From Alphaproteobacteria bacterium (lineage in GTDB: Bacteria; Pseudomonadota; Alphaproteobacteria; JACZXZ01), in contig DATJAC010000251.1 in the NCBI GenBank assembly GCA_035516655.1, positions 1 to 40,970 of the forward strand: a stretch of DNA of 40,970 bases, in the 5' to 3' direction. Shown piece after piece: positions 1-40,970 of this stretch. Each line of letters begins with the position of its first letter. Positions within the stretch are counted from its first letter, which is position 1. The position numbers and the translations under genes were made by a program. Below the pieces are notes generated by a model. That model worked only from the letters and a program-made list of their open reading frames with translations, had not been told where the DNA came from and searched no databases.

Positions 1-47
1 GGGCGGCTGTCCCTCACCCTTCCCATCGCTTACGCGACGGGCCCCTT

Positions 48-77
48 CCCTCTCCCGCACGCGGGAGAGGGGTTTTG
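48..77 (+). terminator. Putative intrinsic terminator of an upstream + strand gene that lies outside the window
   Basis: Perfect inverted repeat ccctctcccgc (48-58) / gcgggagaggg (61-71), followed by gtttt (72-76). The loop is very short, so the innermost pairs must open. Confidence 0.45.
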
Positions 78-186
78 GAGCTGGCGTCGGGAGGAGAGCG
101 TCGGACTTGCTCATGCAGTGACCATAGGTCGCGGGCACCGCATTGCCAAGGCTTGATGGCGGCCGGGGAATCACCATCTAGGGCGG

Positions 187-1053
187 ATGAACACGTTACG
201 CACCGGGCTCCTGATCGCGGCCCTCACGGCGCTTTTCATGGCCGTCGGCTACCTCGTCGGCGGGGAGAGCGGCATGGTCGTGGCCTTCGTCGCGGCCGCC
301 GCCATGAACCTCTTCGCCTATTGGAACTCCGACCGCATGGTGCTCGGCCTCTATGGCGCGCGCGAGGTCGACCGGGCGGCGGCACCCGGGCTCTACGGCA
401 TCGTCGAGCAGCTCGCCGACCGCGCCGAGATCCCCATGCCGCGGGTCTACGTCATCGAGCAGGCCCAGCCCAACGCCTTTGCCACCGGGCGCGATCCGGC
501 CCATGCCGCGGTCTGCGTCACCACGGGCCTCCTCGCCATCGTGAGCCACGAGGAGCTCGCGGGCGTGCTCGGGCACGAGCTCGGCCATATCAAGCATCGC
601 GATACCCTCACCATGACGATCACCGCGACGATCGCGGGCGCGGTCGGCATGCTCGCCAACTTCGCCTTCTTCCTGGGCGCCTTCGGCGGACGCGACGAGC
701 GCAACAATCCCCTCGGCGGCCTGGGCACCTTGCTGGTGGCGTTCCTCGCACCCGTGGCCGCGACGCTCGTGCAGCTCGCCGTCAGCCGCAGCCGCGAGTA
801 CGAGGCCGACCGGGCCGGGGCCGCCCTTTCCGGCCATCCGCTCTGGCTCGCCTCCGCCCTCGCGAAGATCGAGGCGCGCGCGCAAACGACACCCAACCCC
901 GTCGCCGCCGCCCATCCGGCGACGGCACACCTCTTCATCGTCAACCCGCTCGCGGGTGCGAGCCTGAACACTCTCTTCGCCAGCCATCCGGCGACCGCGA
1001 GCCGCATCCGGCGCCTGCGCGAGATGGCGGGGGCCACCGGCCCCTGGGGCTGA
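187..1053 (+). CDS. htpX: Zinc metalloprotease HtpX (M48 family)
   Basis: 288-aa ORF with a hydrophobic N-terminus ([19 protein letters not shown]) and an HELGH zinc motif in [11 protein letters not shown]. The C-terminal NPLAG..LFASHP and the length fit HtpX. Confidence 0.9.
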
Positions 1054-1135
1054 GCGGCGCCAAAGTTCCGCAAATTCTCACGCCCGCGACGACGGCCGCT
1101 CGGCTAAGCTCCCGGCTCGGCTCGAGGATGACAGC

Positions 1136-2524
1136 ATGCGCAAGCGCCGCACCCCCGTTCCGCCTCTCGCGGAAGCAAAATCTGACGCTGTGCCCGTGGC
1201 ACCCGCGGCGCTCGCAGCACCCGCCGTGCTCGCAGCACCCGCGGTGCTCGCAGCACGCGCGGTGGCGCTCGAGCTCCTGGGCGAGGTGCTCGACAAGCGG
1301 CGCGCCTTCGCCGAGCTGCTCGAGGGTGATCGCCGCTTCGCGGCCCTCGAGCCGCGCGACCGGGCCTTCGCTCATCTCATGGTGGCGACCACGCTGCGCC
1401 GCCTCGGCCAGATCGACGCGCTCATCGCCCATTGCCTGGCCCGCCCGCTCCCGGCCAAGGCGGCGACCGCGCGCCATCTCCTGCGCCTGGGGGCCGCCCA
1501 GCTCCTCTTCCTCAAGGTCCCGCCCCATGCCGCGGTAGGCGAGACGGTCGAGCTCGCCGAAAGGGTCCAGTGGGGCGGCTTCAAGGGCCTCATCAATGCG
1601 GTGCTGCGCCGCTTGGGCGAGGAGGGCGAGGCCCTCATCGCCGCTCAGGATGCAGCACGGCTCACGACCCCCGAGTGGCTCTGGCAAAGCTGGACGCGCG
1701 CGTATGGCGAGACAGCGACGCGCGCCATCGCCGAAGCCTATCTCGAGGAGCCCCCGCTCGATCTCACGGTCAAGGGCAACCCGCAAGGCTGGGCTGCCGA
1801 GCTCGAGGCGGAGATCCTGCCGACCGGGTCCTTGCGCCGGCGCGCGGGGGGCGAGGTGCGCGCGCTCTCGGGTTATGCCGAGGGCGGGTGGTGGGTGCAG
1901 GACGCGGCGGCGGCCCTACCGGCCCGCCTCTTGGGCGAGGTCGCGGGCAAGCGCGTCATCGACCTTTGTGCCGCCCCCGGCGGCAAGACGGCCCAGCTTG
2001 TCCTGGCAGGGGCCGCGGTCACGGCCCTCGACCGCTCCGCCCATCGTCTGCGGCGGCTCAAGGAGAATCTGGCGCGACTCCGTCTCTCGGCCGAGCTCGT
2101 CGCCGCCGACATCGAGCTGTGGCGGCCCGCCGAAGCGGCGGACGCCGTCCTCCTCGATGCCCCCTGCACCGCGACGGGTGCCATGCGCCGCCATCCCGAC
2201 GTGCGCCATTTGAAAACTTCCGCCGACGTGACGCGCATGGCGGGCGAGCAGGATCGCCTGCTCAAGGCGGCCCTCGCCATGGTCCGTTCGGGCGGGCTCC
2301 TGGTCTATGCCGTGTGCTCGCTCGAGGTCGAAGAGGGGCCGGCGCGCATCGCGGCCCTCCTCGCCGCGGGTGCGCCCGTGAAGCGGCGACCGATAGCTGC
2401 GAGCGAGCTCAACGGGCTCGCGGAGCTGATCAATGCCGAGGGCGATCTGCGCACGCTCCCCTGCCACCTCGCCGAGCGCGGCGGGCTCGACGGCTTCTAC
2501 GCCTGCCGCCTCGAGCGGCTTTAG
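1136..2524 (+). CDS. rsmB: 16S rRNA (cytosine967-C5)-methyltransferase RsmB/Sun
   Basis: 462-aa ORF with a NusB-like N-terminal region. SAM motif IDLCAAPGGKT and catalytic motifs DAPCTATG and YAVCS are present. The exact start is uncertain because an Ala-rich repeat sits at the 5' end. Confidence 0.85.
   Translation: MRKRRTPVPPLAEAKSDAVPVAPAALAAPAVLAAPAVLAARAVALELLGEVLDKRRAFAELLEGDRRFAALEPRDRAFAHLMVATTLRRLGQIDALIAHCLARPLPAKAATARHLLRLGAAQLLFLKVPPHAAVGETVELAERVQWGGFKGLINAVLRRLGEEGEALIAAQDAARLTTPEWLWQSWTRAYGETATRAIAEAYLEEPPLDLTVKGNPQGWAAELEAEILPTGSLRRRAGGEVRALSGYAEGGWWVQDAAAALPARLLGEVAGKRVIDLCAAPGGKTAQLVLAGAAVTALDRSAHRLRRLKENLARLRLSAELVAADIELWRPAEAADAVLLDAPCTATGAMRRHPDVRHLKTSADVTRMAGEQDRLLKAALAMVRSGGLLVYAVCSLEVEEGPARIAALLAAGAPVKRRPIAASELNGLAELINAEGDLRTLPCHLAERGGLDGFYACRLERL
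1199..1252. repeat. In-frame 18-bp tandem repeat x3 (plus a degenerate 4th unit) inside the 5' end of rsmB
   Basis: Units gcacccgcggcgctcgca, gcacccgccgtgctcgca and gcacccgcggtgctcgca lie at 1199-1216, 1217-1234 and 1235-1252. They encode APAALA/APAVLA hexapeptides. Confidence 0.85.
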
Positions 2525-2557
2525 GGCGTTCTCGTCTCAGATCGAATCAACCCGCTC

Positions 2558-2620
2558 ATCGTCACCCTCGGGCTTGACCCGAGGGTCCATTGATTGCCGG
2601 GTCAAGCCCGGCAATGACGA
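2558..2620. repeat. Compact double-hairpin palindromic intergenic repeat (same family as 13567-13745 and 17274-17451)
   Basis: Sequence is tcgtcaccctcggg-cttga-cccgagggtccat followed by attgccggg-tcaa-gcccggcaatgacga. The outer ends tcgtca...tgacga are themselves inverted. It lies between the rsmB stop and the rpe start. Confidence 0.75.
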
Positions 2621-2700
2621 GAAGAGGCGCGCTTCCATACGAGCCGATCCGTAGACTCCGGTGCTTGCGGGCGAATCCCCAAGCTGATAGGAAGCACTCC

Positions 2701-3366
2701 ATGTCCCGTGCCGTCCGCATAGCGCCATCCATCCTCTCGGCCGATTTCGCGAAGCTGGGCGAGGAAGTGCGGGCGGTCAGCGAGGCGGGGGCCGATTACA
2801 TCCATATCGACGTGATGGACGGCCACTTCGTGCCCAACCTCACCATCGGGCCCGCGGTCGTCAAGGCGTTGCGTCCGCATTCTACCTTGCCCTTCGACGT
2901 GCATCTGATGATCGCACCGGTCGATCCGTTCATTCCTCAGTTCGCCGAGGCGGGGGCCGACATCATCACGGTGCATCCGGAGTCGGGGCCCCACCTCCAC
3001 CGCACCGTCCAGCTCATCAAATCGCTCGGCAAGCGGGCGGGGGTGGCGCTCAATCCGGCGACCCCGGCCGACGCGGTCGATTACGTCCTCGCCGAGCTCG
3101 ACCTCGTGCTCGTCATGAGCGTCAATCCGGGCTTCGGCGGCCAGAGCTTCATCGCGACCCAGCTCGACAAGCTCAGCGCGCTCCGCGCGCGGATCGACAG
3201 GCTCGGCAAACCGATCGACCTCGAAGTCGACGGCGGCATCAATTTCGAGACCTCGCGCGCCGCGGTCAAGGCGGGGGCGGACGTCCTGGTCGCGGGTACG
3301 GCCACCTTCGGCGGCGGCCCCGCCTCTTACCGCGGCAATATCGCGCGCCTCCGCGGAGGGGACTGA
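2701..3366 (+). CDS. rpe: Ribulose-phosphate 3-epimerase
   Basis: [23 protein letters not shown]...[14 protein letters not shown]...[13 protein letters not shown]...EVDGGI are classic Rpe motifs. I chose the ATG at 2701 because the upstream extension of the 2590 ORF runs through the palindromic repeat. Confidence 0.92.
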
Positions 3367-3403
3367 GGGTGCGGCCGCGAGCGGCCGGCGACGGCGTGCG
3401 CCG

Positions 3404-5215
3404 ATGAGCGCTGCTGCGGCCTTCACCGGATCCCCGCTCAGCCGGCTCCGCCGCCGCGCGGGCGAGCGGCTGGCCGGGCTTTTCTTCGCGAGTGCCCCCT
3501 ATCGCTTGCTGCTCCTCGGCCCGACACCGGCGCGTCCGAGTGCGGCAGTCGAGGGACCAGCGGGCGATGCGGCCAAGGGACGTGCGATCCTTGCCGGCGA
3601 GTGGCAGCTCGCGGGCGAGCGGCTCGCCGTCGGGAATCCCTTCCGCCCCGAGCCGCCGGCGACGGCGGCACCGGCCGCGCCGGACGCACCGGCAGCGCAG
3701 GGCGACGCTTCTCCCGACGGCGCGGCACCGCTCGTACCGGCGGCATCGGCCGTTGCGGCCGCGCCGCCGAATGCGAGCGAGCCGGTGCTGGTCGAGCTCC
3801 ATGGCTTTCGCTGGCTCGCCGACCTCGCGGCGCTCGGCAGCGACGCGGCACGCGCGGAAGCGCGCACGCTCGTCGAGAGCTGGATCGAGGGCTATGGCGA
3901 ATGGTCCCCGCTCGCCTGGCGCGCCGACGTGCTCGGCAACCGTCTCGTCAGCTGGCTCGCTGACTATCCCTTCCTCGCGGACGGGGCCTCGGACGGCTTC
4001 CGCCGCTACCTCATGCGCAGCATGGCGCGCCAGCTGCGCCATCTCGGCCGGCTGGCGCGGCTCGGCGGCGACCGGCTCGGGCCCGCGGGTCACGGCCGGC
4101 TCGAGGCCCTCATCGCACTCGTCGCTGCGGCATGTGCCTTGCCGGGCAAGCCCGAGCGCCTGACGCGGCCGATCGCCCTTTTTGTGGCGGAGCTCGACCG
4201 TCAAGTGCTGCCCGACGGAGGCCACTATCAGCGCAGTCCCGCCCTTCACAGCACCATGCTGGAGGCCCTGGTCCGCCTGCGCGCCACGCTTCTTGCCGCG
4301 CGCCTTGCCGTACCCCCCGGCCTGCAGGCGGCGATCGACCGCATGGCGCCGATGCTGCGCTTCTTCCGGCACGGCGACGGCCGCCTCGCCCTTTTCAACC
4401 ACACGCAGGAGGGCACGGCGGCAACGATCGACGAGCTCCTCAAGCGGGCCGACGCGCCGGGGAAGCCCCCGCTCTCCGCCCCTCACACCGGTTTCCAGCG
4501 CATCGAAAGCGGCGGCTCGCTCGTGCTCATGGATACCGGCCCGCCCCCGCCGCCCGAGAGCGAGGCCTATGCCCATGCCGGCACGCTCAGCTTCGAATTC
4601 TCCTGCGGCAAGGAGCGCATCATCGTGAACTGCGGAGCGCGGCCCTATGCCACGGGCGACTGGCTCACCGCCCAGCGCGCGACGGCGGCCCATTCCACGC
4701 TCGTGCTGGCGGACACCAACTCCTCGGATTTTCTCAGTCAGCGCGGAGAGCAGACCGGCCGCATCGGCCGGCGCCCGCGCCACGTGCTGGCGCGGCGCGA
4801 GGAGGCGGACGGGGCCGTCCTGGTCGACGCCAGCCACGACGGCTACGAGCCGCCCTTCGGCGTGCTGCATCGCCGCCGCCTCTATCTCGCGGCCGAGGGC
4901 GACGACTTGCGCGGCGAAGACCGCCTCGCGCGCATCCGTGCCGCCGAGGCCCCGCTCGCCTTCGCCATCCGCTTCCATCTCCATCCCGACGTGCAGGCCT
5001 CCCTCGTGCACGACGGCAAGGCGGCCCTCTTGCGCACGGCGACACGCACCGGCTTCCGCCTCGACGTCGCCGGCGGACGCCTCGCGATCGCGGAGAGCAT
5101 CTACTTAGGCGGTGCCGGCGGGGTGCGTCGCAGCGAGCAGGTCGTGATCGAGAGCACGCTCGCGGGCGTGGAAGCCGTGGTCAAATGGTCGTTGAAGCGC
5201 GTGCGCGGGGGATAG
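3404..5215 (+). CDS. Heparinase II/III-like family protein
   Basis: 603-aa ORF. The N-terminal YRLLLLG...GRAILAGEWQLAG, the central HGDGRLALFNH and the C-terminal AHSTL...SHDGY resemble the heparinase II/III-like proteins that commonly follow rpe in alphaproteobacteria. Recognised from memory, not searched. Confidence 0.6.
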   Translation: MSAAAAFTGSPLSRLRRRAGERLAGLFFASAPYRLLLLGPTPARPSAAVEGPAGDAAKGRAILAGEWQLAGERLAVGNPFRPEPPATAAPAAPDAPAAQGDASPDGAAPLVPAASAVAAAPPNASEPVLVELHGFRWLADLAALGSDAARAEARTLVESWIEGYGEWSPLAWRADVLGNRLVSWLADYPFLADGASDGFRRYLMRSMARQLRHLGRLARLGGDRLGPAGHGRLEALIALVAAACALPGKPERLTRPIALFVAELDRQVLPDGGHYQRSPALHSTMLEALVRLRATLLAARLAVPPGLQAAIDRMAPMLRFFRHGDGRLALFNHTQEGTAATIDELLKRADAPGKPPLSAPHTGFQRIESGGSLVLMDTGPPPPPESEAYAHAGTLSFEFSCGKERIIVNCGARPYATGDWLTAQRATAAHSTLVLADTNSSDFLSQRGEQTGRIGRRPRHVLARREEADGAVLVDASHDGYEPPFGVLHRRRLYLAAEGDDLRGEDRLARIRAAEAPLAFAIRFHLHPDVQASLVHDGKAALLRTATRTGFRLDVAGGRLAIAESIYLGGAGGVRRSEQVVIESTLAGVEAVVKWSLKRVRGG

Positions 5216-5242
5216 CGTCATGGTTGCGAAATTCCTAAGCGC

Positions 5243-5331
5243 TCGTCATTGCGAGGCGCCCGAGAGGGCGCCGAAGCAATCCGGGCGCACTGCCCCGGCG
5301 TACGCCGGGGTTCGCTGCGCTCGCAATGACG
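5243..5331. repeat. Palindromic intergenic repeat with nested hairpins
   Basis: Outer inverted repeat is tcgtcattgcgag (5243-5255) / ctcgcaatgacg (5320-5331). Inner hairpins are ggcgcc-cgagag-ggcgcc and ccccggcg-ta-cgccgggg. Confidence 0.7.
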
Positions 5332-5405
5332 GTCAAAGGATTGAACGAATATCCCGATCAGAACACTAGCCACCGCCGTAACGACGGCAAGCGAGGAAAG
5401 TCGCG

Positions 5406-6686
5406 ATGAAGACCCGCATCCGATTGAAAAGAGCCGCCGCAGCCCCCTTCATCCCCGCCCCGCGCGCGGTGCGCGCCGGGGACTACATCTTCACCTCCTC
5501 CATCTATCCCGTCGATCGGGACGGCCACGCGATCGCAGCCGACGAGCGGCTCGGCGAGGCGGGGCCCTCCGCCATCACCTTGCAGACCCGCCACTGCCTC
5601 GAGGGCCTGAAGAGCATCCTCGAGGAGCTCGGGAGCTCGCTCGACCGTGTGCTCAAGGCCGATGTCCACCTCGCCGATGCGGCGGATTTCTACGAGTTCA
5701 AGCTCGTCTGGCGTGAGTATTTCCCCAAGGATCCCCCGGCGCGCACGACGGTCGAGGCCGGCGACACCTTCCCCTTCCGCGGCACCCTGCTCAACCTCGA
5801 CGCCGTGGCGCTGGCGGGCGATTCCAAGCTCAAGCGCCAGGTCCTCGCCGATCCCGAGGGGCCCGATCCGCTCGCGGCCGAAGGGGCCTCGGCGGCGGTG
5901 CGCGCGGGCAACCTCGTGTTCTGCTCGGGCTTCACCGCGAGCGATTTCACGAGCGGCTTGGCCGTCGGCAAGCGGCCCGGATTTCCCAACTACGGGAGCG
6001 AGCCCGAGATGCAGGCCGAGGTCATCTTCGCCCGGCTCAACCGGGTGCTCGCCCAAGCCGGCACCTCGCTCAAGGAGGCCGTCGAATCGCAGCTCTACGA
6101 GCCCGACCTCCGCACCTTCTACGACGTCGACACCGTGTGGGCGCGCTATATGCCCACACCACCCGCGCGCAGCTCGATGGGGATGAAGGGCCTCATCACG
6201 CCCGGGGCCCATTGCATCGCCAACCTGACGGTGCTCGTCCCCGATCGCGACCACATCAAGAAGGAGTCCCATGCCGGCATCCAATGGCACCCGGTCAAGG
6301 TGCGCAAGGTCAACTTCTCGCCGACCATCAAGGCGGGGCCGTGGCGCTTCTTCGCCGGACAGGTGCCCACGCCCGATTTCATGACGGTGCACACGGCTCC
6401 ACCTGGCCTGCCCCACCACTTCTCGGACATCGAGGTGCAGACCCGCTTCGTCCTCGAGCTCCTGACCAGGCAGCTCGAGGCGAACGACACGGACTGGAGC
6501 CATTGCCATCACGCCCGCGTCTACCTCATCGAGCCGCGCCGCGATTACCGCGGCTTCATTCGCGTGTGGCAGGAGAAGTTCCCGGACCCGGCCAAGGCCC
6601 CGGCCCTCGCCTTCGTGCCGAGTACGGCCATCATGTTCGCCGGTCCCCTCATCGAGATCGACCCGACCTGCGTGGCGCGGACGTAA
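5406..6686 (+). CDS. Three tandem RidA/YjgF/TdcF-fold domains in one polypeptide
   Basis: 426-aa ORF with an aggaaag RBS upstream. It contains three ~130-aa segments. Each has a beta-strand start (AGDYIFTSS / AGNLVFCSG / AGPWRFFAGQ), a long helix (TRHCLEGLKSILEELG / AEVIFARLNRVLAQAG / TRFVLELLTRQLEAN), a conditional-expression segment (ADVHLADAADF / SQLYEPDLRTF / ARVYLIEPRRDY) and a PAR/PA..ALAF segment. Confidence 0.7.
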   Translation: MKTRIRLKRAAAAPFIPAPRAVRAGDYIFTSSIYPVDRDGHAIAADERLGEAGPSAITLQTRHCLEGLKSILEELGSSLDRVLKADVHLADAADFYEFKLVWREYFPKDPPARTTVEAGDTFPFRGTLLNLDAVALAGDSKLKRQVLADPEGPDPLAAEGASAAVRAGNLVFCSGFTASDFTSGLAVGKRPGFPNYGSEPEMQAEVIFARLNRVLAQAGTSLKEAVESQLYEPDLRTFYDVDTVWARYMPTPPARSSMGMKGLITPGAHCIANLTVLVPDRDHIKKESHAGIQWHPVKVRKVNFSPTIKAGPWRFFAGQVPTPDFMTVHTAPPGLPHHFSDIEVQTRFVLELLTRQLEANDTDWSHCHHARVYLIEPRRDYRGFIRVWQEKFPDPAKAPALAFVPSTAIMFAGPLIEIDPTCVART

Positions 6687-6802
6687 GGGCGGCCGCTGCT
6701 GCGACCGCCGCGAAGCGAGGGGAGTTGACGGCGCCGAGTCCGTCTCGGAGAGTAGCGGCACCCGGCCAGCGGCGGGCCACAGCGGAAGGGCAATCCTAGG
6801 CC

Positions 6803-8689
6803 ATGTGCGGCATCGTCGGCAGAGTAGCGCTTCAAGGCATCGACCGCGTGGCCCTCGCACCGCGGCTCGAGGCGGCGATCGAGCGCCTGCGTCCGCGCGG
6901 ACCCGATTCGCAAGGCCGGCTCTTCGACGAGCAGAGTGCTTTCGGCTCGACCCGCCTCGCCATCGTCGATCTCTCGCCCGCGGGCGCCCAGCCCATGACG
7001 CGGGCCGGACTCGTCATCACCTATAACGGCGAGATCTTCAATTTCCCCAGCTTGCGCGAGGAACTCCAGGCCCTCGGGCATCAGTTCGTCGGCCACTCGG
7101 ACACCGAGGTGCTGCTCGAGGGCTGGCGCGAGTGGGGCGAGCGGCTGCTGCCCAGGCTACAAGGCATGTTCGCCTTTGCACTCTGGGACCAGCGCACCGC
7201 CGAGCTCGTCCTCGCGCGCGACCGCTTCGGCAAGAAGCCGCTCCTCTACCGCCACGCGGGTCAGACGCTCGACTTCGCGTCCGACCTCGTGGCGTTGCAA
7301 TGCCTCTCCGCGAGTGCGGGTACGCTCGACCGGACAGCACTCCGACTCTATTTCGCGCTCCGTTATCTGCCGGAGCCCTGGTCGATCCTCGAGGGCGTCG
7401 CCAAGCTGCCGGCCGGGCACTTGGCACGCTTCTCCAAAACCGGACTCAAGATCGAGCGTTGGTACGACCTGCCCTCCGCACGCCCGCCGCGTTTCGCGAG
7501 CGAGGAAGAAGCGGCGGCGGTTCTGCGCGAGCGGCTCGACGCGGCGGTGAAGGCGCGCCTCATCGCCGACGTGCCGATCGGCGCCTTCCTCTCGGGCGGA
7601 ATCGATTCGGCGATCGTGGTGAGCCTGATGGCGCGACATGCGGAGCGCGTGCGCACCTTCACCGTCGGCTTCGCCGATGCCGCCGACTATTACGAGGAGC
7701 GTCCGGCGGCACGCCGGGTGGCCGAGCATCTCGGCACCGAGCACACGGAAATCGCCGTTACCCCCGCCGAGGCGCTCGCGGCACTCGATGCGGTGTGGGA
7801 CGGGCTCGACGAGCCCTTCGCCGACAGCTCGGCATTGCCCGAATATCTCGTGGCACAGGCGACGCGGCGCCACGTGACCGTGGCCCTCTCAGGCGACGGC
7901 TCGGACGAGCTCTTCGGCGGCTATCGCAAGTACCAGGGCGAGCTTCTGGCATTGCGCTGCCGTTGGCTGCCGGGCTGGCTCAAGCATGCGGCCCTGGCAC
8001 CACTTGAGCTCTTGCCCGAGGACAAGAGCCGCCCGCTCCTCGAGGGGGCGCGCCGGCTGCGCCGCTTCGCCGCCCACGGCTGGAAGGACGCAGCTGCTCG
8101 CCAGGCAGGCTGGGCGCGCAATCTCGAGGAGGTAGCGCTCGACGATCTCTTCGCCGAGCCCGCGGCGGCGCCCCAGGTGGAGACGCTGGTCGAGGAGCTG
8201 CGCAACGCGACGGGCGACGCCGATCCCATCAATGCCATGCTCGGCGCCGATCTCGGCCTCGGCCTCGTCGGCGACATGCTGGTCAAGGTCGACCGCATGA
8301 GCATGGCCGCGAGCCTCGAGGTGCGCTGCCCCTTCCTCGACCATCACGTGGTCGAATGCGCTGCCGCCATGCCCGGCCGCTTCAAGCTCGCCCCCGGTGC
8401 GGGCAAACGCATCCTGCGCCGAAGCTTCGCGGACCTCCTGCCGGCCGAGGTCTGGGCCCGGCCCAAGAAGGGCTTCGAGGTCCCCATCGCAGAGTGGCTC
8501 AAGGGCGAGCTCCGCGAGCTCGTGGAGTGCTCGACCGATCCGGGGCGGCTCGCGCGCCAGGGCCTCTTCCGGCCCGAGCTGCCGCAGCGCTGGAAGCAGG
8601 CCCTCGCCGGCGGCCGGCGCGACACGTCGGGCGAGCTCTGGACGCTCGTCGCCTTCCAGGCCTGGTGGGACAGGCGCATGGCCGCATGA
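6803..8689 (+). CDS. Asparagine synthase (glutamine-hydrolysing) family amidotransferase, AsnB-like
   Basis: MCGIVG Ntn start. The synthetase PP-loop AFLSGGIDSA is present, and the 628-aa length fits. Confidence 0.85.
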   Translation: MCGIVGRVALQGIDRVALAPRLEAAIERLRPRGPDSQGRLFDEQSAFGSTRLAIVDLSPAGAQPMTRAGLVITYNGEIFNFPSLREELQALGHQFVGHSDTEVLLEGWREWGERLLPRLQGMFAFALWDQRTAELVLARDRFGKKPLLYRHAGQTLDFASDLVALQCLSASAGTLDRTALRLYFALRYLPEPWSILEGVAKLPAGHLARFSKTGLKIERWYDLPSARPPRFASEEEAAAVLRERLDAAVKARLIADVPIGAFLSGGIDSAIVVSLMARHAERVRTFTVGFADAADYYEERPAARRVAEHLGTEHTEIAVTPAEALAALDAVWDGLDEPFADSSALPEYLVAQATRRHVTVALSGDGSDELFGGYRKYQGELLALRCRWLPGWLKHAALAPLELLPEDKSRPLLEGARRLRRFAAHGWKDAAARQAGWARNLEEVALDDLFAEPAAAPQVETLVEELRNATGDADPINAMLGADLGLGLVGDMLVKVDRMSMAASLEVRCPFLDHHVVECAAAMPGRFKLAPGAGKRILRRSFADLLPAEVWARPKKGFEVPIAEWLKGELRELVECSTDPGRLARQGLFRPELPQRWKQALAGGRRDTSGELWTLVAFQAWWDRRMAA

Positions 8690-9810
8690 AGATCTGCCAG
8701 CTCTGTGCCGTCGACTTCACGCTCTATCATTTCCTCACCCCCCTCATGCTGCGGCTCGAGGAGGCCGGCCACGACGTCATCGGCGTCTGCGGCGAGGGGC
8801 CCTATCTCGCGAAGGTGCGCGCCCTCGGCTTGAAGGTGGAGCCGATCGGGACCGCGCGCAGCTTCGACGTGCGGCGGCATCTCGCGACCTATCGCCGCCT
8901 TCTCGCCCTCTTCCGGCGCGAGCAGTTCGACATCGTCCATGTCCACACTCCGGTCGCCGCCCTGATCGGGCGCTTCGCCGCCTGGCAGGCGCGCGTGCCG
9001 CGCATCGTCTATACGGCGCACGGCTTCTATTTCCATGAGGGCATGCCGACCTGGAAGCGCATGATCTTCCTTCTCCTCGAGTGGCTCGCCGGGCGCGTGA
9101 CCGACGTGCTTTTCACCCAGGCAGAGGAGGATGCCGCCACGGCGCGGCGCTGGCATCTCTGTGCGGGCGGGGTGATCGCCGCGATCGGGAACGGCGTCGA
9201 CCCCAAGCGCTTCCATCCGGCGAGCGATCGGGCGGAGCGTGGCGCCACCCGCGCGGCCCTCGGTGCCGCCGAAGATGCGGTCGTCATCCTCATGATCGGC
9301 CGTCTCGTGGCCGAGAAGGGCTATCTCGAGCTCCTCGAGGCCATGCGCGCGGTCGAGGCCGTGCTCTGGATCCTGGGCGAGCGCCTGCCGAGCGACCATG
9401 CCTCGGCGATCGACCAGGCCGTGGCAGCGATCGCGCGCGATCCCCGCCTGGCCCGGCGCATCCGCTTCCTCGGCTACCGGGACGACGTGGCGCAGCTCCT
9501 GCGCGCGGCCGACATCTTCGTGCTGCCGTCCCACCGCGAGGGCATGCCGCGTTCGATCATCGAAGCCATGCTGAGCGGCCTTCCCGTGGTCGCGACGAAT
9601 ATCCGCGGCGCGCGCGAGGAGGTGGTCGCGGACGAGACCGGGGCCTTGGTGCCCGTGCGCGATCCGCCGGCCTTGGCCGCCGCCTTGGCCCGGCTCGCGG
9701 CCGATCCCGCCTTGCGCAGGCGCCAGGGGGCGGCCGGCCGCGCGCGCGCACTCGAGCTCTACGACGAGGCCAAGGTGATTGCGCGCCAGCTCACCCTGCT
9801 TGGGCTCTAG
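8686..9810 (+). CDS. Glycosyltransferase family 4 (GT-B fold)
   Basis: MKICQLCAVDF start. The ATG at 8686 overlaps the asnB-like TGA (ATGA). The C-terminal PSHREGMPRSIIEAMLSGLPVVATNIRGAREEV contains the E-x7-E motif. Confidence 0.85.
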   Translation: MKICQLCAVDFTLYHFLTPLMLRLEEAGHDVIGVCGEGPYLAKVRALGLKVEPIGTARSFDVRRHLATYRRLLALFRREQFDIVHVHTPVAALIGRFAAWQARVPRIVYTAHGFYFHEGMPTWKRMIFLLLEWLAGRVTDVLFTQAEEDAATARRWHLCAGGVIAAIGNGVDPKRFHPASDRAERGATRAALGAAEDAVVILMIGRLVAEKGYLELLEAMRAVEAVLWILGERLPSDHASAIDQAVAAIARDPRLARRIRFLGYRDDVAQLLRAADIFVLPSHREGMPRSIIEAMLSGLPVVATNIRGAREEVVADETGALVPVRDPPALAAALARLAADPALRRRQGAAGRARALELYDEAKVIARQLTLLGL

Positions 9811-9844
9811 TCTCATGAAGCGAAATTTCGCCACAGCTCCCGCC

Positions 9845-9940
9845 TCCCGTCCCGGCGAAAGCCGGGACCCATCGTCGAGCGAGCATCTTGTGGGTTGCGT
9901 GGCCCCGCTGCATGGATACCGGCCTTCGCCGGTATGGCAG
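9845..9940. repeat. Degenerate member of the double-hairpin intergenic repeat family
   Basis: Hairpins are gtcccggc-gaaa-gccgggac (9849-9868) and ataccggc-cttc-gccggtat (9916-9935). The order and spacing match the 13.6 kb and 17.3 kb copies. Confidence 0.55.
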
Positions 9941-10090
9941 GAGGGAAGGGAACCGGCTAACGGAGAGCGAGCGAATTTCTGATCCACGACACTAGGGCGG
10001 AGTCCAAGCCCCTCGCCCGGCGGGTGCGATCGAGCTTTACAAGCCGCCCCCTTCAAGGCTAGGGAAGGTGCCCCCGAGGGGGCCGTGCGA

Positions 10091-10906
10091 ATGCGGGAAG
10101 CAAGAAGCGCCATGCGCCATCTCGACTCGCTCGAGAGCCAGAGCATCTACATCATCCGCGAGGCCTTCAACCGGATCGAGCGGCCGGCCATGCTGTGGGC
10201 GCTCGGCAAGGATTCGAGCGCCATGCTCTGGCTGGCGCAGAAGGCCTTCTTCGGCCGCGTCCCTTTCCCCGTACTCCACGTCGATACCGGCAAGAAGTTT
10301 CCCGAGATGTATGCCTTCCGCGAGCGCTATGCCAAGGAGTGGGGGCTCGACCTCGTCGTCGTCCCCTGCCCCGCGGTCGAGGACATCGACGCGACCCTTC
10401 CGCTCGCGGCGCGCTCGGCCGCGCGCAAGGCGGCCGGGCTCAAGGCGGCGATCGCGGCCCACGGCTATCGCGGCATCTTCGCCGGCATCCGCCGCGACGA
10501 GGAGCCGACGCGCGCGATGGAGCGCGTCTTCAGCCCGCGCGGCGAAGGCTCGCGCTGGAACTTCCGCGACCAGCCGCCCGAGTTCTGGGACCAGTTCATG
10601 ACCGGGGTGCCGCCAGGGATGCATATGCGCATCCACCCGATCCTCGAGTGGAGCGAGCTCGACGTGTGGCGCTACGTCAAGCGAGAGGGCATCCCGGTCG
10701 TCGGGCTCTATTTCGCCCGGAGCGGCAAGCGCTACCGCTCGCTCGGCGATCAGGACATCACCACCCCGGTCGCGAGCGAGGCCGCCGACATCGACGCGGT
10801 CATCGCCGAGCTCGAGCGTACCGGTACGGCCGAGCGCGCGGGCCGCGCCATGGACCACGAGGCGGAAGACGCCTTCGAGCGGCTGCGCGCCGACGGGTAC
10901 ATGTGA
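10091..10906 (+). CDS. cysD: Sulfate adenylyltransferase subunit 2 (CysD/NodP type)
   Basis: [16 protein letters not shown], the PP-loop-like [10 protein letters not shown], and [12 protein letters not shown] are present. The start is ambiguous (GTG 10085, ATG 10091, ATG 10112). Confidence 0.85.
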
Positions 10907-12807
10907 TGCGCAAGCGCCGGCGCGAGAGCGTTGCCGCGAGGGATCCGCGCGAGCCCTTGCGCCTCGTCGTCATCGGCCACGTCGCTCACGGCAAATCGAC
11001 CCTCGTCGGCCGTCTCCTCCATGAGACCGGAGCGCTTTCCGAGGACAAGGTCGAGGCAGTCGAGGCGATGTGCAAGCGCCGCGGCATGGACTTCGAATGG
11101 GCTTTCGTGACCGACGCCTTCCAGGCCGAGCGCCGCCAGGGTGTGACCGTCGACGCGAGCCGCACCCGCTTGAAGTTCGGCGGGCGCGACTATGTGCTCA
11201 TCGACGCGCCGGGGCATCGCGAGTTCCTCAAGCACATGGTGACGGGGGTGGTGGCAAGCGACGCGGCCCTGCTCATGGTCGACGCCAGCGAGGGCGTGAG
11301 CGAGCAGTCGCGCCGCCACGCATTTCTTCTCTCGCTTCTCGGCATCGGGCAGACCGTCGTCGCCATCAACAAGATGGACCTCGTCGGCTACGACGAGCGG
11401 CGGTTTGCCGCCCTCGAGGCGGAGATCCGCGGCTACCTCGCGAGCGTGGGCATCACCCCGCTTCACGTGGTCCCCGTCTCGGCCAAGACCGGCATCAACC
11501 TCACCGCGGCAGCCGCGGAGATGGGCTGGTATCGCGGGCCCAGCCTGACCGCGGCCTTGGCTGCGCTCGAGCCGGTACCCCAAGCCGACGATCTCCCGCT
11601 GCGGTTGCCGGTTCAGGACGTCTATGAGTTCGACGAGCGCCGCATCATCGCCGGCCGCATCGAGAGCGGACGGCTTGCCGTGGGCGACCGGCTCCTCCTC
11701 TCGCCCTCCAACAAGAGTGCCAGGCTGAAGTCGATCGAGACGTGGCACGCACCCCGGCGGCGCGAGGCCGCCTCGGGCGAGTCGGTCGGCCTCACCCTCG
11801 ATCAGCCGATCTCCGTCGCGCGCGGCGAGATCATCAGCCACGTCGAGAAGCCGCCCATCGAGACCAACGTGTTCCGCGCCCGTCTCTTCTGGCTCGGCGC
11901 CGCACCGCTCACGGTGGGGGGGCACTACACGCTCCGGCTCCAGACCGCGGCCGTGCCGGTCGAGGTGCAGGAGATCGAGCGGGTGGTCGATCCCTCGGAT
12001 CTCTCGAGTGCGAAGGCCGCGGCGGTCGAGCGCTACGCGGTCGCCGAGGTCGTGTTGCGCTCGCGCGACCTTCTCGCCCTCGATCCCTTCAGCGCCAACC
12101 CGCGCACCGGACGCTTCGTGCTCATCCAAGACTATCTCCCGGTCGCCGGCGGGATCATCAGCATGGAAGGCTATCCGGACGAGCGCGAGCTCGTGACCGT
12201 GCGCTCGACCAATGTCGCGGAAGTGCTCCATCGGGTCAGCCATGCGCTGCGCGAGGCGCGCGCGGGCCACCGTGGCGGAGTGCTGTGGCTCACCGGGCTC
12301 TCCGGAGCGGGGAAATCGACCCTCGCCATGGAAGTGGAGCAGCGCCTTTTCGCCAAGGGCTTCAATTCCTACGTGCTCGACGGCGACAACGTGCGGCGCG
12401 GGCTCAACAGCAACCTCGGCTTTTCCGCGGACGACCGCGCGGAGAACATCCGCCGGGTCGGCGAGGTGGCGGCCCTTTTCGCGGACGCGGGCTTCGTCTG
12501 CATCACCGCCTTCATCTCGCCCTATCGCAGCGACCGGGAGCGTGCGCGCCGGGCGGCCCAAGGCCGCTTCCACGAGATCTACGTGCGCGCGCCGCTTGCG
12601 GTCTGCGAGGGCCGCGACCCCAAGGGGCTCTATCGCCGCGCGCGCGCCGGCGAAATCAAGGATTTCACCGGCATCTCCGCCCCCTATGAGCCGCCCGAAG
12701 AGCCCGACCTCGTGGTCGATACGAGTAGTACCAGCATCGGCGACTGCGTCGACGCGATCATGGCCTACGTCGAGCGCCGCTTCGCCCCCGCCGCGCGCGG
12801 CACATGA
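10906..12807 (+). CDS. cysN: Bifunctional sulfate adenylyltransferase subunit 1 / adenylylsulfate kinase (CysN-CysC fusion, NodQ type)
   Basis: GTPase motifs [14 protein letters not shown] and NKMD, then an APS-kinase domain with P-loop GLSGAGKST and SPYRSDRE. The ATG at 10906 shares one base with the cysD TGA. Confidence 0.88.
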
Positions 12808-13520
12808 GCCCGCCCATGGAAAATACGGGTGCCGCCGGAGCCGTGGACGTGGCCGCCAACCTGGCAAGGGTGAAGGCCGAGATCGCGGCGGCAGCCCGCG
12901 AGATCGGCCGCGCACCCGAGACGGTCACCCTCGTGGCGGTCACCAAGACCCACGGGGCCGAGCGCATCGTCCCGGCCTTGGCGGCAGGGCACCGCATCTT
13001 CGGCGAGAACCGGGTGCAGGAGGCCAAGGCCAAGTGGCCCAAGCTGCGCGAGTCCTATGCCGGGATCGAGCTCCATTTGATCGGTCCGCTCCAGACCAAC
13101 AAGGTGAAGGACGCAGTCGCCCTCTTCGACGTGATCGAGACGGTCGACCGCGACAAGCTCGCGGCGGCCCTTGCGCGCGAGATGGCGGCCCAAGGCCGCC
13201 GTCCCCATTGCCTCGTCGAGGTCAACATCGGCGGCGAGGCGCAGAAGTCGGGTATCGCCCCCGACGACGTCGCGGCCTTCGTCGCCGCCTGCCGCGAGGA
13301 CTACAAGTTGCCGCTCGTCGGCCTCATGTGCATTCCCCCGCTCGCCGAGCCGCCCGAGCCGCACTTCCGCCGCCTGGCCGAGCTCGCCCGGCGCTCGGCC
13401 CTCCCGCTCGTCAGCATGGGCATGAGCGAGGACTTCACGATCGCGATCCGCGCAGGCGCCACCCACGTGCGAGTCGGCACCGCCATCTTCGGCCCGCGCG
13501 AGGTAGCGCGCGCGGAGTAG
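12804..13520 (+). CDS. yggS: YggS-family pyridoxal-phosphate homeostasis protein
   Basis: [27 protein letters not shown] and [22 protein letters not shown] are present. The ATG overlaps the cysNC TGA (ATGA at 12804-12807). Confidence 0.88.
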
Positions 13521-13566
13521 CAATTACCGGCGTCGAGACCGCGGATGCTGGGGCGGCGTGGGCCGT

Positions 13567-13745
13567 CAGAGTCTGACTCGAAATGATCCGTTCATTTTCA
13601 ATGCACCATTCGTCACCCCAGCGAATGCGGGGGTCCATGTTTGAAGCCCGGCACCGGACCGAGAATGGATTCCCGCTTTCGCGGGAATGACGATTGATGG
13701 TGGTCAATGCATTGAAAATAAAGCACGCATTTTCGGGTCAGCCTC
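13567..13745. mobile_element. MITE-like non-autonomous element, copy 1 (~180 bp)
   Basis: About 80% identical along its length to 17274-17451. The imperfect ~37-bp terminal inverted repeats are gagtctgactcgaaatgatccgttcattttcaatgca versus the reverse complement of tgcattgaaaataaagcacgcattttcgggtcagcctc. The internal hairpins are those of the repeat family. It lies between convergent genes. Confidence 0.6.
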
Positions 13746-14246
13746 TCAAGCAGCGCTCACCACGAGCCGGTCCTCGAGCCCGGCTGCCGCGAGGAGGGCG
13801 AGGAGGTCGGCTAAGGCAAGGGCCACGCAGCCCGCGGTCGGGCCGTAATCGGGACGCGCCACATGGAGGAAGATGGCGCTGCCGCGTCCGGGTACCACGG
13901 GTGCATCGTTGTAGCCGAGGACGACGATCACGTCATAGAGATGATCCCCGCGCCAGAGATGCTCGTGGCTCGCCGGATAGGGCAGGCGGAGCTGCTGGTT
14001 GTAACGCGGGTCTTTGGGGTCGTCACACCAGGCATCGTTTTCCGCAAGCGCCGCAACCGCAAGCCGCGTCGGCGGGGGTGCGAGCCTGTCGGCGCGATAG
14101 AGCACGCGTCGCAGGGGAAAGGCGCCGGCGGGGGTGGCCCCGTCGCCTTCGCGCTTGTCGGCGCGGATCCCGCTCGGCCCAAGCGCGCAGCGCGAGCTGC
14201 GGCCGTTCCAACTGAGGCGTCCCGCGGGTGTCACCAGGATGTCCAC
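13746..14246 (-). CDS. L,D-transpeptidase (YkuD) fold protein, small form
   Basis: 166 aa with a GTG start. GSAIFLHVARPDYGPTAGCVAL matches the His...Cys catalytic signature of the YkuD domain. No N-terminal signal peptide is visible. Confidence 0.7.
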   Translation of the reverse strand: MDILVTPAGRLSWNGRSSRCALGPSGIRADKREGDGATPAGAFPLRRVLYRADRLAPPPTRLAVAALAENDAWCDDPKDPRYNQQLRLPYPASHEHLWRGDHLYDVIVVLGYNDAPVVPGRGSAIFLHVARPDYGPTAGCVALALADLLALLAAAGLEDRLVVSAA

Positions 14247-14384
14247 CGCCTCCTTATAGCCGCCCGCGGCCGCGAGCAGAAGCGGCGGTCACGCATCCGT
14301 GAGCGACGGCACCGCCACGGGACTTGCCCCGCTCTCGGCGGCGGGTCAGTCTCAGCCGTGCGACCGGCCGCCTGGAGCCCGCCC

Positions 14385-15242
14385 ATGCCGATCTACCGCG
14401 ACTACGATCAGGAAGCTCTCGATGCGCAGTACAACAACCGTGCCGCCGTGCCGGACTACGCGCGCTGGACGGAGCGCTGGCCGCTCGACAGTGCCGCGGC
14501 GCGCAGCCGGCTCGCGGCCCGCCTCGACCTGGCCTACGGCGAGCATGCCGCCGAGCGGCTCGACGTCTTTCCGGCGGCAGGCGGCGCCACGCCCATTCTC
14601 GTCTATATCCACGGCGGCTTTTGGCGCTCGATGGACAAGAGCATCTACAGCTTCGTGGCCTCGGCCTATGTCGAAGCCGGCATCGGCGTGGTGGCGGTGG
14701 GCTATCCGTTGGCGCCGACGGTGACGCTCGATGCCCTCACCGAGAGCGTGCGGCGCGCGCTCGGCTGGGTGCATCGCCACGCCGCGTCCTTCGGCGGCGA
14801 TCCCACGCGCATTCACGTCGCCGGTCACTCCGCAGGCGGCCATCTCACCGCGATGATGCTGTCGACCGATTGGGCCGCGCGCGGATTGCCGCGCGATCTG
14901 GTGAAGGGCGGCACTGCCGTGAGCGGGGTCTACGACCTCGAGCCCATCCGGCTCTGCTATCTCAATGCCGACCTGCGGCTCGACCCGGCAACGGCTCGAC
15001 GCAACAGCCCGCTCGAGCTCGTGCCCGAGGCGGGTGCTGCGCTCATCCTTGCCGTCGGCGGGAGGGAGACCGACGAGTTCCGCCGCCAGCAGGAGGTCTA
15101 CGCCGAAGCCTGGCATGGGGCGGGCCTGCCGCTCGAGATCGTGAGCCTCCCCCAGGACCAGCATTTCTCCATCCTCGACCGCTTCGCCGAGGCGAAAAGC
15201 CCGCTCTTCCGCGCCGTAGCGCGGCAAATCCTCGGCCGATAG
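14385..15242 (+). CDS. Alpha/beta hydrolase, arylformamidase/esterase-like
   Basis: MPIYRDYDQEALDAQYNNR start. Oxyanion motif HGGFW and nucleophile elbow GHSAGGHL are present. The upstream part of the 13863 ORF is antisense to the Ldt gene, so I discarded it. Confidence 0.75.
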   Translation: MPIYRDYDQEALDAQYNNRAAVPDYARWTERWPLDSAAARSRLAARLDLAYGEHAAERLDVFPAAGGATPILVYIHGGFWRSMDKSIYSFVASAYVEAGIGVVAVGYPLAPTVTLDALTESVRRALGWVHRHAASFGGDPTRIHVAGHSAGGHLTAMMLSTDWAARGLPRDLVKGGTAVSGVYDLEPIRLCYLNADLRLDPATARRNSPLELVPEAGAALILAVGGRETDEFRRQQEVYAEAWHGAGLPLEIVSLPQDQHFSILDRFAEAKSPLFRAVARQILGR

Positions 15243-15491
15243 CCTTGACAAACGAGGTGCTTAGCGCTGCCGTGAGCGCTGGAACATGGTTGAAATTGCC
15301 AGTATCCTCGCCCGCCGAAGCCGTGAAGGGGGCGTCCCGGCGGGGGTTCCGGGGGATACGGCACGGTCCCAGCCGTCAGCACGAAACGCGCGTATAATCG
15401 AAAGGAACGATCGTGGTTCCGCCGCCGAGATGGGGCCTCGTGCGGCGCAACCTCAAGGCCAGGCCCGGGCCATTCGAGGTCGGAGAGCGTC

Positions 15492-16220
15492 ATGCAGCGA
15501 AGTGCCGCCGCCTCGCCCAACCGCAAGCCAAACGCCATCGGCAGCAAGATCCTGCTCGTCGACGACGATGCGGCCTTGCGCCATTCGCTCGGCGAGCAGC
15601 TGCAGCTCCATGAGGAGTTCCAGACCGGCGAGGCGGACACGGGTACCAAGGCCCTCGAGATGGCGCGGCAGGAATATTACGATGCCGTCCTCCTCGACGT
15701 GGGCCTGCCCGACATCGACGGGCGCGAGGTCTGTCGCCTCTTGCGCCGCGACGGCTTCAAGTCGCCGATCATCATGCTCACGGGTGCGGACACCGATGCG
15801 GACACCATCCTCGCCCTCGACGCCGGTGCCAACGACTATGTGACGAAGCCCTTCCGCTTGGGCGTGCTCTTGGCCCGGCTGCGCGCCCAGCTGCGCCAGC
15901 ACCAGCAGAGCGAGGATGCGGTCTTCGCCATCGGGCCCTACAGCTTCCGCCCTTCGGCCAAGCTTCTGCTCGAGAGCGGGAGCAACAAGAAGGTCCGGCT
16001 GACCGAGAAGGAGGCCGCGATCCTCAAATATCTCTACCGCGCCGGCGAGAAGGTGGTCGGGCGCGAGACTCTGCTCAATGAGGTCTGGGGCTACAACGCC
16101 GGGGTCACGACGCACACGCTCGAGACCCACGTCTACCGGCTGCGCCAGAAGATCGAGGCGGACCCCTCCAAGGCGGTCATTCTGATCACCGAGGCGGGGG
16201 GCTACCGCCTGGTGCCGTGA
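15492..16220 (+). CDS. OmpR/PhoB-family response regulator (receiver + winged helix)
   Basis: A ggagag RBS lies upstream. Receiver motifs are KILLVDDD, LLDVGLPDIDG and ANDYVTKPF. The C-terminal LTEKEAAILKYL...THTLETHVYRLRQKIE forms the winged helix. Confidence 0.88.
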   Translation: MQRSAAASPNRKPNAIGSKILLVDDDAALRHSLGEQLQLHEEFQTGEADTGTKALEMARQEYYDAVLLDVGLPDIDGREVCRLLRRDGFKSPIIMLTGADTDADTILALDAGANDYVTKPFRLGVLLARLRAQLRQHQQSEDAVFAIGPYSFRPSAKLLLESGSNKKVRLTEKEAAILKYLYRAGEKVVGRETLLNEVWGYNAGVTTHTLETHVYRLRQKIEADPSKAVILITEAGGYRLVP

Positions 16221-16324
16221 CGGCCGTCACAGGCGAGGGGGCCCATCGGGGCTAGATTTGCTACCGTCGGTCCGGGGTGGGGCCGGCCGAGGGTGGGGTC
16301 GCAACGAGGAGAGGGGTTTGGCGG

Positions 16325-17158
16325 TTGGACCAGGCTCATAAATTCAGCTTGAAGTTCTGGGGCGTGCGCGGCTCGATCCCCTGCCCAGGGGCCGAATATG
16401 CCAAATATGGCGGCAACACCTCCTGCCTCGAGGTGCGCTGCGGGCCCCATCTTCTCATCTTCGACGCAGGAACCGGGATGCGCCCGCTGGGGCGCGAGCT
16501 CGACAAGCAGGGTCGGGTCGAGGCCGATGTGTTCTTCACCCATAGCCACTTCGACCACATCACGGGCTTGCCCTTCTTCAGTCCGGCCTTCAAGCCCGAG
16601 AACCGCTTCCGCTTTTGGGCGGGGCACCTCCTGCCCGAGTTCCGCCTCTATGACGTGCTGTGCGAGCTCATGATGGCGCCGCTTTTTCCCGTCCCCCTCG
16701 ATGTCCTCAAGGCCGACATCAGCTACGTCGACTTCAAGCCGCGCGAGACGCTCGAGCCGGGCCCGGGGATCAAGATTCGCACGGCTCCGCTCAATCACCC
16801 CAATGGTGCGATCGGCTATCGCATCGAGTACGCCGGCCGGGCCATGTGCTACGTGACCGACACCGAGCACGTCCCCGGCAAGCTCGATGCGAACATCCTC
16901 GGGCTCATCGAGGGAGCCGATTTTCTCGTCTACGATTCGACCTACACGGAAGCGGAGCTGCCGCGCTTTGCGGGCTGGGGCCATTCCACCTGGGAAGAGG
17001 GCGTGCGGCTCTGTGACGCGGCCCGGGTCAAGACCTTCGTCATCTTCCATCACGATCCCGCCCACGACGACGCCTTCATGGACCGCGTCGCCAAGAGTGC
17101 CGAGAAGGCGCGCCCCGGTACCCTCGTCGCGCGCGAGGGCATGGTGCTCACGCCCTGA
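16325..17158 (+). CDS. MBL-fold metallo-hydrolase
   Basis: KFWGVRGSIPCPG..., the THSHFDHITG metal motif (HxHxDH) and C-terminal FHHDP are present. I prefer the TTG at 16325, which is preceded by ggagagg. The GTG at 16277 is an alternative start. Confidence 0.8.
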   Translation: MDQAHKFSLKFWGVRGSIPCPGAEYAKYGGNTSCLEVRCGPHLLIFDAGTGMRPLGRELDKQGRVEADVFFTHSHFDHITGLPFFSPAFKPENRFRFWAGHLLPEFRLYDVLCELMMAPLFPVPLDVLKADISYVDFKPRETLEPGPGIKIRTAPLNHPNGAIGYRIEYAGRAMCYVTDTEHVPGKLDANILGLIEGADFLVYDSTYTEAELPRFAGWGHSTWEEGVRLCDAARVKTFVIFHHDPAHDDAFMDRVAKSAEKARPGTLVAREGMVLTP

Positions 17159-17273
17159 GAGCGGCGGCCGAGAAGGCTTGCAGAGCCGCCGCGTGTCCTC
17201 CGAGACGGCGGCTTCGCCGCCGCCTCAGGACGAGGAAAAATCTGTGCGTGGCAGAAAAAAACAACCTCGTCCT

Positions 17274-17451
17274 CAGAGTCTGACGCAAAATGATCCGATC
17301 ACTTTGAAAGCTCTATTCGTCACCCCGGCGAAAGCCGGGGTCCATGTCCGAAGCCCGACTCGAGGCCGACGATGGATTCCCGCTTTCGCGGGAATGACGA
17401 TCTGTGCCGGGTAATGCATTGAAGATAACGCGTTCATTTCCGGCCAGCCTC
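17274..17451. mobile_element. MITE-like non-autonomous element, copy 2
   Basis: Collinear with copy 1. It shares tcagagtctgac at the left end, gtcaccccggcgaaagccggggtccatg and atggattcccgctttcgcgggaatgacga inside, and aatgcattgaa at the right end. It lies between the convergent MBL gene and the permease gene. Confidence 0.6.
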
Positions 17452-17519
17452 CGAGGAGCCAGCGTCTCGAAGGACCGCCGCACTCCGTCCGAGGCAGTTT
17501 TTGACGAGGCGCCCTTCCC

Positions 17520-18701
17520 TCAGTGATAGGGGTCGGCCGCGTCCCTGAGCCCGTCGCCGAGGAAGTTGAAGGCGAGCACGACGAGGACCACCGGCACCAC
17601 GGGCAGCATGATCCAGGGATAGACGGCGACGGCGTTGATGTTCTGCGCCTCGTTCAGGAGCACGCCCCAGCTCGTGATCGGCGGCCGCAAGCCGAGGCCG
17701 AGGAAGCTCAAGGCCGTCTCGCCGAGGATCATGTTGGGGATCGAGAGCGTGGCCGAGGCGATCAGATGGCTCATGAAGCTCGGCAGGAGATGGCGCGCGA
17801 TCACGCGCCGGGGCCGCGCGCCCATCAGGATCGCCGCGGTGCAGAAGTCCTCCTCGCGCAACGCGAGCAGCTTCGAGCGCACGGCACGCCCGAGGCTCGT
17901 CCAGTCGATGAGGCCGAGGATGAGGGTGATGCCGAAATAGATCAGGACCGGACTCCAGGTCACCGGCAGGATGGCCGAGAGCGCCATCCATAGCGGCAGC
18001 TCGGGGAACGAGCGGATCACCTCGATGAGGCGTTGGATCAGGCTGTCGATCCAGCCGCCGTAATAGCCGGCAATCCCGCCGAGCGTCATCCCGAGGAGGA
18101 AGCTGAAGCTGATGCCGATGAGCCCGATGGTGAGCGAGATGCGCGCACCGTAGATGATGCGCGAGAGCATGTCGCGCCCGAGCCGGTCGGTGCCGAAGAG
18201 GAAGAGCGTTCCCCCCTCGGCCGGGCAGATGAAGTGGAAGTGCCCTCTGAGCACGCCCCAGAAGTCGTAGGCGTCGCCCCGGCAGAAGAAACGGATCGGC
18301 TCCACCTTGGCGGGGTCGGGGGTATAGACCCAGTGCAGCCGTTCCATGTCGAGCTTGGTGTCGAGGCCGTAAACGAAGGGCCCGATGAAGCGCCCGTCGT
18401 GGATGAAGTGGACCGCCTGGGGCGGGGCATAGAGAAAATCCGTGTGGCGCGTCTGGAGATTGTAGGGGGCGAGCAGCTCGCTCACCGTAATCGAGAGATA
18501 GAAGAGCAGCAGCAAGGCGCCCGAGACGACCGCGAGACGGTGCCGGCGCAGCTTCCACCACATGAGCTTCCACTGGCCGGCCAGGTAATAGCGCTCCTGG
18601 CCCGGCGCCATCGCATCGATGGCATAGGGATCGAAGGGCGCCTGCGAGACGTAATGCGCGAGGTGCGGGGCCTCGAGACGATCTTCGACGTCAACGCTCA
18701 T
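17520..18701 (-). CDS. ABC importer permease, OppC/DppC type with N-terminal extension
   Basis: MSVDVEDRLE... start with multiple TM segments. The EAA-like region is ALREEDFCTAAILMGARPRRVIARHLLP. The ATG overlaps the upstream permease stop (ATGA at 18698-18701). Confidence 0.85.
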   Translation of the reverse strand: MSVDVEDRLEAPHLAHYVSQAPFDPYAIDAMAPGQERYYLAGQWKLMWWKLRRHRLAVVSGALLLLFYLSITVSELLAPYNLQTRHTDFLYAPPQAVHFIHDGRFIGPFVYGLDTKLDMERLHWVYTPDPAKVEPIRFFCRGDAYDFWGVLRGHFHFICPAEGGTLFLFGTDRLGRDMLSRIIYGARISLTIGLIGISFSFLLGMTLGGIAGYYGGWIDSLIQRLIEVIRSFPELPLWMALSAILPVTWSPVLIYFGITLILGLIDWTSLGRAVRSKLLALREEDFCTAAILMGARPRRVIARHLLPSFMSHLIASATLSIPNMILGETALSFLGLGLRPPITSWGVLLNEAQNINAVAVYPWIMLPVVPVVLVVLAFNFLGDGLRDAADPYH

Positions 18702-19696
18702 CGCGTCGTCCCGCCGTGCAGCCGGATGCGCGGATCGAGCACTGCCAGGAGGAGATCGGAGACCAAGACGCCCACGACCGTGAGGGCCGCCATGAACATG
18801 AGGAAGGAGCCCGCGAGGTACATGTCCTGGCTGCGCAGCGCGTCGAGCAGCATCGGCCCGGTCGTCGGCAGGGAGAGCACGATCGAGGTGATGGCTGCCC
18901 CCGAGATGACGTGGGGGAGAAGACTGCCGATGTCCGAGACGAAGGGATTGAGCGCCATGCGCAAGGGATACTTGATGAGCAGCCGCCGTGCCGACATGCC
19001 CTTGGCGCGCCCGGTCACCACGTACTGCTTCTGCAGCTCGTCGAGCAGATTGGCGCGCAGGCGGCGGATCATGCCCGCGGTCCCCGCGGTCCCGATGACG
19101 ATGACGGGAATCCAGAGATGCCCGAGCACGGAAAGCACCTTGGGCCAGCTCCACGGCTGATCGAGAAATTTGTCGGCCATGAGCCCGCCGACCGAGACGC
19201 CGAACCAGGAGTTGGCGACGTAGAGGAGCACCAAGGCGAGGAGGAAATTGGGCGTCGCGAGCCCGATGAAGCCGAGGAAGGTCAGGCCGTAGTCGCCGAT
19301 GCTGTACTGGTGGGTCGCCGAGTAGACGCCGATCGGAAAGGACACCACCCAGACGAAGAGAATCGTCGTGAAGGAGACGATGAAGGTGAGCCACAGCCGG
19401 TCGCCGACCACCTTGGTCACCGGCAGGTTGTACTCGAACGAATAACCGAAATCGCCATGCAGCATGCCGGTGAGCCAGACGAAGTATTGCTCGAAAAGCG
19501 GCCGATCCAGGCCGTATTGCGCGCGCAGAAATTCGATCTTCTTGGGATCGACCGATTCGCCCTGGCTCTGCAGCTCGGCGACGTAGCTCGAGAGATAATC
19601 GCCGGGCGGAGCCTGGATGATGACGAAGACGATGATGCTGATCGCGAGCAGCGTCGGGATCATGATCAAAAGGCGCTGCGCAATGTAACCGAGCAT
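18698..19696 (-). CDS. ABC importer permease, OppB/DppB type
   Basis: MLGYIAQRLLIMIPTLLAISIIVFVIIQAPPGDY is the canonical DppB-type N-terminus. QYVVTGRAKGMSARRLLIKYPLRMALNP is the EAA loop. Confidence 0.88.
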   Translation of the reverse strand: MLGYIAQRLLIMIPTLLAISIIVFVIIQAPPGDYLSSYVAELQSQGESVDPKKIEFLRAQYGLDRPLFEQYFVWLTGMLHGDFGYSFEYNLPVTKVVGDRLWLTFIVSFTTILFVWVVSFPIGVYSATHQYSIGDYGLTFLGFIGLATPNFLLALVLLYVANSWFGVSVGGLMADKFLDQPWSWPKVLSVLGHLWIPVIVIGTAGTAGMIRRLRANLLDELQKQYVVTGRAKGMSARRLLIKYPLRMALNPFVSDIGSLLPHVISGAAITSIVLSLPTTGPMLLDALRSQDMYLAGSFLMFMAALTVVGVLVSDLLLAVLDPRIRLHGGTTR

Positions 19697-19728
19697 GGCT
19701 GCCGCCCCTCTCCGTCAGGCTCTTCCGC

Positions 19729-21672
19729 TCAAGGTGTCTTGGGCTTGATCGCCGCCGTCTCGGCGGGCGCATTGTCGAACCAGAAGGTATCCGGCTTGTA
19801 GATGCCGAAATGCGCACCCGGGTCCCAGCAATAGATGCCCTTCGCGGGGACGTTCTCGAGGTGATTGCTGACCACGACGGGTTGCGGCACGTCGGCGACG
19901 ATGCCGATGGTGTACTGCTGGTCCGCGTTGATCTCGAGCATGCGCTGCCAGATGCGCGTACGCTCGTCCTGGCTCCCGGCCGTTTCCCATTCCTTGTTGA
20001 GCTTGAGCAGCTCCTGCGCCTCAGGCAGATCGACCGCCTCGCCCGTCTTGCCGTGGGACTCGAAGTAATCGCCCCACTTCGGCCACTGCAGCTGGTCCTC
20101 CTCGGTGGGTGCCAGCTCCGCGGGGCTGATGTCGGCGACGGGGATGCCGTCGTCGAGCCCGCCCGCGATCGCCAGCAAGGTCGCACCCGCGAAAATGCGG
20201 TCGCGGAAGACCTCGAGCTGGGAGGGCTTGATGAAGAGCTTGATGCCGATCTGCTCCCAGGTATCGTGGATGAGCTGGAGCACGTCCGTCTGCTCCGTGG
20301 CATTGCCCGCCGTCTCCACCACCACTTCCATGGGCCTTCCGTCGGGCAGGAGGCGCAGGCCGCGGTCGTCGCGACCGCTCAGGCCCATCTCGTCCAAGAG
20401 CGCATTGGCGGCTTGGAGATCGAAGTTGGCCCAGCGCTTCTGGAAGTCCTCCTTGAAAAGGGGACTCGCGGACAGCACCGTATTGTTGCCCTCGGCGCCG
20501 AGGCCGAAATAGACCACCTTGTTGATCTCGTGCCGGTTGATCGCGAGCGAGAGTGCCCGGCGGAAGCGCACGTCGCGGACGATCTTGCGCCACACCGGAT
20601 CCTTCACGTTGAGGTTGGGATAGAGGGCCACCTGGGAGCCCGTGCCGGTGCGCCACAGCCGCACGGTGTAGTCGTGCTGCTTCTCGCCGCGCTTGAGGAA
20701 GGTGTAGTCGTCGAAGCGCAGGTAGCGCGCCTGAAGATCGGCCTCGCCGGTCTCGGTCTTGAGGGCCACCAGCTTGCCGTCGACGATGTCCATCGTGACG
20801 CTGTCGATGTAGGGCAGCTGATGACCCTGGGCATCGAAGCGGTAGTAATAGGGATTGCGCACGAAGACCAGGCGCTCGGCGGGCGGTTGGGTGGTGAGCA
20901 CCCACGGCTCGAGCGAGGGCAGATCCGGGTTGCTGTTCTTGTAGGCGTGGCCCTTGAGCGTGTGGAGGGCCGCCCAGTTGCGCTGCTTCGCGGCTTTGGC
21001 GAGCTTCTGGAGCTTTGCGGGGTCGGCGTATTTCGCGTGGAACTGCTTGAGGTAGTGAGCCGGCATGAAGATGTCGAGCGGCGTTGCATTCGCGAGCAGC
21101 GGCAGGAAGAGCGGGTTCGGCTTGGCCCAGCTGTAGCGCACCGTGGTGGCGTCGGGAAACTCGACCGTGGGCGGGGCGCCGTCGACGAGGAGTGCCCGCG
21201 TGAGCCCGTAGGGTGAGAGGTCCTTGTTGTTGGCGACGTCCTCCCAATAGTAGCGGAAGTCCTCGCTGGTGAAGGGCACGCCGTCGGACCAGCGCATGCC
21301 CTTGCGCAAGTGGAAAGTGAAGATGCGGCCGTCCTCGACGTCGAAGCTCTCGAGGATGTCCGGCACGAGCTGGAGTTTCTCGTCGAATACGACGAGCCGC
21401 GCGTAGCCGTAGGCCACCATGAGCCGCGTATCCTTGGCCCCCGACATCAGGATGCGCAGCGTCCCGCCCTGCCTGCCGATGCGCTTGCCGTCCTTGGCGA
21501 GATCGACGATGAGCGGCTGCTCGGGCGCACGCTCGGCAATCGGCGGCAGCTTGTGCTCCGCCACCGCGTCGCGGAGGGAGGGCGTCTCGTGCATCTCCAA
21601 GGCGAAGGCGCTGCCGGCCGCGGCCAGAAGCGCCGCCGCCAGTGCCATGACCGGGATGCCCGCGCGCATCAT
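19729..21672 (-). CDS. Periplasmic substrate-binding protein, family 5 (Opp/Dpp/YejA-like), 647 aa
   Basis: Signal peptide [24 protein letters not shown], then KLPPIAERAPEQPLIVDL, which is typical of large SBP_bac_5 proteins. The ATG overlaps the ATPase stop (ATGA at 21669-21672). Confidence 0.8.
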   Translation of the reverse strand: MMRAGIPVMALAAALLAAAGSAFALEMHETPSLRDAVAEHKLPPIAERAPEQPLIVDLAKDGKRIGRQGGTLRILMSGAKDTRLMVAYGYARLVVFDEKLQLVPDILESFDVEDGRIFTFHLRKGMRWSDGVPFTSEDFRYYWEDVANNKDLSPYGLTRALLVDGAPPTVEFPDATTVRYSWAKPNPLFLPLLANATPLDIFMPAHYLKQFHAKYADPAKLQKLAKAAKQRNWAALHTLKGHAYKNSNPDLPSLEPWVLTTQPPAERLVFVRNPYYYRFDAQGHQLPYIDSVTMDIVDGKLVALKTETGEADLQARYLRFDDYTFLKRGEKQHDYTVRLWRTGTGSQVALYPNLNVKDPVWRKIVRDVRFRRALSLAINRHEINKVVYFGLGAEGNNTVLSASPLFKEDFQKRWANFDLQAANALLDEMGLSGRDDRGLRLLPDGRPMEVVVETAGNATEQTDVLQLIHDTWEQIGIKLFIKPSQLEVFRDRIFAGATLLAIAGGLDDGIPVADISPAELAPTEEDQLQWPKWGDYFESHGKTGEAVDLPEAQELLKLNKEWETAGSQDERTRIWQRMLEINADQQYTIGIVADVPQPVVVSNHLENVPAKGIYCWDPGAHFGIYKPDTFWFDNAPAETAAIKPKTP

Positions 21673-23558
21673 GTCCGCAATGCTCCCAAATCGGCCGAGG
21701 CATCGGCGCGCACGAAATGTCCGGCCCCCAGCTCGACCAGCTCCACGTGGGCGCTCCCGTTGACGGTAAAGGGTGCCGGCCAGGCCGACGGAATCGACGC
21801 CTTGCCTTCCATGAGGGCCGAGAGATCGAGCTTGTGGCGGGGATCGGGCTCGGGCACGGCGGTGAGGAGCGCCTGCGTATAGGGGTGGACCGGATGGCTG
21901 AACAAGACCTCGCGGGGCGCCACCTCGACGATGCGGCCGGCGCACATCACCGCGATGCGGTCGGCAATATAATCCACGACCGCCAAATTGTGCGAGATGA
22001 AAAGATAGGTGAGGCCGAGGCGGTCCTTGAGGTCCTTGAGCAGGTTCAGGATCTGCGCCTGGATCGAGACGTCGAGGGCGGAGACCGGCTCGTCGCAGAT
22101 CAGCAGGTCCGGCTTGAGCGCCAAGGCCCGCGCAATGCCGATGCGCTGGCGCTGTCCGCCCGAGAAGCTGTGCGGATAGCGGTTGAGGAAGCGCGGGTCG
22201 AGGCCGACGAGCTCCATGAGCTCCTTCACCATCTCGCTACGCCAGGCGTGATCGCCGATGCTGTGGATGACGAGCGGCTCGGCGACGATGTCGAAGACCG
22301 TCATGCGCGGGTTGAGCGAGCCGTACGGATCCTGGAAGATGAACTGGACCCTGCGCCGGAAGGGGATGAGCTGGCTCGCGCTCAAGGCGCGCACGTCGAC
22401 GCGCACGCCGCGGTCGTTGAACCAGATCTCGCCCGCGTCGGCATTGAGGGCCCGCGTCACCACCTTGCTGAAGGTGGTCTTGCCGCACCCGCTCTCGCCG
22501 ACGAGGCCGAGGCATTCGCCGCGGCGCACATCGAGGCTCACGTGATCGAGGGCGGTGACTTCGCTGCTTTCCTTGCTCCCGAAAAAGCCCTGCTCGCGCA
22601 CGCGGAATTTCTTGCTGAGATCCTTGACCGACAGGAGCGGGCCCGCGGCATCCGCACCTTCCGGCCACGCTTCCTTGGCGGCGAGCAGGTTGCCCGTCTT
22701 CGGCGTGATCTCGCGCACCGGCTGGAGCCGCTCGTTCGGCTTCATGTCGAACTTCGGCACGGCCCTGAGCAGCGCCTGCAAATAAGGATGCGTCGGATTG
22801 CGGAAGATGTCCTCGAGCACGCCGTGCTCGGTGACCTGGCCGTTGTACATCACCACGACCTCCTCGGCGACGTTCGCCACTACGCCGAGATCGTGGGTGA
22901 TGATCAAGACCGCCATGCCGAGCTCGCCCTGCAGGTCCTGGATGAGCTTGAGGATCTGCGCCTGGATGGTGACGTCGAGGGCGGTCGTGGGCTCGTCCGC
23001 GATGAGGAGTGCCGGGCGGCAGACGAGCGCCATGGCGATCATGGCGCGCTGGCGCAAGCCGCCCGAGAGCTCGAAGGGATAGGTCCGGAGCGCGCGCGCG
23101 GGATCGGCGAAGCCGACGAGGCGCAGCATCTCCCTGGTGACCGCCATGCCCTCGGACTTGCTTCCGGCGCGGTGCAGGAAAAACGCCTCGCTCACCTGAT
23201 CGCCGATCGTATGGAGCGGGGAGAGCGAGGTCATCGGCTCCTGGAAGATGATGGAGATGCGCGCTCCCCGGATGGCGCGCATGGCGTCCGATTCCGGGTC
23301 GAGGTGCGAGATGTCGACCGGCTCTCCCCCGCTCGCCGGATCGTTGAACAGGATCTCCCCGCCCGAGATGCGGCCGTTGCGCGGCAGGATGCCCATGATC
23401 GCCTGGGAGACCACGGACTTGCCGGAGCCGGACTCGCCGACGAGGGCCACGGTCGAGCCCGGGCGCACCCGAAACGACACCCCTTTCACCGCTTGGATCG
23501 TGGTGTCGTGGACGCGGAACTCGACTTTGAGATCGCGCACGGTGAGGAGATTTGTCAT
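21669..23558 (-). CDS. ABC importer ATPase with two fused nucleotide-binding domains (OppD-OppF / YejF / GsiA type)
   Basis: Two complete NBDs are present. The first has GESGSGKS...LSGGLRQR...[12 protein letters not shown]. The second has GESGCGKT...FSGGQRQR...[12 protein letters not shown]. Confidence 0.9.
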
Positions 23559-24046
23559 GCGCGTTCTGCGGGCGGGGTGAGCCCAAGTGCCAGCAAATTG
23601 TTGCGGGTCGAGGAATCAAGGATCAAGCCGTTCGCGCGTGCGGCAATGGCCGCACGGCCGGCCAGGTCGACAAATCCGTCGAGGGAAGACTCGAGCGACA
23701 GCCGCTTTCTCCCTGCCGCGAGAGTGAGTTGCATCCAGCCTCCCGTGCGGTCGCGTTTTGTTGCGTAATATCTCAATTTGACCGCGCTCAACTCGCACCA
23801 GGGCAGATTAACGCAATGGCCGCCCCAGGTCGATATCCCGTCGTCGCCCATCTCGACGGTCGTGCGTTGCCGTATCCATGTGCGAATGCCGAAGGCAAGA
23901 AAAATCAGCGCGGCGCCGCCCAGGATCGAGGTGGCGACCGGCTCACCCCCGGCGAGAGCCGCGAGCCCGCCGGTGAGGACGAGACCGAGGGCCGCGCGCG
24001 CATAATCCCCCCGCAGTGCTGCGAAGGAATAGCGATGGAGGCTCAT
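23555..24046 (-). CDS. Small membrane protein, two predicted TM helices plus a PH-like soluble domain
   Basis: 163 aa. Hydrophobic stretches are [16 protein letters not shown] and [14 protein letters not shown], followed by a ~100-aa soluble domain. Both ends overlap neighbouring genes by 4 nt, which supports it being coding. Confidence 0.55.
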
Positions 24047-24843
24047 CGGCCCTCGACGGCTATGGCGCGCGGCGTTGCATCGGAGGGCGGGAAGACCGTC
24101 TCGATCTCGAGCCACAGCACCGCCGGATGGCCCGCGGTGCGCGCGAACAGTGTTTCGATGAAGCGCCAGGCCGGCGCATCGTGGACGAGGTGGTGGGTGA
24201 GAAGCCCGCTCGGCTCGTCTCGGTCGACCTCGTTCCGGCGGCGTGCGGCGAGATGGTCCACGAGGGCGCCGAGCGCCTTGGCCTCGCCGACGAAGCCGCG
24301 GCTGCCGCGCCAATCGATGACGTCGAGGTGGGCGTTGACTTGCCACAGACCGGGTGCTGCCCATGCCTGGGTACGCGCCCCCCAGGCGGAAAGACCGCGA
24401 AAGCCGAGGCTGGGGAGATGCGGCACGAGTGCAGGATCGATACGGTTCCATGGCGGCACCAGCACGGGCAAGGCGCGGTTGCCGAAGAGGGCCGCGAGAC
24501 GACGCCAGCCGAGCGCCACCTCGCGGAGGTTGACCTCGGGTGCCCGCGCCGGGCCGAGCTCGCCACTCTTGGCCCCGGTGGGGGAATGATCGACGTGCTG
24601 AAAGCCGTGCGGAAGCGGGACGACCCCCGGTACCTCGCGGAGTGCGGCCACGAGACTTGCCTGCGCGAAGTGCGGGACGGTCGCGAGGGCCAACGGGACG
24701 CGCCAAGCGGCGGCGATGGCGAGGAGCCGCGCGAGTGCCGGCGTCGACTCGACCGCATCGTCGTCGCGCCACCACAAGCTGGCACTCCGGCCTGCCGCCT
24801 GCCAGGCGTCAAGCTCGCGCGCGAGCGCTTCCCAACTGCTCAC
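24043..24843 (-). CDS. Polysaccharide deacetylase-like protein (CE4 / DUF2334-like)
   Basis: WWRDDDA resembles NodB motif 1 (xxDD). PLPHGFQHVDH resembles the His-x-x-x-His metal motif. The GTG start overlaps the upstream stop (GTGA at 24840-24843). Confidence 0.5.
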   Translation of the reverse strand: MSSWEALARELDAWQAAGRSASLWWRDDDAVESTPALARLLAIAAAWRVPLALATVPHFAQASLVAALREVPGVVPLPHGFQHVDHSPTGAKSGELGPARAPEVNLREVALGWRRLAALFGNRALPVLVPPWNRIDPALVPHLPSLGFRGLSAWGARTQAWAAPGLWQVNAHLDVIDWRGSRGFVGEAKALGALVDHLAARRRNEVDRDEPSGLLTHHLVHDAPAWRFIETLFARTAGHPAVLWLEIETVFPPSDATPRAIAVEGR

Positions 24844-26012
24844 GGCCTCACCCCTCCGCGCGGGTGGCGGGCGAGCGCCTCGCTCACAATGGCAACGCTC
24901 GCCGCCGCTCCCGACAAGTCGAGCGCTGCAAATGACGCGGGTGGGCCCGCCTCGGCCCGATCGACGGCCGCGGCGAGACGCTCGGGCGAGAGCTCCGCCT
25001 CGGGGACGAGCTGCACGAGCCCGCGCGCCGCAAGCCGCTCGGCGCGCAGCGTCTGCTCCGTCTCGCCGCGCCCGACGTAAGGCACCAGCACGGCACGCGC
25101 ACCGGCACGCGCAATCTCCATCACCGTATTATAGCCGGCCTGGGAAATCGACATACGGCAATTGGCCAGGAGGGTCGGGAAATCCGCGCGCGCGCGCTCG
25201 ACGACGACGCCGCAGGGTGCCTGGGCCGCAAGGGCCGCGAGGGCCGCCCGGGGCAGATTGCGGCCGGCAAGGAGACGCCAGCCGCGGCGCGCGGCGCTGC
25301 TGCGCGGTCGTGCCGCGAGCGCGCTCGCGAGCAGGACGGCCCCTACCGCCCCGCCGCCGGCCGAGACCACGACCTCGTCCCAGCCCGGATCGCCCGGGCA
25401 GCCGCGGGGTAGCGGAGGTGGTGCAACGTATCCGGTGTAGCAGAGACGGGCGCCGAGCATCGCCGCGCACGGGAAGCTCTCCTCGAAGCGCACGAGCCGC
25501 GGGTCGCCGTGCACGAGGACGAGATCGAAGCTTTGCTCGACAAGGGCCGCTGCCTCCTCGGCCCGCCCGGGCTTGCGCCGGGCCTGCACGATGTCGCGCG
25601 TCGAGGAGACGACGAGGGGGCGGGGCGCGGCCGCGCGCGCCGCGGCGAGGAGAGGAAGCAGCTCGAAGCGCATCTGCCGGCGGCCGAAGGGGAACATCTC
25701 GAGCATGAGCACGTCCGGCCGGCGCTCGGCGAAGAAAGCGAGCAGGCGCTCGCGGCGCGCGCCGCACCATGCCGCGTCAGGCGGCTTGCCCATGTCGTCG
25801 ACGAGCTCGGTGAAGCTCTCGTCCTTGCTGCTGAGCGGCGGGAGCTGCACCAGGTGCGCCCCGCCAAGGTCGAGCTCGGCTACGGGCATTCCGCCGGAGA
25901 CGAGATCGACCTCCCAGCCCGCCGCGGCAAAAGCGCGGGCGAGGCGTGCGGCGCGCGCGAGATGGCCGATGCCGAGCAGGCTCTGGACGTAAAGCAGGAG
26001 ACGGCGGTTCAT
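24840..26012 (-). CDS. MurG/GT28-like glycosyltransferase (GT-B fold), paralog A
   Basis: MNRRLLLYVQSLLGIGHLARAARLA N-terminus. C-terminal CRMSISQAGYNTVMEIARAGARAVLVP resembles the nucleotide-sugar-binding helix of the GT28 C-terminal domain. It is a paralog of 29053-30273. Confidence 0.65.
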   Translation of the reverse strand: MNRRLLLYVQSLLGIGHLARAARLARAFAAAGWEVDLVSGGMPVAELDLGGAHLVQLPPLSSKDESFTELVDDMGKPPDAAWCGARRERLLAFFAERRPDVLMLEMFPFGRRQMRFELLPLLAAARAAAPRPLVVSSTRDIVQARRKPGRAEEAAALVEQSFDLVLVHGDPRLVRFEESFPCAAMLGARLCYTGYVAPPPLPRGCPGDPGWDEVVVSAGGGAVGAVLLASALAARPRSSAARRGWRLLAGRNLPRAALAALAAQAPCGVVVERARADFPTLLANCRMSISQAGYNTVMEIARAGARAVLVPYVGRGETEQTLRAERLAARGLVQLVPEAELSPERLAAAVDRAEAGPPASFAALDLSGAAASVAIVSEALARHPRGGVRP

Positions 26013-26599
26013 GGTCGTGCCAAGGCCAGATTGCCGCCGATGAGGTGCGGCCGGCCGGCAGCGTCGAGCTCGAAGAGCTGTGCGGTCGCGGCGGCGAGGC
26101 GAACGGGCGGGGTGCCGAGGAAGTCCCAACCGGTCGCCAGGCCGATGACGGCGCGGATGACGCCCTTGTGCGTGACGGCCGCGACGGGTCGCCCGCCGGC
26201 CCCGATGCGCGCGAGCCAGGGTGCCACGCGCTGCTGCACCTCGCGCGGGCTCTCCCCGCCCGGCGGACGGAAGTCCAAACCGCGCGCTTCGTTCGCGGCA
26301 AGCACCGGCCCGAGCTCGGCGCGCAGCTCGGCGAGACGCCGCCCCTCCCACTCGCCCCAAGCCATCTCGATGAGGACCGGCTCGACCCCTGCCTCGCGGC
26401 CGAGCATGAGGCGAGCGGTGTCGCGCGCGCGCCTGAGCGGGCTCGTGACCCAATCGAAATCCGCGAGTACCGCCGGCGGGCGCCAGGTCGCGGCCGCGGC
26501 AGCCCCGGCAGCACTCAGGGCGATATCCGCGCGGCCCTGGATGAGACCGCGCTCGTTCCACTCGCTTCTGCCATGGCGGATGAGGGCCAACTGGATCAT
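26009..26599 (-). CDS. Histidine phosphatase superfamily protein (phosphoglycerate-mutase-like)
   Basis: MIQLALIRHGRSEWN carries the catalytic RHG motif, and VTHKGVIRA supplies the second catalytic His. It is 196 aa. Both ends overlap GT genes by 4 nt. Confidence 0.85.
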   Translation of the reverse strand: MIQLALIRHGRSEWNERGLIQGRADIALSAAGAAAAATWRPPAVLADFDWVTSPLRRARDTARLMLGREAGVEPVLIEMAWGEWEGRRLAELRAELGPVLAANEARGLDFRPPGGESPREVQQRVAPWLARIGAGGRPVAAVTHKGVIRAVIGLATGWDFLGTPPVRLAAATAQLFELDAAGRPHLIGGNLALARP

Positions 26600-27735
26600 G
26601 GCCCCTGCCCCTTGCAGAGGGTGCCGAGAATGGCGTCAAGCCTTGCCGCGGCAGGGGCGATGTCGTGCTCCGCCAAGGCGATCGCGCGCGCGCGCGCGCC
26701 CATGGCGCGCCGGCGCTCGGGATCGTCGAGCAGGGCAGCCATGGCGGCCGCGAAGCCGCCGGCGTCGCCCGCGGCGGCGAGCAGGCCCGCCTCGCCCTCG
26801 CGCACGACCTCCGGCACGCCGCGCTCGCGTCCCGCGACGACGGGAAGCCCCGCCGCCTGAGCTTCGAGGAAGGCCATGCCGAAGGCCTCGTGAACGGCGG
26901 GCCAGACATAGAGGTCGGCACTGGCATAGAGGGCGGGCAGCTCTGTTGCCGCGAGCGTGCCGAGGTAGCGCACGCGCCCGGCACCGAGGGGTGCTAGGAG
27001 GGCCGCCACCTCGGCGCGCGCCGGGCCGTCGCCGACGACGACGAGTTGCCATTGGCGCTCGGCGATGCGGCTCAGCGCCTCGGCGAGCACGCGATAGGAG
27101 GCAAGCTTCGCCCCCGGCCGCATCATCGCCACCGTCAGCAGCCAGGGCCGCGCCGGCTCAAGCCCGTAAAGCCGCGCCAGCTCCGCACGCGCGGGCTTGG
27201 CGCGGGCATAGATCGCGGTCTCGATGAAGGGCGCCAAAGGGACGACGCGCGCCCGCTCGGCACCGGCCGCGAGCAGGCCCGCGCGATCGTCGCCGTTGAG
27301 ATTGATGAGGAGGTCGGCGCGCGCGATCGCGGCCGAGCTCGCGGCAAATCCCCGCGCCCAGCGTCCCTGTGCCTGCTTGCCGGCCAACGACGCCTCGACG
27401 ACGACGTAAGGAATGGCGAGCGCCCCCGCGACTGCGGGCCCAAGCCAGTCCGGCGCCTTGTGGTAGAGATGATAGGTGAGCCAAAGGGCTGGCCGGTGCG
27501 CCGGATCGCGCAAGTAGCGCTGCGTGAGGCGGGCGGCGAGTGCCGCACCCGAGCGCTCGATCCGCCGCTGCCGGGCGCTGTCCCCGGCCCCCTCCCAACT
27601 GCGCAAGCGCGAGGCCAGCACGACGTCATGGCCGACGCTCCTCAGGGCGGCGACGAGCGCGCGCCCGAGACGGCGGTCGCCCGAAGGCACCGGATGATCC
27701 GGCGGCTTCAGCGGCGCATAGAAGGCGATGCGCAT
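26596..27735 (-). CDS. Glycosyltransferase family 4
   Basis: MRIAFYAPLKPPDHPVPSGDR start. C-terminal WPAVHEAFGMAFLEAQAAGLPVVAGRERGVPEVV contains the E-x7-E motif. Confidence 0.8.
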   Translation of the reverse strand: MRIAFYAPLKPPDHPVPSGDRRLGRALVAALRSVGHDVVLASRLRSWEGAGDSARQRRIERSGAALAARLTQRYLRDPAHRPALWLTYHLYHKAPDWLGPAVAGALAIPYVVVEASLAGKQAQGRWARGFAASSAAIARADLLINLNGDDRAGLLAAGAERARVVPLAPFIETAIYARAKPARAELARLYGLEPARPWLLTVAMMRPGAKLASYRVLAEALSRIAERQWQLVVVGDGPARAEVAALLAPLGAGRVRYLGTLAATELPALYASADLYVWPAVHEAFGMAFLEAQAAGLPVVAGRERGVPEVVREGEAGLLAAAGDAGGFAAAMAALLDDPERRRAMGARARAIALAEHDIAPAAARLDAILGTLCKGQGP

Positions 27736-29048
27736 GACCGCGGCCGACCGGCGCCGGCTGCGAGGCTCGTCTCGACGCGCCCGATCGACGCCCCCCCGGG
27801 TGCCCCCGCCGCCGCGCGAGCGAATTTGGCGGCGAGCCGCGCAATGCCGGGTACGGAGCTGAAGCCTTGGCGCACGCGCTCGGCTCCGGCCTTGCCGAGG
27901 GCTTCGCGCAGAGCGGGCTCCCGGATGAGGCGCTCGAGGCTTGCGGCTACGGCCGGCACGTCGCCGGGGGCTACGAGCACTCCGGTCCGGCCCGCGTCGA
28001 CCAGCTCGGCAACCGCGCCCGCGGTCGTCGACAGACAGGCGAGCCCCTGACTCTGCGCCTCGAGCAGCACGTTGGGCAGGCCGTCCCGATCCCCGCCCGG
28101 CGCGATCCGGCAGGCGAGCGCGAAGAGATCGGCGCGACGGTACTGGGCGAGGACGGCGTCCTGGGCGAGCGGGCCGAGCCAGCTCACGCGCAGGGCGATC
28201 CCCGCGCGCTTCGCCTGACGCCGAAGCGCTGCCGCGAGCGGCCCGCCGCCCACATGCACGAAGCGCCAGTGGAGCTCCATGGGCAGCCGCGCCAAGGCGG
28301 CAAGCAGGGTATCGTAGCCTTTCTTGGCCACCAGCCGGCCGACCGAGAGGATGACGACCGGGGCCGCAGGGTCGCTGCCATCGCGCGGCGGCACGTCGGC
28401 CGCGGGCCGCGCCGCGGCCGGCGGGAAGCGCGCGAGATCGAGCCCGTGATAGACGAGCTCGACCTTGCTCGGCTCGGTGCTCAAAGCCGCGAGATGCTCG
28501 GCACCGCTCCGGGTACAGCTGACGAGCCACTCGAGGCTCGCGAGCTTGGCGCGCTTCTCCCAAGCGGGGATCGTCCAGATGTCCTTGGCGTGCGCCGAGC
28601 AGCTCCACGGCAGTCCCGTCAGCAGGCTGGCGTAGCGCGCGACCGAGGCCGGCGTGTGGAGGAAATGGGCGTGGAGATGCGCCACGCTCGCCGGCAGCTC
28701 GTGCGCCAGCACGAGCGCCTGGCCGAAGCGGCGCACGCGGTTGGGCGTGGGATCGCGCGCGAGATCGGCGAGCCAGGCGGCACGGGCGCGGCGATAGCCC
28801 GCCCGCCCCTTGAGCGCGCGCCAAGCGGCGAGCACGCGACGCGGCTCGTCGTGCAGGTATTCGGGAAGATAGAGCACGGGGGCAGCGATCTCGCGATGGA
28901 TGGGGTGGTGCTGGGCATCGCTCGGATGGCGCAGCGAGACGATGTGAAGGGCGAGGCCGCGGCTCTCGAGCCCTTTGAGCTCCTGCGCGATGAAGGTCTC
29001 GGAGAGACGCGGGTAACCCTTGAGGACGACAGCTATGGTGGGCCGCAC
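27708..29048 (-). CDS. Glycosyltransferase family 4, WcaL-like (YPRLSETFI type)
   Basis: VRPTIAVVLKGYPRLSETFIAQEL N-terminus. C-terminal GGDRDGLPNVLLEAQSQGLACLST is present. I prefer the GTG at 29048 over the TTG at 29090. The 3' end overlaps the next gene by 28 nt. Confidence 0.75.
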   Translation of the reverse strand: MRPTIAVVLKGYPRLSETFIAQELKGLESRGLALHIVSLRHPSDAQHHPIHREIAAPVLYLPEYLHDEPRRVLAAWRALKGRAGYRRARAAWLADLARDPTPNRVRRFGQALVLAHELPASVAHLHAHFLHTPASVARYASLLTGLPWSCSAHAKDIWTIPAWEKRAKLASLEWLVSCTRSGAEHLAALSTEPSKVELVYHGLDLARFPPAAARPAADVPPRDGSDPAAPVVILSVGRLVAKKGYDTLLAALARLPMELHWRFVHVGGGPLAAALRRQAKRAGIALRVSWLGPLAQDAVLAQYRRADLFALACRIAPGGDRDGLPNVLLEAQSQGLACLSTTAGAVAELVDAGRTGVLVAPGDVPAVAASLERLIREPALREALGKAGAERVRQGFSSVPGIARLAAKFARAAAGAPGGASIGRVETSLAAGAGRPRSCASPSMRR

Positions 29049-29052
29049 GGCG

Positions 29053-30273
29053 CTACGGATGGCCCGTGGCCACCGAAACCGGGTGCACAAGGCGCGGCCT
29101 GAGATGGCGCTCGACCAGGCGATTGACGTTGCCGAGGCCGTCGAGCAGGCCCGGGACGACCATGTCCGAGGGCCGCTTCTGCTGGGGCAGCTGACGCAGC
29201 GCCGTCGCCATCATGTGGGGATCGCGCGCGTAGCGATCGACGAGCATGGCGACGAGTCCGAGCGCTTGGGCGCGCGAGGCGCGGATATATTGCTCGAGAC
29301 GCGGCTCGGTGCGGGGCACGATGAGGGCCGGCTTGTCGAAGGAGAGGATCTCGCAGAAGGTGTTGTAGCCGCCCATGGCGACGACGCCGACCGCCCCTTG
29401 GATGAGCGTCTCCATGCGCGCGTCGAAGGTCATCATCTCGACGTTCTCGAGCCGGTCCGCGCGCGTCATGAACTCGGCCTGGCGCTCGGGCTGCATGAAG
29501 GGGCCCAGCACCATGAGGGCCGGATAGGGCATGGCGGGGTGCACCTCGTAGGCGCGCAGGACCCAATCGATGAGGGCCTCGCCGTCCCCGCCTCCGCCTG
29601 GCGTGACGAGCAGATAGGGCACCTCGAGGCGCGGGCGGGCGGGCATATGGGCGAGGTTCTCGGGCAGCTTGCGCTCGAGATAGCCGGTATAGACCGTGCG
29701 TCGCCGCACGGAATCGGGAAGCTCGATGCCCTCGAGCGGATCGCATACCTGCGGCAGGCCGTAGATCCAGATCTCCTCGTAGAAGTCGGCGAGGGCCGGG
29801 AGCACCTTCTTGCGCTCCCATTCCGGTGCGAGCAGGGCCGGCTCGTCCATCACGTCGCGCAGGCCGAGGACGAGGGGCACGCCGCGCGCTTTCAGCATGG
29901 AAAGCGTGTCCTCGATCTCGCCGCGCAGGCCGAGGGGCTCCTTGTCGACGAGGAAGAGGTCCGGATCGAAGGTATCGGCCGTGTAGCGGATGATCGACGA
30001 GCGCATGGCCAGCATCTCGCCGATGTCGATATGGAGGTTGAGCGAGGTATATTCGCCGTTGTGGAGCTTGATCACCCCGGGCACGCGCACGAAATCGACG
30101 CGCGCGCGGAAATCGAAGCTGCCGATGATCGGCGAGCCCGAGAGGATGAGCACCGACATGTCCTTGTGGTGCTCGACGAGCGAATGCGCGATGGCACGAC
30201 AGCGCCTCAAATGTCCGAGGCCGAAGGTGTCGTGGCTGTAGATGAGAACGCGCGTGCCCTTGCGGGTCGACAT
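29053..30273 (-). CDS. MurG/GT28-like glycosyltransferase (GT-B fold), paralog B; first gene of the operon
   Basis: MSTRKGTRVLIYSHDTFGLGHLRRCRAIAHSL N-terminus. C-terminal GVVAMGGYNTFCEILSFDKPALIVP is present. Its architecture is collinear with 24840-26012. Confidence 0.65.
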   Translation of the reverse strand: MSTRKGTRVLIYSHDTFGLGHLRRCRAIAHSLVEHHKDMSVLILSGSPIIGSFDFRARVDFVRVPGVIKLHNGEYTSLNLHIDIGEMLAMRSSIIRYTADTFDPDLFLVDKEPLGLRGEIEDTLSMLKARGVPLVLGLRDVMDEPALLAPEWERKKVLPALADFYEEIWIYGLPQVCDPLEGIELPDSVRRRTVYTGYLERKLPENLAHMPARPRLEVPYLLVTPGGGGDGEALIDWVLRAYEVHPAMPYPALMVLGPFMQPERQAEFMTRADRLENVEMMTFDARMETLIQGAVGVVAMGGYNTFCEILSFDKPALIVPRTEPRLEQYIRASRAQALGLVAMLVDRYARDPHMMATALRQLPQQKRPSDMVVPGLLDGLGNVNRLVERHLRPRLVHPVSVATGHP

Positions 30274-30469
30274 TGCGACCGCTCCCTTCGTGCCGGCTTC
30301 CCCATAGCCTATCGCGGCCCTCCCCGTCAAAGCCAGTCTTGTGACGGTTGGGCGGCCGTCGGGCCTGGTGTCGGGTGCCGGGGCGGCATTTACGCCCCGC
30401 CCGGCCTGGGCTAATCTCGGGGCCGCCGCAGGGCTTTTTTCGACGATCGGGGGCTCAGGTAAAAAGACC
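30274..30469. promoter_or_regulatory. Divergent intergenic control region between the GT operon and the ABC/cNMP operon
   Basis: 196 bp lie between two divergent first genes. The region contains a hairpin ggggcg-gcattta-cgcccc and a T6 run (about 30436-30441). I could read no recognisable sigma70 or CRP box. Confidence 0.35.
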
Positions 30470-33136
30470 GTGGAAAAGACTATTTATCGGTACGTCCTAA
30501 AGTACAGCCTCAAGGAGCAAATCGTCCTGCTCGTGGTCACGGGCATCTCGTTTCCGTTTCTCTACTACTCCTATGACCTGCCCAAGCTGATCGTCAATCA
30601 CATCAAGGACGCGGCCAATCAGGCCTACCGCGGCGGCGGGCTCGCAGCGGTGAAGGCGAACCACCTCTTCGGCATGAGTTTCGGCGCGGTGAGCTGGCTC
30701 ATGCTGCTCTCCCTGGTTTTTCTGGCGCTGACCGTCATCAACGGCGGCTTCAAGTACTTCATCAACGTCTTCAAGGGCCGCCTCGGCGAACGCATGCTGC
30801 GCCGGATGCGCTATCAGCTCTACAGCCGCATCCTGTGCTTCCCGCTCCCCCACTTCAAGAAGATCTCCGTGGGCGAGATCATTGCGATGGTGATCGCCGA
30901 GACCTCGACCTTGGGCGAATTCGTGGGCGACGCCGTGGCGACGCCGATCTTTCAAGGCGGGCTGCTGCTCGTACCCCTCATCTTCATCCTGGTGCAGAAT
31001 TTCTGGCTCGGGCTGGCGGCGGTGGCGCTTTATCCCGCCCAGGGCTATCTCATCCCGAAGATGCAGAAGCGCGTCAACGACTACAACAAGCGACGCATTC
31101 GCACGCAGCGCGGACTTTCCGAGCGCCTCGGCGAGGCGGTCGGCGGTGCCCTCGAGATTCGCGCCAACGACACCTCCCGCTTCGAGCGCGCCGATTTCTC
31201 CGACCGTCTGCACCTGCAATACCTGACCCGCCTCAGGATCTTCATCCTCAAATTCCTGGTCAAATACATCAACAACACCTGCGACAAGGTGACCCCGTTC
31301 TTCTTCTTCACGATCGGGGGCTACCTCGTGCTCAGGGGCCAGCTCGACATCGGAGCGCTCGTCGCCGTCATCGGTGCGCAGAAGGACCTGGCGTCGCCCT
31401 GGGGCGAGCTGCTCACCTTCTACCAAAGCAAGGACAACGCGCGGATCATGTACGAGCAGGTGGTCCAGCAGTTCGCCCCGCCCGGTGCGCTCGACGAAGC
31501 GATGCAGCTCGCCGAGCCCGAGAAGATCGAGCCGCTCAAGGGCGAGGTGCAGTTCGCCAACGTCGGCTTGAGCGAGGACGGCCGGCTCCGGCTCGTCGAC
31601 AACGTCTCGACGCGCTTTCCGCTCGAGAGCCACGTCGCCGTCGTCGGCGCGGGTGCGAGCGGGAAAGAGGAGCTCGGAATGCTGTTGGCGCGGCTCTTGG
31701 TGCCGAGCTCCGGCAAGATCACGATCGGAGAGCAGAATATCGCCGACTGGCCCGAGGCGGTCACCGGCCGGCGCATCGGCTTCGTCGCCCAGCACGCTTA
31801 CATGTTCTCGGGCAGCATCGGGGACAATCTGTTCTACTCGCTCAAGCACCAGCCGATCTCGCACAACCCCTCCTCGCCCGAGCGCGCGGCCGACATGATC
31901 GAAGCGGCGCGCACCGGCAATCTGCCGCTCGACATCAGGGCCGACTGGATCGACGCCCAAGCCGCGGGGGCGAGCACGCCGGCCGAGCTCAAGGAGCGCG
32001 CCCTCGCCATCCTCGGCATGACCGAGATGGAGGACGACGTCTACCGCGTCGGCCTCAGGAGCGTGATCGATCCGGCCAAGCGGCCCGAGCTCGCCAAGAG
32101 CGTCCTCGAGGCGCGCCACGCGCTCCGCGAGCGCTTGGCCGAGCCCGGCTTTGCCAGCCTCGTCGAGCTCTTCGACCGCGCGCGTTACAACGACAATGCG
32201 AGCGTGGGCGAGAATCTGCTGTTCGGCACGCCGACCGGCGGCGCTTTCGACATGGACCGGCTCGCCGAGAATCCCTATGTGCTCGAGGTCCTCGACAAGA
32301 CCGGCCTCACCGCAGACATCCTCGCCATGGGGCGCGAGGCGGCCTCGACCATGGTCGAGCTCTTCGCCGATCTGCCCCCGGGAAGCGAGCTCTTCGAGCA
32401 ATACTCCTTCATCAGCGCCGACGACCTGCCCGAGTTCCAGGCGCTCCTCACGCGGGTCGGCTCAAGCGGGCTCGACCAGCTCAACGACGACGACAAGAAG
32501 CGGCTCTTGAACCTGCCCTTCAAGCTCATCCCTGCGCGGCACCGGCTGGACCTCATCGACGAGCCCTTCAAGGCGCGCATCCTCGCGGCCCGCGGCGTCT
32601 TCGGCGAGGGCCTGCCGGCCCAGCTCAGGGGCGAGCTCGAGTTCTTCGACTTCGAGCGCTACAACGCCACCTCGACGCTGCAGGACAATGTGCTCTTCGG
32701 CAAAGTGGCCTACGGCCAGCCCCAGGGCGTGCAGCGCGTGGGGGCGCTCATCCAGGAGGTGCTCGAAACGCTCCACTTGAGGGGGGCGGTCATGGACGCC
32801 GGCCTCGGCTTCAACATCGGCAGCGCGGGCGGCCGTCTCTCGGGTACCCAGCGCCAGAAGCTCGCGATCGCGCGGGAGGTCTTGAAGCGGCCGGACCTCC
32901 TCATCCTCAACGACGCCTTGGCCGCCCTCGACAGCACGGCGCAGAGCAACGTGCTCGACAATCTGCGCGCGGAATTCAAGGGCCGCGGTCTGGTCGCCGT
33001 CCTCAACCGCGCGGCACTGGCGCGCAATTTCGACCGCGCACTCGTGATGCAGAGCGGCAAGCTGATCGAGCAGGGCGAGGTTGGCGAGCTCAACCGCGCC
33101 GGGTCGGTGTTCCACGGCTTGGTGCAGTCGGAATAG
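30470..33136 (+). CDS. ABC half-transporter (exporter-type TMD + NBD) with a non-canonical, expanded nucleotide-binding domain
   Basis: The N-terminal ~330 aa carry about 6 TM helices. The NBD has Walker A GAGASGKE (31646-31669), signature LSGTQ (32837-32851) and Walker B LLILND followed by Ala (32897-32917). About 290 aa are inserted between the Q-loop region and the signature. The GTG start at 30470 is tentative. Confidence 0.75.
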   Translation: MEKTIYRYVLKYSLKEQIVLLVVTGISFPFLYYSYDLPKLIVNHIKDAANQAYRGGGLAAVKANHLFGMSFGAVSWLMLLSLVFLALTVINGGFKYFINVFKGRLGERMLRRMRYQLYSRILCFPLPHFKKISVGEIIAMVIAETSTLGEFVGDAVATPIFQGGLLLVPLIFILVQNFWLGLAAVALYPAQGYLIPKMQKRVNDYNKRRIRTQRGLSERLGEAVGGALEIRANDTSRFERADFSDRLHLQYLTRLRIFILKFLVKYINNTCDKVTPFFFFTIGGYLVLRGQLDIGALVAVIGAQKDLASPWGELLTFYQSKDNARIMYEQVVQQFAPPGALDEAMQLAEPEKIEPLKGEVQFANVGLSEDGRLRLVDNVSTRFPLESHVAVVGAGASGKEELGMLLARLLVPSSGKITIGEQNIADWPEAVTGRRIGFVAQHAYMFSGSIGDNLFYSLKHQPISHNPSSPERAADMIEAARTGNLPLDIRADWIDAQAAGASTPAELKERALAILGMTEMEDDVYRVGLRSVIDPAKRPELAKSVLEARHALRERLAEPGFASLVELFDRARYNDNASVGENLLFGTPTGGAFDMDRLAENPYVLEVLDKTGLTADILAMGREAASTMVELFADLPPGSELFEQYSFISADDLPEFQALLTRVGSSGLDQLNDDDKKRLLNLPFKLIPARHRLDLIDEPFKARILAARGVFGEGLPAQLRGELEFFDFERYNATSTLQDNVLFGKVAYGQPQGVQRVGALIQEVLETLHLRGAVMDAGLGFNIGSAGGRLSGTQRQKLAIAREVLKRPDLLILNDALAALDSTAQSNVLDNLRAEFKGRGLVAVLNRAALARNFDRALVMQSGKLIEQGEVGELNRAGSVFHGLVQSE

Positions 33137-33154
33137 GGCGGGCTGGAGGTCAAG

Positions 33155-33613
33155 ATGAGTCTCAAGGAAGAAGTCGAGATCCTACGCAACATCCCGCTCT
33201 TCGGCAAGATCGAGCCCTCGAAGCTCAAGCTGCTCGCCTTCACCTCGGAGCGCCTCACCTATCATGCCGACCAAGTGCTCTTCCACCAGGGCGATCCGGG
33301 CGATGCCGCCTACATCATCCTCTCGGGTGCCGCCGAGGTGGCGATCGACGGGCCGACGGGACCGATCGTGGTCGCCGAGCTCGCGCGCAACTCGATCCTC
33401 GGCGAGATCGCGATCCTTTGCGACGTGCCGCGCACCGCGACCGTCAAGGCGAAGAGCGAGCTCGTGGTCCTGCGCATCTCGAAGGAGCTCTTCTTCAAGC
33501 TGATCACCGAGTTTCCCCAGATGGGGATCGAGATCATGCGCGTGCTCGCGGACCGCCTCGAGCGGACCACCCACCAGTTGCGCGAAGCGGTGAGTCACGC
33601 GGAGCATCATTGA
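33155..33613 (+). CDS. Stand-alone cyclic-nucleotide-binding (CAP effector) domain protein
   Basis: 152 aa with a ggagg RBS 8 nt upstream. IPLFGKIEPSKLKLLAF...GDPGDAAYIILSGAAEV...LGEIAILCDVPRTATVKA matches the cNMP-binding beta-roll and phosphate-binding cassette (GE..L....PR.A.V). Confidence 0.85.
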   Translation: MSLKEEVEILRNIPLFGKIEPSKLKLLAFTSERLTYHADQVLFHQGDPGDAAYIILSGAAEVAIDGPTGPIVVAELARNSILGEIAILCDVPRTATVKAKSELVVLRISKELFFKLITEFPQMGIEIMRVLADRLERTTHQLREAVSHAEHH

Positions 33614-34098
33614 GCCGGCTCGACAGCTTCATCCGGCGCCTCCTTGCCCAGCGTGCGGCGATCGACTATGCGGCCGGACTGATCGCCGGCCTCGAGGGTC
33701 CGGTCCTCGAGCTCGGCCTCGGCAACGGGCGCACCTTCGATCATCTCCGCGAGCGCCTCCCGGGCCGCGAGATCTTCGTCTTCGACCGCAAGCTCACCGC
33801 CCATCCGAGCTCGCAACCGGATGCCGCACACTTCATCCAAGGCGACTTCCGCGAGTCGTTACCGCGCGCCCTCGAGCGCCTCGGCGCCAAGGCGGCCCTC
33901 GCCCATTGCGACATCGGCTCCCACGACGCGGCTGCGAGCCAGGCGCTCGCGGCGGCTATCGCACCGCTGCTTGCTCCGCTCATGGTGCCGGGCGGAATCG
34001 TGCTCGGCGATCAGCCCATGGCGCAGCCGGGATGGCGGGAGCTCACCCTCCCCGAGGGTGTCGAGTCCGGGCGCTATTTCATCTATCGCGCCGGGTGA
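33610..34098 (+). CDS. Small class I SAM-dependent methyltransferase-fold protein (Methyltransf_24/TylF-like)
   Basis: VLELGLGNGRTFDHL resembles SAM motif I. An acidic residue ends the next strand (IFVFDRK), and CDIGSHD...LMVPGGIVL follows. The TTG start at 33610 overlaps the upstream TGA. The start and the family are both tentative. Confidence 0.45.
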   Translation: MSRLDSFIRRLLAQRAAIDYAAGLIAGLEGPVLELGLGNGRTFDHLRERLPGREIFVFDRKLTAHPSSQPDAAHFIQGDFRESLPRALERLGAKAALAHCDIGSHDAAASQALAAAIAPLLAPLMVPGGIVLGDQPMAQPGWRELTLPEGVESGRYFIYRAG

Positions 34099-34105
34099 GG
34101 GCCGC

Positions 34106-34897
34106 TCACACCGCGAGATCGACGATGGCGGGTGCGTGGTCGGAGGGCGTCTCCCAGCCGCGCGCCTCCTTGAGGACGGCGGCACCCGAGAGCCTGTCGC
34201 GCAAGGCCGGCGTCACCCAGATATGGTCGAGCCGCCGGCCGCGGTCGGCCGCACGCCAGTCCGAGGCACGGTAGCTCCACCAGCTGTAAAGCCTCTCCGC
34301 GGGCGGGATGAAATGGCGCACCGCATCGACGAAGCCGTGGGCGGCCTGGAGCTTGCCGAGCCACTCCACTTCGATCGGGGTGTGGCTCACCACGTCGAGG
34401 AGGGCCTTGTGGGACCACACGTCGGTCTCGAGCGGGGCGATGTTGAGATCGCCCACGAGGATCGCCTTGCGCCGCGGCTTCTGGCGCGCCTCCCACCAGG
34501 CGACGAGCTCGGCCAGGAAGCGCAGCTTGTGCGCGAACTTGGGATTGGCCTCGGCGTCGGGAATGTCGCCGCCCGCGGGGATATAGTAGTTGTGGAGCTC
34601 GATCCCGCCCGGAAGCGTCGCATAGGCGTGGCGGCAATCCTCCTTCTCGCACCAGCCCATCTGGCCGGCCTCTTTGAGCGGCACGCGGCTGAGGATGGCA
34701 ACGCCGTTGTAGGACTTCATGCCGTGGACGAGCTGGTGGCCGTAGCCGAGGCGTGCCAAGGGCTCGAGCGGGAAATGCATGTCCTGGACCTTGGTCTCCT
34801 GGAAGCAGAGCACGTCGGGGGCGCACTGGGCGATGAGCCGCTCGACGAGGCCGATGCGCAGGCGCACCGAGTTGACGTTCCACGTGACGATGCGCAT
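34106..34897 (-). CDS. xthA: Exodeoxyribonuclease III
   Basis: MRIVTWNVNSVRLR, LCFQETK, GDLNIAP and the C-terminal SDHAP are present. The 263-aa length fits. Confidence 0.92.
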   Translation of the reverse strand: MRIVTWNVNSVRLRIGLVERLIAQCAPDVLCFQETKVQDMHFPLEPLARLGYGHQLVHGMKSYNGVAILSRVPLKEAGQMGWCEKEDCRHAYATLPGGIELHNYYIPAGGDIPDAEANPKFAHKLRFLAELVAWWEARQKPRRKAILVGDLNIAPLETDVWSHKALLDVVSHTPIEVEWLGKLQAAHGFVDAVRHFIPPAERLYSWWSYRASDWRAADRGRRLDHIWVTPALRDRLSGAAVLKEARGWETPSDHAPAIVDLAV

Positions 34898-34912
34898 CGG
34901 ACCGCCGCCGGC

Positions 34913-35644
34913 TCAGGGCTGCTCGAGGGAGGGGAGGCTGAGGCCGAGCTCGACCGCGAGGGTCGTGACGCGGCGCAGGTAGTCCGCGCGCATCTCCTCG
35001 TTCGTGCGCTGCTTGATGCCCCATTTGCGGAAGATCGCGTTGTTCTTCGAGTCCGGCCGCCCGAAGAAGGCCGGCAAGGTCGGCAGGATGCGGTCGGTCG
35101 CGGCCTGAACCTTGCGCCGGCCTGAGGCAGTGGCGACGAGCTCGGTCGTGAAGTCCTTGCCGAATTGCGCGTGGAAACGCTCCTCCGGCATGGTCATGCG
35201 CGCGAGGTTGCGCAAGGGATGGAAGCTGCACTGGAGCAGATCCTCGACCTGGAGGATCTCCGCCAGGTCGCCGAAGAGCTTGAGCACGCAGAACTCCTCC
35301 CAGGTGCGGAGCGGAAAATCGAAGATGGTGAGCGGCCGCTTCTCGGGCCCGGGGACCAGCTTCGCGGCCGGGATGCCGATCTCCTCGCCGAGCTCGCGGA
35401 AGCGCACGTGATGGCCGTACTCCTCCATGGCGATCCGGCAGGTGAGCCATTTCGCGTGCGGATCGGGGGCGAGGGCTATGGCCGGCTCGTCGAAGACCTG
35501 GGCGCCATAGAGCTCGTTGACGGCGTGGCTCAGCACGATCTTGCGCACCGCCGTCTGGTATTCCTCCGGCTGCTGCATGAGCTCGCGCGCGGTATGGACC
35601 TCGATGCGTTGAGCCGTCATGACACGCTCATCGTCGGCAGCCAT
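34913..35644 (-). CDS. Ferritin-like di-iron oxygenase subunit (PaaA/PaaC-family-like)
   Basis: A four-helix ligand pattern is readable: NELYG, MEEYGHH (E-x-x-H), LAEILQVEDL and PEERFH (E-x-x-H). It lies 5 nt downstream of a ferredoxin-reductase gene. Confidence 0.6.
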   Translation of the reverse strand: MAADDERVMTAQRIEVHTARELMQQPEEYQTAVRKIVLSHAVNELYGAQVFDEPAIALAPDPHAKWLTCRIAMEEYGHHVRFRELGEEIGIPAAKLVPGPEKRPLTIFDFPLRTWEEFCVLKLFGDLAEILQVEDLLQCSFHPLRNLARMTMPEERFHAQFGKDFTTELVATASGRRKVQAATDRILPTLPAFFGRPDSKNNAIFRKWGIKQRTNEEMRADYLRRVTTLAVELGLSLPSLEQP

Positions 35645-35649
35645 GCTCC

Positions 35650-36678
35650 TCAGACACTCGCCGGCATTCCCGCCTTCTCCGCCTCAGTATAGAAGGCGTC
35701 GGCGTGGATGTCCTCGGCCGCCATGCCGCACGCGCCCAGCATCGCACTCGCCGCCTCGACCATGACCGGAGGTCCCGCGAGATAGGCCTTCCAACCCGCG
35801 AAGCTCGCGTGATCCGCGCGCACGGCATCGTGCACGAAGCCGGTGCGGCGTCTCGTCGCCCGCCGCGGCTCGCTCAAGACCGGGATGAAGCCGAGATTGG
35901 GATGGTGCCGGGCAAGGGCTGCGAAATGCTCCTCGAGATAGAGGTCGCGCTCGTCGCGCACGCCGAAATAAAGCCGGATCGGCTGTGCCACCCCGTGGCG
36001 CAGCGCGGTCTCGACGATCGATTTGATGGGAGCGAGGCCGGAGCCGCCGGCGATCGCGAGCACGGGGCCGATGTGAGTGGGGCGCCAATGGCTGGTGCCG
36101 AACGGGCCTTCGAGGGCCACCTCCTCGCCCAGGGTCAGATGCCGGGCCACGTAATGCGACGAGCGCCCGTCGGCCAAGGCCCGGATGTGAAACTCGAGGG
36201 TGGCCTCCGTCGGCCCATTGGCCATGGAATAGTCGCGCGCGGGTTGGCCGCGAAAGGCCACCCGGGCATATTGTCCGGCGGAAAAAACGAACGGCCCGCC
36301 GGCCAGCACCTCGAGGCGCACGCGCTTGATGTCGTGGGTGAGCTGATCGAGGGCCACGACACGGCAGTCGAGCCGGCGCCAGGGATGGATGGCGCTCTCG
36401 TCGCCCTCGAGCCAGGCGACCTCGACGTCGGAGCAGGGCAGCGCGCGGCAGGCGAGGATCAGCCCCGCGGCCTTCTCCCCCGCACTCAGCGCATAGCTCG
36501 AATAGGGCATCATCTCGACCGTGCCGCGGTGGAGGCGGGATTTGCAGGCGCCGCAATTGCCCGCCTGGCAGCCGTGAGGATAGGCCACCCCGGCCGCGAG
36601 AGCGGCCGCCAGGATGGTCTCGCCGGTCCCCACGGCGATGGTGCTGTCCTCTTGGCGAATGCGCAGAGTGAAGGTCAT
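35650..36678 (-). CDS. 2Fe-2S ferredoxin / FAD / NAD(P)H oxidoreductase (N-terminal ferredoxin type)
   Basis: Plant-type cluster motif C-x4-C-x2-C (CQAGNCGAC) plus a distal Cys (ILAC). FAD motif RDYS and NAD motif AGGSGLAPI are present. Confidence 0.85.
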   Translation of the reverse strand: MTFTLRIRQEDSTIAVGTGETILAAALAAGVAYPHGCQAGNCGACKSRLHRGTVEMMPYSSYALSAGEKAAGLILACRALPCSDVEVAWLEGDESAIHPWRRLDCRVVALDQLTHDIKRVRLEVLAGGPFVFSAGQYARVAFRGQPARDYSMANGPTEATLEFHIRALADGRSSHYVARHLTLGEEVALEGPFGTSHWRPTHIGPVLAIAGGSGLAPIKSIVETALRHGVAQPIRLYFGVRDERDLYLEEHFAALARHHPNLGFIPVLSEPRRATRRRTGFVHDAVRADHASFAGWKAYLAGPPVMVEAASAMLGACGMAAEDIHADAFYTEAEKAGMPASV

Positions 36679-36977
36679 GCGGCTCCCGGGCCGGGCAGCT
36701 TGCCGTCATTAGGCACGGCTGGCGGCAAGCTAGGCGCGGGTCGGCCGGAATTCAAGGCGGCAACGCCGCCGGGCTGCAGATAGGCGAACGCCCGGTCTAG
36801 GGGGGCATGACCGGGCGTTCTACGGCTCCAGAGGGAGCCCGAGGGCACCAGGGGAGTTGCCCTCGGGCGGCCAGGTGCCACCGCGGTGGCCCGCTGGCCG
36901 CTCGCTTATGAAATAGGCCGCGAATCGGCCGGTCGCCATGTCAACTCCGCCAAGCAGCCATGCGGTGAGCGCAGCGC

Positions 36978-38801
36978 TTAACTTTTCGCGAGTCCGGACT
37001 GCGAGAGCGCCTCGCGCGCCGGCCCCCTTGTCCGGGCCTGCTCATCGGCGACCACGTCGAAGGCCACGCAGATGCGGTCCTCGCTGCCCTCGAAGGGGAT
37101 CGTGTGGTGCCAGTAATAGGAGGGGAAGAGGACGATCATGCCCGGCTCGGGCCTGAGCGCCCTGGCCACCGGCCTGTCCGCGGCTTGCGCCGCGGGCGTG
37201 CCGGCGACCGGCGGACCGAACTTGATGAAGCCGGCCTCGCCGGTATTGCCCGCCGTCACGACGCCGGGAATCTGCACGTAATAAACCCCGCTCACGACGG
37301 CCTCGGGATGGAAATGCGGGATCTGGTAGCCACTCGCGCGCAACACGACCGCCCAGCCGTGGAGGCGCCAGGCTTGCGGGGCTCGCGGCGCCCAGGGGCT
37401 CGTACTTTGCGGCAGCGTCGCGAAATACTCGGCGACCGATTCCTCGATGAAGCGCTGCAAGGCCGCTACCGGCGCGTCGGCGCAATTGAGCAGCTCCATC
37501 GTCTGGCTGCCGTGCTGGGTCGCCCGCCCCGGCGGATCGCGCATGAGGGTCGGATGGCGGCAGATGTAGCGGGCGAGCTCGGCATTGAAGTCCGCGACCG
37601 TGGCCCAAGCCGGCACCCGCGCGAGCCGCCGCTGCTTGAGGAGATGCTCATGGTCGAGGAGTGTGAGCGCCTCCTCCCATTTGCCGAGCTGCTGCAGCGC
37701 GGTCGACCAATGCGCCTTGGCGGCGGTGAGGGTGGGCTCGAGCTCGAGAGCCTTGCGGAAAGCGGTCTCCGCCGCGGGAAAATCGCCCATCGCCTGGAAC
37801 GTTTGGGCGAGATTGACGTAGCTGACGGCATGGCCGGGTGCCAGCAGCAGGCCTTTGCGGATCTCCGCGAGGGCTGCATCGAACGCGCCCTCCTCGTAGA
37901 GAACGGCGCCGAGGTTGAGGTGGGGTTGGGCGAGGTTGGGGTCGAGCTCGACCGCGCGGGCGAAGCAGAGCTTCGCCTCGCCGCGCTTGTCCTGCTCCTG
38001 CAATGCGGCACCGAGGTTGAGGTAGAGCGAGGCGGAACGCGGATCAATGGCGAGCGCGGTGCGATAGGATTGAATGGCTTCGTCGAGCCGGCGCTGTGCC
38101 GCGAGCACGACGGCGAGATTGTAGTGCACCTCGACGGAGCGGACATCGAGGGCGACCGCCTGCCGCAGGACCGCGATCGCCTCGTCGAAATGCGACAACT
38201 CATGCAAGGTCACGCCGAGATTGACGTGAAAGCCGGCGATGCCGGCGTGTGCCGCGATCGCACGCCGGTAGGCGGCGGCGGCCTCGAGCAGCTTTCCCTC
38301 CCGGCGCAAGAGATTGCCGAGGCTGAAGTGCGCGGCGGCGAAATCCGGCCGGAGGGCGAGTGCCTGCCGGTAGGCGTCCGCGGCCTCGGCCAGCCGGTCG
38401 GCAGCGAAATAGGCATGGCCCAAATCGGTCAAATAGGCGGGATTGTCCGGCACCAGACGCTGTGCCGCCGCGAGGTGTGCTATCGCCTCGTCGCCGCGCC
38501 CGCTCTCGGCGCACAGGATGCCGAGACGGCGGCGCGGCTCGGCGGCCGTGGGCCAAGCCGCGATGATCTTGGCATAGAGCTCCTCGGCGGCCGGGAGCCG
38601 CCCGGCGCGGCGGTGCGCAGTCGCGAGCGCCATCAGCGATTTGAGATCGCCTGCCCCTGCCGGTTCTCCGCCGCGATGCGCACACTCGTCCAATGTTCGC
38701 AGCCGCCTGTCGACAACGCCCCGCGCGCGCCAGTGCAAGGCGCAAACAGCCGTCCACTTATAATGACGGAGGAAAGGGCATTTCCCTGCGCTCGCGCGCA
38801 T
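36978..38801 (-). CDS. TPR-repeat protein with a C-terminal 2OG-Fe(II)-oxygenase-like domain (PF13759/TIGR02466-like), paralog 1
   Basis: About 10 TPR units (A..Y..AL...P....A..NLG) precede HFHPEAVVSGVYYVQIP...GMIVLFPSYYWHHTIPF...RICVAFDV. The start is uncertain (ATG 38801, TTG 38855, or further downstream). Confidence 0.75.
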   Translation of the reverse strand: MRASAGKCPFLRHYKWTAVCALHWRARGVVDRRLRTLDECAHRGGEPAGAGDLKSLMALATAHRRAGRLPAAEELYAKIIAAWPTAAEPRRRLGILCAESGRGDEAIAHLAAAQRLVPDNPAYLTDLGHAYFAADRLAEAADAYRQALALRPDFAAAHFSLGNLLRREGKLLEAAAAYRRAIAAHAGIAGFHVNLGVTLHELSHFDEAIAVLRQAVALDVRSVEVHYNLAVVLAAQRRLDEAIQSYRTALAIDPRSASLYLNLGAALQEQDKRGEAKLCFARAVELDPNLAQPHLNLGAVLYEEGAFDAALAEIRKGLLLAPGHAVSYVNLAQTFQAMGDFPAAETAFRKALELEPTLTAAKAHWSTALQQLGKWEEALTLLDHEHLLKQRRLARVPAWATVADFNAELARYICRHPTLMRDPPGRATQHGSQTMELLNCADAPVAALQRFIEESVAEYFATLPQSTSPWAPRAPQAWRLHGWAVVLRASGYQIPHFHPEAVVSGVYYVQIPGVVTAGNTGEAGFIKFGPPVAGTPAAQAADRPVARALRPEPGMIVLFPSYYWHHTIPFEGSEDRICVAFDVVADEQARTRGPAREALSQSGLAKS

Positions 38802-38935
38802 GCTCAAACGGTTGAGCAGACCTTCCCAATGCGCGGGGCTTCGCCGGCGCCGCAACTTTGCTCGGCACCGGAACCCGCGCGCCCAAGCTTATGCGGCGAG
38901 AGCGATCTCGGCGCCGGAGCGGGGCGCCGTGCGTG

Positions 38936-40636
38936 TCAATGCGGCGTGCCGCCTCTCGCAGCCGGAGGGTCGCTGATGACGTCGAAGGCCACGCAGATGC
39001 GGTCCTCTTGGCTCTCGAACGGCATCGTGTAGTGCCAATAATAGGAGGGAAAGAGGACGACCATTCCCTCCTCGGGCCGCAGCGCCCTGGTGAGCGGGGT
39101 GTCCTCCGCGCTGGCGTCGGCCGTCCCTGCGAGCGGAGGGCCGAACTTGATGAAGCCGGCCTCGCCCGCCTGTCCCGAGCGCACGACCGCGGGGATTTGC
39201 ACGTAATAGACCCCGCTCACCATCGCCGGAGGGTGGAAGTGCGGCGTCTGATAGCCGCTCGCGCGCAAGACCACCGCCCAGCCGTTCAGGTGCCAAGCCT
39301 CGAGTGGAGGTGGTGCCAAGGAGTTGGCGCTGGTCCGAAGTGCCGTCGCGAGATAGTCGGCGACACTCGCCTCGATGAAGCGCTGGAGGGCCGCGACGGG
39401 CGCGTCCGCGGAATTGAGGATTTCCAGGCTCTGCTGGCCTCCCTTGGTGGCCAACCCCGGGGGATCGCGCATGAGCGTCGGGTGGCGATAGATGTAGCGC
39501 GCGAGCTCGGCGTTGAATGCGGCAAGCGTCGGCCAAGGCGGCATCTCCTCGAGCCGACGCGTCGCGAGCAGATGGGCATAGTCGAGGAGGGCCAGCGCCT
39601 CGTCCCATCGCCCCATCTGCCTGAGGGCGATCGACCACTGGGCTTTCGCGGTGGTGAGGCCGGGCTCGAGTGCCAAGGCCTTGCGGAAGGCCGCCTCGGC
39701 ACCCGCGAGATCGCCCGAGGCCTGCAAGGTCTGGCCGAGGTTGACGTGGGTGAGCGCCTTGTCGGGTGCCAGCTCCAAGGCGCGCCGGATGGCGACGAGC
39801 GCCGGCTCCAAGTCGCCTTTGCCGTAAAGTGCCGCACCGAGGTTGACGTGCGCCTGGGCGAGATCGGGAGCGAGCTCGGCCGCGCGCGCGAAGCAGGCGA
39901 TCGCCTCGTCGAGCCTGCCCGTCTCCTCGAGGGCCACGCCCAGATTGAGATGCGCCGCCGCCGCCTCGGGCTGGACGGCGAGGGCGGCGCCGTACGACCG
40001 GATCGCCTCGTCGAGCTTTTGCTGCCCCGCCAGGACGAACGCCAGATTGTAGTGCGCTTCGTAAGAGTGCGCATCGAGGGCGACGGCTTGGCGCAACTCT
40101 GCGATGGCCTCCTCGAACAGCTTCAAGCGTTGCAAGGTCACGCCGAGGTTGATGTGGAAGGCGACGACGCGGGGATCGGCGGCGACGGCGCGCCGATAGG
40201 CGGCGACGGCTTCGCGGAGCTTGCCTTGAGCGCGCAGGAGATTGCCGAGGTTGAAATAGCCGTCGCCCGAATCCGGACGCAGCGCTATGGCACGGCGGTA
40301 GGCCTCCTCGGCAGCGTCAAGGCGCTGTGCCGCCAGATAGGCATGGCCGAGATCGTTGAGATAGACGGGATTGTCGGGAGCCAGGCGCTGCGCTTCCGCG
40401 ATGAGTCCGATTGCGGCATCGAGGCGCCCGTCGCGGGCATAGAGAATGCCGAGCCGGCGGCGCGGCTCGGCCGCCGCCGGCCAAGCCGCGATGATCCGCT
40501 TGTAGACTTCGGCCGCGGCGTCAAGGCGCCCGGCGCGCTGGTGATCGCGCGCCAGCGCCATGAGCGCCCGGGCATCGCTCGCGGCACGCGGCTGCTCCGT
40601 CGTCCCCTTGCCGCCTGCGCGCGTTCCGGCGTTCAT
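38936..40636 (-). CDS. TPR-repeat + 2OG-Fe(II)-oxygenase-like protein, paralog 2
   Basis: 566 aa, collinear with paralog 1. The same C-terminal motifs are present: HFHPPAMVSGVYYVQIP, LFPSYYWHYTMPF and RICVAFDV. Confidence 0.8.
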   Translation of the reverse strand: MNAGTRAGGKGTTEQPRAASDARALMALARDHQRAGRLDAAAEVYKRIIAAWPAAAEPRRRLGILYARDGRLDAAIGLIAEAQRLAPDNPVYLNDLGHAYLAAQRLDAAEEAYRRAIALRPDSGDGYFNLGNLLRAQGKLREAVAAYRRAVAADPRVVAFHINLGVTLQRLKLFEEAIAELRQAVALDAHSYEAHYNLAFVLAGQQKLDEAIRSYGAALAVQPEAAAAHLNLGVALEETGRLDEAIACFARAAELAPDLAQAHVNLGAALYGKGDLEPALVAIRRALELAPDKALTHVNLGQTLQASGDLAGAEAAFRKALALEPGLTTAKAQWSIALRQMGRWDEALALLDYAHLLATRRLEEMPPWPTLAAFNAELARYIYRHPTLMRDPPGLATKGGQQSLEILNSADAPVAALQRFIEASVADYLATALRTSANSLAPPPLEAWHLNGWAVVLRASGYQTPHFHPPAMVSGVYYVQIPAVVRSGQAGEAGFIKFGPPLAGTADASAEDTPLTRALRPEEGMVVLFPSYYWHYTMPFESQEDRICVAFDVISDPPAARGGTPH

Positions 40637-40673
40637 CGCGGCTTTCGACCGGTACGTGCGACTGTCGCGCGTT

Positions 40674-40970
40674 TCAACGCGGCGTGCCGCGCCGTGCGGC
40701 CGGCGCGTCGCTGATGACGTCGAAGGCCACGCAGATGCGGTCCTCCCGGCTTTCGAACGGCACCGTGTAGTGCCAGAAGTAGGCCGGAAAGAGGACGACC
40801 ATGCCTTCCTCGGGCCGCACCCCGTTGGTGAGCGGCGTATCCTCCGCTTTTGTCACGGTCACGGGATCGATCGGCGGGCCGAACTTGATGAAGCCGGCCT
40901 CCCCCGCCTCGCCCGAGCGCACCACCTTGGGGATCTGCACGTAATAGACGCCGCTGACCGTTGCGGCGGC
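40674..40970 (-). CDS. TPR + 2OG-Fe(II)-oxygenase-like protein, paralog 3 (3' fragment; the gene runs off the window)
   Basis: The C-terminal oxygenase motifs YYVQIPKVVRSGEAGEAGFIKFGPP...LFPAYFWHYTVPF..RICVAFDVISD are present. The reading frame stays open to the window edge. Confidence 0.75.
   Translation of the reverse strand, partial: AAATVSGVYYVQIPKVVRSGEAGEAGFIKFGPPIDPVTVTKAEDTPLTNGVRPEEGMVVLFPAYFWHYTVPFESREDRICVAFDVISDAPAARRGTPR

Follow-up and report, generated by a model that had tools for sequence, protein, structure and literature searches.

The described system closest to the locus considered here is the red/PPP envelope-glycan cluster on pSymB (smb21252-smb21271) of Sinorhizobium meliloti, a symbiont of legumes; the cluster takes its name from the 'phazolicin-protecting polysaccharide' (PPP) (Travin et al., 2023; PMC10128002). 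Phazolicin is a peptide antibiotic, and the S. meliloti glycosyltransferases, deacetylase and exporter are needed for tolerance: in Tn-seq, smb21252, 21253, 21264, 21265, 21266 and 21269 show log2 fold changes of -3.5 to -5.4, and the phazolicin MIC is 8-fold lower in two insertion mutants (PMC10128002). The nucleotide-sugar dehydrogenase and the lyase of the cluster are both required as well, and cyaA and a putative cNMP phosphodiesterase are further hits (PMC10128002). The importer genes do not appear among the affected genes listed in the available part of that report, which would make the importer dispensable for the phazolicin phenotype as far as that list extends. Attack by Myxococcus induces seven of nine PPP genes (PMC10315480), and a symbiosis Tn-seq study lists the importer genes SM_b21260 and SM_b21262 alongside SM_b21252, 21256, 21265, 21266 and 21269 (PMC7268258). 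The PF14099 polysaccharide lyase gene lies immediately upstream of the S. meliloti importer genes, and a mechanosensitive-channel gene adjoins the locus. Overall, the cluster is already described by genetics, but not by chemistry.

ABC importers that retrieve a cell's own released sugar, the role proposed here for the linked importer, are also known, namely LpqY-SugABC for trehalose in mycobacteria and GgtABCD for glucosylglycerol in Synechocystis. These belong to the CUT1 sugar family rather than to the Opp/Dpp type, and they are not translationally coupled to biosynthetic genes.

The window analysed here is a whole stretch of 40,970 nt from an Alphaproteobacteria bacterium (GCA_035516655.1 DATJAC010000251.1:1-40970), in which an eleven-gene operon occupies positions 17520-30273 on the minus strand. 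Twelve genes of the window are full-length reciprocal counterparts of genes within smb21252-smb21270, at 39-69% identity, with the S. meliloti locus tags anchored via published coordinates. Judged from sequence, the operon is a Rhodospirillales-type version of the red/PPP locus, carried by an uncultured relative of that order, and the statement in the preliminary description that the arrangement matched no described pathway no longer holds. Orthologous pairs exist for the COG4671-type glycosyltransferases (redA, smb21266), the GT4 enzymes (redB, smb21252), the CE4-like deacetylase, an exporter-type protein, a cNMP-binding protein, an MBL hydrolase and four importer subunits. There are also differences: here the genes form one unit with overlapping junctions and include a histidine phosphatase and a 2TM/PH-like protein, whereas the nucleotide-sugar dehydrogenase, PF14099 lyase, DUF3095 and cyclase genes are missing. 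Because the dehydrogenase and lyase required in S. meliloti are absent here, the product of the operon probably differs from that of S. meliloti. No version of the locus yielded a priming phosphoglycosyltransferase or a component for export across the outer membrane.

Translation gives open frames with a single terminal stop for all eleven genes (g1 to g11 below), encoding proteins of 406, 446, 379, 196, 390, 266, 163, 629, 647, 332 and 393 aa. ATGA overlaps of 4 nt lie at 26596-26599, 26009-26012, 24043-24046, 23555-23558, 21669-21672 and 18698-18701, the g5/g6 junction is GTGA (24840-24843), and g2 and g3 overlap by 28 nt (27708-27735). If g2 begins at the GTG at 29048, 4 nt (29049-29052) separate it from g1; if the alternative TTG at 29090 is its start, the two genes overlap by 38 nt. 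The sole 32-nt gap, between g9 and g10 (19697-19728), contains GGAGAGGGG, a ribosome-binding-like motif. An identical protein occurs on a public metagenome contig whose separate gene call covers eight whole genes, g1-g8, with the same lengths as here, from 406 aa for g1 to 629 aa for g8; the genes, starts, stops and every junction first proposed are confirmed, with the lengths of eight genes supported by this contig as well. Relatives keep the tight junctions, with the 4-nt overlap present at g6/g7 in 33 of 49 loci, at g3/g4 in 31 of 41 and at g10/g11 in 36 of 42, and with 10 nt or less at g7/g8, the boundary between glycan genes and transporter genes, in 34 of 46; the packing is therefore beyond chance. 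Consensus scans, which are weak evidence in this respect, detected no internal promoter or terminator at 23.5-24.1 kb. These data support a single operon of eleven genes. The divergent intergenic region upstream (30274-30469) is, by position, the presumed promoter region of this and the facing operon; searches there for a consensus promoter, an Rfam family and a notable palindrome found none.

Pfam and NCBIfam profile searches bear out the families assigned in the preliminary description (two Glyco_tran_28_C, two GT4, His_Phos_1, double ATPase, SBP_bac_5 and two BPD_transp_1). Two paralogues with 26% identity, g1 (29053-30273; PF04101, 31.8 bits) and g5 (24840-26012; PF04101, 42.8 bits), are GT-B glycosyltransferases of the Glyco_tran_28_C/COG4671 type. 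The former is the orthologue of RedA (SMb21264, so named in UniProt Q9X6W3; 53% identity, full length, reciprocal best hit), with no sequence match found in the PDB, and the latter that of SMb21266 (49%). The GT4 glycosyltransferase g2 (27708-29048; Glycos_transf_1, 98.8 bits) is the orthologue of RedB (SMb21265; 56%), and its closest solved structures are PimB', sucrose-phosphate synthase and MshA. The second GT4 enzyme, g3 (26596-27735; Glyco_trans_1_4, 111 bits), is the SMb21252 orthologue (44%); its closest solved structures are MshA and BshA at about 72 bits, but it stays under the NCBIfam cut-offs of both (86 bits versus 462 and 274). The branch 1 histidine phosphatase g4 (26009-26599; His_Phos_1, 131.7 bits), in which the RHG motif is present, is on sequence grounds translationally coupled to g3; no counterpart was found in rhizobial loci.

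The structure model and motifs of g6 (24043-24843), the SMb21253 orthologue, predict a cytoplasmic CE4/NodB-fold deacetylase-like protein. Although Pfam and NCBIfam profiles gave no match, the model is confident (AF2 pLDDT 90) and its Foldseek matches include 3rxz, PgdA, ArnD and chitin deacetylases (TM 0.5-0.6), so that the CE4-like designation first given to this 266-aa protein stands at the fold level. Residues D27-D29, H79, H83, H86, PPWNR and HH..HD are invariant, and sequence inspection found no signal peptide. The orthologues of g3 and g6 share a 4-nt overlap in three rhizobial loci. The following gene, g7 (23555-24046), encodes a small membrane protein without a Pfam match, modelled (AF2 pLDDT 94) as two long N-terminal helices, a beta-sandwich and a helix. 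Its initial description as a 2-TM/PH-like protein of 163 aa is upheld for the two helices; PH domains are indeed the top Foldseek matches of the remainder, but all are weak (E 0.06-0.5, none at E≤0.001). The gene sits between g6 and g8 in 27 of 42 well-flanked loci.

The genes g3, g4 and g6 invite comparison with the way in which mycothiol and bacillithiol synthesis begins (MshA, MshA2 phosphatase, MshB; BshA, BshB). Among solved structures, the retaining GT4 enzyme g3 is nearest MshA/BshA, and a coupled phosphatase and a metal-type deacetylase would follow in the same order of chemistry; from these matches of about 70 bits and the gene order, we infer MshA-like chemistry for g3, g4 and g6. 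However, the deacetylase has a CE4 fold instead of the LmbE fold of those pathways, and the operon has no cysteine ligase but three more glycosyltransferases, an exporter-type protein and an importer.

The importer comprises g8-g11. The fused double nucleotide-binding ATPase g8 (21669-23558; two ABC_tran and two oligo_HPY), of the Opp/Dpp (PepT) type, is the SMb21260 orthologue (60%); both halves have canonical Walker A/B motifs and the H-loop, and neither GsiA (620 bits) nor YejF (581 bits) reaches its cut-off. The periplasmic family-5 solute-binding protein g9 (19729-21672; SBP_bac_5, 215 bits), which has a signal peptide, is the SMb21261 orthologue, and the permeases are g10 (18698-19696; BPD_transp_1 and BPD_transp_1_N), of the OppB/DppB type and orthologous to SMb21262 (69%), and g11 (17520-18701; BPD_transp_1; Opp4C 261 bits, below cut-off), of the OppC/DppC type and orthologous to SMb21263 (66%). 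GsiABCD and YejABEF of E. coli (PepT family, TC 3.A.1.5) share the fused double ATPase with oligo_HPY tails, and gsiABCD also has the same order of ATPase, binding protein, permease and permease, but every subunit here falls under the equivalog cut-off (g9 has 32 bits versus 594 for GsiB). Among solved structures, g9 comes closest to 5ipw (302 bits); SPH1118, which binds pectin oligosaccharides, follows at 240 bits and MelB, which binds alpha-galactosides, at 89 bits, whereas OppA/DppA score 50 bits or less. Similarity to CntA/NikA amounts to 53-78 bits, compared with 240-302 bits for the oligosaccharide-binder clade. The closest structures with known ligands bind pectin oligosaccharides, alpha-galactosides and chitin oligosaccharides, not peptides; the position of the S. 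meliloti lyase gene, next to the importer genes, also favours a saccharide ligand, and uptake of a turnover product, as originally suggested, is still the best reading of the transporter. Like g9, SPH1118 of Sphingomonas sp. A1 is a large cluster-C family-5 binding protein (PMC9314435, PMC7055323). Equivalents of its stacking Trp594 and of Arg294 are kept in g9, whereas three of its four pocket-lining arginines (Arg57, Arg438 and Arg496) are not, in a region of uncertain alignment. In addition, the polymer that SPH1118 helps to take up, and to which it mediates chemotaxis, is a foreign one from plants, whereas a self-made glycan is proposed for g9.

The preliminary description recognised no export parts, but a divergent MsbA/ChvA/HepA-like gene on the plus strand (30470-33136; ABC_membrane 68 bits, split ABC_tran), orthologous to SMb21268/21269, encodes an ABC exporter-type protein with a transmembrane and a degenerate nucleotide-binding domain. 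With a GTG further upstream, at 30341, as the start, the protein would have 931 aa, while the gene call on the identical contig gives 888 aa; depending on the start, 67-196 nt separate it from g1. It scores 193 bits with MsbA, 164 with HlyB, 159 with HepA and 150 with the ChvA type, all far under cut-off. As in MsbA, ChvA(NdvA) and PglK-type exporters, a type-IV exporter transmembrane domain is fused to an ABC domain that keeps the LSxxQRQK signature motif. Unlike them, its Walker A, Walker B, Q-loop and H-loop are degenerate family-wide, in 34 relatives and the rhizobial orthologues (Walker A often lacks its lysine, the Walker B Asp is substituted and the H-loop His is not kept), the domain is interrupted by an insert of about 290 aa to which Pfam gave no match, and there is a dedicated cNMP-binding partner gene. 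These degenerate motifs make ATP-driven export by a homodimer doubtful. The gene accompanies the operon in 29 of 42 well-flanked loci.

The partner gene (33155-33613, plus strand; cNMP_binding, 74 bits) encodes a stand-alone cyclic-nucleotide-binding protein orthologous to SMb21270 (60%) and adjoins the exporter-type gene in 28 of 42 well-flanked loci. The third gene of the divergent operon (33610-34098, plus strand; Methyltransf_17, 201 bits), also called on the identical contig, encodes a SAM-dependent methyltransferase, and such enzymes are present too in rhizobial and Beta/Gamma variants of the locus. Convergent with g11 is a gene for an MBL-fold hydrolase (16277-17158, plus strand; Lactamase_B_2, 84 bits), the orthologue of SMb21254 (47%), whose weak matches to a cyclic-nucleotide-degrading phosphodiesterase model (7e-8) and to class-II PDE suggest a possible cyclic-nucleotide phosphodiesterase. 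One relative has a weak Apyc1 match. Cyclase and MBL genes border the operon in relatives.

The reading that we prefer, with about an even chance of being correct, is that a glycosyltransferase-built oligosaccharide or glycoconjugate, probably containing GlcN, leaves through the exporter-type protein under cyclic-nucleotide control and is recovered by the importer. The cytoplasmic assembly line would consist of the non-processive GT-B enzymes g1 and g5 (COG4671/GT28-like), g2 and g3 (GT4), the phosphatase g4 and the CE4-fold deacetylase g6. Gene coupling and nearest relatives suggest that g3 puts an N-acetylhexosamine on a phosphorylated acceptor and that g4 then removes the phosphate and g6 the acetyl group, by analogy with MshA, phosphatase and MshB; further extension by g1, g2 and g5 may then yield a defined oligosaccharide or glycoconjugate that contains GlcN. 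The exporter-type protein would carry it over the inner membrane, as synteny and the phenotype in S. meliloti suggest, with the cNMP-binding protein presumably setting the level together with the cyclase and MBL phosphodiesterase-like enzyme seen in relatives. From the periplasm, the co-transcribed importer would retrieve the product, either intact or broken down into fragments, and synthesis, release and recapture would therefore be one regulated unit. The product may aid envelope resistance to antimicrobial compounds and matter in host interaction.

Another reading, which sharpens the initial suggestion and which we consider unlikely, is a compatible solute or glycoside that stays mainly in the cytoplasm, with the exporter-type protein, its ATPase dead, as a cNMP-gated release valve and the importer recapturing leakage, as GgtABCD recaptures leaked glucosylglycerol in Synechocystis. 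Sucrose-phosphate or glucosylglycerol-type pathways typically have a GT4-phosphatase pair joined by a 4-nt overlap, a lipid-carrier priming enzyme and an outer-membrane export part are both absent, the degenerate nucleotide-binding domain disfavours active export, and the mechanosensitive-channel gene beside the S. meliloti locus would also fit. However, known compatible-solute pathways need fewer than four glycosyltransferases and a deacetylase, and the rhizobial version has an extra lyase and a uronic-acid-forming dehydrogenase. Furthermore, S. meliloti mutants in the glycosyltransferases and the exporter orthologue share an envelope-type phenotype, being alike hypersensitive to phazolicin (PMC10128002), which an extracytoplasmic product explains more easily and which goes against the possibly cytoplasmic glycoside suggested at first.

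Import of a precursor is, in our view, also improbable: the Opp-type system would take up an oligosaccharide or muropeptide from outside the cell or from the periplasm, the enzymes would remodel it and the exporter-type protein would return the product. Synteny between glycosyltransferases and importer fits this equally, a distant similarity links g1 and g5 to MurG, the importer genes of S. meliloti were annotated as 'murein peptide/oligopeptide' transporters, and in Agrobacterium a related transporter of the Yej type is reported to recycle muropeptides (PMC9790009). Yet, if the imported precursor were essential, importer mutants would be expected to be phazolicin-sensitive, and their genes are not in the portion of the hit list available; g9 is, moreover, far nearer to oligosaccharide binders than to MppA/OppA. 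A secreted small glycoside serving as a public good or signal is very unlikely, even though the locus unites biosynthetic enzymes, an exporter-type protein and a family-5 importer in a conserved unit and so follows the gene logic of opine-type metallophores and siderophores (biosynthesis, exporter, Opp/Nik-family importer) and the importer parts resemble Cnt/Nik systems below threshold in NCBIfam: metal-related or amino-acid-ligating enzymes are absent, the similarity of g9 to CntA/NikA is weak, and a S. meliloti phenotype visible in pooled Tn-seq is cell-autonomous enough to argue against a freely shared product.

The preliminary description held that its link would be refuted if importer and glycosyltransferase genes were never neighbours in related genomes; the relatives show the opposite. 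Among 42 well-flanked loci found through g6, 38 have Opp-type genes within 10 kb, and loci with both parts show at least six gene orders in Alpha-, Beta- and Gammaproteobacteria, the glycan and importer blocks being on opposite strands in the last. Sampling from the g9 binding protein recovered the entire set in three of three loci (59-61% identity). The linkage between glycan enzymes and uptake system is thus supported as real and well beyond chance, and the reading in which the importer serves general uptake of peptides or oligosaccharides and simply lies downstream, functionally unrelated to the glycan genes, is disfavoured as extremely unlikely, despite the great abundance of Opp-type systems in these genomes and the absence of importer genes from the phazolicin hits in the available list, because the adjacency outlasts these rearrangements, the g6/g7/g8 start/stop overlaps are kept, the full set returns from the binding-protein side and symbiosis Tn-seq lists importer and glycosyltransferases together. 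Finally, a gene for an OmpR-type response regulator (15492-16220, plus strand; Response_reg and Trans_reg_C) is a recurrent neighbour of the MBL gene, equally placed in related loci L006, L022, L039, L060, L090 and L091.

The eleven-gene minus-strand operon running from 30273 down to 17520 (g1 to g11), together with the divergently transcribed genes for an ABC exporter-type protein (exp) and a cNMP-binding protein (cnmp), is a compact variant of the red/PPP locus of S. meliloti pSymB, which specifies the phazolicin-protecting polysaccharide (PPP). The preliminary description could match the arrangement to no described pathway; we now regard orthology of the two loci as very likely. A plasmid-collection protein search places relatives of g1, a COG4671-type glycosyltransferase (GT), and g6, a CE4-like deacetylase, on rhizobial megaplasmids, and the g1 orthologue is RedA by exact-sequence look-up; an Azospirillum plasmid match to g1 was discarded as an isolated gene. 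Published coordinates set the locus tags at SMb21252-SMb21271, with the importer at SMb21260-63. Twelve window genes have full-length reciprocal counterparts in S. meliloti, including orthologues of redA, redB, smb21266, smb21252 and smb21253, which are reciprocal best, full-length matches of 42-56% identity. In addition, exp is 39% identical to smb21268/69 over 689 aa, with degenerate motifs in both, and cnmp is 60% identical to the counterpart adjoining smb21268/69.

The pSymB region at 822-846 kb opens with a GT4 and a deacetylase overlapping by 4 nt, followed by a metallo-beta-lactamase-type (MBL) hydrolase, a DUF3095 protein and a UDP-sugar dehydrogenase, continues with a cyclase, a PF14099 polysaccharide lyase and the four importer genes, and ends with a GT4 between two COG4671-type GTs, then a methyltransferase, the genes for the exporter-type and cNMP-binding proteins, and an FkbM methyltransferase. 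The nucleotide-sugar dehydrogenase smb21256 and the lyase smb21259, both needed for the S. meliloti phenotype, have no counterpart by tblastn in the window or in 80 related loci. As a group, the genes added in rhizobia (those for the dehydrogenase, the lyase and the extra methyltransferases) are missing from both the window and the 80 loci, and they point to a uronic-acid-containing, methylated variant of the product in rhizobia.

The S. meliloti counterpart has known phenotypes. Nine genes within smb21252-smb21271 are strongly required for fitness in the presence of phazolicin, a ribosome-targeting peptide antibiotic, the strongest hits being smb21252, 21253, 21256, 21259, 21264, 21265, 21266, 21269 and 21271; insertions in smb21252 or smb21265 lower the MIC 8-fold, and cyaA (adenylate cyclase) and a putative cyclic-nucleotide phosphodiesterase are also hits (Travin et al., 2023, PMC10128002). 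Attack by Myxococcus induces seven of the nine PPP genes (PMC10315480), and orthologues in Agrobacterium are reported to affect pyocyanin tolerance, as cited in PMC10128002. Furthermore, symbiosis Tn-seq lists SM_b21260 and SM_b21262, both importer genes, among the symbiosis genes, along with SM_b21251, 21252, 21256, 21265, 21266 and 21269 (Flores-Tinoco et al., 2020, PMC7268258). A literature search returned no paper identifying the molecule or discussing the importer.

The linkage of glycan enzymes to an importer, which the preliminary description had singled out as odd, is real and conserved. A scan with the g6 profile, taking one genome per species, yielded 80 loci; these are the best g6 matches and are therefore biased to close relatives. 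The set includes Rhodospirillales, Thalassospiraceae, Kiloniellales, Inquilinaceae, Reyranella, Odyssella, Hyphomicrobiales, Acidiferrobacterales, Chromatiales and Rudaea, along with Betaproteobacteria and sponge-associated Gammaproteobacteria, and the loci represent marine, soil, sponge-associated and plant-associated members of the Alpha-, Beta- and Gammaproteobacteria. By tblastn with all window proteins, about 30 of the 80 loci keep the canonical order, with cnmp and exp divergent from g1-g11 and, often, a convergent MBL gene after g11. Opp-type genes are present in 38 of the 42 well-flanked loci, defined as those with 7 kb or more of sequence to each side of g6; the corresponding figures are 39/42 for g2 (a GT4), 38/42 for g1, 29/42 for exp and 28/42 for cnmp. 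The four well-flanked loci without Opp genes come from two Betaproteobacteria, one Chromatiales and one Rhizobium, the last having its parts scattered over more than 10 kb.

The association has outlasted rearrangement. In several Gammaproteobacteria g1-g5-g6 and g3-g2-g11-g10-g9-g8 lie on opposite strands, in Thalassospiraceae exp-cnmp sits between the GT genes and g6, in one locus g9-g10-g11 are found upstream of g1, and S. meliloti has yet another order; four modules are kept whole, namely [g1 g5 g6], [g2 g3 g4], [g8-g11] and [exp cnmp]. Tight gene junctions are likewise conserved in relatives. Sampling in the reverse direction, all three relatives of the binding protein g9 on long contigs (59-61% identity) lie in a complete locus. 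The importer, exp with its dead ATPase and the cyclic-nucleotide module all belong to the conserved unit, which adds to the published gene list. As for individual loci, the g9 gene of L016 lies away from the usual ATPase/permease interval, about 3 kb further downstream, and the DNA retrieved for L005, L006, L029, L032, L039, L059, L061 and L079 yielded no g9-like gene. The g6 family comprises more than 4,000 protein clusters, and a g9 search gives at least 8,000 matches at E<=1e-30, more distant relatives included.

The operon itself is as first drawn: all eleven gene models translate cleanly, and the junctions were verified as six ATGA overlaps and one GTGA overlap, one 28-nt overlap, one 4-nt gap and a single 32-nt gap. 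A public metagenome contig with an identical 266-aa g6 protein provides an independent call with equal gene lengths from the first GT to the ATPase. Pfam and NCBIfam uphold the family assignments for nine of the proteins, that is, two Glyco_tran_28_C proteins (g1, g5), two GT4s (g2, g3), one branch-1 histidine phosphatase (g4), a fused double ATPase with oligo_HPY tails (g8), a 647-aa family-5 binding protein (g9) and two Opp-type permeases (g10, g11). The G+C content is 62-74% across the whole window, and the composition does not shift at the operon. Window-wide scans for tRNA and Rfam families were empty, scans for promoter and terminator consensus sequences gave counts equal to shuffle expectation, and the divergent intergenic region between g1 and exp holds no notable palindrome. 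The 360-nt spacer at 17159-17519, where g11 converges with the MBL gene, contains three G+C-rich hairpins (TCCCGC-GAAA-GCGGGA, CCCCGGC-TTTC-GCCGGGG and GGCGGCGGC-GAA-GCCGCCGTC). Absent from the output of the simple terminator scan, these may represent terminators or a palindromic repeat element.

It had been stated that no export component could be recognised, but a divergent operon with an exporter-type gene, beginning 67-196 nt upstream of g1, was missed. Its first gene, exp (30470-33136, plus strand), encodes 888 aa from the start at 30470, as on the identical contig, or 931 aa from a GTG at 30341, and combines ABC_membrane (PF00664, 68 bits) with a split ABC_tran domain. It is followed by cnmp (33155-33613, plus strand), encoding a 152-aa cNMP-binding protein, and by a third gene of the Methyltransf_17 family (33610-34098, plus strand), which overlaps the cnmp stop by 4 nt; in the rhizobial, Beta- and Gammaproteobacterial versions the corresponding positions are taken by other SAM methyltransferases.

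By similarity the exp protein comes nearest to MsbA, HlyB, HepA and the ChvA-type glucan exporter, but its scores fall far short of all the curated cut-offs. It shares the ABC_membrane transmembrane domain with exporters of the MsbA/ChvA/PglK type, but the competent nucleotide-binding domain (NBD) of those proteins, with Walker A GxxGxGK[ST], Walker B hhhhDE and the H-loop His, is missing. The motifs in the window read GAGASGKEE, LLILND-A and LNR, and the same degeneracy is found in 33 relatives; degenerate copies come from loci in the range L011-L080 and from L082 and L085. Across these 34 members Walker A is GxxxSGK[D/E], in which Ser or Thr never follows the Lys and the Lys itself is replaced in several, the Walker B Asp is mostly Asn, and neither the Q-loop Gln nor the H-loop His is conserved; the signature LSxxQRQK and the D-loop are conserved. 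The family has an insert of about 290 residues between the Q-loop and the signature, for which there is no Pfam match at E<=10. In the S. meliloti and Mesorhizobium orthologues the Walker A lysine is gone altogether. SMb21269 is nevertheless required for phazolicin tolerance despite its degenerate NBD (PMC10128002). Judged by these motifs, an exp homodimer would not be expected to hydrolyse ATP by the normal mechanism; the protein may be a regulated conduit, may pair with another partner, or may use its cNMP-binding neighbour. The S. meliloti gene is split into two frames, by what may be a real or a programmed frameshift, annotated as SMb21268 and SMb21269 in strain 1021, and is therefore without a protein accession in the plasmid table; ml28 (L085, 8890-11960) has ORFs of 160 and 831 aa. 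A 596-aa ABC protein of the Rhizobium locus was rejected as an exp orthologue, being a canonical half-transporter.

The importer has canonical ATPase motifs, and all parts of an Opp/Dpp system (PepT, TC 3.A.1.5) are present: a family-5 binding protein with signal peptide (g9), two BPD_transp_1 permeases and an oligo_HPY ATPase. The best-scoring structure for g9 is 5ipw (302 bits), for which no ligand is annotated; it was suspected to be the S. meliloti binding protein since both have 633 aa, but it is not. Next come SPH1118 (240 bits), which binds pectin oligosaccharides (PMC9314435), MelB (alpha-galactosides, 89 bits) and a Vibrio binding protein (chitin oligosaccharides, 62 bits), and the peptide binders OppA, DppA and MppA reach at most 50 bits. 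When the SPH1118 ligand residues are mapped on g9, the stacking Trp and one Arg are kept and three of the four pocket-lining Arg are not, in an alignment that is uncertain in the loops, where pairwise and multiple versions conflict. From its nearest relatives of known ligand and this residue pattern, the g9 ligand is likely to be an oligosaccharide other than that of SPH1118.

What the importer does for the pathway can be approached from S. meliloti. SMb21260-63 are not among the matches listed in the phazolicin affected-gene sheet (PMC10128002), and on those listed matches the importer is dispensable for phazolicin tolerance. This apparent dispensability, its conservation with the pathway and the S. 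meliloti lyase gene lying ahead of it are most simply explained if the importer recovers the product, or pieces of it, rather than supplying an essential precursor. A cytoplasmic product, which the preliminary description thought possible, is less likely than an exported one. For the full sequence of synthesis, release and recapture we would put the chances at about even.

As for the product, all four GTs are non-processive GT-B enzymes. For the GT4s, the closest solved structures are MshA, BshA, PimB' and sucrose-phosphate synthase, at about 70 bits. Those relatives are retaining enzymes whose acceptors are small phosphorylated or lipid-anchored molecules. The overlap between g3 and the phosphatase gene g4 is 4 nt in 31 of 41 loci, and in rhizobia, where the phosphatase is absent, the genes for the g3 orthologue and the deacetylase share 4 nt at three separate loci. 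Taken with the CE4 fold of g6, such coupling suggests a core of N-acetylhexosamine transfer, dephosphorylation and de-N-acetylation, a proposal built on modest similarities and gene order.

Neither the eleven genes nor the scanned flanking ORFs include a priming phosphoglycosyltransferase, Wzx, Wzy, an ABC-2 transporter (Wzm/KpsM), a processive GT2 synthase or an outer-membrane export protein, and none of these parts occurs in any version of the locus examined. LPS-core, capsule, Wzx/Wzy and synthase pathways are rejected because their defining parts are missing, and a defined oligosaccharide or glycoconjugate is more likely than a long surface polymer, although such parts could be encoded elsewhere. 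The first steps of mycothiol synthesis run in the same order as the proposed core. However, g3 scores 86-87 bits against MshA and BshA cut-offs of 462 and 274, the deacetylase in mycothiol and bacillithiol synthesis is of the LmbE type whereas g6 has the CE4 fold, and the locus has no MshC/BshC cysteine ligase, so that a mycothiol/bacillithiol locus is rejected. A second sugar-related gene group lies at 3404-12807 on the plus strand, opposite to the operon, with a heparinase II/III-like protein (3404-5215), an asparagine synthase (6803-8689), a GT4 (about 8.7-9.8 kb), a CysD/NodP-like protein (10085-10906) and a fused CysN/CysC NodQ-like protein (to 12807). The S. meliloti PPP locus likewise adjoins the nodP2Q2 cluster, presumably for a sulfated polysaccharide (PMC5498481).

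Two operon proteins are without family models. g6 (24043-24843) matches no Pfam or NCBIfam model, also with the threshold relaxed to E<=10, and a search of PDB sequences with the g6 profile gave nothing useful; a PDB sequence search with g1 gave no match. The g6 family is large and is named "polysaccharide deacetylase family protein" at NCBI. An AlphaFold model built from 15 sequences (pLDDT 90) has a predicted NodB fold, with Foldseek probability 1.0 and TM 0.5-0.62 against CE4 structures, the best matches being a putative Mycobacterium polysaccharide deacetylase, PgdA, a chitin oligosaccharide deacetylase and ArnD. The invariant motifs WWRDDDA, HG..H..H, PPWNR and HH..HD are compatible with a metal-dependent deacetylase with a putative metal site, as read from the sequence. 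The protein has no signal peptide and should therefore act in the cytoplasm. The model of g7 (23555-24046; pLDDT 94), which has no Pfam match at E<=10, starts with two long N-terminal helices, continues into a beta-sandwich and ends in a C-terminal helix, and its top structural matches are PH domains, bacterial ones included. The earlier label of 2-TM/PH-like is thus reasonable but weakly supported, since none of these matches is significant.

A cyclic-nucleotide theme runs through the locus, as cyclase genes lie in or beside many versions. The conserved MBL hydrolase, at 16277-17158 in the window and convergent with g11, has weak similarity to cyclic-nucleotide phosphodiesterases, and one copy in relatives has a weak Apyc1-like match. 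In relatives, a 450-aa adenylate/guanylate cyclase, a Methyltransf_24 protein and the MBL hydrolase follow the operon convergently (L090 14932-17120, L091 14146-17292, L092 14115-17180); L090 is without the methyltransferase, and an OmpR-type regulator adjoins the MBL gene in L090 and L091, not in L092. Of this downstream group the window retains only the MBL hydrolase, with an OmpR-type response regulator beside it downstream of g11, and no cyclase.

One might then see the locus as a cyclic-nucleotide-gated glycan shuttle. Here exp, having lost ATP hydrolysis and gained the insert of about 290 aa, would be a regulated conduit with a stand-alone cNMP receptor; a self-made GlcN-containing oligosaccharide would be released through it to the periplasm, and the co-transcribed, ATP-driven Opp-type importer would pump it back. 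We consider this improbable; if true, proteobacteria of three classes would tune a periplasmic protective glycan by a cyclase/phosphodiesterase pair. The cyclase, cNMP and Apyc1-like signals also prompted a Pycsar anti-phage reading, rejected because the matches are at domain level only: a Pycsar effector fuses cNMP binding to a TIR or transmembrane killing domain and lies next to its cyclase, whereas the cnmp protein, at 152 aa, carries no effector domain and the relatives' cyclase is at the opposite end of the locus, with none in the window.

As a compact operon, the Rhodospirillales version lends itself to heterologous expression, and its gene coupling suggests a testable core of GlcNAc transfer, dephosphorylation and deacetylation; with the conserved unit now defined, the identity of the product is directly approachable. 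Elsewhere in the window, a PaaA/PaaC-like di-iron oxygenase subunit lies beside a ferredoxin-NAD(P) reductase (Fer2, FAD_binding_6 and NAD_binding_1) at 34913-36678 on the minus strand, followed by an exonuclease III gene at 34106-34897, and these genes seem unrelated to the glycan locus. Two adjacent paralogues at 36978-38855 and 38936-40636, both on the minus strand, each encode a protein in which many TPR repeats precede a putative 2OG-Fe(II) oxygenase domain (PF13759).

What the first reader, a model, noticed from the sequence alone, without database searches (positions are those of the whole stretch)
30470..33136. ABC half-transporter whose NBD has lost three catalytic residues and carries an internally triplicated ~290-aa insert
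**Seen in sequence.** Three canonical catalytic positions are substituted:
- Walker A reads G-A-G-A-S-G-K-E (31646-31669). The Mg-coordinating Ser/Thr is Glu.
- Walker B LLILND is followed by Ala (32915-32917) where the catalytic Glu belongs.
- The H-loop position reads AVLNRAAL, with Asn where the conserved His belongs.

The signature (LSGTQ) and the D-loop-like ALD are retained.

About 290 residues separate the Q-loop segment (FVAQHAYMFSGSIGDNLFY) from the signature. This region holds two further copies of the same post-Q-loop segment: ELFDRARYNDNASVGENLLFG and EFFDFERYNATSTLQDNVLFG. The helical-subdomain entry therefore appears three times.

**Established knowledge.** All three substituted positions are needed for ATP hydrolysis in canonical ABC proteins.

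**Inference.** A homodimer of this protein would have two degenerate sites. It may be a nucleotide-gated or regulator-gated conduit, or a sensor, rather than a conventional pump. Alternatively it needs an unseen catalytic partner.
Basis: partly seen in the sequence, partly recalled or inferred. Interest (0 to 1): 0.72.

Follow-up and report, generated by a model that had tools for sequence, protein, structure and literature searches.

The report
ABC exporter with a dead motor
This gene encodes a membrane protein built like an ATP-driven exporter, but its ATP-burning site has been dismantled and enlarged by an internal duplication, and in hundreds of bacterial species it is encoded next to, or fused with, a cyclic-nucleotide sensor, which suggests a translocator switched by a signalling molecule rather than powered by ATP.

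Summary
The ORF at 30470-33136 (+) encodes an intact 888-aa type IV ABC half-transporter.

**Observation.** HMM and PDB alignments confirm Walker A GK-E and the H-loop His to Asn change. The Walker B Asp is Asn814 and the catalytic Glu is Asp815. About 293 extra residues lie between the Q-loop and the signature. They repeat the post-Q-loop element [ST][ILV]x[DE]N[ILV]x[FY][GS].

**Not a decayed gene.** Full-length homologues occur in more than 575 species genomes, including Rhodospirillales, Rhizobium and S. meliloti pSymB. Of 73 diverse family representatives, none keeps a full catalytic set. The insert and the TMD-NBD interface stay conserved.

**New finding.** The 152-aa gene 18 nt downstream (33155-33613) is a cyclic-nucleotide-binding domain with a canonical phosphate-binding cassette.
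- It follows the ABC gene in about 75 of 80 loci.
- It is fused to the ABC C-terminus in every longer relative tested.

**Best reading (inferred).** This is a non-hydrolytic ABC-fold translocator controlled by a cyclic-nucleotide sensor. It possibly serves the divergently transcribed glycosyltransferase cluster. The family is uncharacterised and generically annotated, and I class it as a new variant of a known kind.

The parts
30470..33136 (+). Gene for the 888-aa ABC half-transporter-like protein (GTG start; stop TAG 33134-33136)
   Evidence: ORF list. Identical deposited protein P0001 and full-length homologues. Pfam ABC_membrane plus ABC_tran. Foldseek matches type IV exporters such as TmrAB, HlyB, MsbA and P-gp.
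30470..31474 (+). Transmembrane domain with intracellular coupling region (about aa 1-335, six long helices)
   Evidence: PF00664 at residues 72-301. DSSP of the AlphaFold model. Intracellular residues such as R114 and R254 are conserved in 68-70 of 73 representatives.
31532..31840 (+). N-terminal half of the NBD core, including the A-loop position (E369), Walker A and the Q-loop with repeat copy 1
   Evidence: ABC_tran stretch 377-479. Alignment to ABCB19.
31646..31669 (+). Walker A GAGASGKE (aa 393-400), with Glu in place of the Mg-binding Ser/Thr
   Evidence: alignment. This position is E53, D49, H9, N6 and T1 among 120 homologues.
31775..31840 (+). Q-loop strand and repeat copy 1 (IGFVAQHAYMFSGSIGDNLFYS, aa 436-457)
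31841..32668 (+). Insert (aa 458-733), mostly helical, with no Pfam or PDB match
   Evidence: Pfam finds nothing. Foldseek against PDB gives best E = 0.33. A PDB profile search finds nothing meaningful. pLDDT is about 90. The insert is conserved in 1268 clusters at 50% identity.
32156..32227 (+). Repeat copy 2 (SLVELFDRARYNDNASVGENLLFG, aa 563-586)
   Evidence: hhalign of copy 2 against copy 3 gives probability 97%, E = 7e-11. N582 and G586 are invariant in 73 of 73 representatives.
32633..32701 (+). Repeat copy 3 (ELEFFDFERYNATSTLQDNVLFG, aa 722-744). The canonical ABC profile match resumes here.
   Evidence: NCBIfam and PDB alignments restart at residues 734-737. hhalign.
32837..32851 (+). 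Signature motif LSGTQ (aa 790-794)
   Evidence: The family pattern is L-S-x-x-Q.
32897..32914 (+). Walker B LLILN814-D815, with Asp to Asn at the Walker B position and Glu to Asp at the catalytic position
   Evidence: Gap-free alignment to ILLLDE of ABCB19. Position 814 is N94, S17 and D8. Position 815 is E86, Q18 and D14.
33005..33007 (+). H-loop position: Asn846 in place of His
   Evidence: The position is H90 and N22 among 120 homologues, and His in only 5 of 73 representatives.
33155..33613 (+). Gene for a 152-aa stand-alone cyclic-nucleotide-binding (CNB) protein. It starts 18 nt after the ABC stop and has a GGAGG ribosome-binding site.
   Evidence: PF00027 at 74 bits. Sequence read directly. 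It follows the ABC gene in about 75 of 80 loci. It is 42-50% identical, end to end, to the C-terminal domain of fused relatives.
33401..33445 (+). Phosphate-binding cassette GEIAILCDVPRTATV of the CNB protein
   Evidence: Read directly from the sequence. The Gly-Glu...Arg-Thr-Ala pattern is conserved in about 77 loci.
33610..34098 (+). Methyltransf_17 gene. Its start overlaps the CNB stop (ATGA), so it is probably in the same operon.
   Evidence: PF12692 at 201 bits. It is present downstream in most loci. No terminator-like site lies between the genes.
29053..30273 (-). Divergently transcribed GT28-like glycosyltransferase (406 aa)
   Evidence: PF04101. It is syntenic at 64-79% identity in most loci.
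23558..29048 (-). Rest of the divergent cluster: GT4 (27708-29048), GT4 (26599-27720), histidine phosphatase (26012-26599), second GT28-like (24843-25997), and two proteins with no Pfam match (24046-24840 and 23558-24085)
   Evidence: Pfam and NCBIfam scans. The same gene order occurs in a 55%-identical relative. A similar cluster lies on S. meliloti pSymB.

Best explanation
**What it is.** The gene encodes a member of a large, uncharacterised family of type IV ABC-exporter-fold half-transporters. Their nucleotide-binding domain has become a non-catalytic 'pseudo-ATPase'.
- The domain is enlarged by about 290 residues. These arose at least partly by tandem duplication of the post-Q-loop / helical-subdomain entry.
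- The protein works as a unit with the cyclic-nucleotide-binding (CNB) protein encoded 18 nt downstream. In other lineages the same CNB domain is fused to the ABC C-terminus.

**Proposed mechanism.**
1. The protein forms a homodimer. Its two composite sites cannot hydrolyse ATP. In this clade they may still hold a nucleotide, because the Walker A Lys and glycines are kept. In others, such as S. meliloti, even the Lys is gone.
2. cAMP or cGMP binds the CNB partner, which is docked at the NBD C-terminus or the insert. This binding, rather than an ATP hydrolysis cycle, sets the conformation of the NBD pair.
3. The conserved intracellular coupling region passes that state to the transmembrane pathway, opening or closing it.
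4. The cargo is unknown. The conserved divergent glycosyltransferase cluster suggests a glycoconjugate.

**Shown.** Fold, motif states, family-wide loss of catalytic residues, conservation of the insert, duplication of copies 2 and 3, CNB synteny and fusion, and the canonical phosphate-binding cassette.

**Inferred.** Lack of ATPase activity, the physical ABC-CNB complex, cNMP as the ligand, gating, homodimer state, and cargo.
For: **Fold.** PF00664 plus a split PF00005. The AlphaFold model has pLDDT 83, about 90 in the NBD and insert. It matches TmrAB, HlyB, PCAT1, MsbA and P-gp at E about 1e-17.

**Catalytic site in this protein.** GK-E400, N814-D815 and N846, with E369 at the A-loop Tyr position. 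Glu to Asp together with H-loop changes is the classic signature of non-hydrolysing degenerate sites, which hold ATP without turnover (review PMC7756269).

**Catalytic site across the family.**
- Among 120 homologues the Ser/Thr position is canonical once, and Walker B Asp is kept in 8.
- Among 73 representatives at 50% identity, none has the full K-S/T-D-E-H set. Counts: K 33, S/T 19, Q 6, D 19, E 23, H 5.
- In the same set, insert residues are nearly fixed (N582 and G586 73/73, R549 72/73, R708 71/73), as are coupling-region residues (R114 70/73).
- The S. meliloti orthologue has GGTSGGGE, with no Walker A Lys.

**Not decay.** The ORF is intact with GC3 of 0.90. More than 575 species genomes carry a homologue.

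**CNB partnership.**
- The CNB gene follows the ABC gene in about 75 of 80 loci.
- It also follows it in Rhizobium and S. meliloti chromids.
- 18 of 18 tested relatives of 1010 aa or more carry a fused C-terminal cNMP_binding domain.
- The stand-alone CNB aligns end to end at 42-50% identity with the tail of 131 of 131 long relatives, starting at about residue 885-890.
- The phosphate-binding cassette GE..A....PR[ST]A[ST] is conserved.

**Second-messenger receptors in relatives.** 26 relatives add a GGDEF-like domain that has lost GG[DE]EF, and most keep the RxxD motif.

**No partner half-transporter** is encoded nearby.

**Glycosyltransferase cluster.** It is syntenic across Rhodospirillales and present near the gene in Rhizobiaceae.
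Against: - No biochemical data exist for any member. Loss of ATPase activity is inferred from motifs only.
- In most close relatives the catalytic Glu (86/120) and the H-loop His (90/120) are kept. The Ser/Thr position is constrained to Asp or Glu while Walker B is Asn. This could be a charge-swapped but still working Mg site.
- The only characterised CNB-bearing ABC exporter, HetC, needs its catalytic Glu, and its CNB domain bound ppGpp rather than cAMP (PMC10986499). The ligand here is therefore not certain.
- The fused gammaproteobacterial relatives have no glycosyltransferase neighbours. The cargo inference is weak and may reflect inherited gene order.
- The insert conservation figures are partly an ascertainment effect, because the representatives were found with an insert profile.
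- I could not inspect model coordinates or model the ABC-CNB complex.
- Homodimerisation is assumed.
Confidence: 0.55

Rival explanations
1. It is still a conventional ATP-driven exporter. An acidic residue at the Walker A Ser/Thr position, together with Asn at Walker B, forms an unorthodox but working Mg-ATP site. The CNB partner only modulates pump activity, as in HetC-type exporters.
For: - Within the Rhodospirillales clade the deviant residues are constrained rather than drifting. Position 400 is E/D in 102 of 120 and position 814 is N in 94 of 120.
- Walker A Gly393 and Gly398 are invariant. K/R399 is kept in 119 of 120, the catalytic Glu in 86 of 120 and the H-loop His in 90 of 120.
- HetC shows that CNB-bearing ABC exporters can depend on ATPase activity.
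Against: - The window's own protein also has Glu to Asp and His to Asn, the standard non-hydrolytic signature.
- The A-loop aromatic position is acidic, and the Q-loop Gln is kept in only 45 of 120 homologues.
- Across the wider family the Walker A Lys is lost in 40 of 73 representatives, and in S. meliloti. The family's shared function therefore cannot depend on ATP.
Confidence: 0.15
2. It is a signalling or scaffolding membrane protein that moves no cargo. The ABC fold serves only as a conformational relay or membrane anchor for second-messenger receptor domains, comparable to SUR as a regulatory subunit.
For: - Catalysis is lost family-wide.
- Receptor-type domains are appended (CNB, degenerate GGDEF).
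- The membrane-embedded helices are less conserved and have lower pLDDT than the cytoplasmic parts.
- Fused relatives stand alone, without biosynthetic neighbours.
Against: - There is no output domain (kinase, active cyclase or DNA-binding) in any architecture seen.
- There is no sizeable periplasmic domain to sense or act through.
- The full six-helix exporter TMD is retained at Pfam significance in all relatives tested.
- Glycosyltransferase synteny is conserved in two orders.
Confidence: 0.2
3. It is the degenerate half of a heterodimeric exporter whose catalytically competent partner is encoded elsewhere in the genome.
For: All known degenerate sites in type IV exporters are paired with one consensus site (PMC7756269). 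Glu to Asp plus an H-loop change is typical of such subunits.
Against: - No second ABC_membrane gene appears in any of the gene neighbourhoods examined in five lineages. Known bacterial heterodimers are encoded as adjacent pairs (my own knowledge).
- In a heterodimer the degenerate subunit normally keeps an intact signature or Walker A to complete the partner's consensus site. Here both are degenerate across the family.
Confidence: 0.07
4. It is a strain-specific decayed gene, an annotation artefact, or a Pycsar-like anti-phage effector pair.
For: The CNB protein gives weak hits to the CNB domains of Pycsar effectors.
Against: - The ORF is intact with coding-type GC3.
- There are thousands of full-length homologues, found in more than 575 species genomes.
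- Chromosomal synteny with housekeeping genes is stable.
- No cyclase gene is adjacent, and PADLOC makes no system-level match.
Confidence: 0.02

Closest known systems
Type IV (ABCB/MsbA/HlyB-like) ABC half-transporters
   Same: Six-helix ABC_membrane domain followed by an NBD. Best sequence and fold matches are MsbA, HlyB, TmrAB, PCAT1 and P-gp.
   Different: - All NCBIfam equivalog scores are far below their cut-offs. MsbA scores 193 bits against a cut-off of 602.
- The NBD is split by an insert of about 290 aa.
- Catalytic residues are replaced.
Degenerate nucleotide-binding sites of heterodimeric exporters (TAP1/2, TM287/288, TmrAB, LmrCD, CFTR NBD1)
   Same: Glu to Asp at the catalytic position together with an H-loop substitution. 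Such sites bind ATP stably without hydrolysis (PMC7756269).
   Different: - Those proteins always keep one consensus site supplied by a partner. Here there is a single gene, no partner is encoded nearby, and both sites of a homodimer would be degenerate.
- Walker A Ser/Thr to Glu/Asp, Walker B Asp to Asn and the A-loop change were not among the deviations in the passages I read of that review. To my own knowledge they are not typical of known degenerate sites.
HetC of Nostoc PCC 7120 and the cyclic-nucleotide-associated bacteriocin exporters (TIGR03796/03797/03896)
   Same: An ABC exporter functionally tied to a cNMP_binding-fold domain. HetC's CNB domain is essential (PMC10986499).
   Different: - HetC has an N-terminal CNB plus a C39 peptidase and a canonical NBD whose catalytic Glu is required. 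Its CNB bound ppGpp, not cAMP.
- Here the CNB is C-terminal or encoded in trans, and it has a canonical phosphate-binding cassette.
- There is no peptidase, and the NBD is degenerate with an insert.
- NCBIfam scores for those families are below their cut-offs.
CFTR and SUR (ABC proteins repurposed as a gated channel or a channel regulator)
   Same: An ABC-exporter fold in which the NBDs act as a ligand-controlled switch rather than a pump motor. This is an analogy from established knowledge.
   Different: - CFTR and SUR retain one hydrolytic site.
- cAMP acts on CFTR indirectly, through PKA phosphorylation of the R domain.
- No homology beyond the general ABC fold was tested or is claimed.
SbmA/BacA-type transporters
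   Same: To my own knowledge, these are an ABC-exporter-related transmembrane fold that works without ATP hydrolysis. This was not tested here. They show that such a membrane domain can operate without an ATPase.
   Different: SbmA lacks an NBD altogether. This family keeps, and enlarges, a non-catalytic NBD and adds a CNB sensor.
UvrA, Rad50/SMC (ABC ATPases with large insertions inside the NBD)
   Same: Large functional modules inserted into the NBD ahead of the signature motif (my own knowledge).
   Different: Those are soluble, catalytically active DNA-repair or cohesion ATPases, and their inserts are unrelated (zinc modules, coiled coils). Here the insert is a duplication of the NBD's own helical-subdomain entry, in a membrane half-transporter.
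Bacterial CNB-gated channels (MloK1, SthK)
   Same: A membrane translocation pathway controlled by a C-terminal CNB domain with the canonical GE...R[ST]A cassette (my own knowledge of those channels; cassette shown).
   Different: The membrane fold is completely different: a tetrameric K+ channel against an ABC exporter.

Membership tests
Type IV ABC exporter half-transporter (ABC_membrane + ABC_tran) | Six-helix ABC_membrane domain (PF00664) above the Pfam gathering score | tested here: met
   68.3 bits against a cut-off of 28. Foldseek to TmrAB, HlyB and MsbA gives E about 1e-17.
Type IV ABC exporter half-transporter (ABC_membrane + ABC_tran) | ABC_tran NBD (PF00005) above the gathering score | tested here: met
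   51.1 bits against a cut-off of 25. The match is split into two stretches separated by the insert.
Type IV ABC exporter half-transporter (ABC_membrane + ABC_tran) | Canonical catalytic set: Walker A GxxGxGK[ST], Walker B hhhhD-E, H-loop His, Q-loop Gln, A-loop aromatic | tested here: not met
   GK-E400, N814-D815, N846 and E369. Only the Lys and Q441 are kept. 0 of 73 family representatives are fully canonical.
Type IV ABC exporter half-transporter (ABC_membrane + ABC_tran) | ATP hydrolysis coupled to transport | not testable with these tools
   Needs purified protein.
Named exporter equivalogs (MsbA, HlyB/T1SS, NdvA/ChvA glucan exporter, CydDC, PglK, HepA) | Score above the NCBIfam curated cut-off | tested here: not met
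   MsbA 193 against 602. HlyB 164 against 726. Glucan exporter 151 against 733. PglK 78 against 1000.
Heterodimeric exporters with one degenerate site | Glu to Asp and/or an H-loop substitution in one subunit | tested here: met
   D815 and N846.
Heterodimeric exporters with one degenerate site | A partner half-transporter gene supplying a consensus site, usually adjacent | tested here: not met
   No second ABC_membrane gene appears in the window or in the contexts. Whole genomes could not be scanned.
HetC / cyclic-nucleotide-associated PCAT exporters | N-terminal CNB and C39 peptidase domains. Scores above TIGR03796, TIGR03797 or TIGR03896 cut-offs. | tested here: not met
   No peptidase or N-terminal CNB. 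Scores are 159 against 853, 126 against 709 and 49 against 161.
Cyclic-nucleotide-binding domain (partner protein, 33155-33613) | PF00027 above the gathering score | tested here: met
   74.3 bits against a cut-off of 27.5.
Cyclic-nucleotide-binding domain (partner protein, 33155-33613) | Phosphate-binding cassette with the ribose-contacting Glu and the phosphate-contacting Arg (GE..A....R[ST]A) | tested here: met
   GEIAILCDVPRTATV, conserved in about 77 loci and in fused relatives.
Cyclic-nucleotide-binding domain (partner protein, 33155-33613) | Actual binding of cAMP or cGMP | not testable with these tools
   HetC's CNB bound ppGpp instead.
Crp/Fnr transcription factors (the name given to the S. 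meliloti partner orthologue) | C-terminal helix-turn-helix DNA-binding domain | tested here: not met
   The protein is 152 aa. Only the cNMP_binding domain is found, and CRP and FNR models match the N-terminal part only, below their cut-offs.
Pycsar/CBASS-type defence effector | An associated nucleotide cyclase and a system-level match | tested here: not met
   There is only generic CNB-domain similarity and no cyclase nearby.

The most novel reading that the evidence does not exclude
A widespread bacterial family of ABC exporters has abandoned ATP hydrolysis altogether. It uses the ABC fold as a second-messenger-gated translocator. cAMP or cGMP binding to a dedicated CNB partner, relayed through an NBD enlarged by triplication of its own helical-subdomain entry, opens or closes the membrane pathway. 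Some lineages may add c-di-GMP as a further input. Both composite sites of the homodimer are non-catalytic. I know of no described example of this in a membrane ABC protein. It would be a bacterial, direct-binding counterpart of the CFTR/SUR logic.
Probability: 0.35. Interest if true: 0.85.

Novelty: new variant of a known kind. Interest (0 to 1): 0.7.

Why it matters
ABC exporters are textbook ATP-driven machines. Known degenerate sites always coexist with one working site. A large, conserved family in which both sites are dismantled would show a different way to operate the exporter fold.

**What makes the family unusual.**
- The NBD is rebuilt by internal duplication.
- A cyclic-nucleotide sensor is obligatorily attached, either fused or encoded next door.

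**What it would open up.**
- It would give a direct membrane effector for cAMP/cGMP signalling in Alphaproteobacteria. To my own knowledge these bacteria encode many cyclases, with few known receptors.
- Orthologues exist in genetically tractable, agriculturally important bacteria: Sinorhizobium meliloti pSymB, Rhizobium and Azospirillum. The question is therefore directly testable.
- Thousands of database entries are currently labelled only 'ABC transporter ATP-binding protein'. The partner is mislabelled 'Crp/Fnr family transcriptional regulator' in an S. meliloti record.

Tried and rejected
**Searches that found nothing.**
- Foldseek of the insert-only model against PDB: no match (best E = 0.33, TM about 0.1).
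- Pfam on the insert: nothing.
- PDB profile search with the insert alignment: one chance-level hit.
- Rfam on the 5' intergenic region: nothing, so no riboswitch was detected.
- Sigma-70 promoter scan: nothing useful. Terminator scan: no site between the ABC, CNB and methyltransferase genes.
- NCBIfam on the glycosyltransferase cluster: only sub-threshold generic hits, so no product could be assigned.
- PADLOC: only generic domain similarity, so the defence-system reading was rejected.
- Literature searches: no paper on this family in the held library.

**Leads that stalled.**
- I could not determine the S. meliloti 1021 locus tag, because the pSymB record is unannotated in PLSDB. The Clr-regulon paper does not mention the cluster in the passages searched.
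- I considered a c-di-GMP-synthesising output for the GGDEF-fused relatives. I rejected it because GG[DE]EF is absent in all 26.
- The first mafft run timed out, and one Pfam call exceeded the residue limit. Both were repeated successfully.

**Not possible with these tools.**
- Inspecting model coordinates, for example to see which repeat copy occupies the core sheet or where the insert sits relative to the dimer interface.
- Modelling the ABC-CNB complex.
- Scanning whole genomes for partner half-transporters or cyclases.

Full report
**1. The object.**
- The ORF at 30470-33136 (+) starts with GTG. A longer frame opens at 30341, but homologues align from the 30470 start. It encodes 888 aa.
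- It has coding-type composition, with GC3 of 0.90. It is identical to a deposited MAG protein annotated 'ABC transporter ATP-binding protein/permease' (P0001).
- Pfam finds ABC_membrane (residues 72-301) and an ABC_tran match split in two. NCBIfam models of MsbA, HlyB, NdvA/ChvA, CydDC and PglK match in two stretches, about 65-461 and about 734-886. All are far below their curated cut-offs.
- An AlphaFold model built on 120 homologues has mean pLDDT 83, and about 90 across the NBD and insert. Its best PDB fold matches are type IV exporters: TmrAB, HlyB, PCAT1, MsbA and P-gp, at E about 1e-17.

**2. Checking the observation.**
- Walker A is GAGASGK-E400.
- The H-loop is Asn846.

They shift the Walker B register by one. 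LLILN814-D815-ALAALD aligns without gaps to ILLLD-E-ATSALD. The Walker B Asp is therefore Asn and the catalytic Glu is Asp. Ala816 is the normal following residue. The family consensus LIxNEATAALD agrees. The residue aligned to the A-loop Tyr is Glu369.

The signature (LSGTQ), the Q-loop Gln441 and the D-loop Asp821 are retained.

Query residues 457-775 span what is 464-489 in ABCB19, so the insertion is about 293 aa.

A canonical ABC ATPase in the same window, the Opp-type double ATPase at 21672-23558 (minus strand), carries normal GSGKS, DEP and His motifs. The deviations are therefore not a compositional artefact.

**3. The insert.**
- The motif [ST][ILV]x[DE]N[ILV]x[FY][GS] is the canonical 'TIxENIxFG' element that follows the Q-loop. 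It occurs at residues 449, 578 and 736. Shuffles give a mean of 0.0002 matches.
- Profile-profile comparison shows that the segment around copy 2 is homologous to the segment around copy 3 (probability 97%, E = 7e-11, 62 columns). The match runs through the following helix (YVLEVLDKTGL.. against LIQEVLETLHL..).
- Copy 1 is only weakly similar to the other two (E about 1e-3).
- Canonical ABC profiles cover copy 1 at the end of their first stretch and copy 3 at the start of their second.
- The model repeats strand-loop-short-helix three times: E436-439/H450-454, E565-567/H579-584 and E723-725/H737-742.
- The insert as a whole has no Pfam match, no PDB fold match and no PDB sequence-profile match.
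- My conclusion is that the NBD was enlarged by tandem duplication of its helical-subdomain entry, plus additional helices. Copies 2 and 3 are well supported and copy 1 is weaker.

**4. A family, not a decayed gene.**
- More than 3000 homologues were scored, and the top 120 are full-length at 50-92% identity.
- A scan of one genome per species found at least 575 carriers. They include Azospirillum, Nisaea, Thalassobaculum, Sneathiella, Oceanibacterium, Inquilinus and Stellaceae.
- tblastn found 40%-identical full-length orthologues on Rhizobium and Sinorhizobium chromids, including S. meliloti pSymB.
- An exhaustive profile search with the insert alone found 1268 clusters at 50% identity, 473 of them at E below 1e-30.

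**5. State of the catalytic site across the family.**

Among the 120 closest homologues:

| Position | Residues observed |
|---|---|
| Walker A Ser/Thr | E53, D49, H9, N6, T1 |
| Walker B Asp | N94, S17, D8 |
| Catalytic Glu | E86, Q18, D14 |
| H-loop | H90, N22 |
| Q-loop | Q45 |

GK[E/D] with Walker B Asn is therefore the clade hallmark. Glu to Asp and His to Asn are extra changes in the window's own sub-clade.

Among 73 full-length representatives at 50% identity, none has the K-S/T-D-E-H set. The canonical residue is present in:
- Walker A Lys: 33 of 73
- Walker A Ser/Thr: 19 of 73
- Q-loop Gln: 6 of 73
- Walker B Asp: 19 of 73
- Catalytic Glu: 23 of 73
- H-loop His: 5 of 73

In the same set, insert residues are nearly fixed: N582 and G586 in 73/73, R549 in 72/73, R708 in 71/73. 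So are residues of the intracellular coupling region: R114 in 70/73 and R254 in 68/73. The insert figures are partly an ascertainment effect, because the set was collected with an insert profile. The TMD figures are not.

The S. meliloti orthologue reads GGTSGGGE, with no Walker A Lys, and has N-Q at Walker B and Ala at the H-loop.

According to the review PMC7756269, Glu to Asp plus H-loop deviations mark sites that bind but do not hydrolyse ATP, and such sites are paired with a consensus site. Here no partner gene is present in any neighbourhood examined.

**6. The partner.**
- Eighteen nucleotides after the ABC stop, behind a GGAGG ribosome-binding site, starts a 152-aa protein that is a single cNMP_binding domain (74 bits).
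- Its phosphate-binding cassette is GEIAILCDVPRTATV. It has the Glu and Arg that contact the ribose and phosphate in PKA, Epac, CAP and MloK1 (established knowledge). The cassette is conserved in about 77 loci.
- There is no DNA-binding domain, so it is not a Crp/Fnr regulator. The S. meliloti orthologue carries that label.
- The gene follows the ABC gene in about 75 of 80 species loci, and in Rhizobium and Sinorhizobium.
- The insert-bearing family has a second length class of about 1010-1085 aa. All 18 tested members carry a fused C-terminal cNMP_binding domain.
The match begins at residue 885-890, exactly where the window's ABC protein ends.
- This is a gene fusion/fission relationship and is strong evidence for a physical and functional unit.
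- A further class of about 1180 aa, with 26 sequences, adds a GGDEF-like domain. It has lost GG[DE]EF, and most members keep the RxxD motif five residues upstream. To my knowledge this pattern is typical of c-di-GMP receptor domains rather than cyclases.

**7. Context.**
- ABC, CNB and a Methyltransf_17 gene form an apparent operon. The CNB stop overlaps the methyltransferase start, and no terminator-like site lies between the genes.
- Divergently transcribed is a cluster of GT28-like, GT4, GT4, histidine phosphatase, GT28-like and two unknown proteins, followed by an Opp-type importer.
- The same order is seen in a 55%-identical relative and in most of 80 loci. A similar arrangement lies on S. 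meliloti pSymB: importer, GT, GT4, GT, methyltransferase, ABC, CNB, methyltransferase.
- Fused relatives in Xanthomonadales/Lysobacterales lack this context.
- The glycosyltransferase link is therefore suggestive for the alphaproteobacterial branch but does not define the family.
- The rest of the window holds chromosomal housekeeping genes. No nucleotide cyclase, riboswitch or defence signature was found.

**8. Interpretation.**

I consider the following shown:
- an ABC-exporter fold;
- a nucleotide site that deviates at four or five key positions here, with catalytic residues dispensable family-wide;
- an NBD insert that is conserved and partly made by internal duplication;
- an obligate association with a canonical-looking CNB domain.

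I infer the following:
- the protein does not run on ATP hydrolysis;
- it forms a complex with the CNB protein;
- cAMP or cGMP binding sets the NBD/insert conformation, which the conserved coupling region passes to the membrane pathway;
- the cargo may be a product of the neighbouring glycosyltransferases.

The main rivals are:
- an unorthodox but active ATPase. The acidic Walker A residue and the Walker B Asn look like a constrained charge swap, and most close relatives keep Glu and His;
- a purely regulatory or scaffolding protein;
- a heterodimer with a distant partner, which I consider less likely.

**9. Comparison and novelty.**
- The closest characterised system is HetC, an ABC exporter with an essential N-terminal CNB domain. 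HetC has a canonical, required ATPase, a peptidase domain and ppGpp as its in vitro ligand (PMC10986499).
- Degenerate sites of TAP, TM287/288, TmrAB and CFTR share the Glu to Asp and H-loop pattern, but always beside a working site.
- CFTR/SUR and SbmA are functional analogies only, for ABC folds used as switches or without ATP.
- I found no description of this family in the searchable literature. Database names are generic.
- I class it as a new variant of a known kind: an ABC exporter family with a duplicated-subdomain pseudo-ATPase and a dedicated cyclic-nucleotide sensor.
- Tractable orthologues in S. meliloti, Rhizobium and Azospirillum make it testable.

Noticed in passing
L087 (S. meliloti 1021 pSymB, NC_003078.1 841723-844435); compare L086:8001-10712: The reference sequence of strain 1021 has a 1-bp insertion at nt 402 of the orthologous ABC gene, relative to strain R28 (direct alignment). 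The strain 2011 match is also 2712 nt. The insertion breaks the reading frame. It may be a real lesion in the laboratory strain or an old sequencing error, and it may explain why the gene has escaped study.
   Followed up: partly
Relatives P0201, P0209, P0323-P0388 (about 1156-1206 aa); not in the window: 26 family members carry ABC + CNB + a GGDEF-like domain. The GG[DE]EF active-site motif is absent in all 26. An RxxD motif five residues upstream is kept in most. This suggests a c-di-GMP receptor rather than a cyclase.
   Followed up: partly
window 18701-23558 (-): An Opp/Dpp-type importer lies directly beside the glycosyltransferase cluster: permease 18701-19696, SBP_bac_5 19732-21666 and a fused double ATPase 21672-23558. 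The same adjacency is seen in a 55%-identical relative and on S. meliloti and Rhizobium chromids. The glycosyltransferases may belong functionally with the importer rather than with the ABC-CNB pair.
   Followed up: partly
window 24046-24840 (-) and 23558-24085 (-): Two conserved proteins in the glycosyltransferase cluster (265 aa and 176 aa) have no Pfam or NCBIfam match. Genes of the same size are present in the relative.
   Followed up: no
window 33610-34098 (+): A Methyltransf_17 (PF12692) gene overlaps the CNB stop codon (ATGA) and is syntenic in most loci. S. meliloti has different methyltransferases at the flanks of the pair (a class I SAM-dependent enzyme and an FkbM-family enzyme). 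A methylation step may belong to the system.
   Followed up: no
window 36978-38693, 38936-40636, 40674-40970 (-): Three tandem paralogous genes encode long TPR-repeat proteins with a C-terminal 2OG-Fe(II) oxygenase domain (PF13759). The third runs off the end of the window.
   Followed up: no
window 34916-36678 (-): A PaaA/PaaC-like di-iron protein lies next to a Fer2-FAD-NAD reductase, forming a possible two-component oxygenase. Together with xthA (34109-34897) it recurs downstream of the ABC-CNB pair in several loci.
   Followed up: no
window 31574-31576 (aa 369 of the ABC protein): The residue aligned to the adenine-stacking A-loop Tyr of ABCB19 is Glu. This position is Glu or Asp in 116 of 120 close homologues and in 60 of 73 representatives. 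A conserved acidic residue there argues against ordinary adenine-nucleotide binding. The alignment register in this loop may be off by a residue or two.
   Followed up: partly
L086:10809-11273 (S. meliloti pSymB): The orthologue of the CNB partner is annotated 'Crp/Fnr family transcriptional regulator' although it is 154 aa. Its window counterpart matches only the cNMP_binding domain and has no helix-turn-helix hit. This is a likely systematic misannotation.
   Followed up: partly

Follow-up and report, generated by a model that had tools for sequence, protein, structure and literature searches.

Three paralogous genes of the TPR–oxygenase type lie in tandem at one end of the stretch of DNA analysed here (the window, 40,970 nt), and they raise the question of what such proteins do and what has made their 3′ ends alike. 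The host is an uncultured soil bacterium of high GC content, probably an alphaproteobacterium. The array is on the minus strand and is transcribed in the order copy 3, copy 2, copy 1.

Layout and domain architecture

The initial annotation read three same-strand genes at this locus, and all three are indeed minus-strand ORFs matching the Pfam family PF13759 (2OG-FeII_Oxy_5) above its gathering cut-off of 27 bits. Copy 3 (40674..40970, minus strand; E 1e-15, 58.3 bits) is the first gene of the array, with its last 98 codons and the stop within the contig; the truncation falls at the same last base in an independent ENA contig. Its ortholog in L013, P0003 (568 aa), shares 94% nucleotide and 96% amino acid identity over the common part, and the P0003 gene sits after a Peptidase_C26 gene. 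As copy 3 is incomplete, the count of three copies and the upstream boundary of the array are inferred from L013, at about 90% nucleotide identity. Copy 2 (38936..40636, minus strand) encodes 566 aa, matches Pfam TPR families as well as PF13759 (E 2e-22, 80.1 bits) and has an identical protein in ENA (P0001). It comprises, all on the minus strand, TPR repeats 1-10 (39554-40573), an alpha/beta linker (39281-39553) and a double-stranded beta-helix core (38972-39280). Copy 1 (36978..38693, minus strand; 571 aa from a TTG start, by the gene call on L007), the last gene of the array, also matches Pfam TPR families and PF13759 (E 1e-22, 80.7 bits); it has a longer C-terminal tail (...GPAREALSQSGLAKS), and its orthologs P0009 (98-100%), P0013 and P0018 group in a clade of their own.

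About ten TPR units and an HFHP motif had been ascribed to every copy, which holds for copies 1 and 2; the TPR part and HFH motif of copy 3 are outside the window and invisible because the window end cuts the gene. The spacers, put at about 40-130 nt, measure 37 nt and 242 nt, the latter shrinking to 80 nt only with the longest ORF of copy 1.

The array proteins are cytoplasmic, about 565-570 aa long, and consist of ten TPRs (OGT-like in both copies 1 and 2), an alpha/beta linker and a C-terminal double-stranded beta-helix, the PF13759 oxygenase domain. The ten repeats follow in register the pattern W4-L7-G8-Y11-A20-F24-A27-P32 of 34-residue units, and match TPR_1 and TPR_2 of Pfam at E 1e-47 to 1e-54. 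An AF2 model of copy 2 (pLDDT 91) has 20 paired TPR helices, then a beta-barrel. In their TPR part the array proteins come closest to the TPR superhelix of OGT (1w3b, 6eou; 33-34% identity, target-normalised TM-score 0.73-0.86), with Asn at repeat position 6 in most TPR repeats, and the whole-protein model matches AspH over the TPR and oxygenase domains. The C-terminal domain, modelled by AF2 at pLDDT 91.8, qualifies as a double-stranded beta-helix by its Foldseek matches to prolyl hydroxylases and 2rg4/3bvc (E 1e-9 to 1e-7). Its best fold matches are 3bvc and 2rg4, followed by the EF-Tu prolyl hydroxylase, PHD2 and a viral collagen P4H (E ~1e-8, query-normalised TM-score 0.56-0.65), so that what had been called an oxygenase-like domain is borne out as a PF13759 oxygenase fold. 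The profile check proposed with that description divides: the PF13759 cut-off is exceeded, but NCBIfam TIGR02466 gives 52.3 and 54.5 bits, under its curated cut-off of 62.5 bits, and is matched at model positions 98-198 only, out of 201. Judged by these scores, the array proteins are relatives of TIGR02466 and not members by its rule.

The TPR + PF13759 family is large and uncharacterised. A search with the C-terminal domain returned 4735 representative clusters, and TPR units lie upstream of the domain in 123 of the 126 long representatives among the best 145. No characterised PF13759 member was found, in line with the annotation of the family as functionally uncharacterised, and the two solved PF13759 structures carry the deposit title 'uncharacterized protein'. 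Standalone PF13759 proteins without TPRs also exist. A search with the TPR part retrieves many proteins with GT41 or sulfotransferase domains where the array has its oxygenase.

Predicted catalytic core and proposed function

The putative metal ligands of copy 2 are encoded on the minus strand by the H466-F-H468 codons (39233..39241) and the distal His535 codon (39032-39034); Arg546 (38999-39001) would occupy the position of the 2OG-binding Arg. All of 48 homologs have H466 and H468, at least 90% have H535 and R546, and HxH is present in 135 of 138 representatives. H466/H468 end strand 448-466 of the AF2 model, H535 is on strand 535-537 and R546 starts strand 546-555. The order and spacing of the motifs are alike in PHD2 (H313, D315, H374, R383); hhalign of the C-terminal domain against PHD2 gave no significant alignment. 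Motif order and strand position are the basis for the ligand roles suggested for His466, His468, His535 and Arg546. The canonical HxD/E...H triad is not what these proteins carry: HxH...H...R extends across the whole family, with His in place of the acidic residue in 48/48 close homologs. With His standing where an acidic residue would canonically bind the iron, it is an assumption that these proteins use 2OG.

Comparison with known systems places these features in context. The PF13759 proteins of solved structure, 2RG4 (Oceanicola granulosus) and 3BVC (Roseovarius nubinhibens), are likewise without assigned function. The C-terminal ~100 residues of the array proteins match the Pfam model at 80 bits, and the array domain aligns to both chains with a common H-x-H ... 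H ... R-I-S/C motif; unlike the array proteins, 2RG4 and 3BVC are standalone, of about 200 aa and without TPRs, and identity is 20-23%. Protein prolyl 4-hydroxylases (Pseudomonas PPHD on EF-Tu, human PHD2 and viral collagen P4H) are the closest characterised folds (E ~1e-8, TM-score 0.56-0.60), but identity is 9-16%, the sequence alignment is not significant, and they use HxD where the array has HxH and possess no TPR domain. The peptide-binding domain of collagen P4H, offered as a comparison at the outset, is a separate short TPR-like module.

Human aspartate/asparagine beta-hydroxylase (AspH) has the same order of parts, N-terminal TPRs and then a 2OG-oxygenase barrel, over about 470 aligned columns. 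It differs in having fewer TPRs, in being anchored in the ER membrane and facing the lumen, and in its Pfam family: PF05118 does not appear in the lists of Pfam matches for copy 1 and copy 2 (the list for copy 2 giving the best 25 of 26 families). Identity is 13-14%, and the two proteins are alike only in architecture and fold. AspH is also reported to lack an acidic ligand at its iron site and to use two His (PMC13168262), and its TPR and oxygenase domains are reported to cooperate on protein substrates (PMC6817910); the third ligand position is taken by water in AspH and by His in the array proteins. O-GlcNAc transferase, SPINDLY and Caulobacter FlmG are also TPR-guided protein-modifying enzymes, and for FlmG one study traces substrate specificity to the N-terminal domain (PMC7591256). 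Their catalytic domain is a glycosyltransferase, whereas the array has an oxygenase fold.

We infer that a TPR-guided protein hydroxylase is the most likely function. The TPR superhelix would bind a polypeptide client, while the oxygenase domain would bind iron via His466, His468 and His535 and 2-oxoglutarate via Arg546, and would hydroxylate a client residue as AspH and prolyl hydroxylases do. No conserved client gene was found beside the TPR-oxygenase genes when the loci of the window and its homologs were compared.

It is possible, if rather unlikely, that the oxygenase acts instead on a non-protein substrate such as a small molecule, the TPR part only assembling a complex and the neighbouring ferredoxin-type reductase possibly feeding electrons to a three-His iron in place of 2OG. 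The family-wide loss of the acidic ligand to His and the existence of TPR-free PF13759 proteins agree with such a role, as does a BenC/MmoC-type reductase gene (Fer2 + FAD + NAD(P) by Pfam and NCBIfam; 35650..36678, minus strand) that lies outside the array and adjoins its locus in the window, L010 and L023. The same reductase adjoins the locus in L025, however, where there is no TPR gene, and homologs in L008, L012, L017 and L021 have no reductase beside them. A spacer of 299 nt (36679..36977, minus strand) with its own conserved hairpin element (36786-36900, minus strand) separates the reductase from copy 1; the hairpin is found beside the reductase in L025 too, and belongs with the reductase, not the array. 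The retention of Arg546 in at least 90% of homologs, the fold matches to protein prolyl hydroxylases and the clade-fixed changes at groove-lining TPR positions described below also speak against this reading. The oxygenase-rich neighbourhood suggested in the initial annotation did not prove to be conserved. A PaaA/PaaC-like di-iron protein of 243 aa (34913..35644, minus strand; PF05138 E 5e-25), also outside the array, is encoded between the reductase and exonuclease III in the window; its gene is missing from the syntenic loci L010 and L023, and more distant homologs lie in unrelated contexts.

Duplication and similarity among the copies

A core of 29 nt (38979..39007, minus-strand sequence GAGGACCGCATCTGCGTGGCCTTCGACGT), which encodes EDRICVAFD, recurs exactly at 37054-37082 and 40717-40745, so that all three copies carry it, with starts at 37054, 38979 and 40717. 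In copies 2 and 3 the exact match is longer, at 39 nt (38969-39007 = 40707-40745). Both runs had been correctly described, as had two strings around the stop codons, which are found in the window; the 100 nt past the 39-nt run, given as 88% identical, measure 83%. To speak of near-identical 3′ ends was an overstatement: in the oxygenase domain, copies 1 and 2 share 79% of nucleotides and 72% of amino acids, and copies 2 and 3 share 81% (241/297 over the common 297 nt) and 77%. Homologs in other genomes hold the core with 2-3 mismatches (L008, L010), and other exact runs of 29-33 nt occur in cross-genome pairs; on these sequence comparisons, the exact runs are within what family constraint gives. 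The TPR parts, said to be more diverged, are so between copies 1 and 2 (70.4% nucleotide identity versus 79.3% in the oxygenase part) but not between copies 2 and 3, where, with the L013 ortholog as a stand-in for copy 3, the gradient is reversed (TPR 87.5%, oxygenase 83.7%).

The origin of the genes as tandem paralogs by duplication is well founded. The accompanying proposal, that gene conversion still at work, or a duplication of very recent date, maintains the likeness of the catalytic 3′ ends while the TPR part drifts, now appears improbable, with dS, orthology, identity ratio and permutation all against it. The exact 39-nt and 29-nt runs, the higher identity of copies 1 and 2 in the oxygenase part, and recombination at the core in a relative (see below) are what speaks for it. 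Yet dS between copies 1 and 2 is about 0.85, and still 0.64 in the oxygenase part alone, values that point to an old split. Nucleotide identity in the oxygenase part exceeds that in the TPR part by a factor of 1.13 for copies 1 and 2 and of 1.09-1.17 in five cross-genome pairs, with cross-genome TPR/oxygenase identities of 70.5/80.7 between copy 1 and L010 and 73.0/82.3 between L008 and L010; the higher oxygenase identity is therefore not specific to these paralogs, and the 29-nt core itself is kept across genomes. Permutation of polymorphic sites, which answers the call for a conversion test, gave no significant signal (P = 0.105 for the 39-nt run, P = 0.52 in a second test), and P values were equal or smaller in cross-genome controls. 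The tree joins copy 1 to P0009, P0013 and P0018 (bootstrap 100 and 84) and copy 3 to P0003 (bootstrap 100), each being nearer to an ortholog elsewhere than to its array neighbour; copy 3 shares 94% identity with its ortholog against 81% with copy 2, and copies 2 and 3 are more similar in the TPR part. Neither paralogs more alike than orthologs nor significant conversion tracts, by which concerted evolution would be recognised, were thus found. We attribute the 29-nt core and the higher 3′ identity to purifying selection on EDRICVAFD together with strong GC-rich codon usage, not to conversion. Two duplications would have built the array: the older gave copy 1 and the common progenitor of the other two, and the younger parted copy 2 from copy 3. 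As a whole, the array shows the ordinary evolution of a gene family.

Purifying selection acts on every copy, since dN/dS is 0.2-0.45 in all parts. The barrel varies least: 53% of its positions are identical between both clades and none carries a fixed difference. This conservation, a dN/dS of 0.24-0.41 and the retention of H466, H468, H535 and R546 make it very improbable that the oxygenase domain has ceased to be catalytic and that the proteins are plain TPR scaffolds, even though the canonical triad is missing and family members have no known activity.

Copy number, recombination and TPR diversification

Between the Peptidase_C26 and reductase genes, L025 has no copy, L010 and L016 have 1, L015 has 2, L014 and L023 have at least 2, and L013 plus the window give 3. 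The single gene of L016 is copy-2-like before the 29-nt core (85% identity, informative sites 330:95) and copy-1-like after it (84%, 8:57), with the maximum chi-square breakpoint at the core itself; the combination of a copy-2-like body with a copy-1-like tail recurs in P0005, which comes from an independent contig. The range of 0-3 copies and the chimera joined at the core thus indicate that unequal recombination reshapes the array. Both signs of unequal crossing-over, copy-number variation and a chimera junction in shared sequence, are present, on short metagenomic contigs (L016, L015, L013) that are possible assembly chimeras. Unequal homologous recombination between copies would cause the range in copy number, and the conversion idea was right in spirit, as recombination between copies does occur, in the form of copy-number change and a core-joined chimera and not of conversion. 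That the array is an assembly artefact, with the variants of a single gene from several strains strung together, is hardly credible: the contig stops and a second one (L026) begins inside copy 3, but three independent assemblies agree to 99.75-99.78% over copy 2, spacer and copy 1, the copies are 19-30% different with distinct spacers and tails, and neighbour-copy junctions are seen independently in L013, L015, L014 and L023.

The expected diversification of the TPR scaffolds is upheld, lineage-specific changes being borne by the TPR part: the copy-1 and copy-2/3 clades are told apart by 19 fixed differences in the TPRs and 3 in the linker, while the barrel of 100 residues has none (Fisher P = 0.01). 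Repeat positions 12-13 hold 6 of the 19, mostly charge changes. On balance we favour, with some confidence, reading the locus as a duplication-built, recombination-resized array of TPR-guided protein hydroxylases. Its paralogs differ mainly at groove-lining TPR positions, and so would probably serve different clients.

Layout of the array and origin of the shared 3′ ends

All three TPR–PF13759 genes lie on the minus strand, in the transcriptional order copy 3, copy 2, copy 1. Copy 3 (40674–40970) is an ORF that runs off the window and leaves a fragment of 98 residues, copy 2 (38936–40636) encodes 566 aa, and copy 1 (36978–38693) encodes 571 aa from a TTG start, which orthologs share and which was also called on an independent contig. 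The intergenic spacers are 37 nt and 242 nt. In Pfam, copies 1 and 2 match many TPR families plus PF13759 (2OG-FeII_Oxy_5), the latter at about 80 bits, while the 98 residues of copy 3 match PF13759 alone; its TPR part and HFH motif thus fall outside the window.

Copy 2, the following spacer and copy 1 agree in three assemblies, all of which break inside copy 3: the window itself, an ENA contig (L007, 99.78% identity to 28936–40970) and a JGI contig (L026, 99.75% identity to 36720–40702). The window (at 40970) and L007 stop at the same base of copy 3, and L026 starts, at 40702, 5 nt before a 39-nt repeat; the short-read assembly was probably broken here by the paralogous repeats. The related contig L013, about 90% identical in nucleotide sequence to the window where the two overlap, carries a Peptidase_C26 gene, then P0003, the same 37-nt spacer and the start of a copy-2 ortholog. 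From this layout, and from the match of P0003 to the visible part of copy 3 (96% amino acid and 94% nucleotide identity), we infer that the array in the window has three copies and starts after the Peptidase_C26 gene.

The initial annotation described the 3′ ends of the three genes as near-identical and offered recent duplication, or ongoing gene conversion focused on the catalytic domain, as the cause. The description holds in part. Copies 2 and 3 do share an exact 39-nt run (38969–39007 = 40707–40745), the 29-nt core is found in all three copies, and both strings cited from the stop region are present; however, the identity over the 100 nt after the 39-nt run is 83% and not about 88%, and copies 2 and 3 agree at 81% of the 297 nt that they share.

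Copies 1 and 2 are closer in the oxygenase barrel (79.3% nucleotide identity, dS 0.64) than in the TPR part (70.4%, dS 0.85), a barrel/TPR identity ratio of 1.13. The same ratio is given by pairs from different genomes, which are unable to convert each other: TPR and barrel identities are 70.5% and 80.7% for copy 1 and L010, 73.0% and 82.3% for L008 and L010, 62.1% and 72.7% for copy 2 and L012, and 69.1% and 77.3% for copy 2 and L010. The 29-nt core, which specifies EDRICVAFD through preferred GC-rich codons, is found again with 2–3 mismatches in L008 and L010, and other exact runs of 29–33 nt are found between cross-genome pairs. In a GENECONV-style permutation of polymorphic sites, neither the run shared by copies 2 and 3 (P = 0.105) nor the C-terminal part of copies 1 and 2 (P = 0.52) is significant. 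Cross-genome controls reach P = 0.002–0.01 in the same test, which therefore senses rate variation and not conversion. In trees, copy 1 groups with its orthologs P0009, P0013 and P0018 and copy 3 with P0003, and the paralogs are not grouped together. Copy 2 and the copy-3-type gene of L013 are more similar in the TPR part (87.5%) than in the barrel (83.7%); in the window itself, the visible stretch of barrel shows 81.0% identity between copies 2 and 3. Throughout, dN/dS lies at 0.2–0.45.

The cross-genome ratios, the permutation values, the trees and the comparison of copy 2 with L013 thus explain the similar 3′ ends as an effect of constraint acting on the whole family, and they argue against conversion focused on the catalytic domain, while the origin of the array by duplication is supported. 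Neighbour-joining trees of the TPR and C-terminal segments conflict for copy 2, P0003 and P0002 with 82–87% support. The conflict hints at an exchange in the TPR part, which we do not claim, since the pairwise identities are nearly tied and the support is at this level only. In its history of duplication and its short exact repeats, the array itself is a case of ordinary gene-family evolution.

Copy number and gene neighbourhood

Bounded by the Peptidase_C26 gene and a reductase gene, the locus holds 0 to 3 copies across related contigs. There are three in L013 and the window taken together, at least two in L014 and L023, two in L015 (P0002, then a copy-1 ortholog), one in L010 (on a 749-kb contig), one in L016 (the chimeric gene P0004) and none in L025, which retains 13 nt of a copy-1-type tail as a remnant. 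Up to the core, P0004 matches copy 2 at 85% identity and copy 1 at 70% (informative sites 330:95); after it, the gene is 84% identical to the tail and downstream flank of copy 1 (8:57), and the maximum chi-square breakpoint is the first base of the core. P0005, on an independent contig, likewise has a copy-2-like body and a copy-1-type tail. Judged by its sequence, P0004 is a chimera, and the pattern is what unequal crossing-over leaves behind at the conserved core, although the contigs are short and an assembly chimera is a lesser possibility. The reverse event may also have taken place.

The first gene after the array encodes a Fer2-FAD-NAD reductase (35650–36678, minus strand). It is followed after 5 nt by a PaaA/PaaC-like di-iron gene (34913–35644, minus strand), which ends 15 nt before the next gene, that for exonuclease III. 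This setting had been read as an oxygenase-rich neighbourhood, but its members do not stay together: L010 and L023, syntenic in other respects, lack the PaaA-like gene, which is therefore either a lineage-specific insertion or lost in other lineages, while the reductase is kept in place in L025 without any TPR gene. As distant homologs also occur in unrelated gene contexts, the neighbourhood gives us no sign of a functional link or of a client gene that is conserved. ORFs of 68 aa beside distant homologs in L021 and L022 were dropped as candidate client peptides because nothing similar is found near the window genes.

Between copy 1 and the reductase lies a block of about 90 nt that four to five related contigs share with no or almost no changes; the genes flanking it there are only 70–80% identical. 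It is part of a hairpin element on the minus strand at 36786–36900 (P1 36868–36900, P2 36837–36868, P4 36786–36820), which recurs in L010 (about 11.75–11.87 kb), L023 (about 2.35–2.47 kb), L025 and L016, and which stays with the reductase in L025, where the TPR gene is absent. It folds into two perfect hairpins whose loops are C-rich (AACUCCCCUGGU and AUGCCCCCCUA), and the fold z-score is −4.4. The preceding hairpin varies in sequence and length but keeps its pairing, with G–C replaced by A–U. A search of Rfam with 33000–40970 at E ≤ 1 returned nothing but a chance snoRNA match. The element may encode a small RNA or form the leader of the reductase mRNA. We rejected a 39-aa ORF called here on the ENA contig (36820–36939, minus strand) as coding: relative to L016 its frame is shifted and most of its changes are non-synonymous, so that the sequence is not conserved in the manner of a gene.

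Farther from the array, glycosyltransferase genes of the GT1/GT4 and GT28 C-terminal types are grouped at 24840–30330 on the minus strand and 30341–34098 on the plus strand, adjoining genes for a long ABC transporter, a cNMP-binding protein and a Methyltransf_17 protein, in the same order in L010. In L017–L020 (about 4060–13700), the distant homolog P0069 (37% identity) directly follows a standalone 214-aa PF13759 gene, in a locus that also holds DUF3305, DUF3306, a TorD-like chaperone, a molybdopterin oxidoreductase, a 4Fe-4S subunit and cytochrome b; the layout is identical in these four contigs, which come from different samples.

Fold and predicted metal site

The AF2 model of copy 2 (pLDDT 91) has 20 paired helices, corresponding to ten TPRs, a linker and a beta-barrel; modelled alone, the C-terminal domain reaches pLDDT 91.8. 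Its best fold matches are 3bvc and 2rg4, both deposited as uncharacterised proteins, followed by the Pseudomonas EF-Tu prolyl hydroxylase, PHD2 and a viral collagen prolyl hydroxylase (E ~1e-8, TM-score 0.56–0.65). The TPR part comes closest to the TPR superhelix of O-GlcNAc transferase (OGT; 33–34% identity), and the full model aligns over both domains of AspH. A profile search of the PDB was dominated by TPR matches. In a protein search, the TPR part of copy 2 is 36–45% identical to many proteins of 750–980 aa in which a TPR array of this kind is fused to GT41 (O-GlcNAc transferase-like, PF13844) or to a sulfotransferase (PF00685, PF13469). This likeness in sequence suggests that one client-binding scaffold may be common to several modifying enzymes.

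H466 and H468 (copy 2 numbering) do not vary across 48 homologs, and H535, R546 and D552 are each kept in 90% or more of them, so that the motif is HxH…H…R and not HxD/E…H. Of 138 representatives, 135 have His where the acidic residue would be expected, as does one standalone family member. In the model, the putative ligands sit at the end of a long strand, in a short late strand and at the start of the last strand, positions that would fit the usual ligand places. The initial annotation named loss of the conserved metal ligands as a refutation, and this thus applies by half: two His and the Arg are kept and the carboxylate is gone. An hhalign comparison of the C-terminal profile with a PHD2 sequence gave no significant alignment. 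According to PMC13168262, AspH is a 2OG protein hydroxylase that works without an acidic ligand.

Client specificity and function

The initial annotation expected the TPR scaffolds to have diversified for different clients while the catalytic core was held constant. We took 4 sequences of the copy-1 clade and 7 of the copy-2/3 clade and looked for positions fixed within each clade but different from one to the other: the TPR part holds 19 of these, the linker 3 and the 100-residue barrel none (Fisher P = 0.01). Among the 19, six fall at repeat positions 12–13 (binomial P = 6e-4), and most of them alter charge; in TPR–peptide complexes these helix-A positions line the concave groove. Both the 19/3/0 split and positions 12–13 support the expectation. 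The array offers natural paralog pairs whose fixed differences lie in the TPR part and linker and are enriched at groove-facing positions, which makes it a good starting point for finding clients.

As judged by sequence and model, the proteins would most likely hydroxylate other proteins as Fe(II)/2OG enzymes with a three-His site, guided to them by the TPRs. This reading rests on the fold, the conservation of the motif and analogy to AspH, prolyl hydroxylases, OGT and FlmG; for AspH and FlmG, the analogy draws on PMC6817910 and PMC7591256.

Among 1.84 billion proteins, a search with the C-terminal domain found 4735 representative clusters at E ≤ 1e-3. In the best 145 of these, 126 have at least 340 aa, and 123 of the 126 carry 1–10 upstream TPR units, as counted with a repeat HMM built from the window’s family. 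The TPR–PF13759 fusion is thus common, although annotated merely as “tetratricopeptide repeat protein”, and a literature search for PF13759, TIGR02466, 2RG4 and 3BVC found no function. The locus belongs to an already known, uncharacterised kind of protein. More speculatively, and with considerable doubt, TPR–PF13759 proteins might be a large unrecognised class of cytoplasmic protein hydroxylases of bacteria with a three-histidine iron site, in which an OGT-like TPR superhelix sets the client and new specificities arise through array expansion, contraction and module swaps, by recombination at the conserved core of the catalytic motif. Only a few bacterial enzymes are known to hydroxylate proteins. 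If shown to be catalytic, a family of thousands of members that joins an OGT-like client-binding domain to an oxygenase barrel would widen this field.
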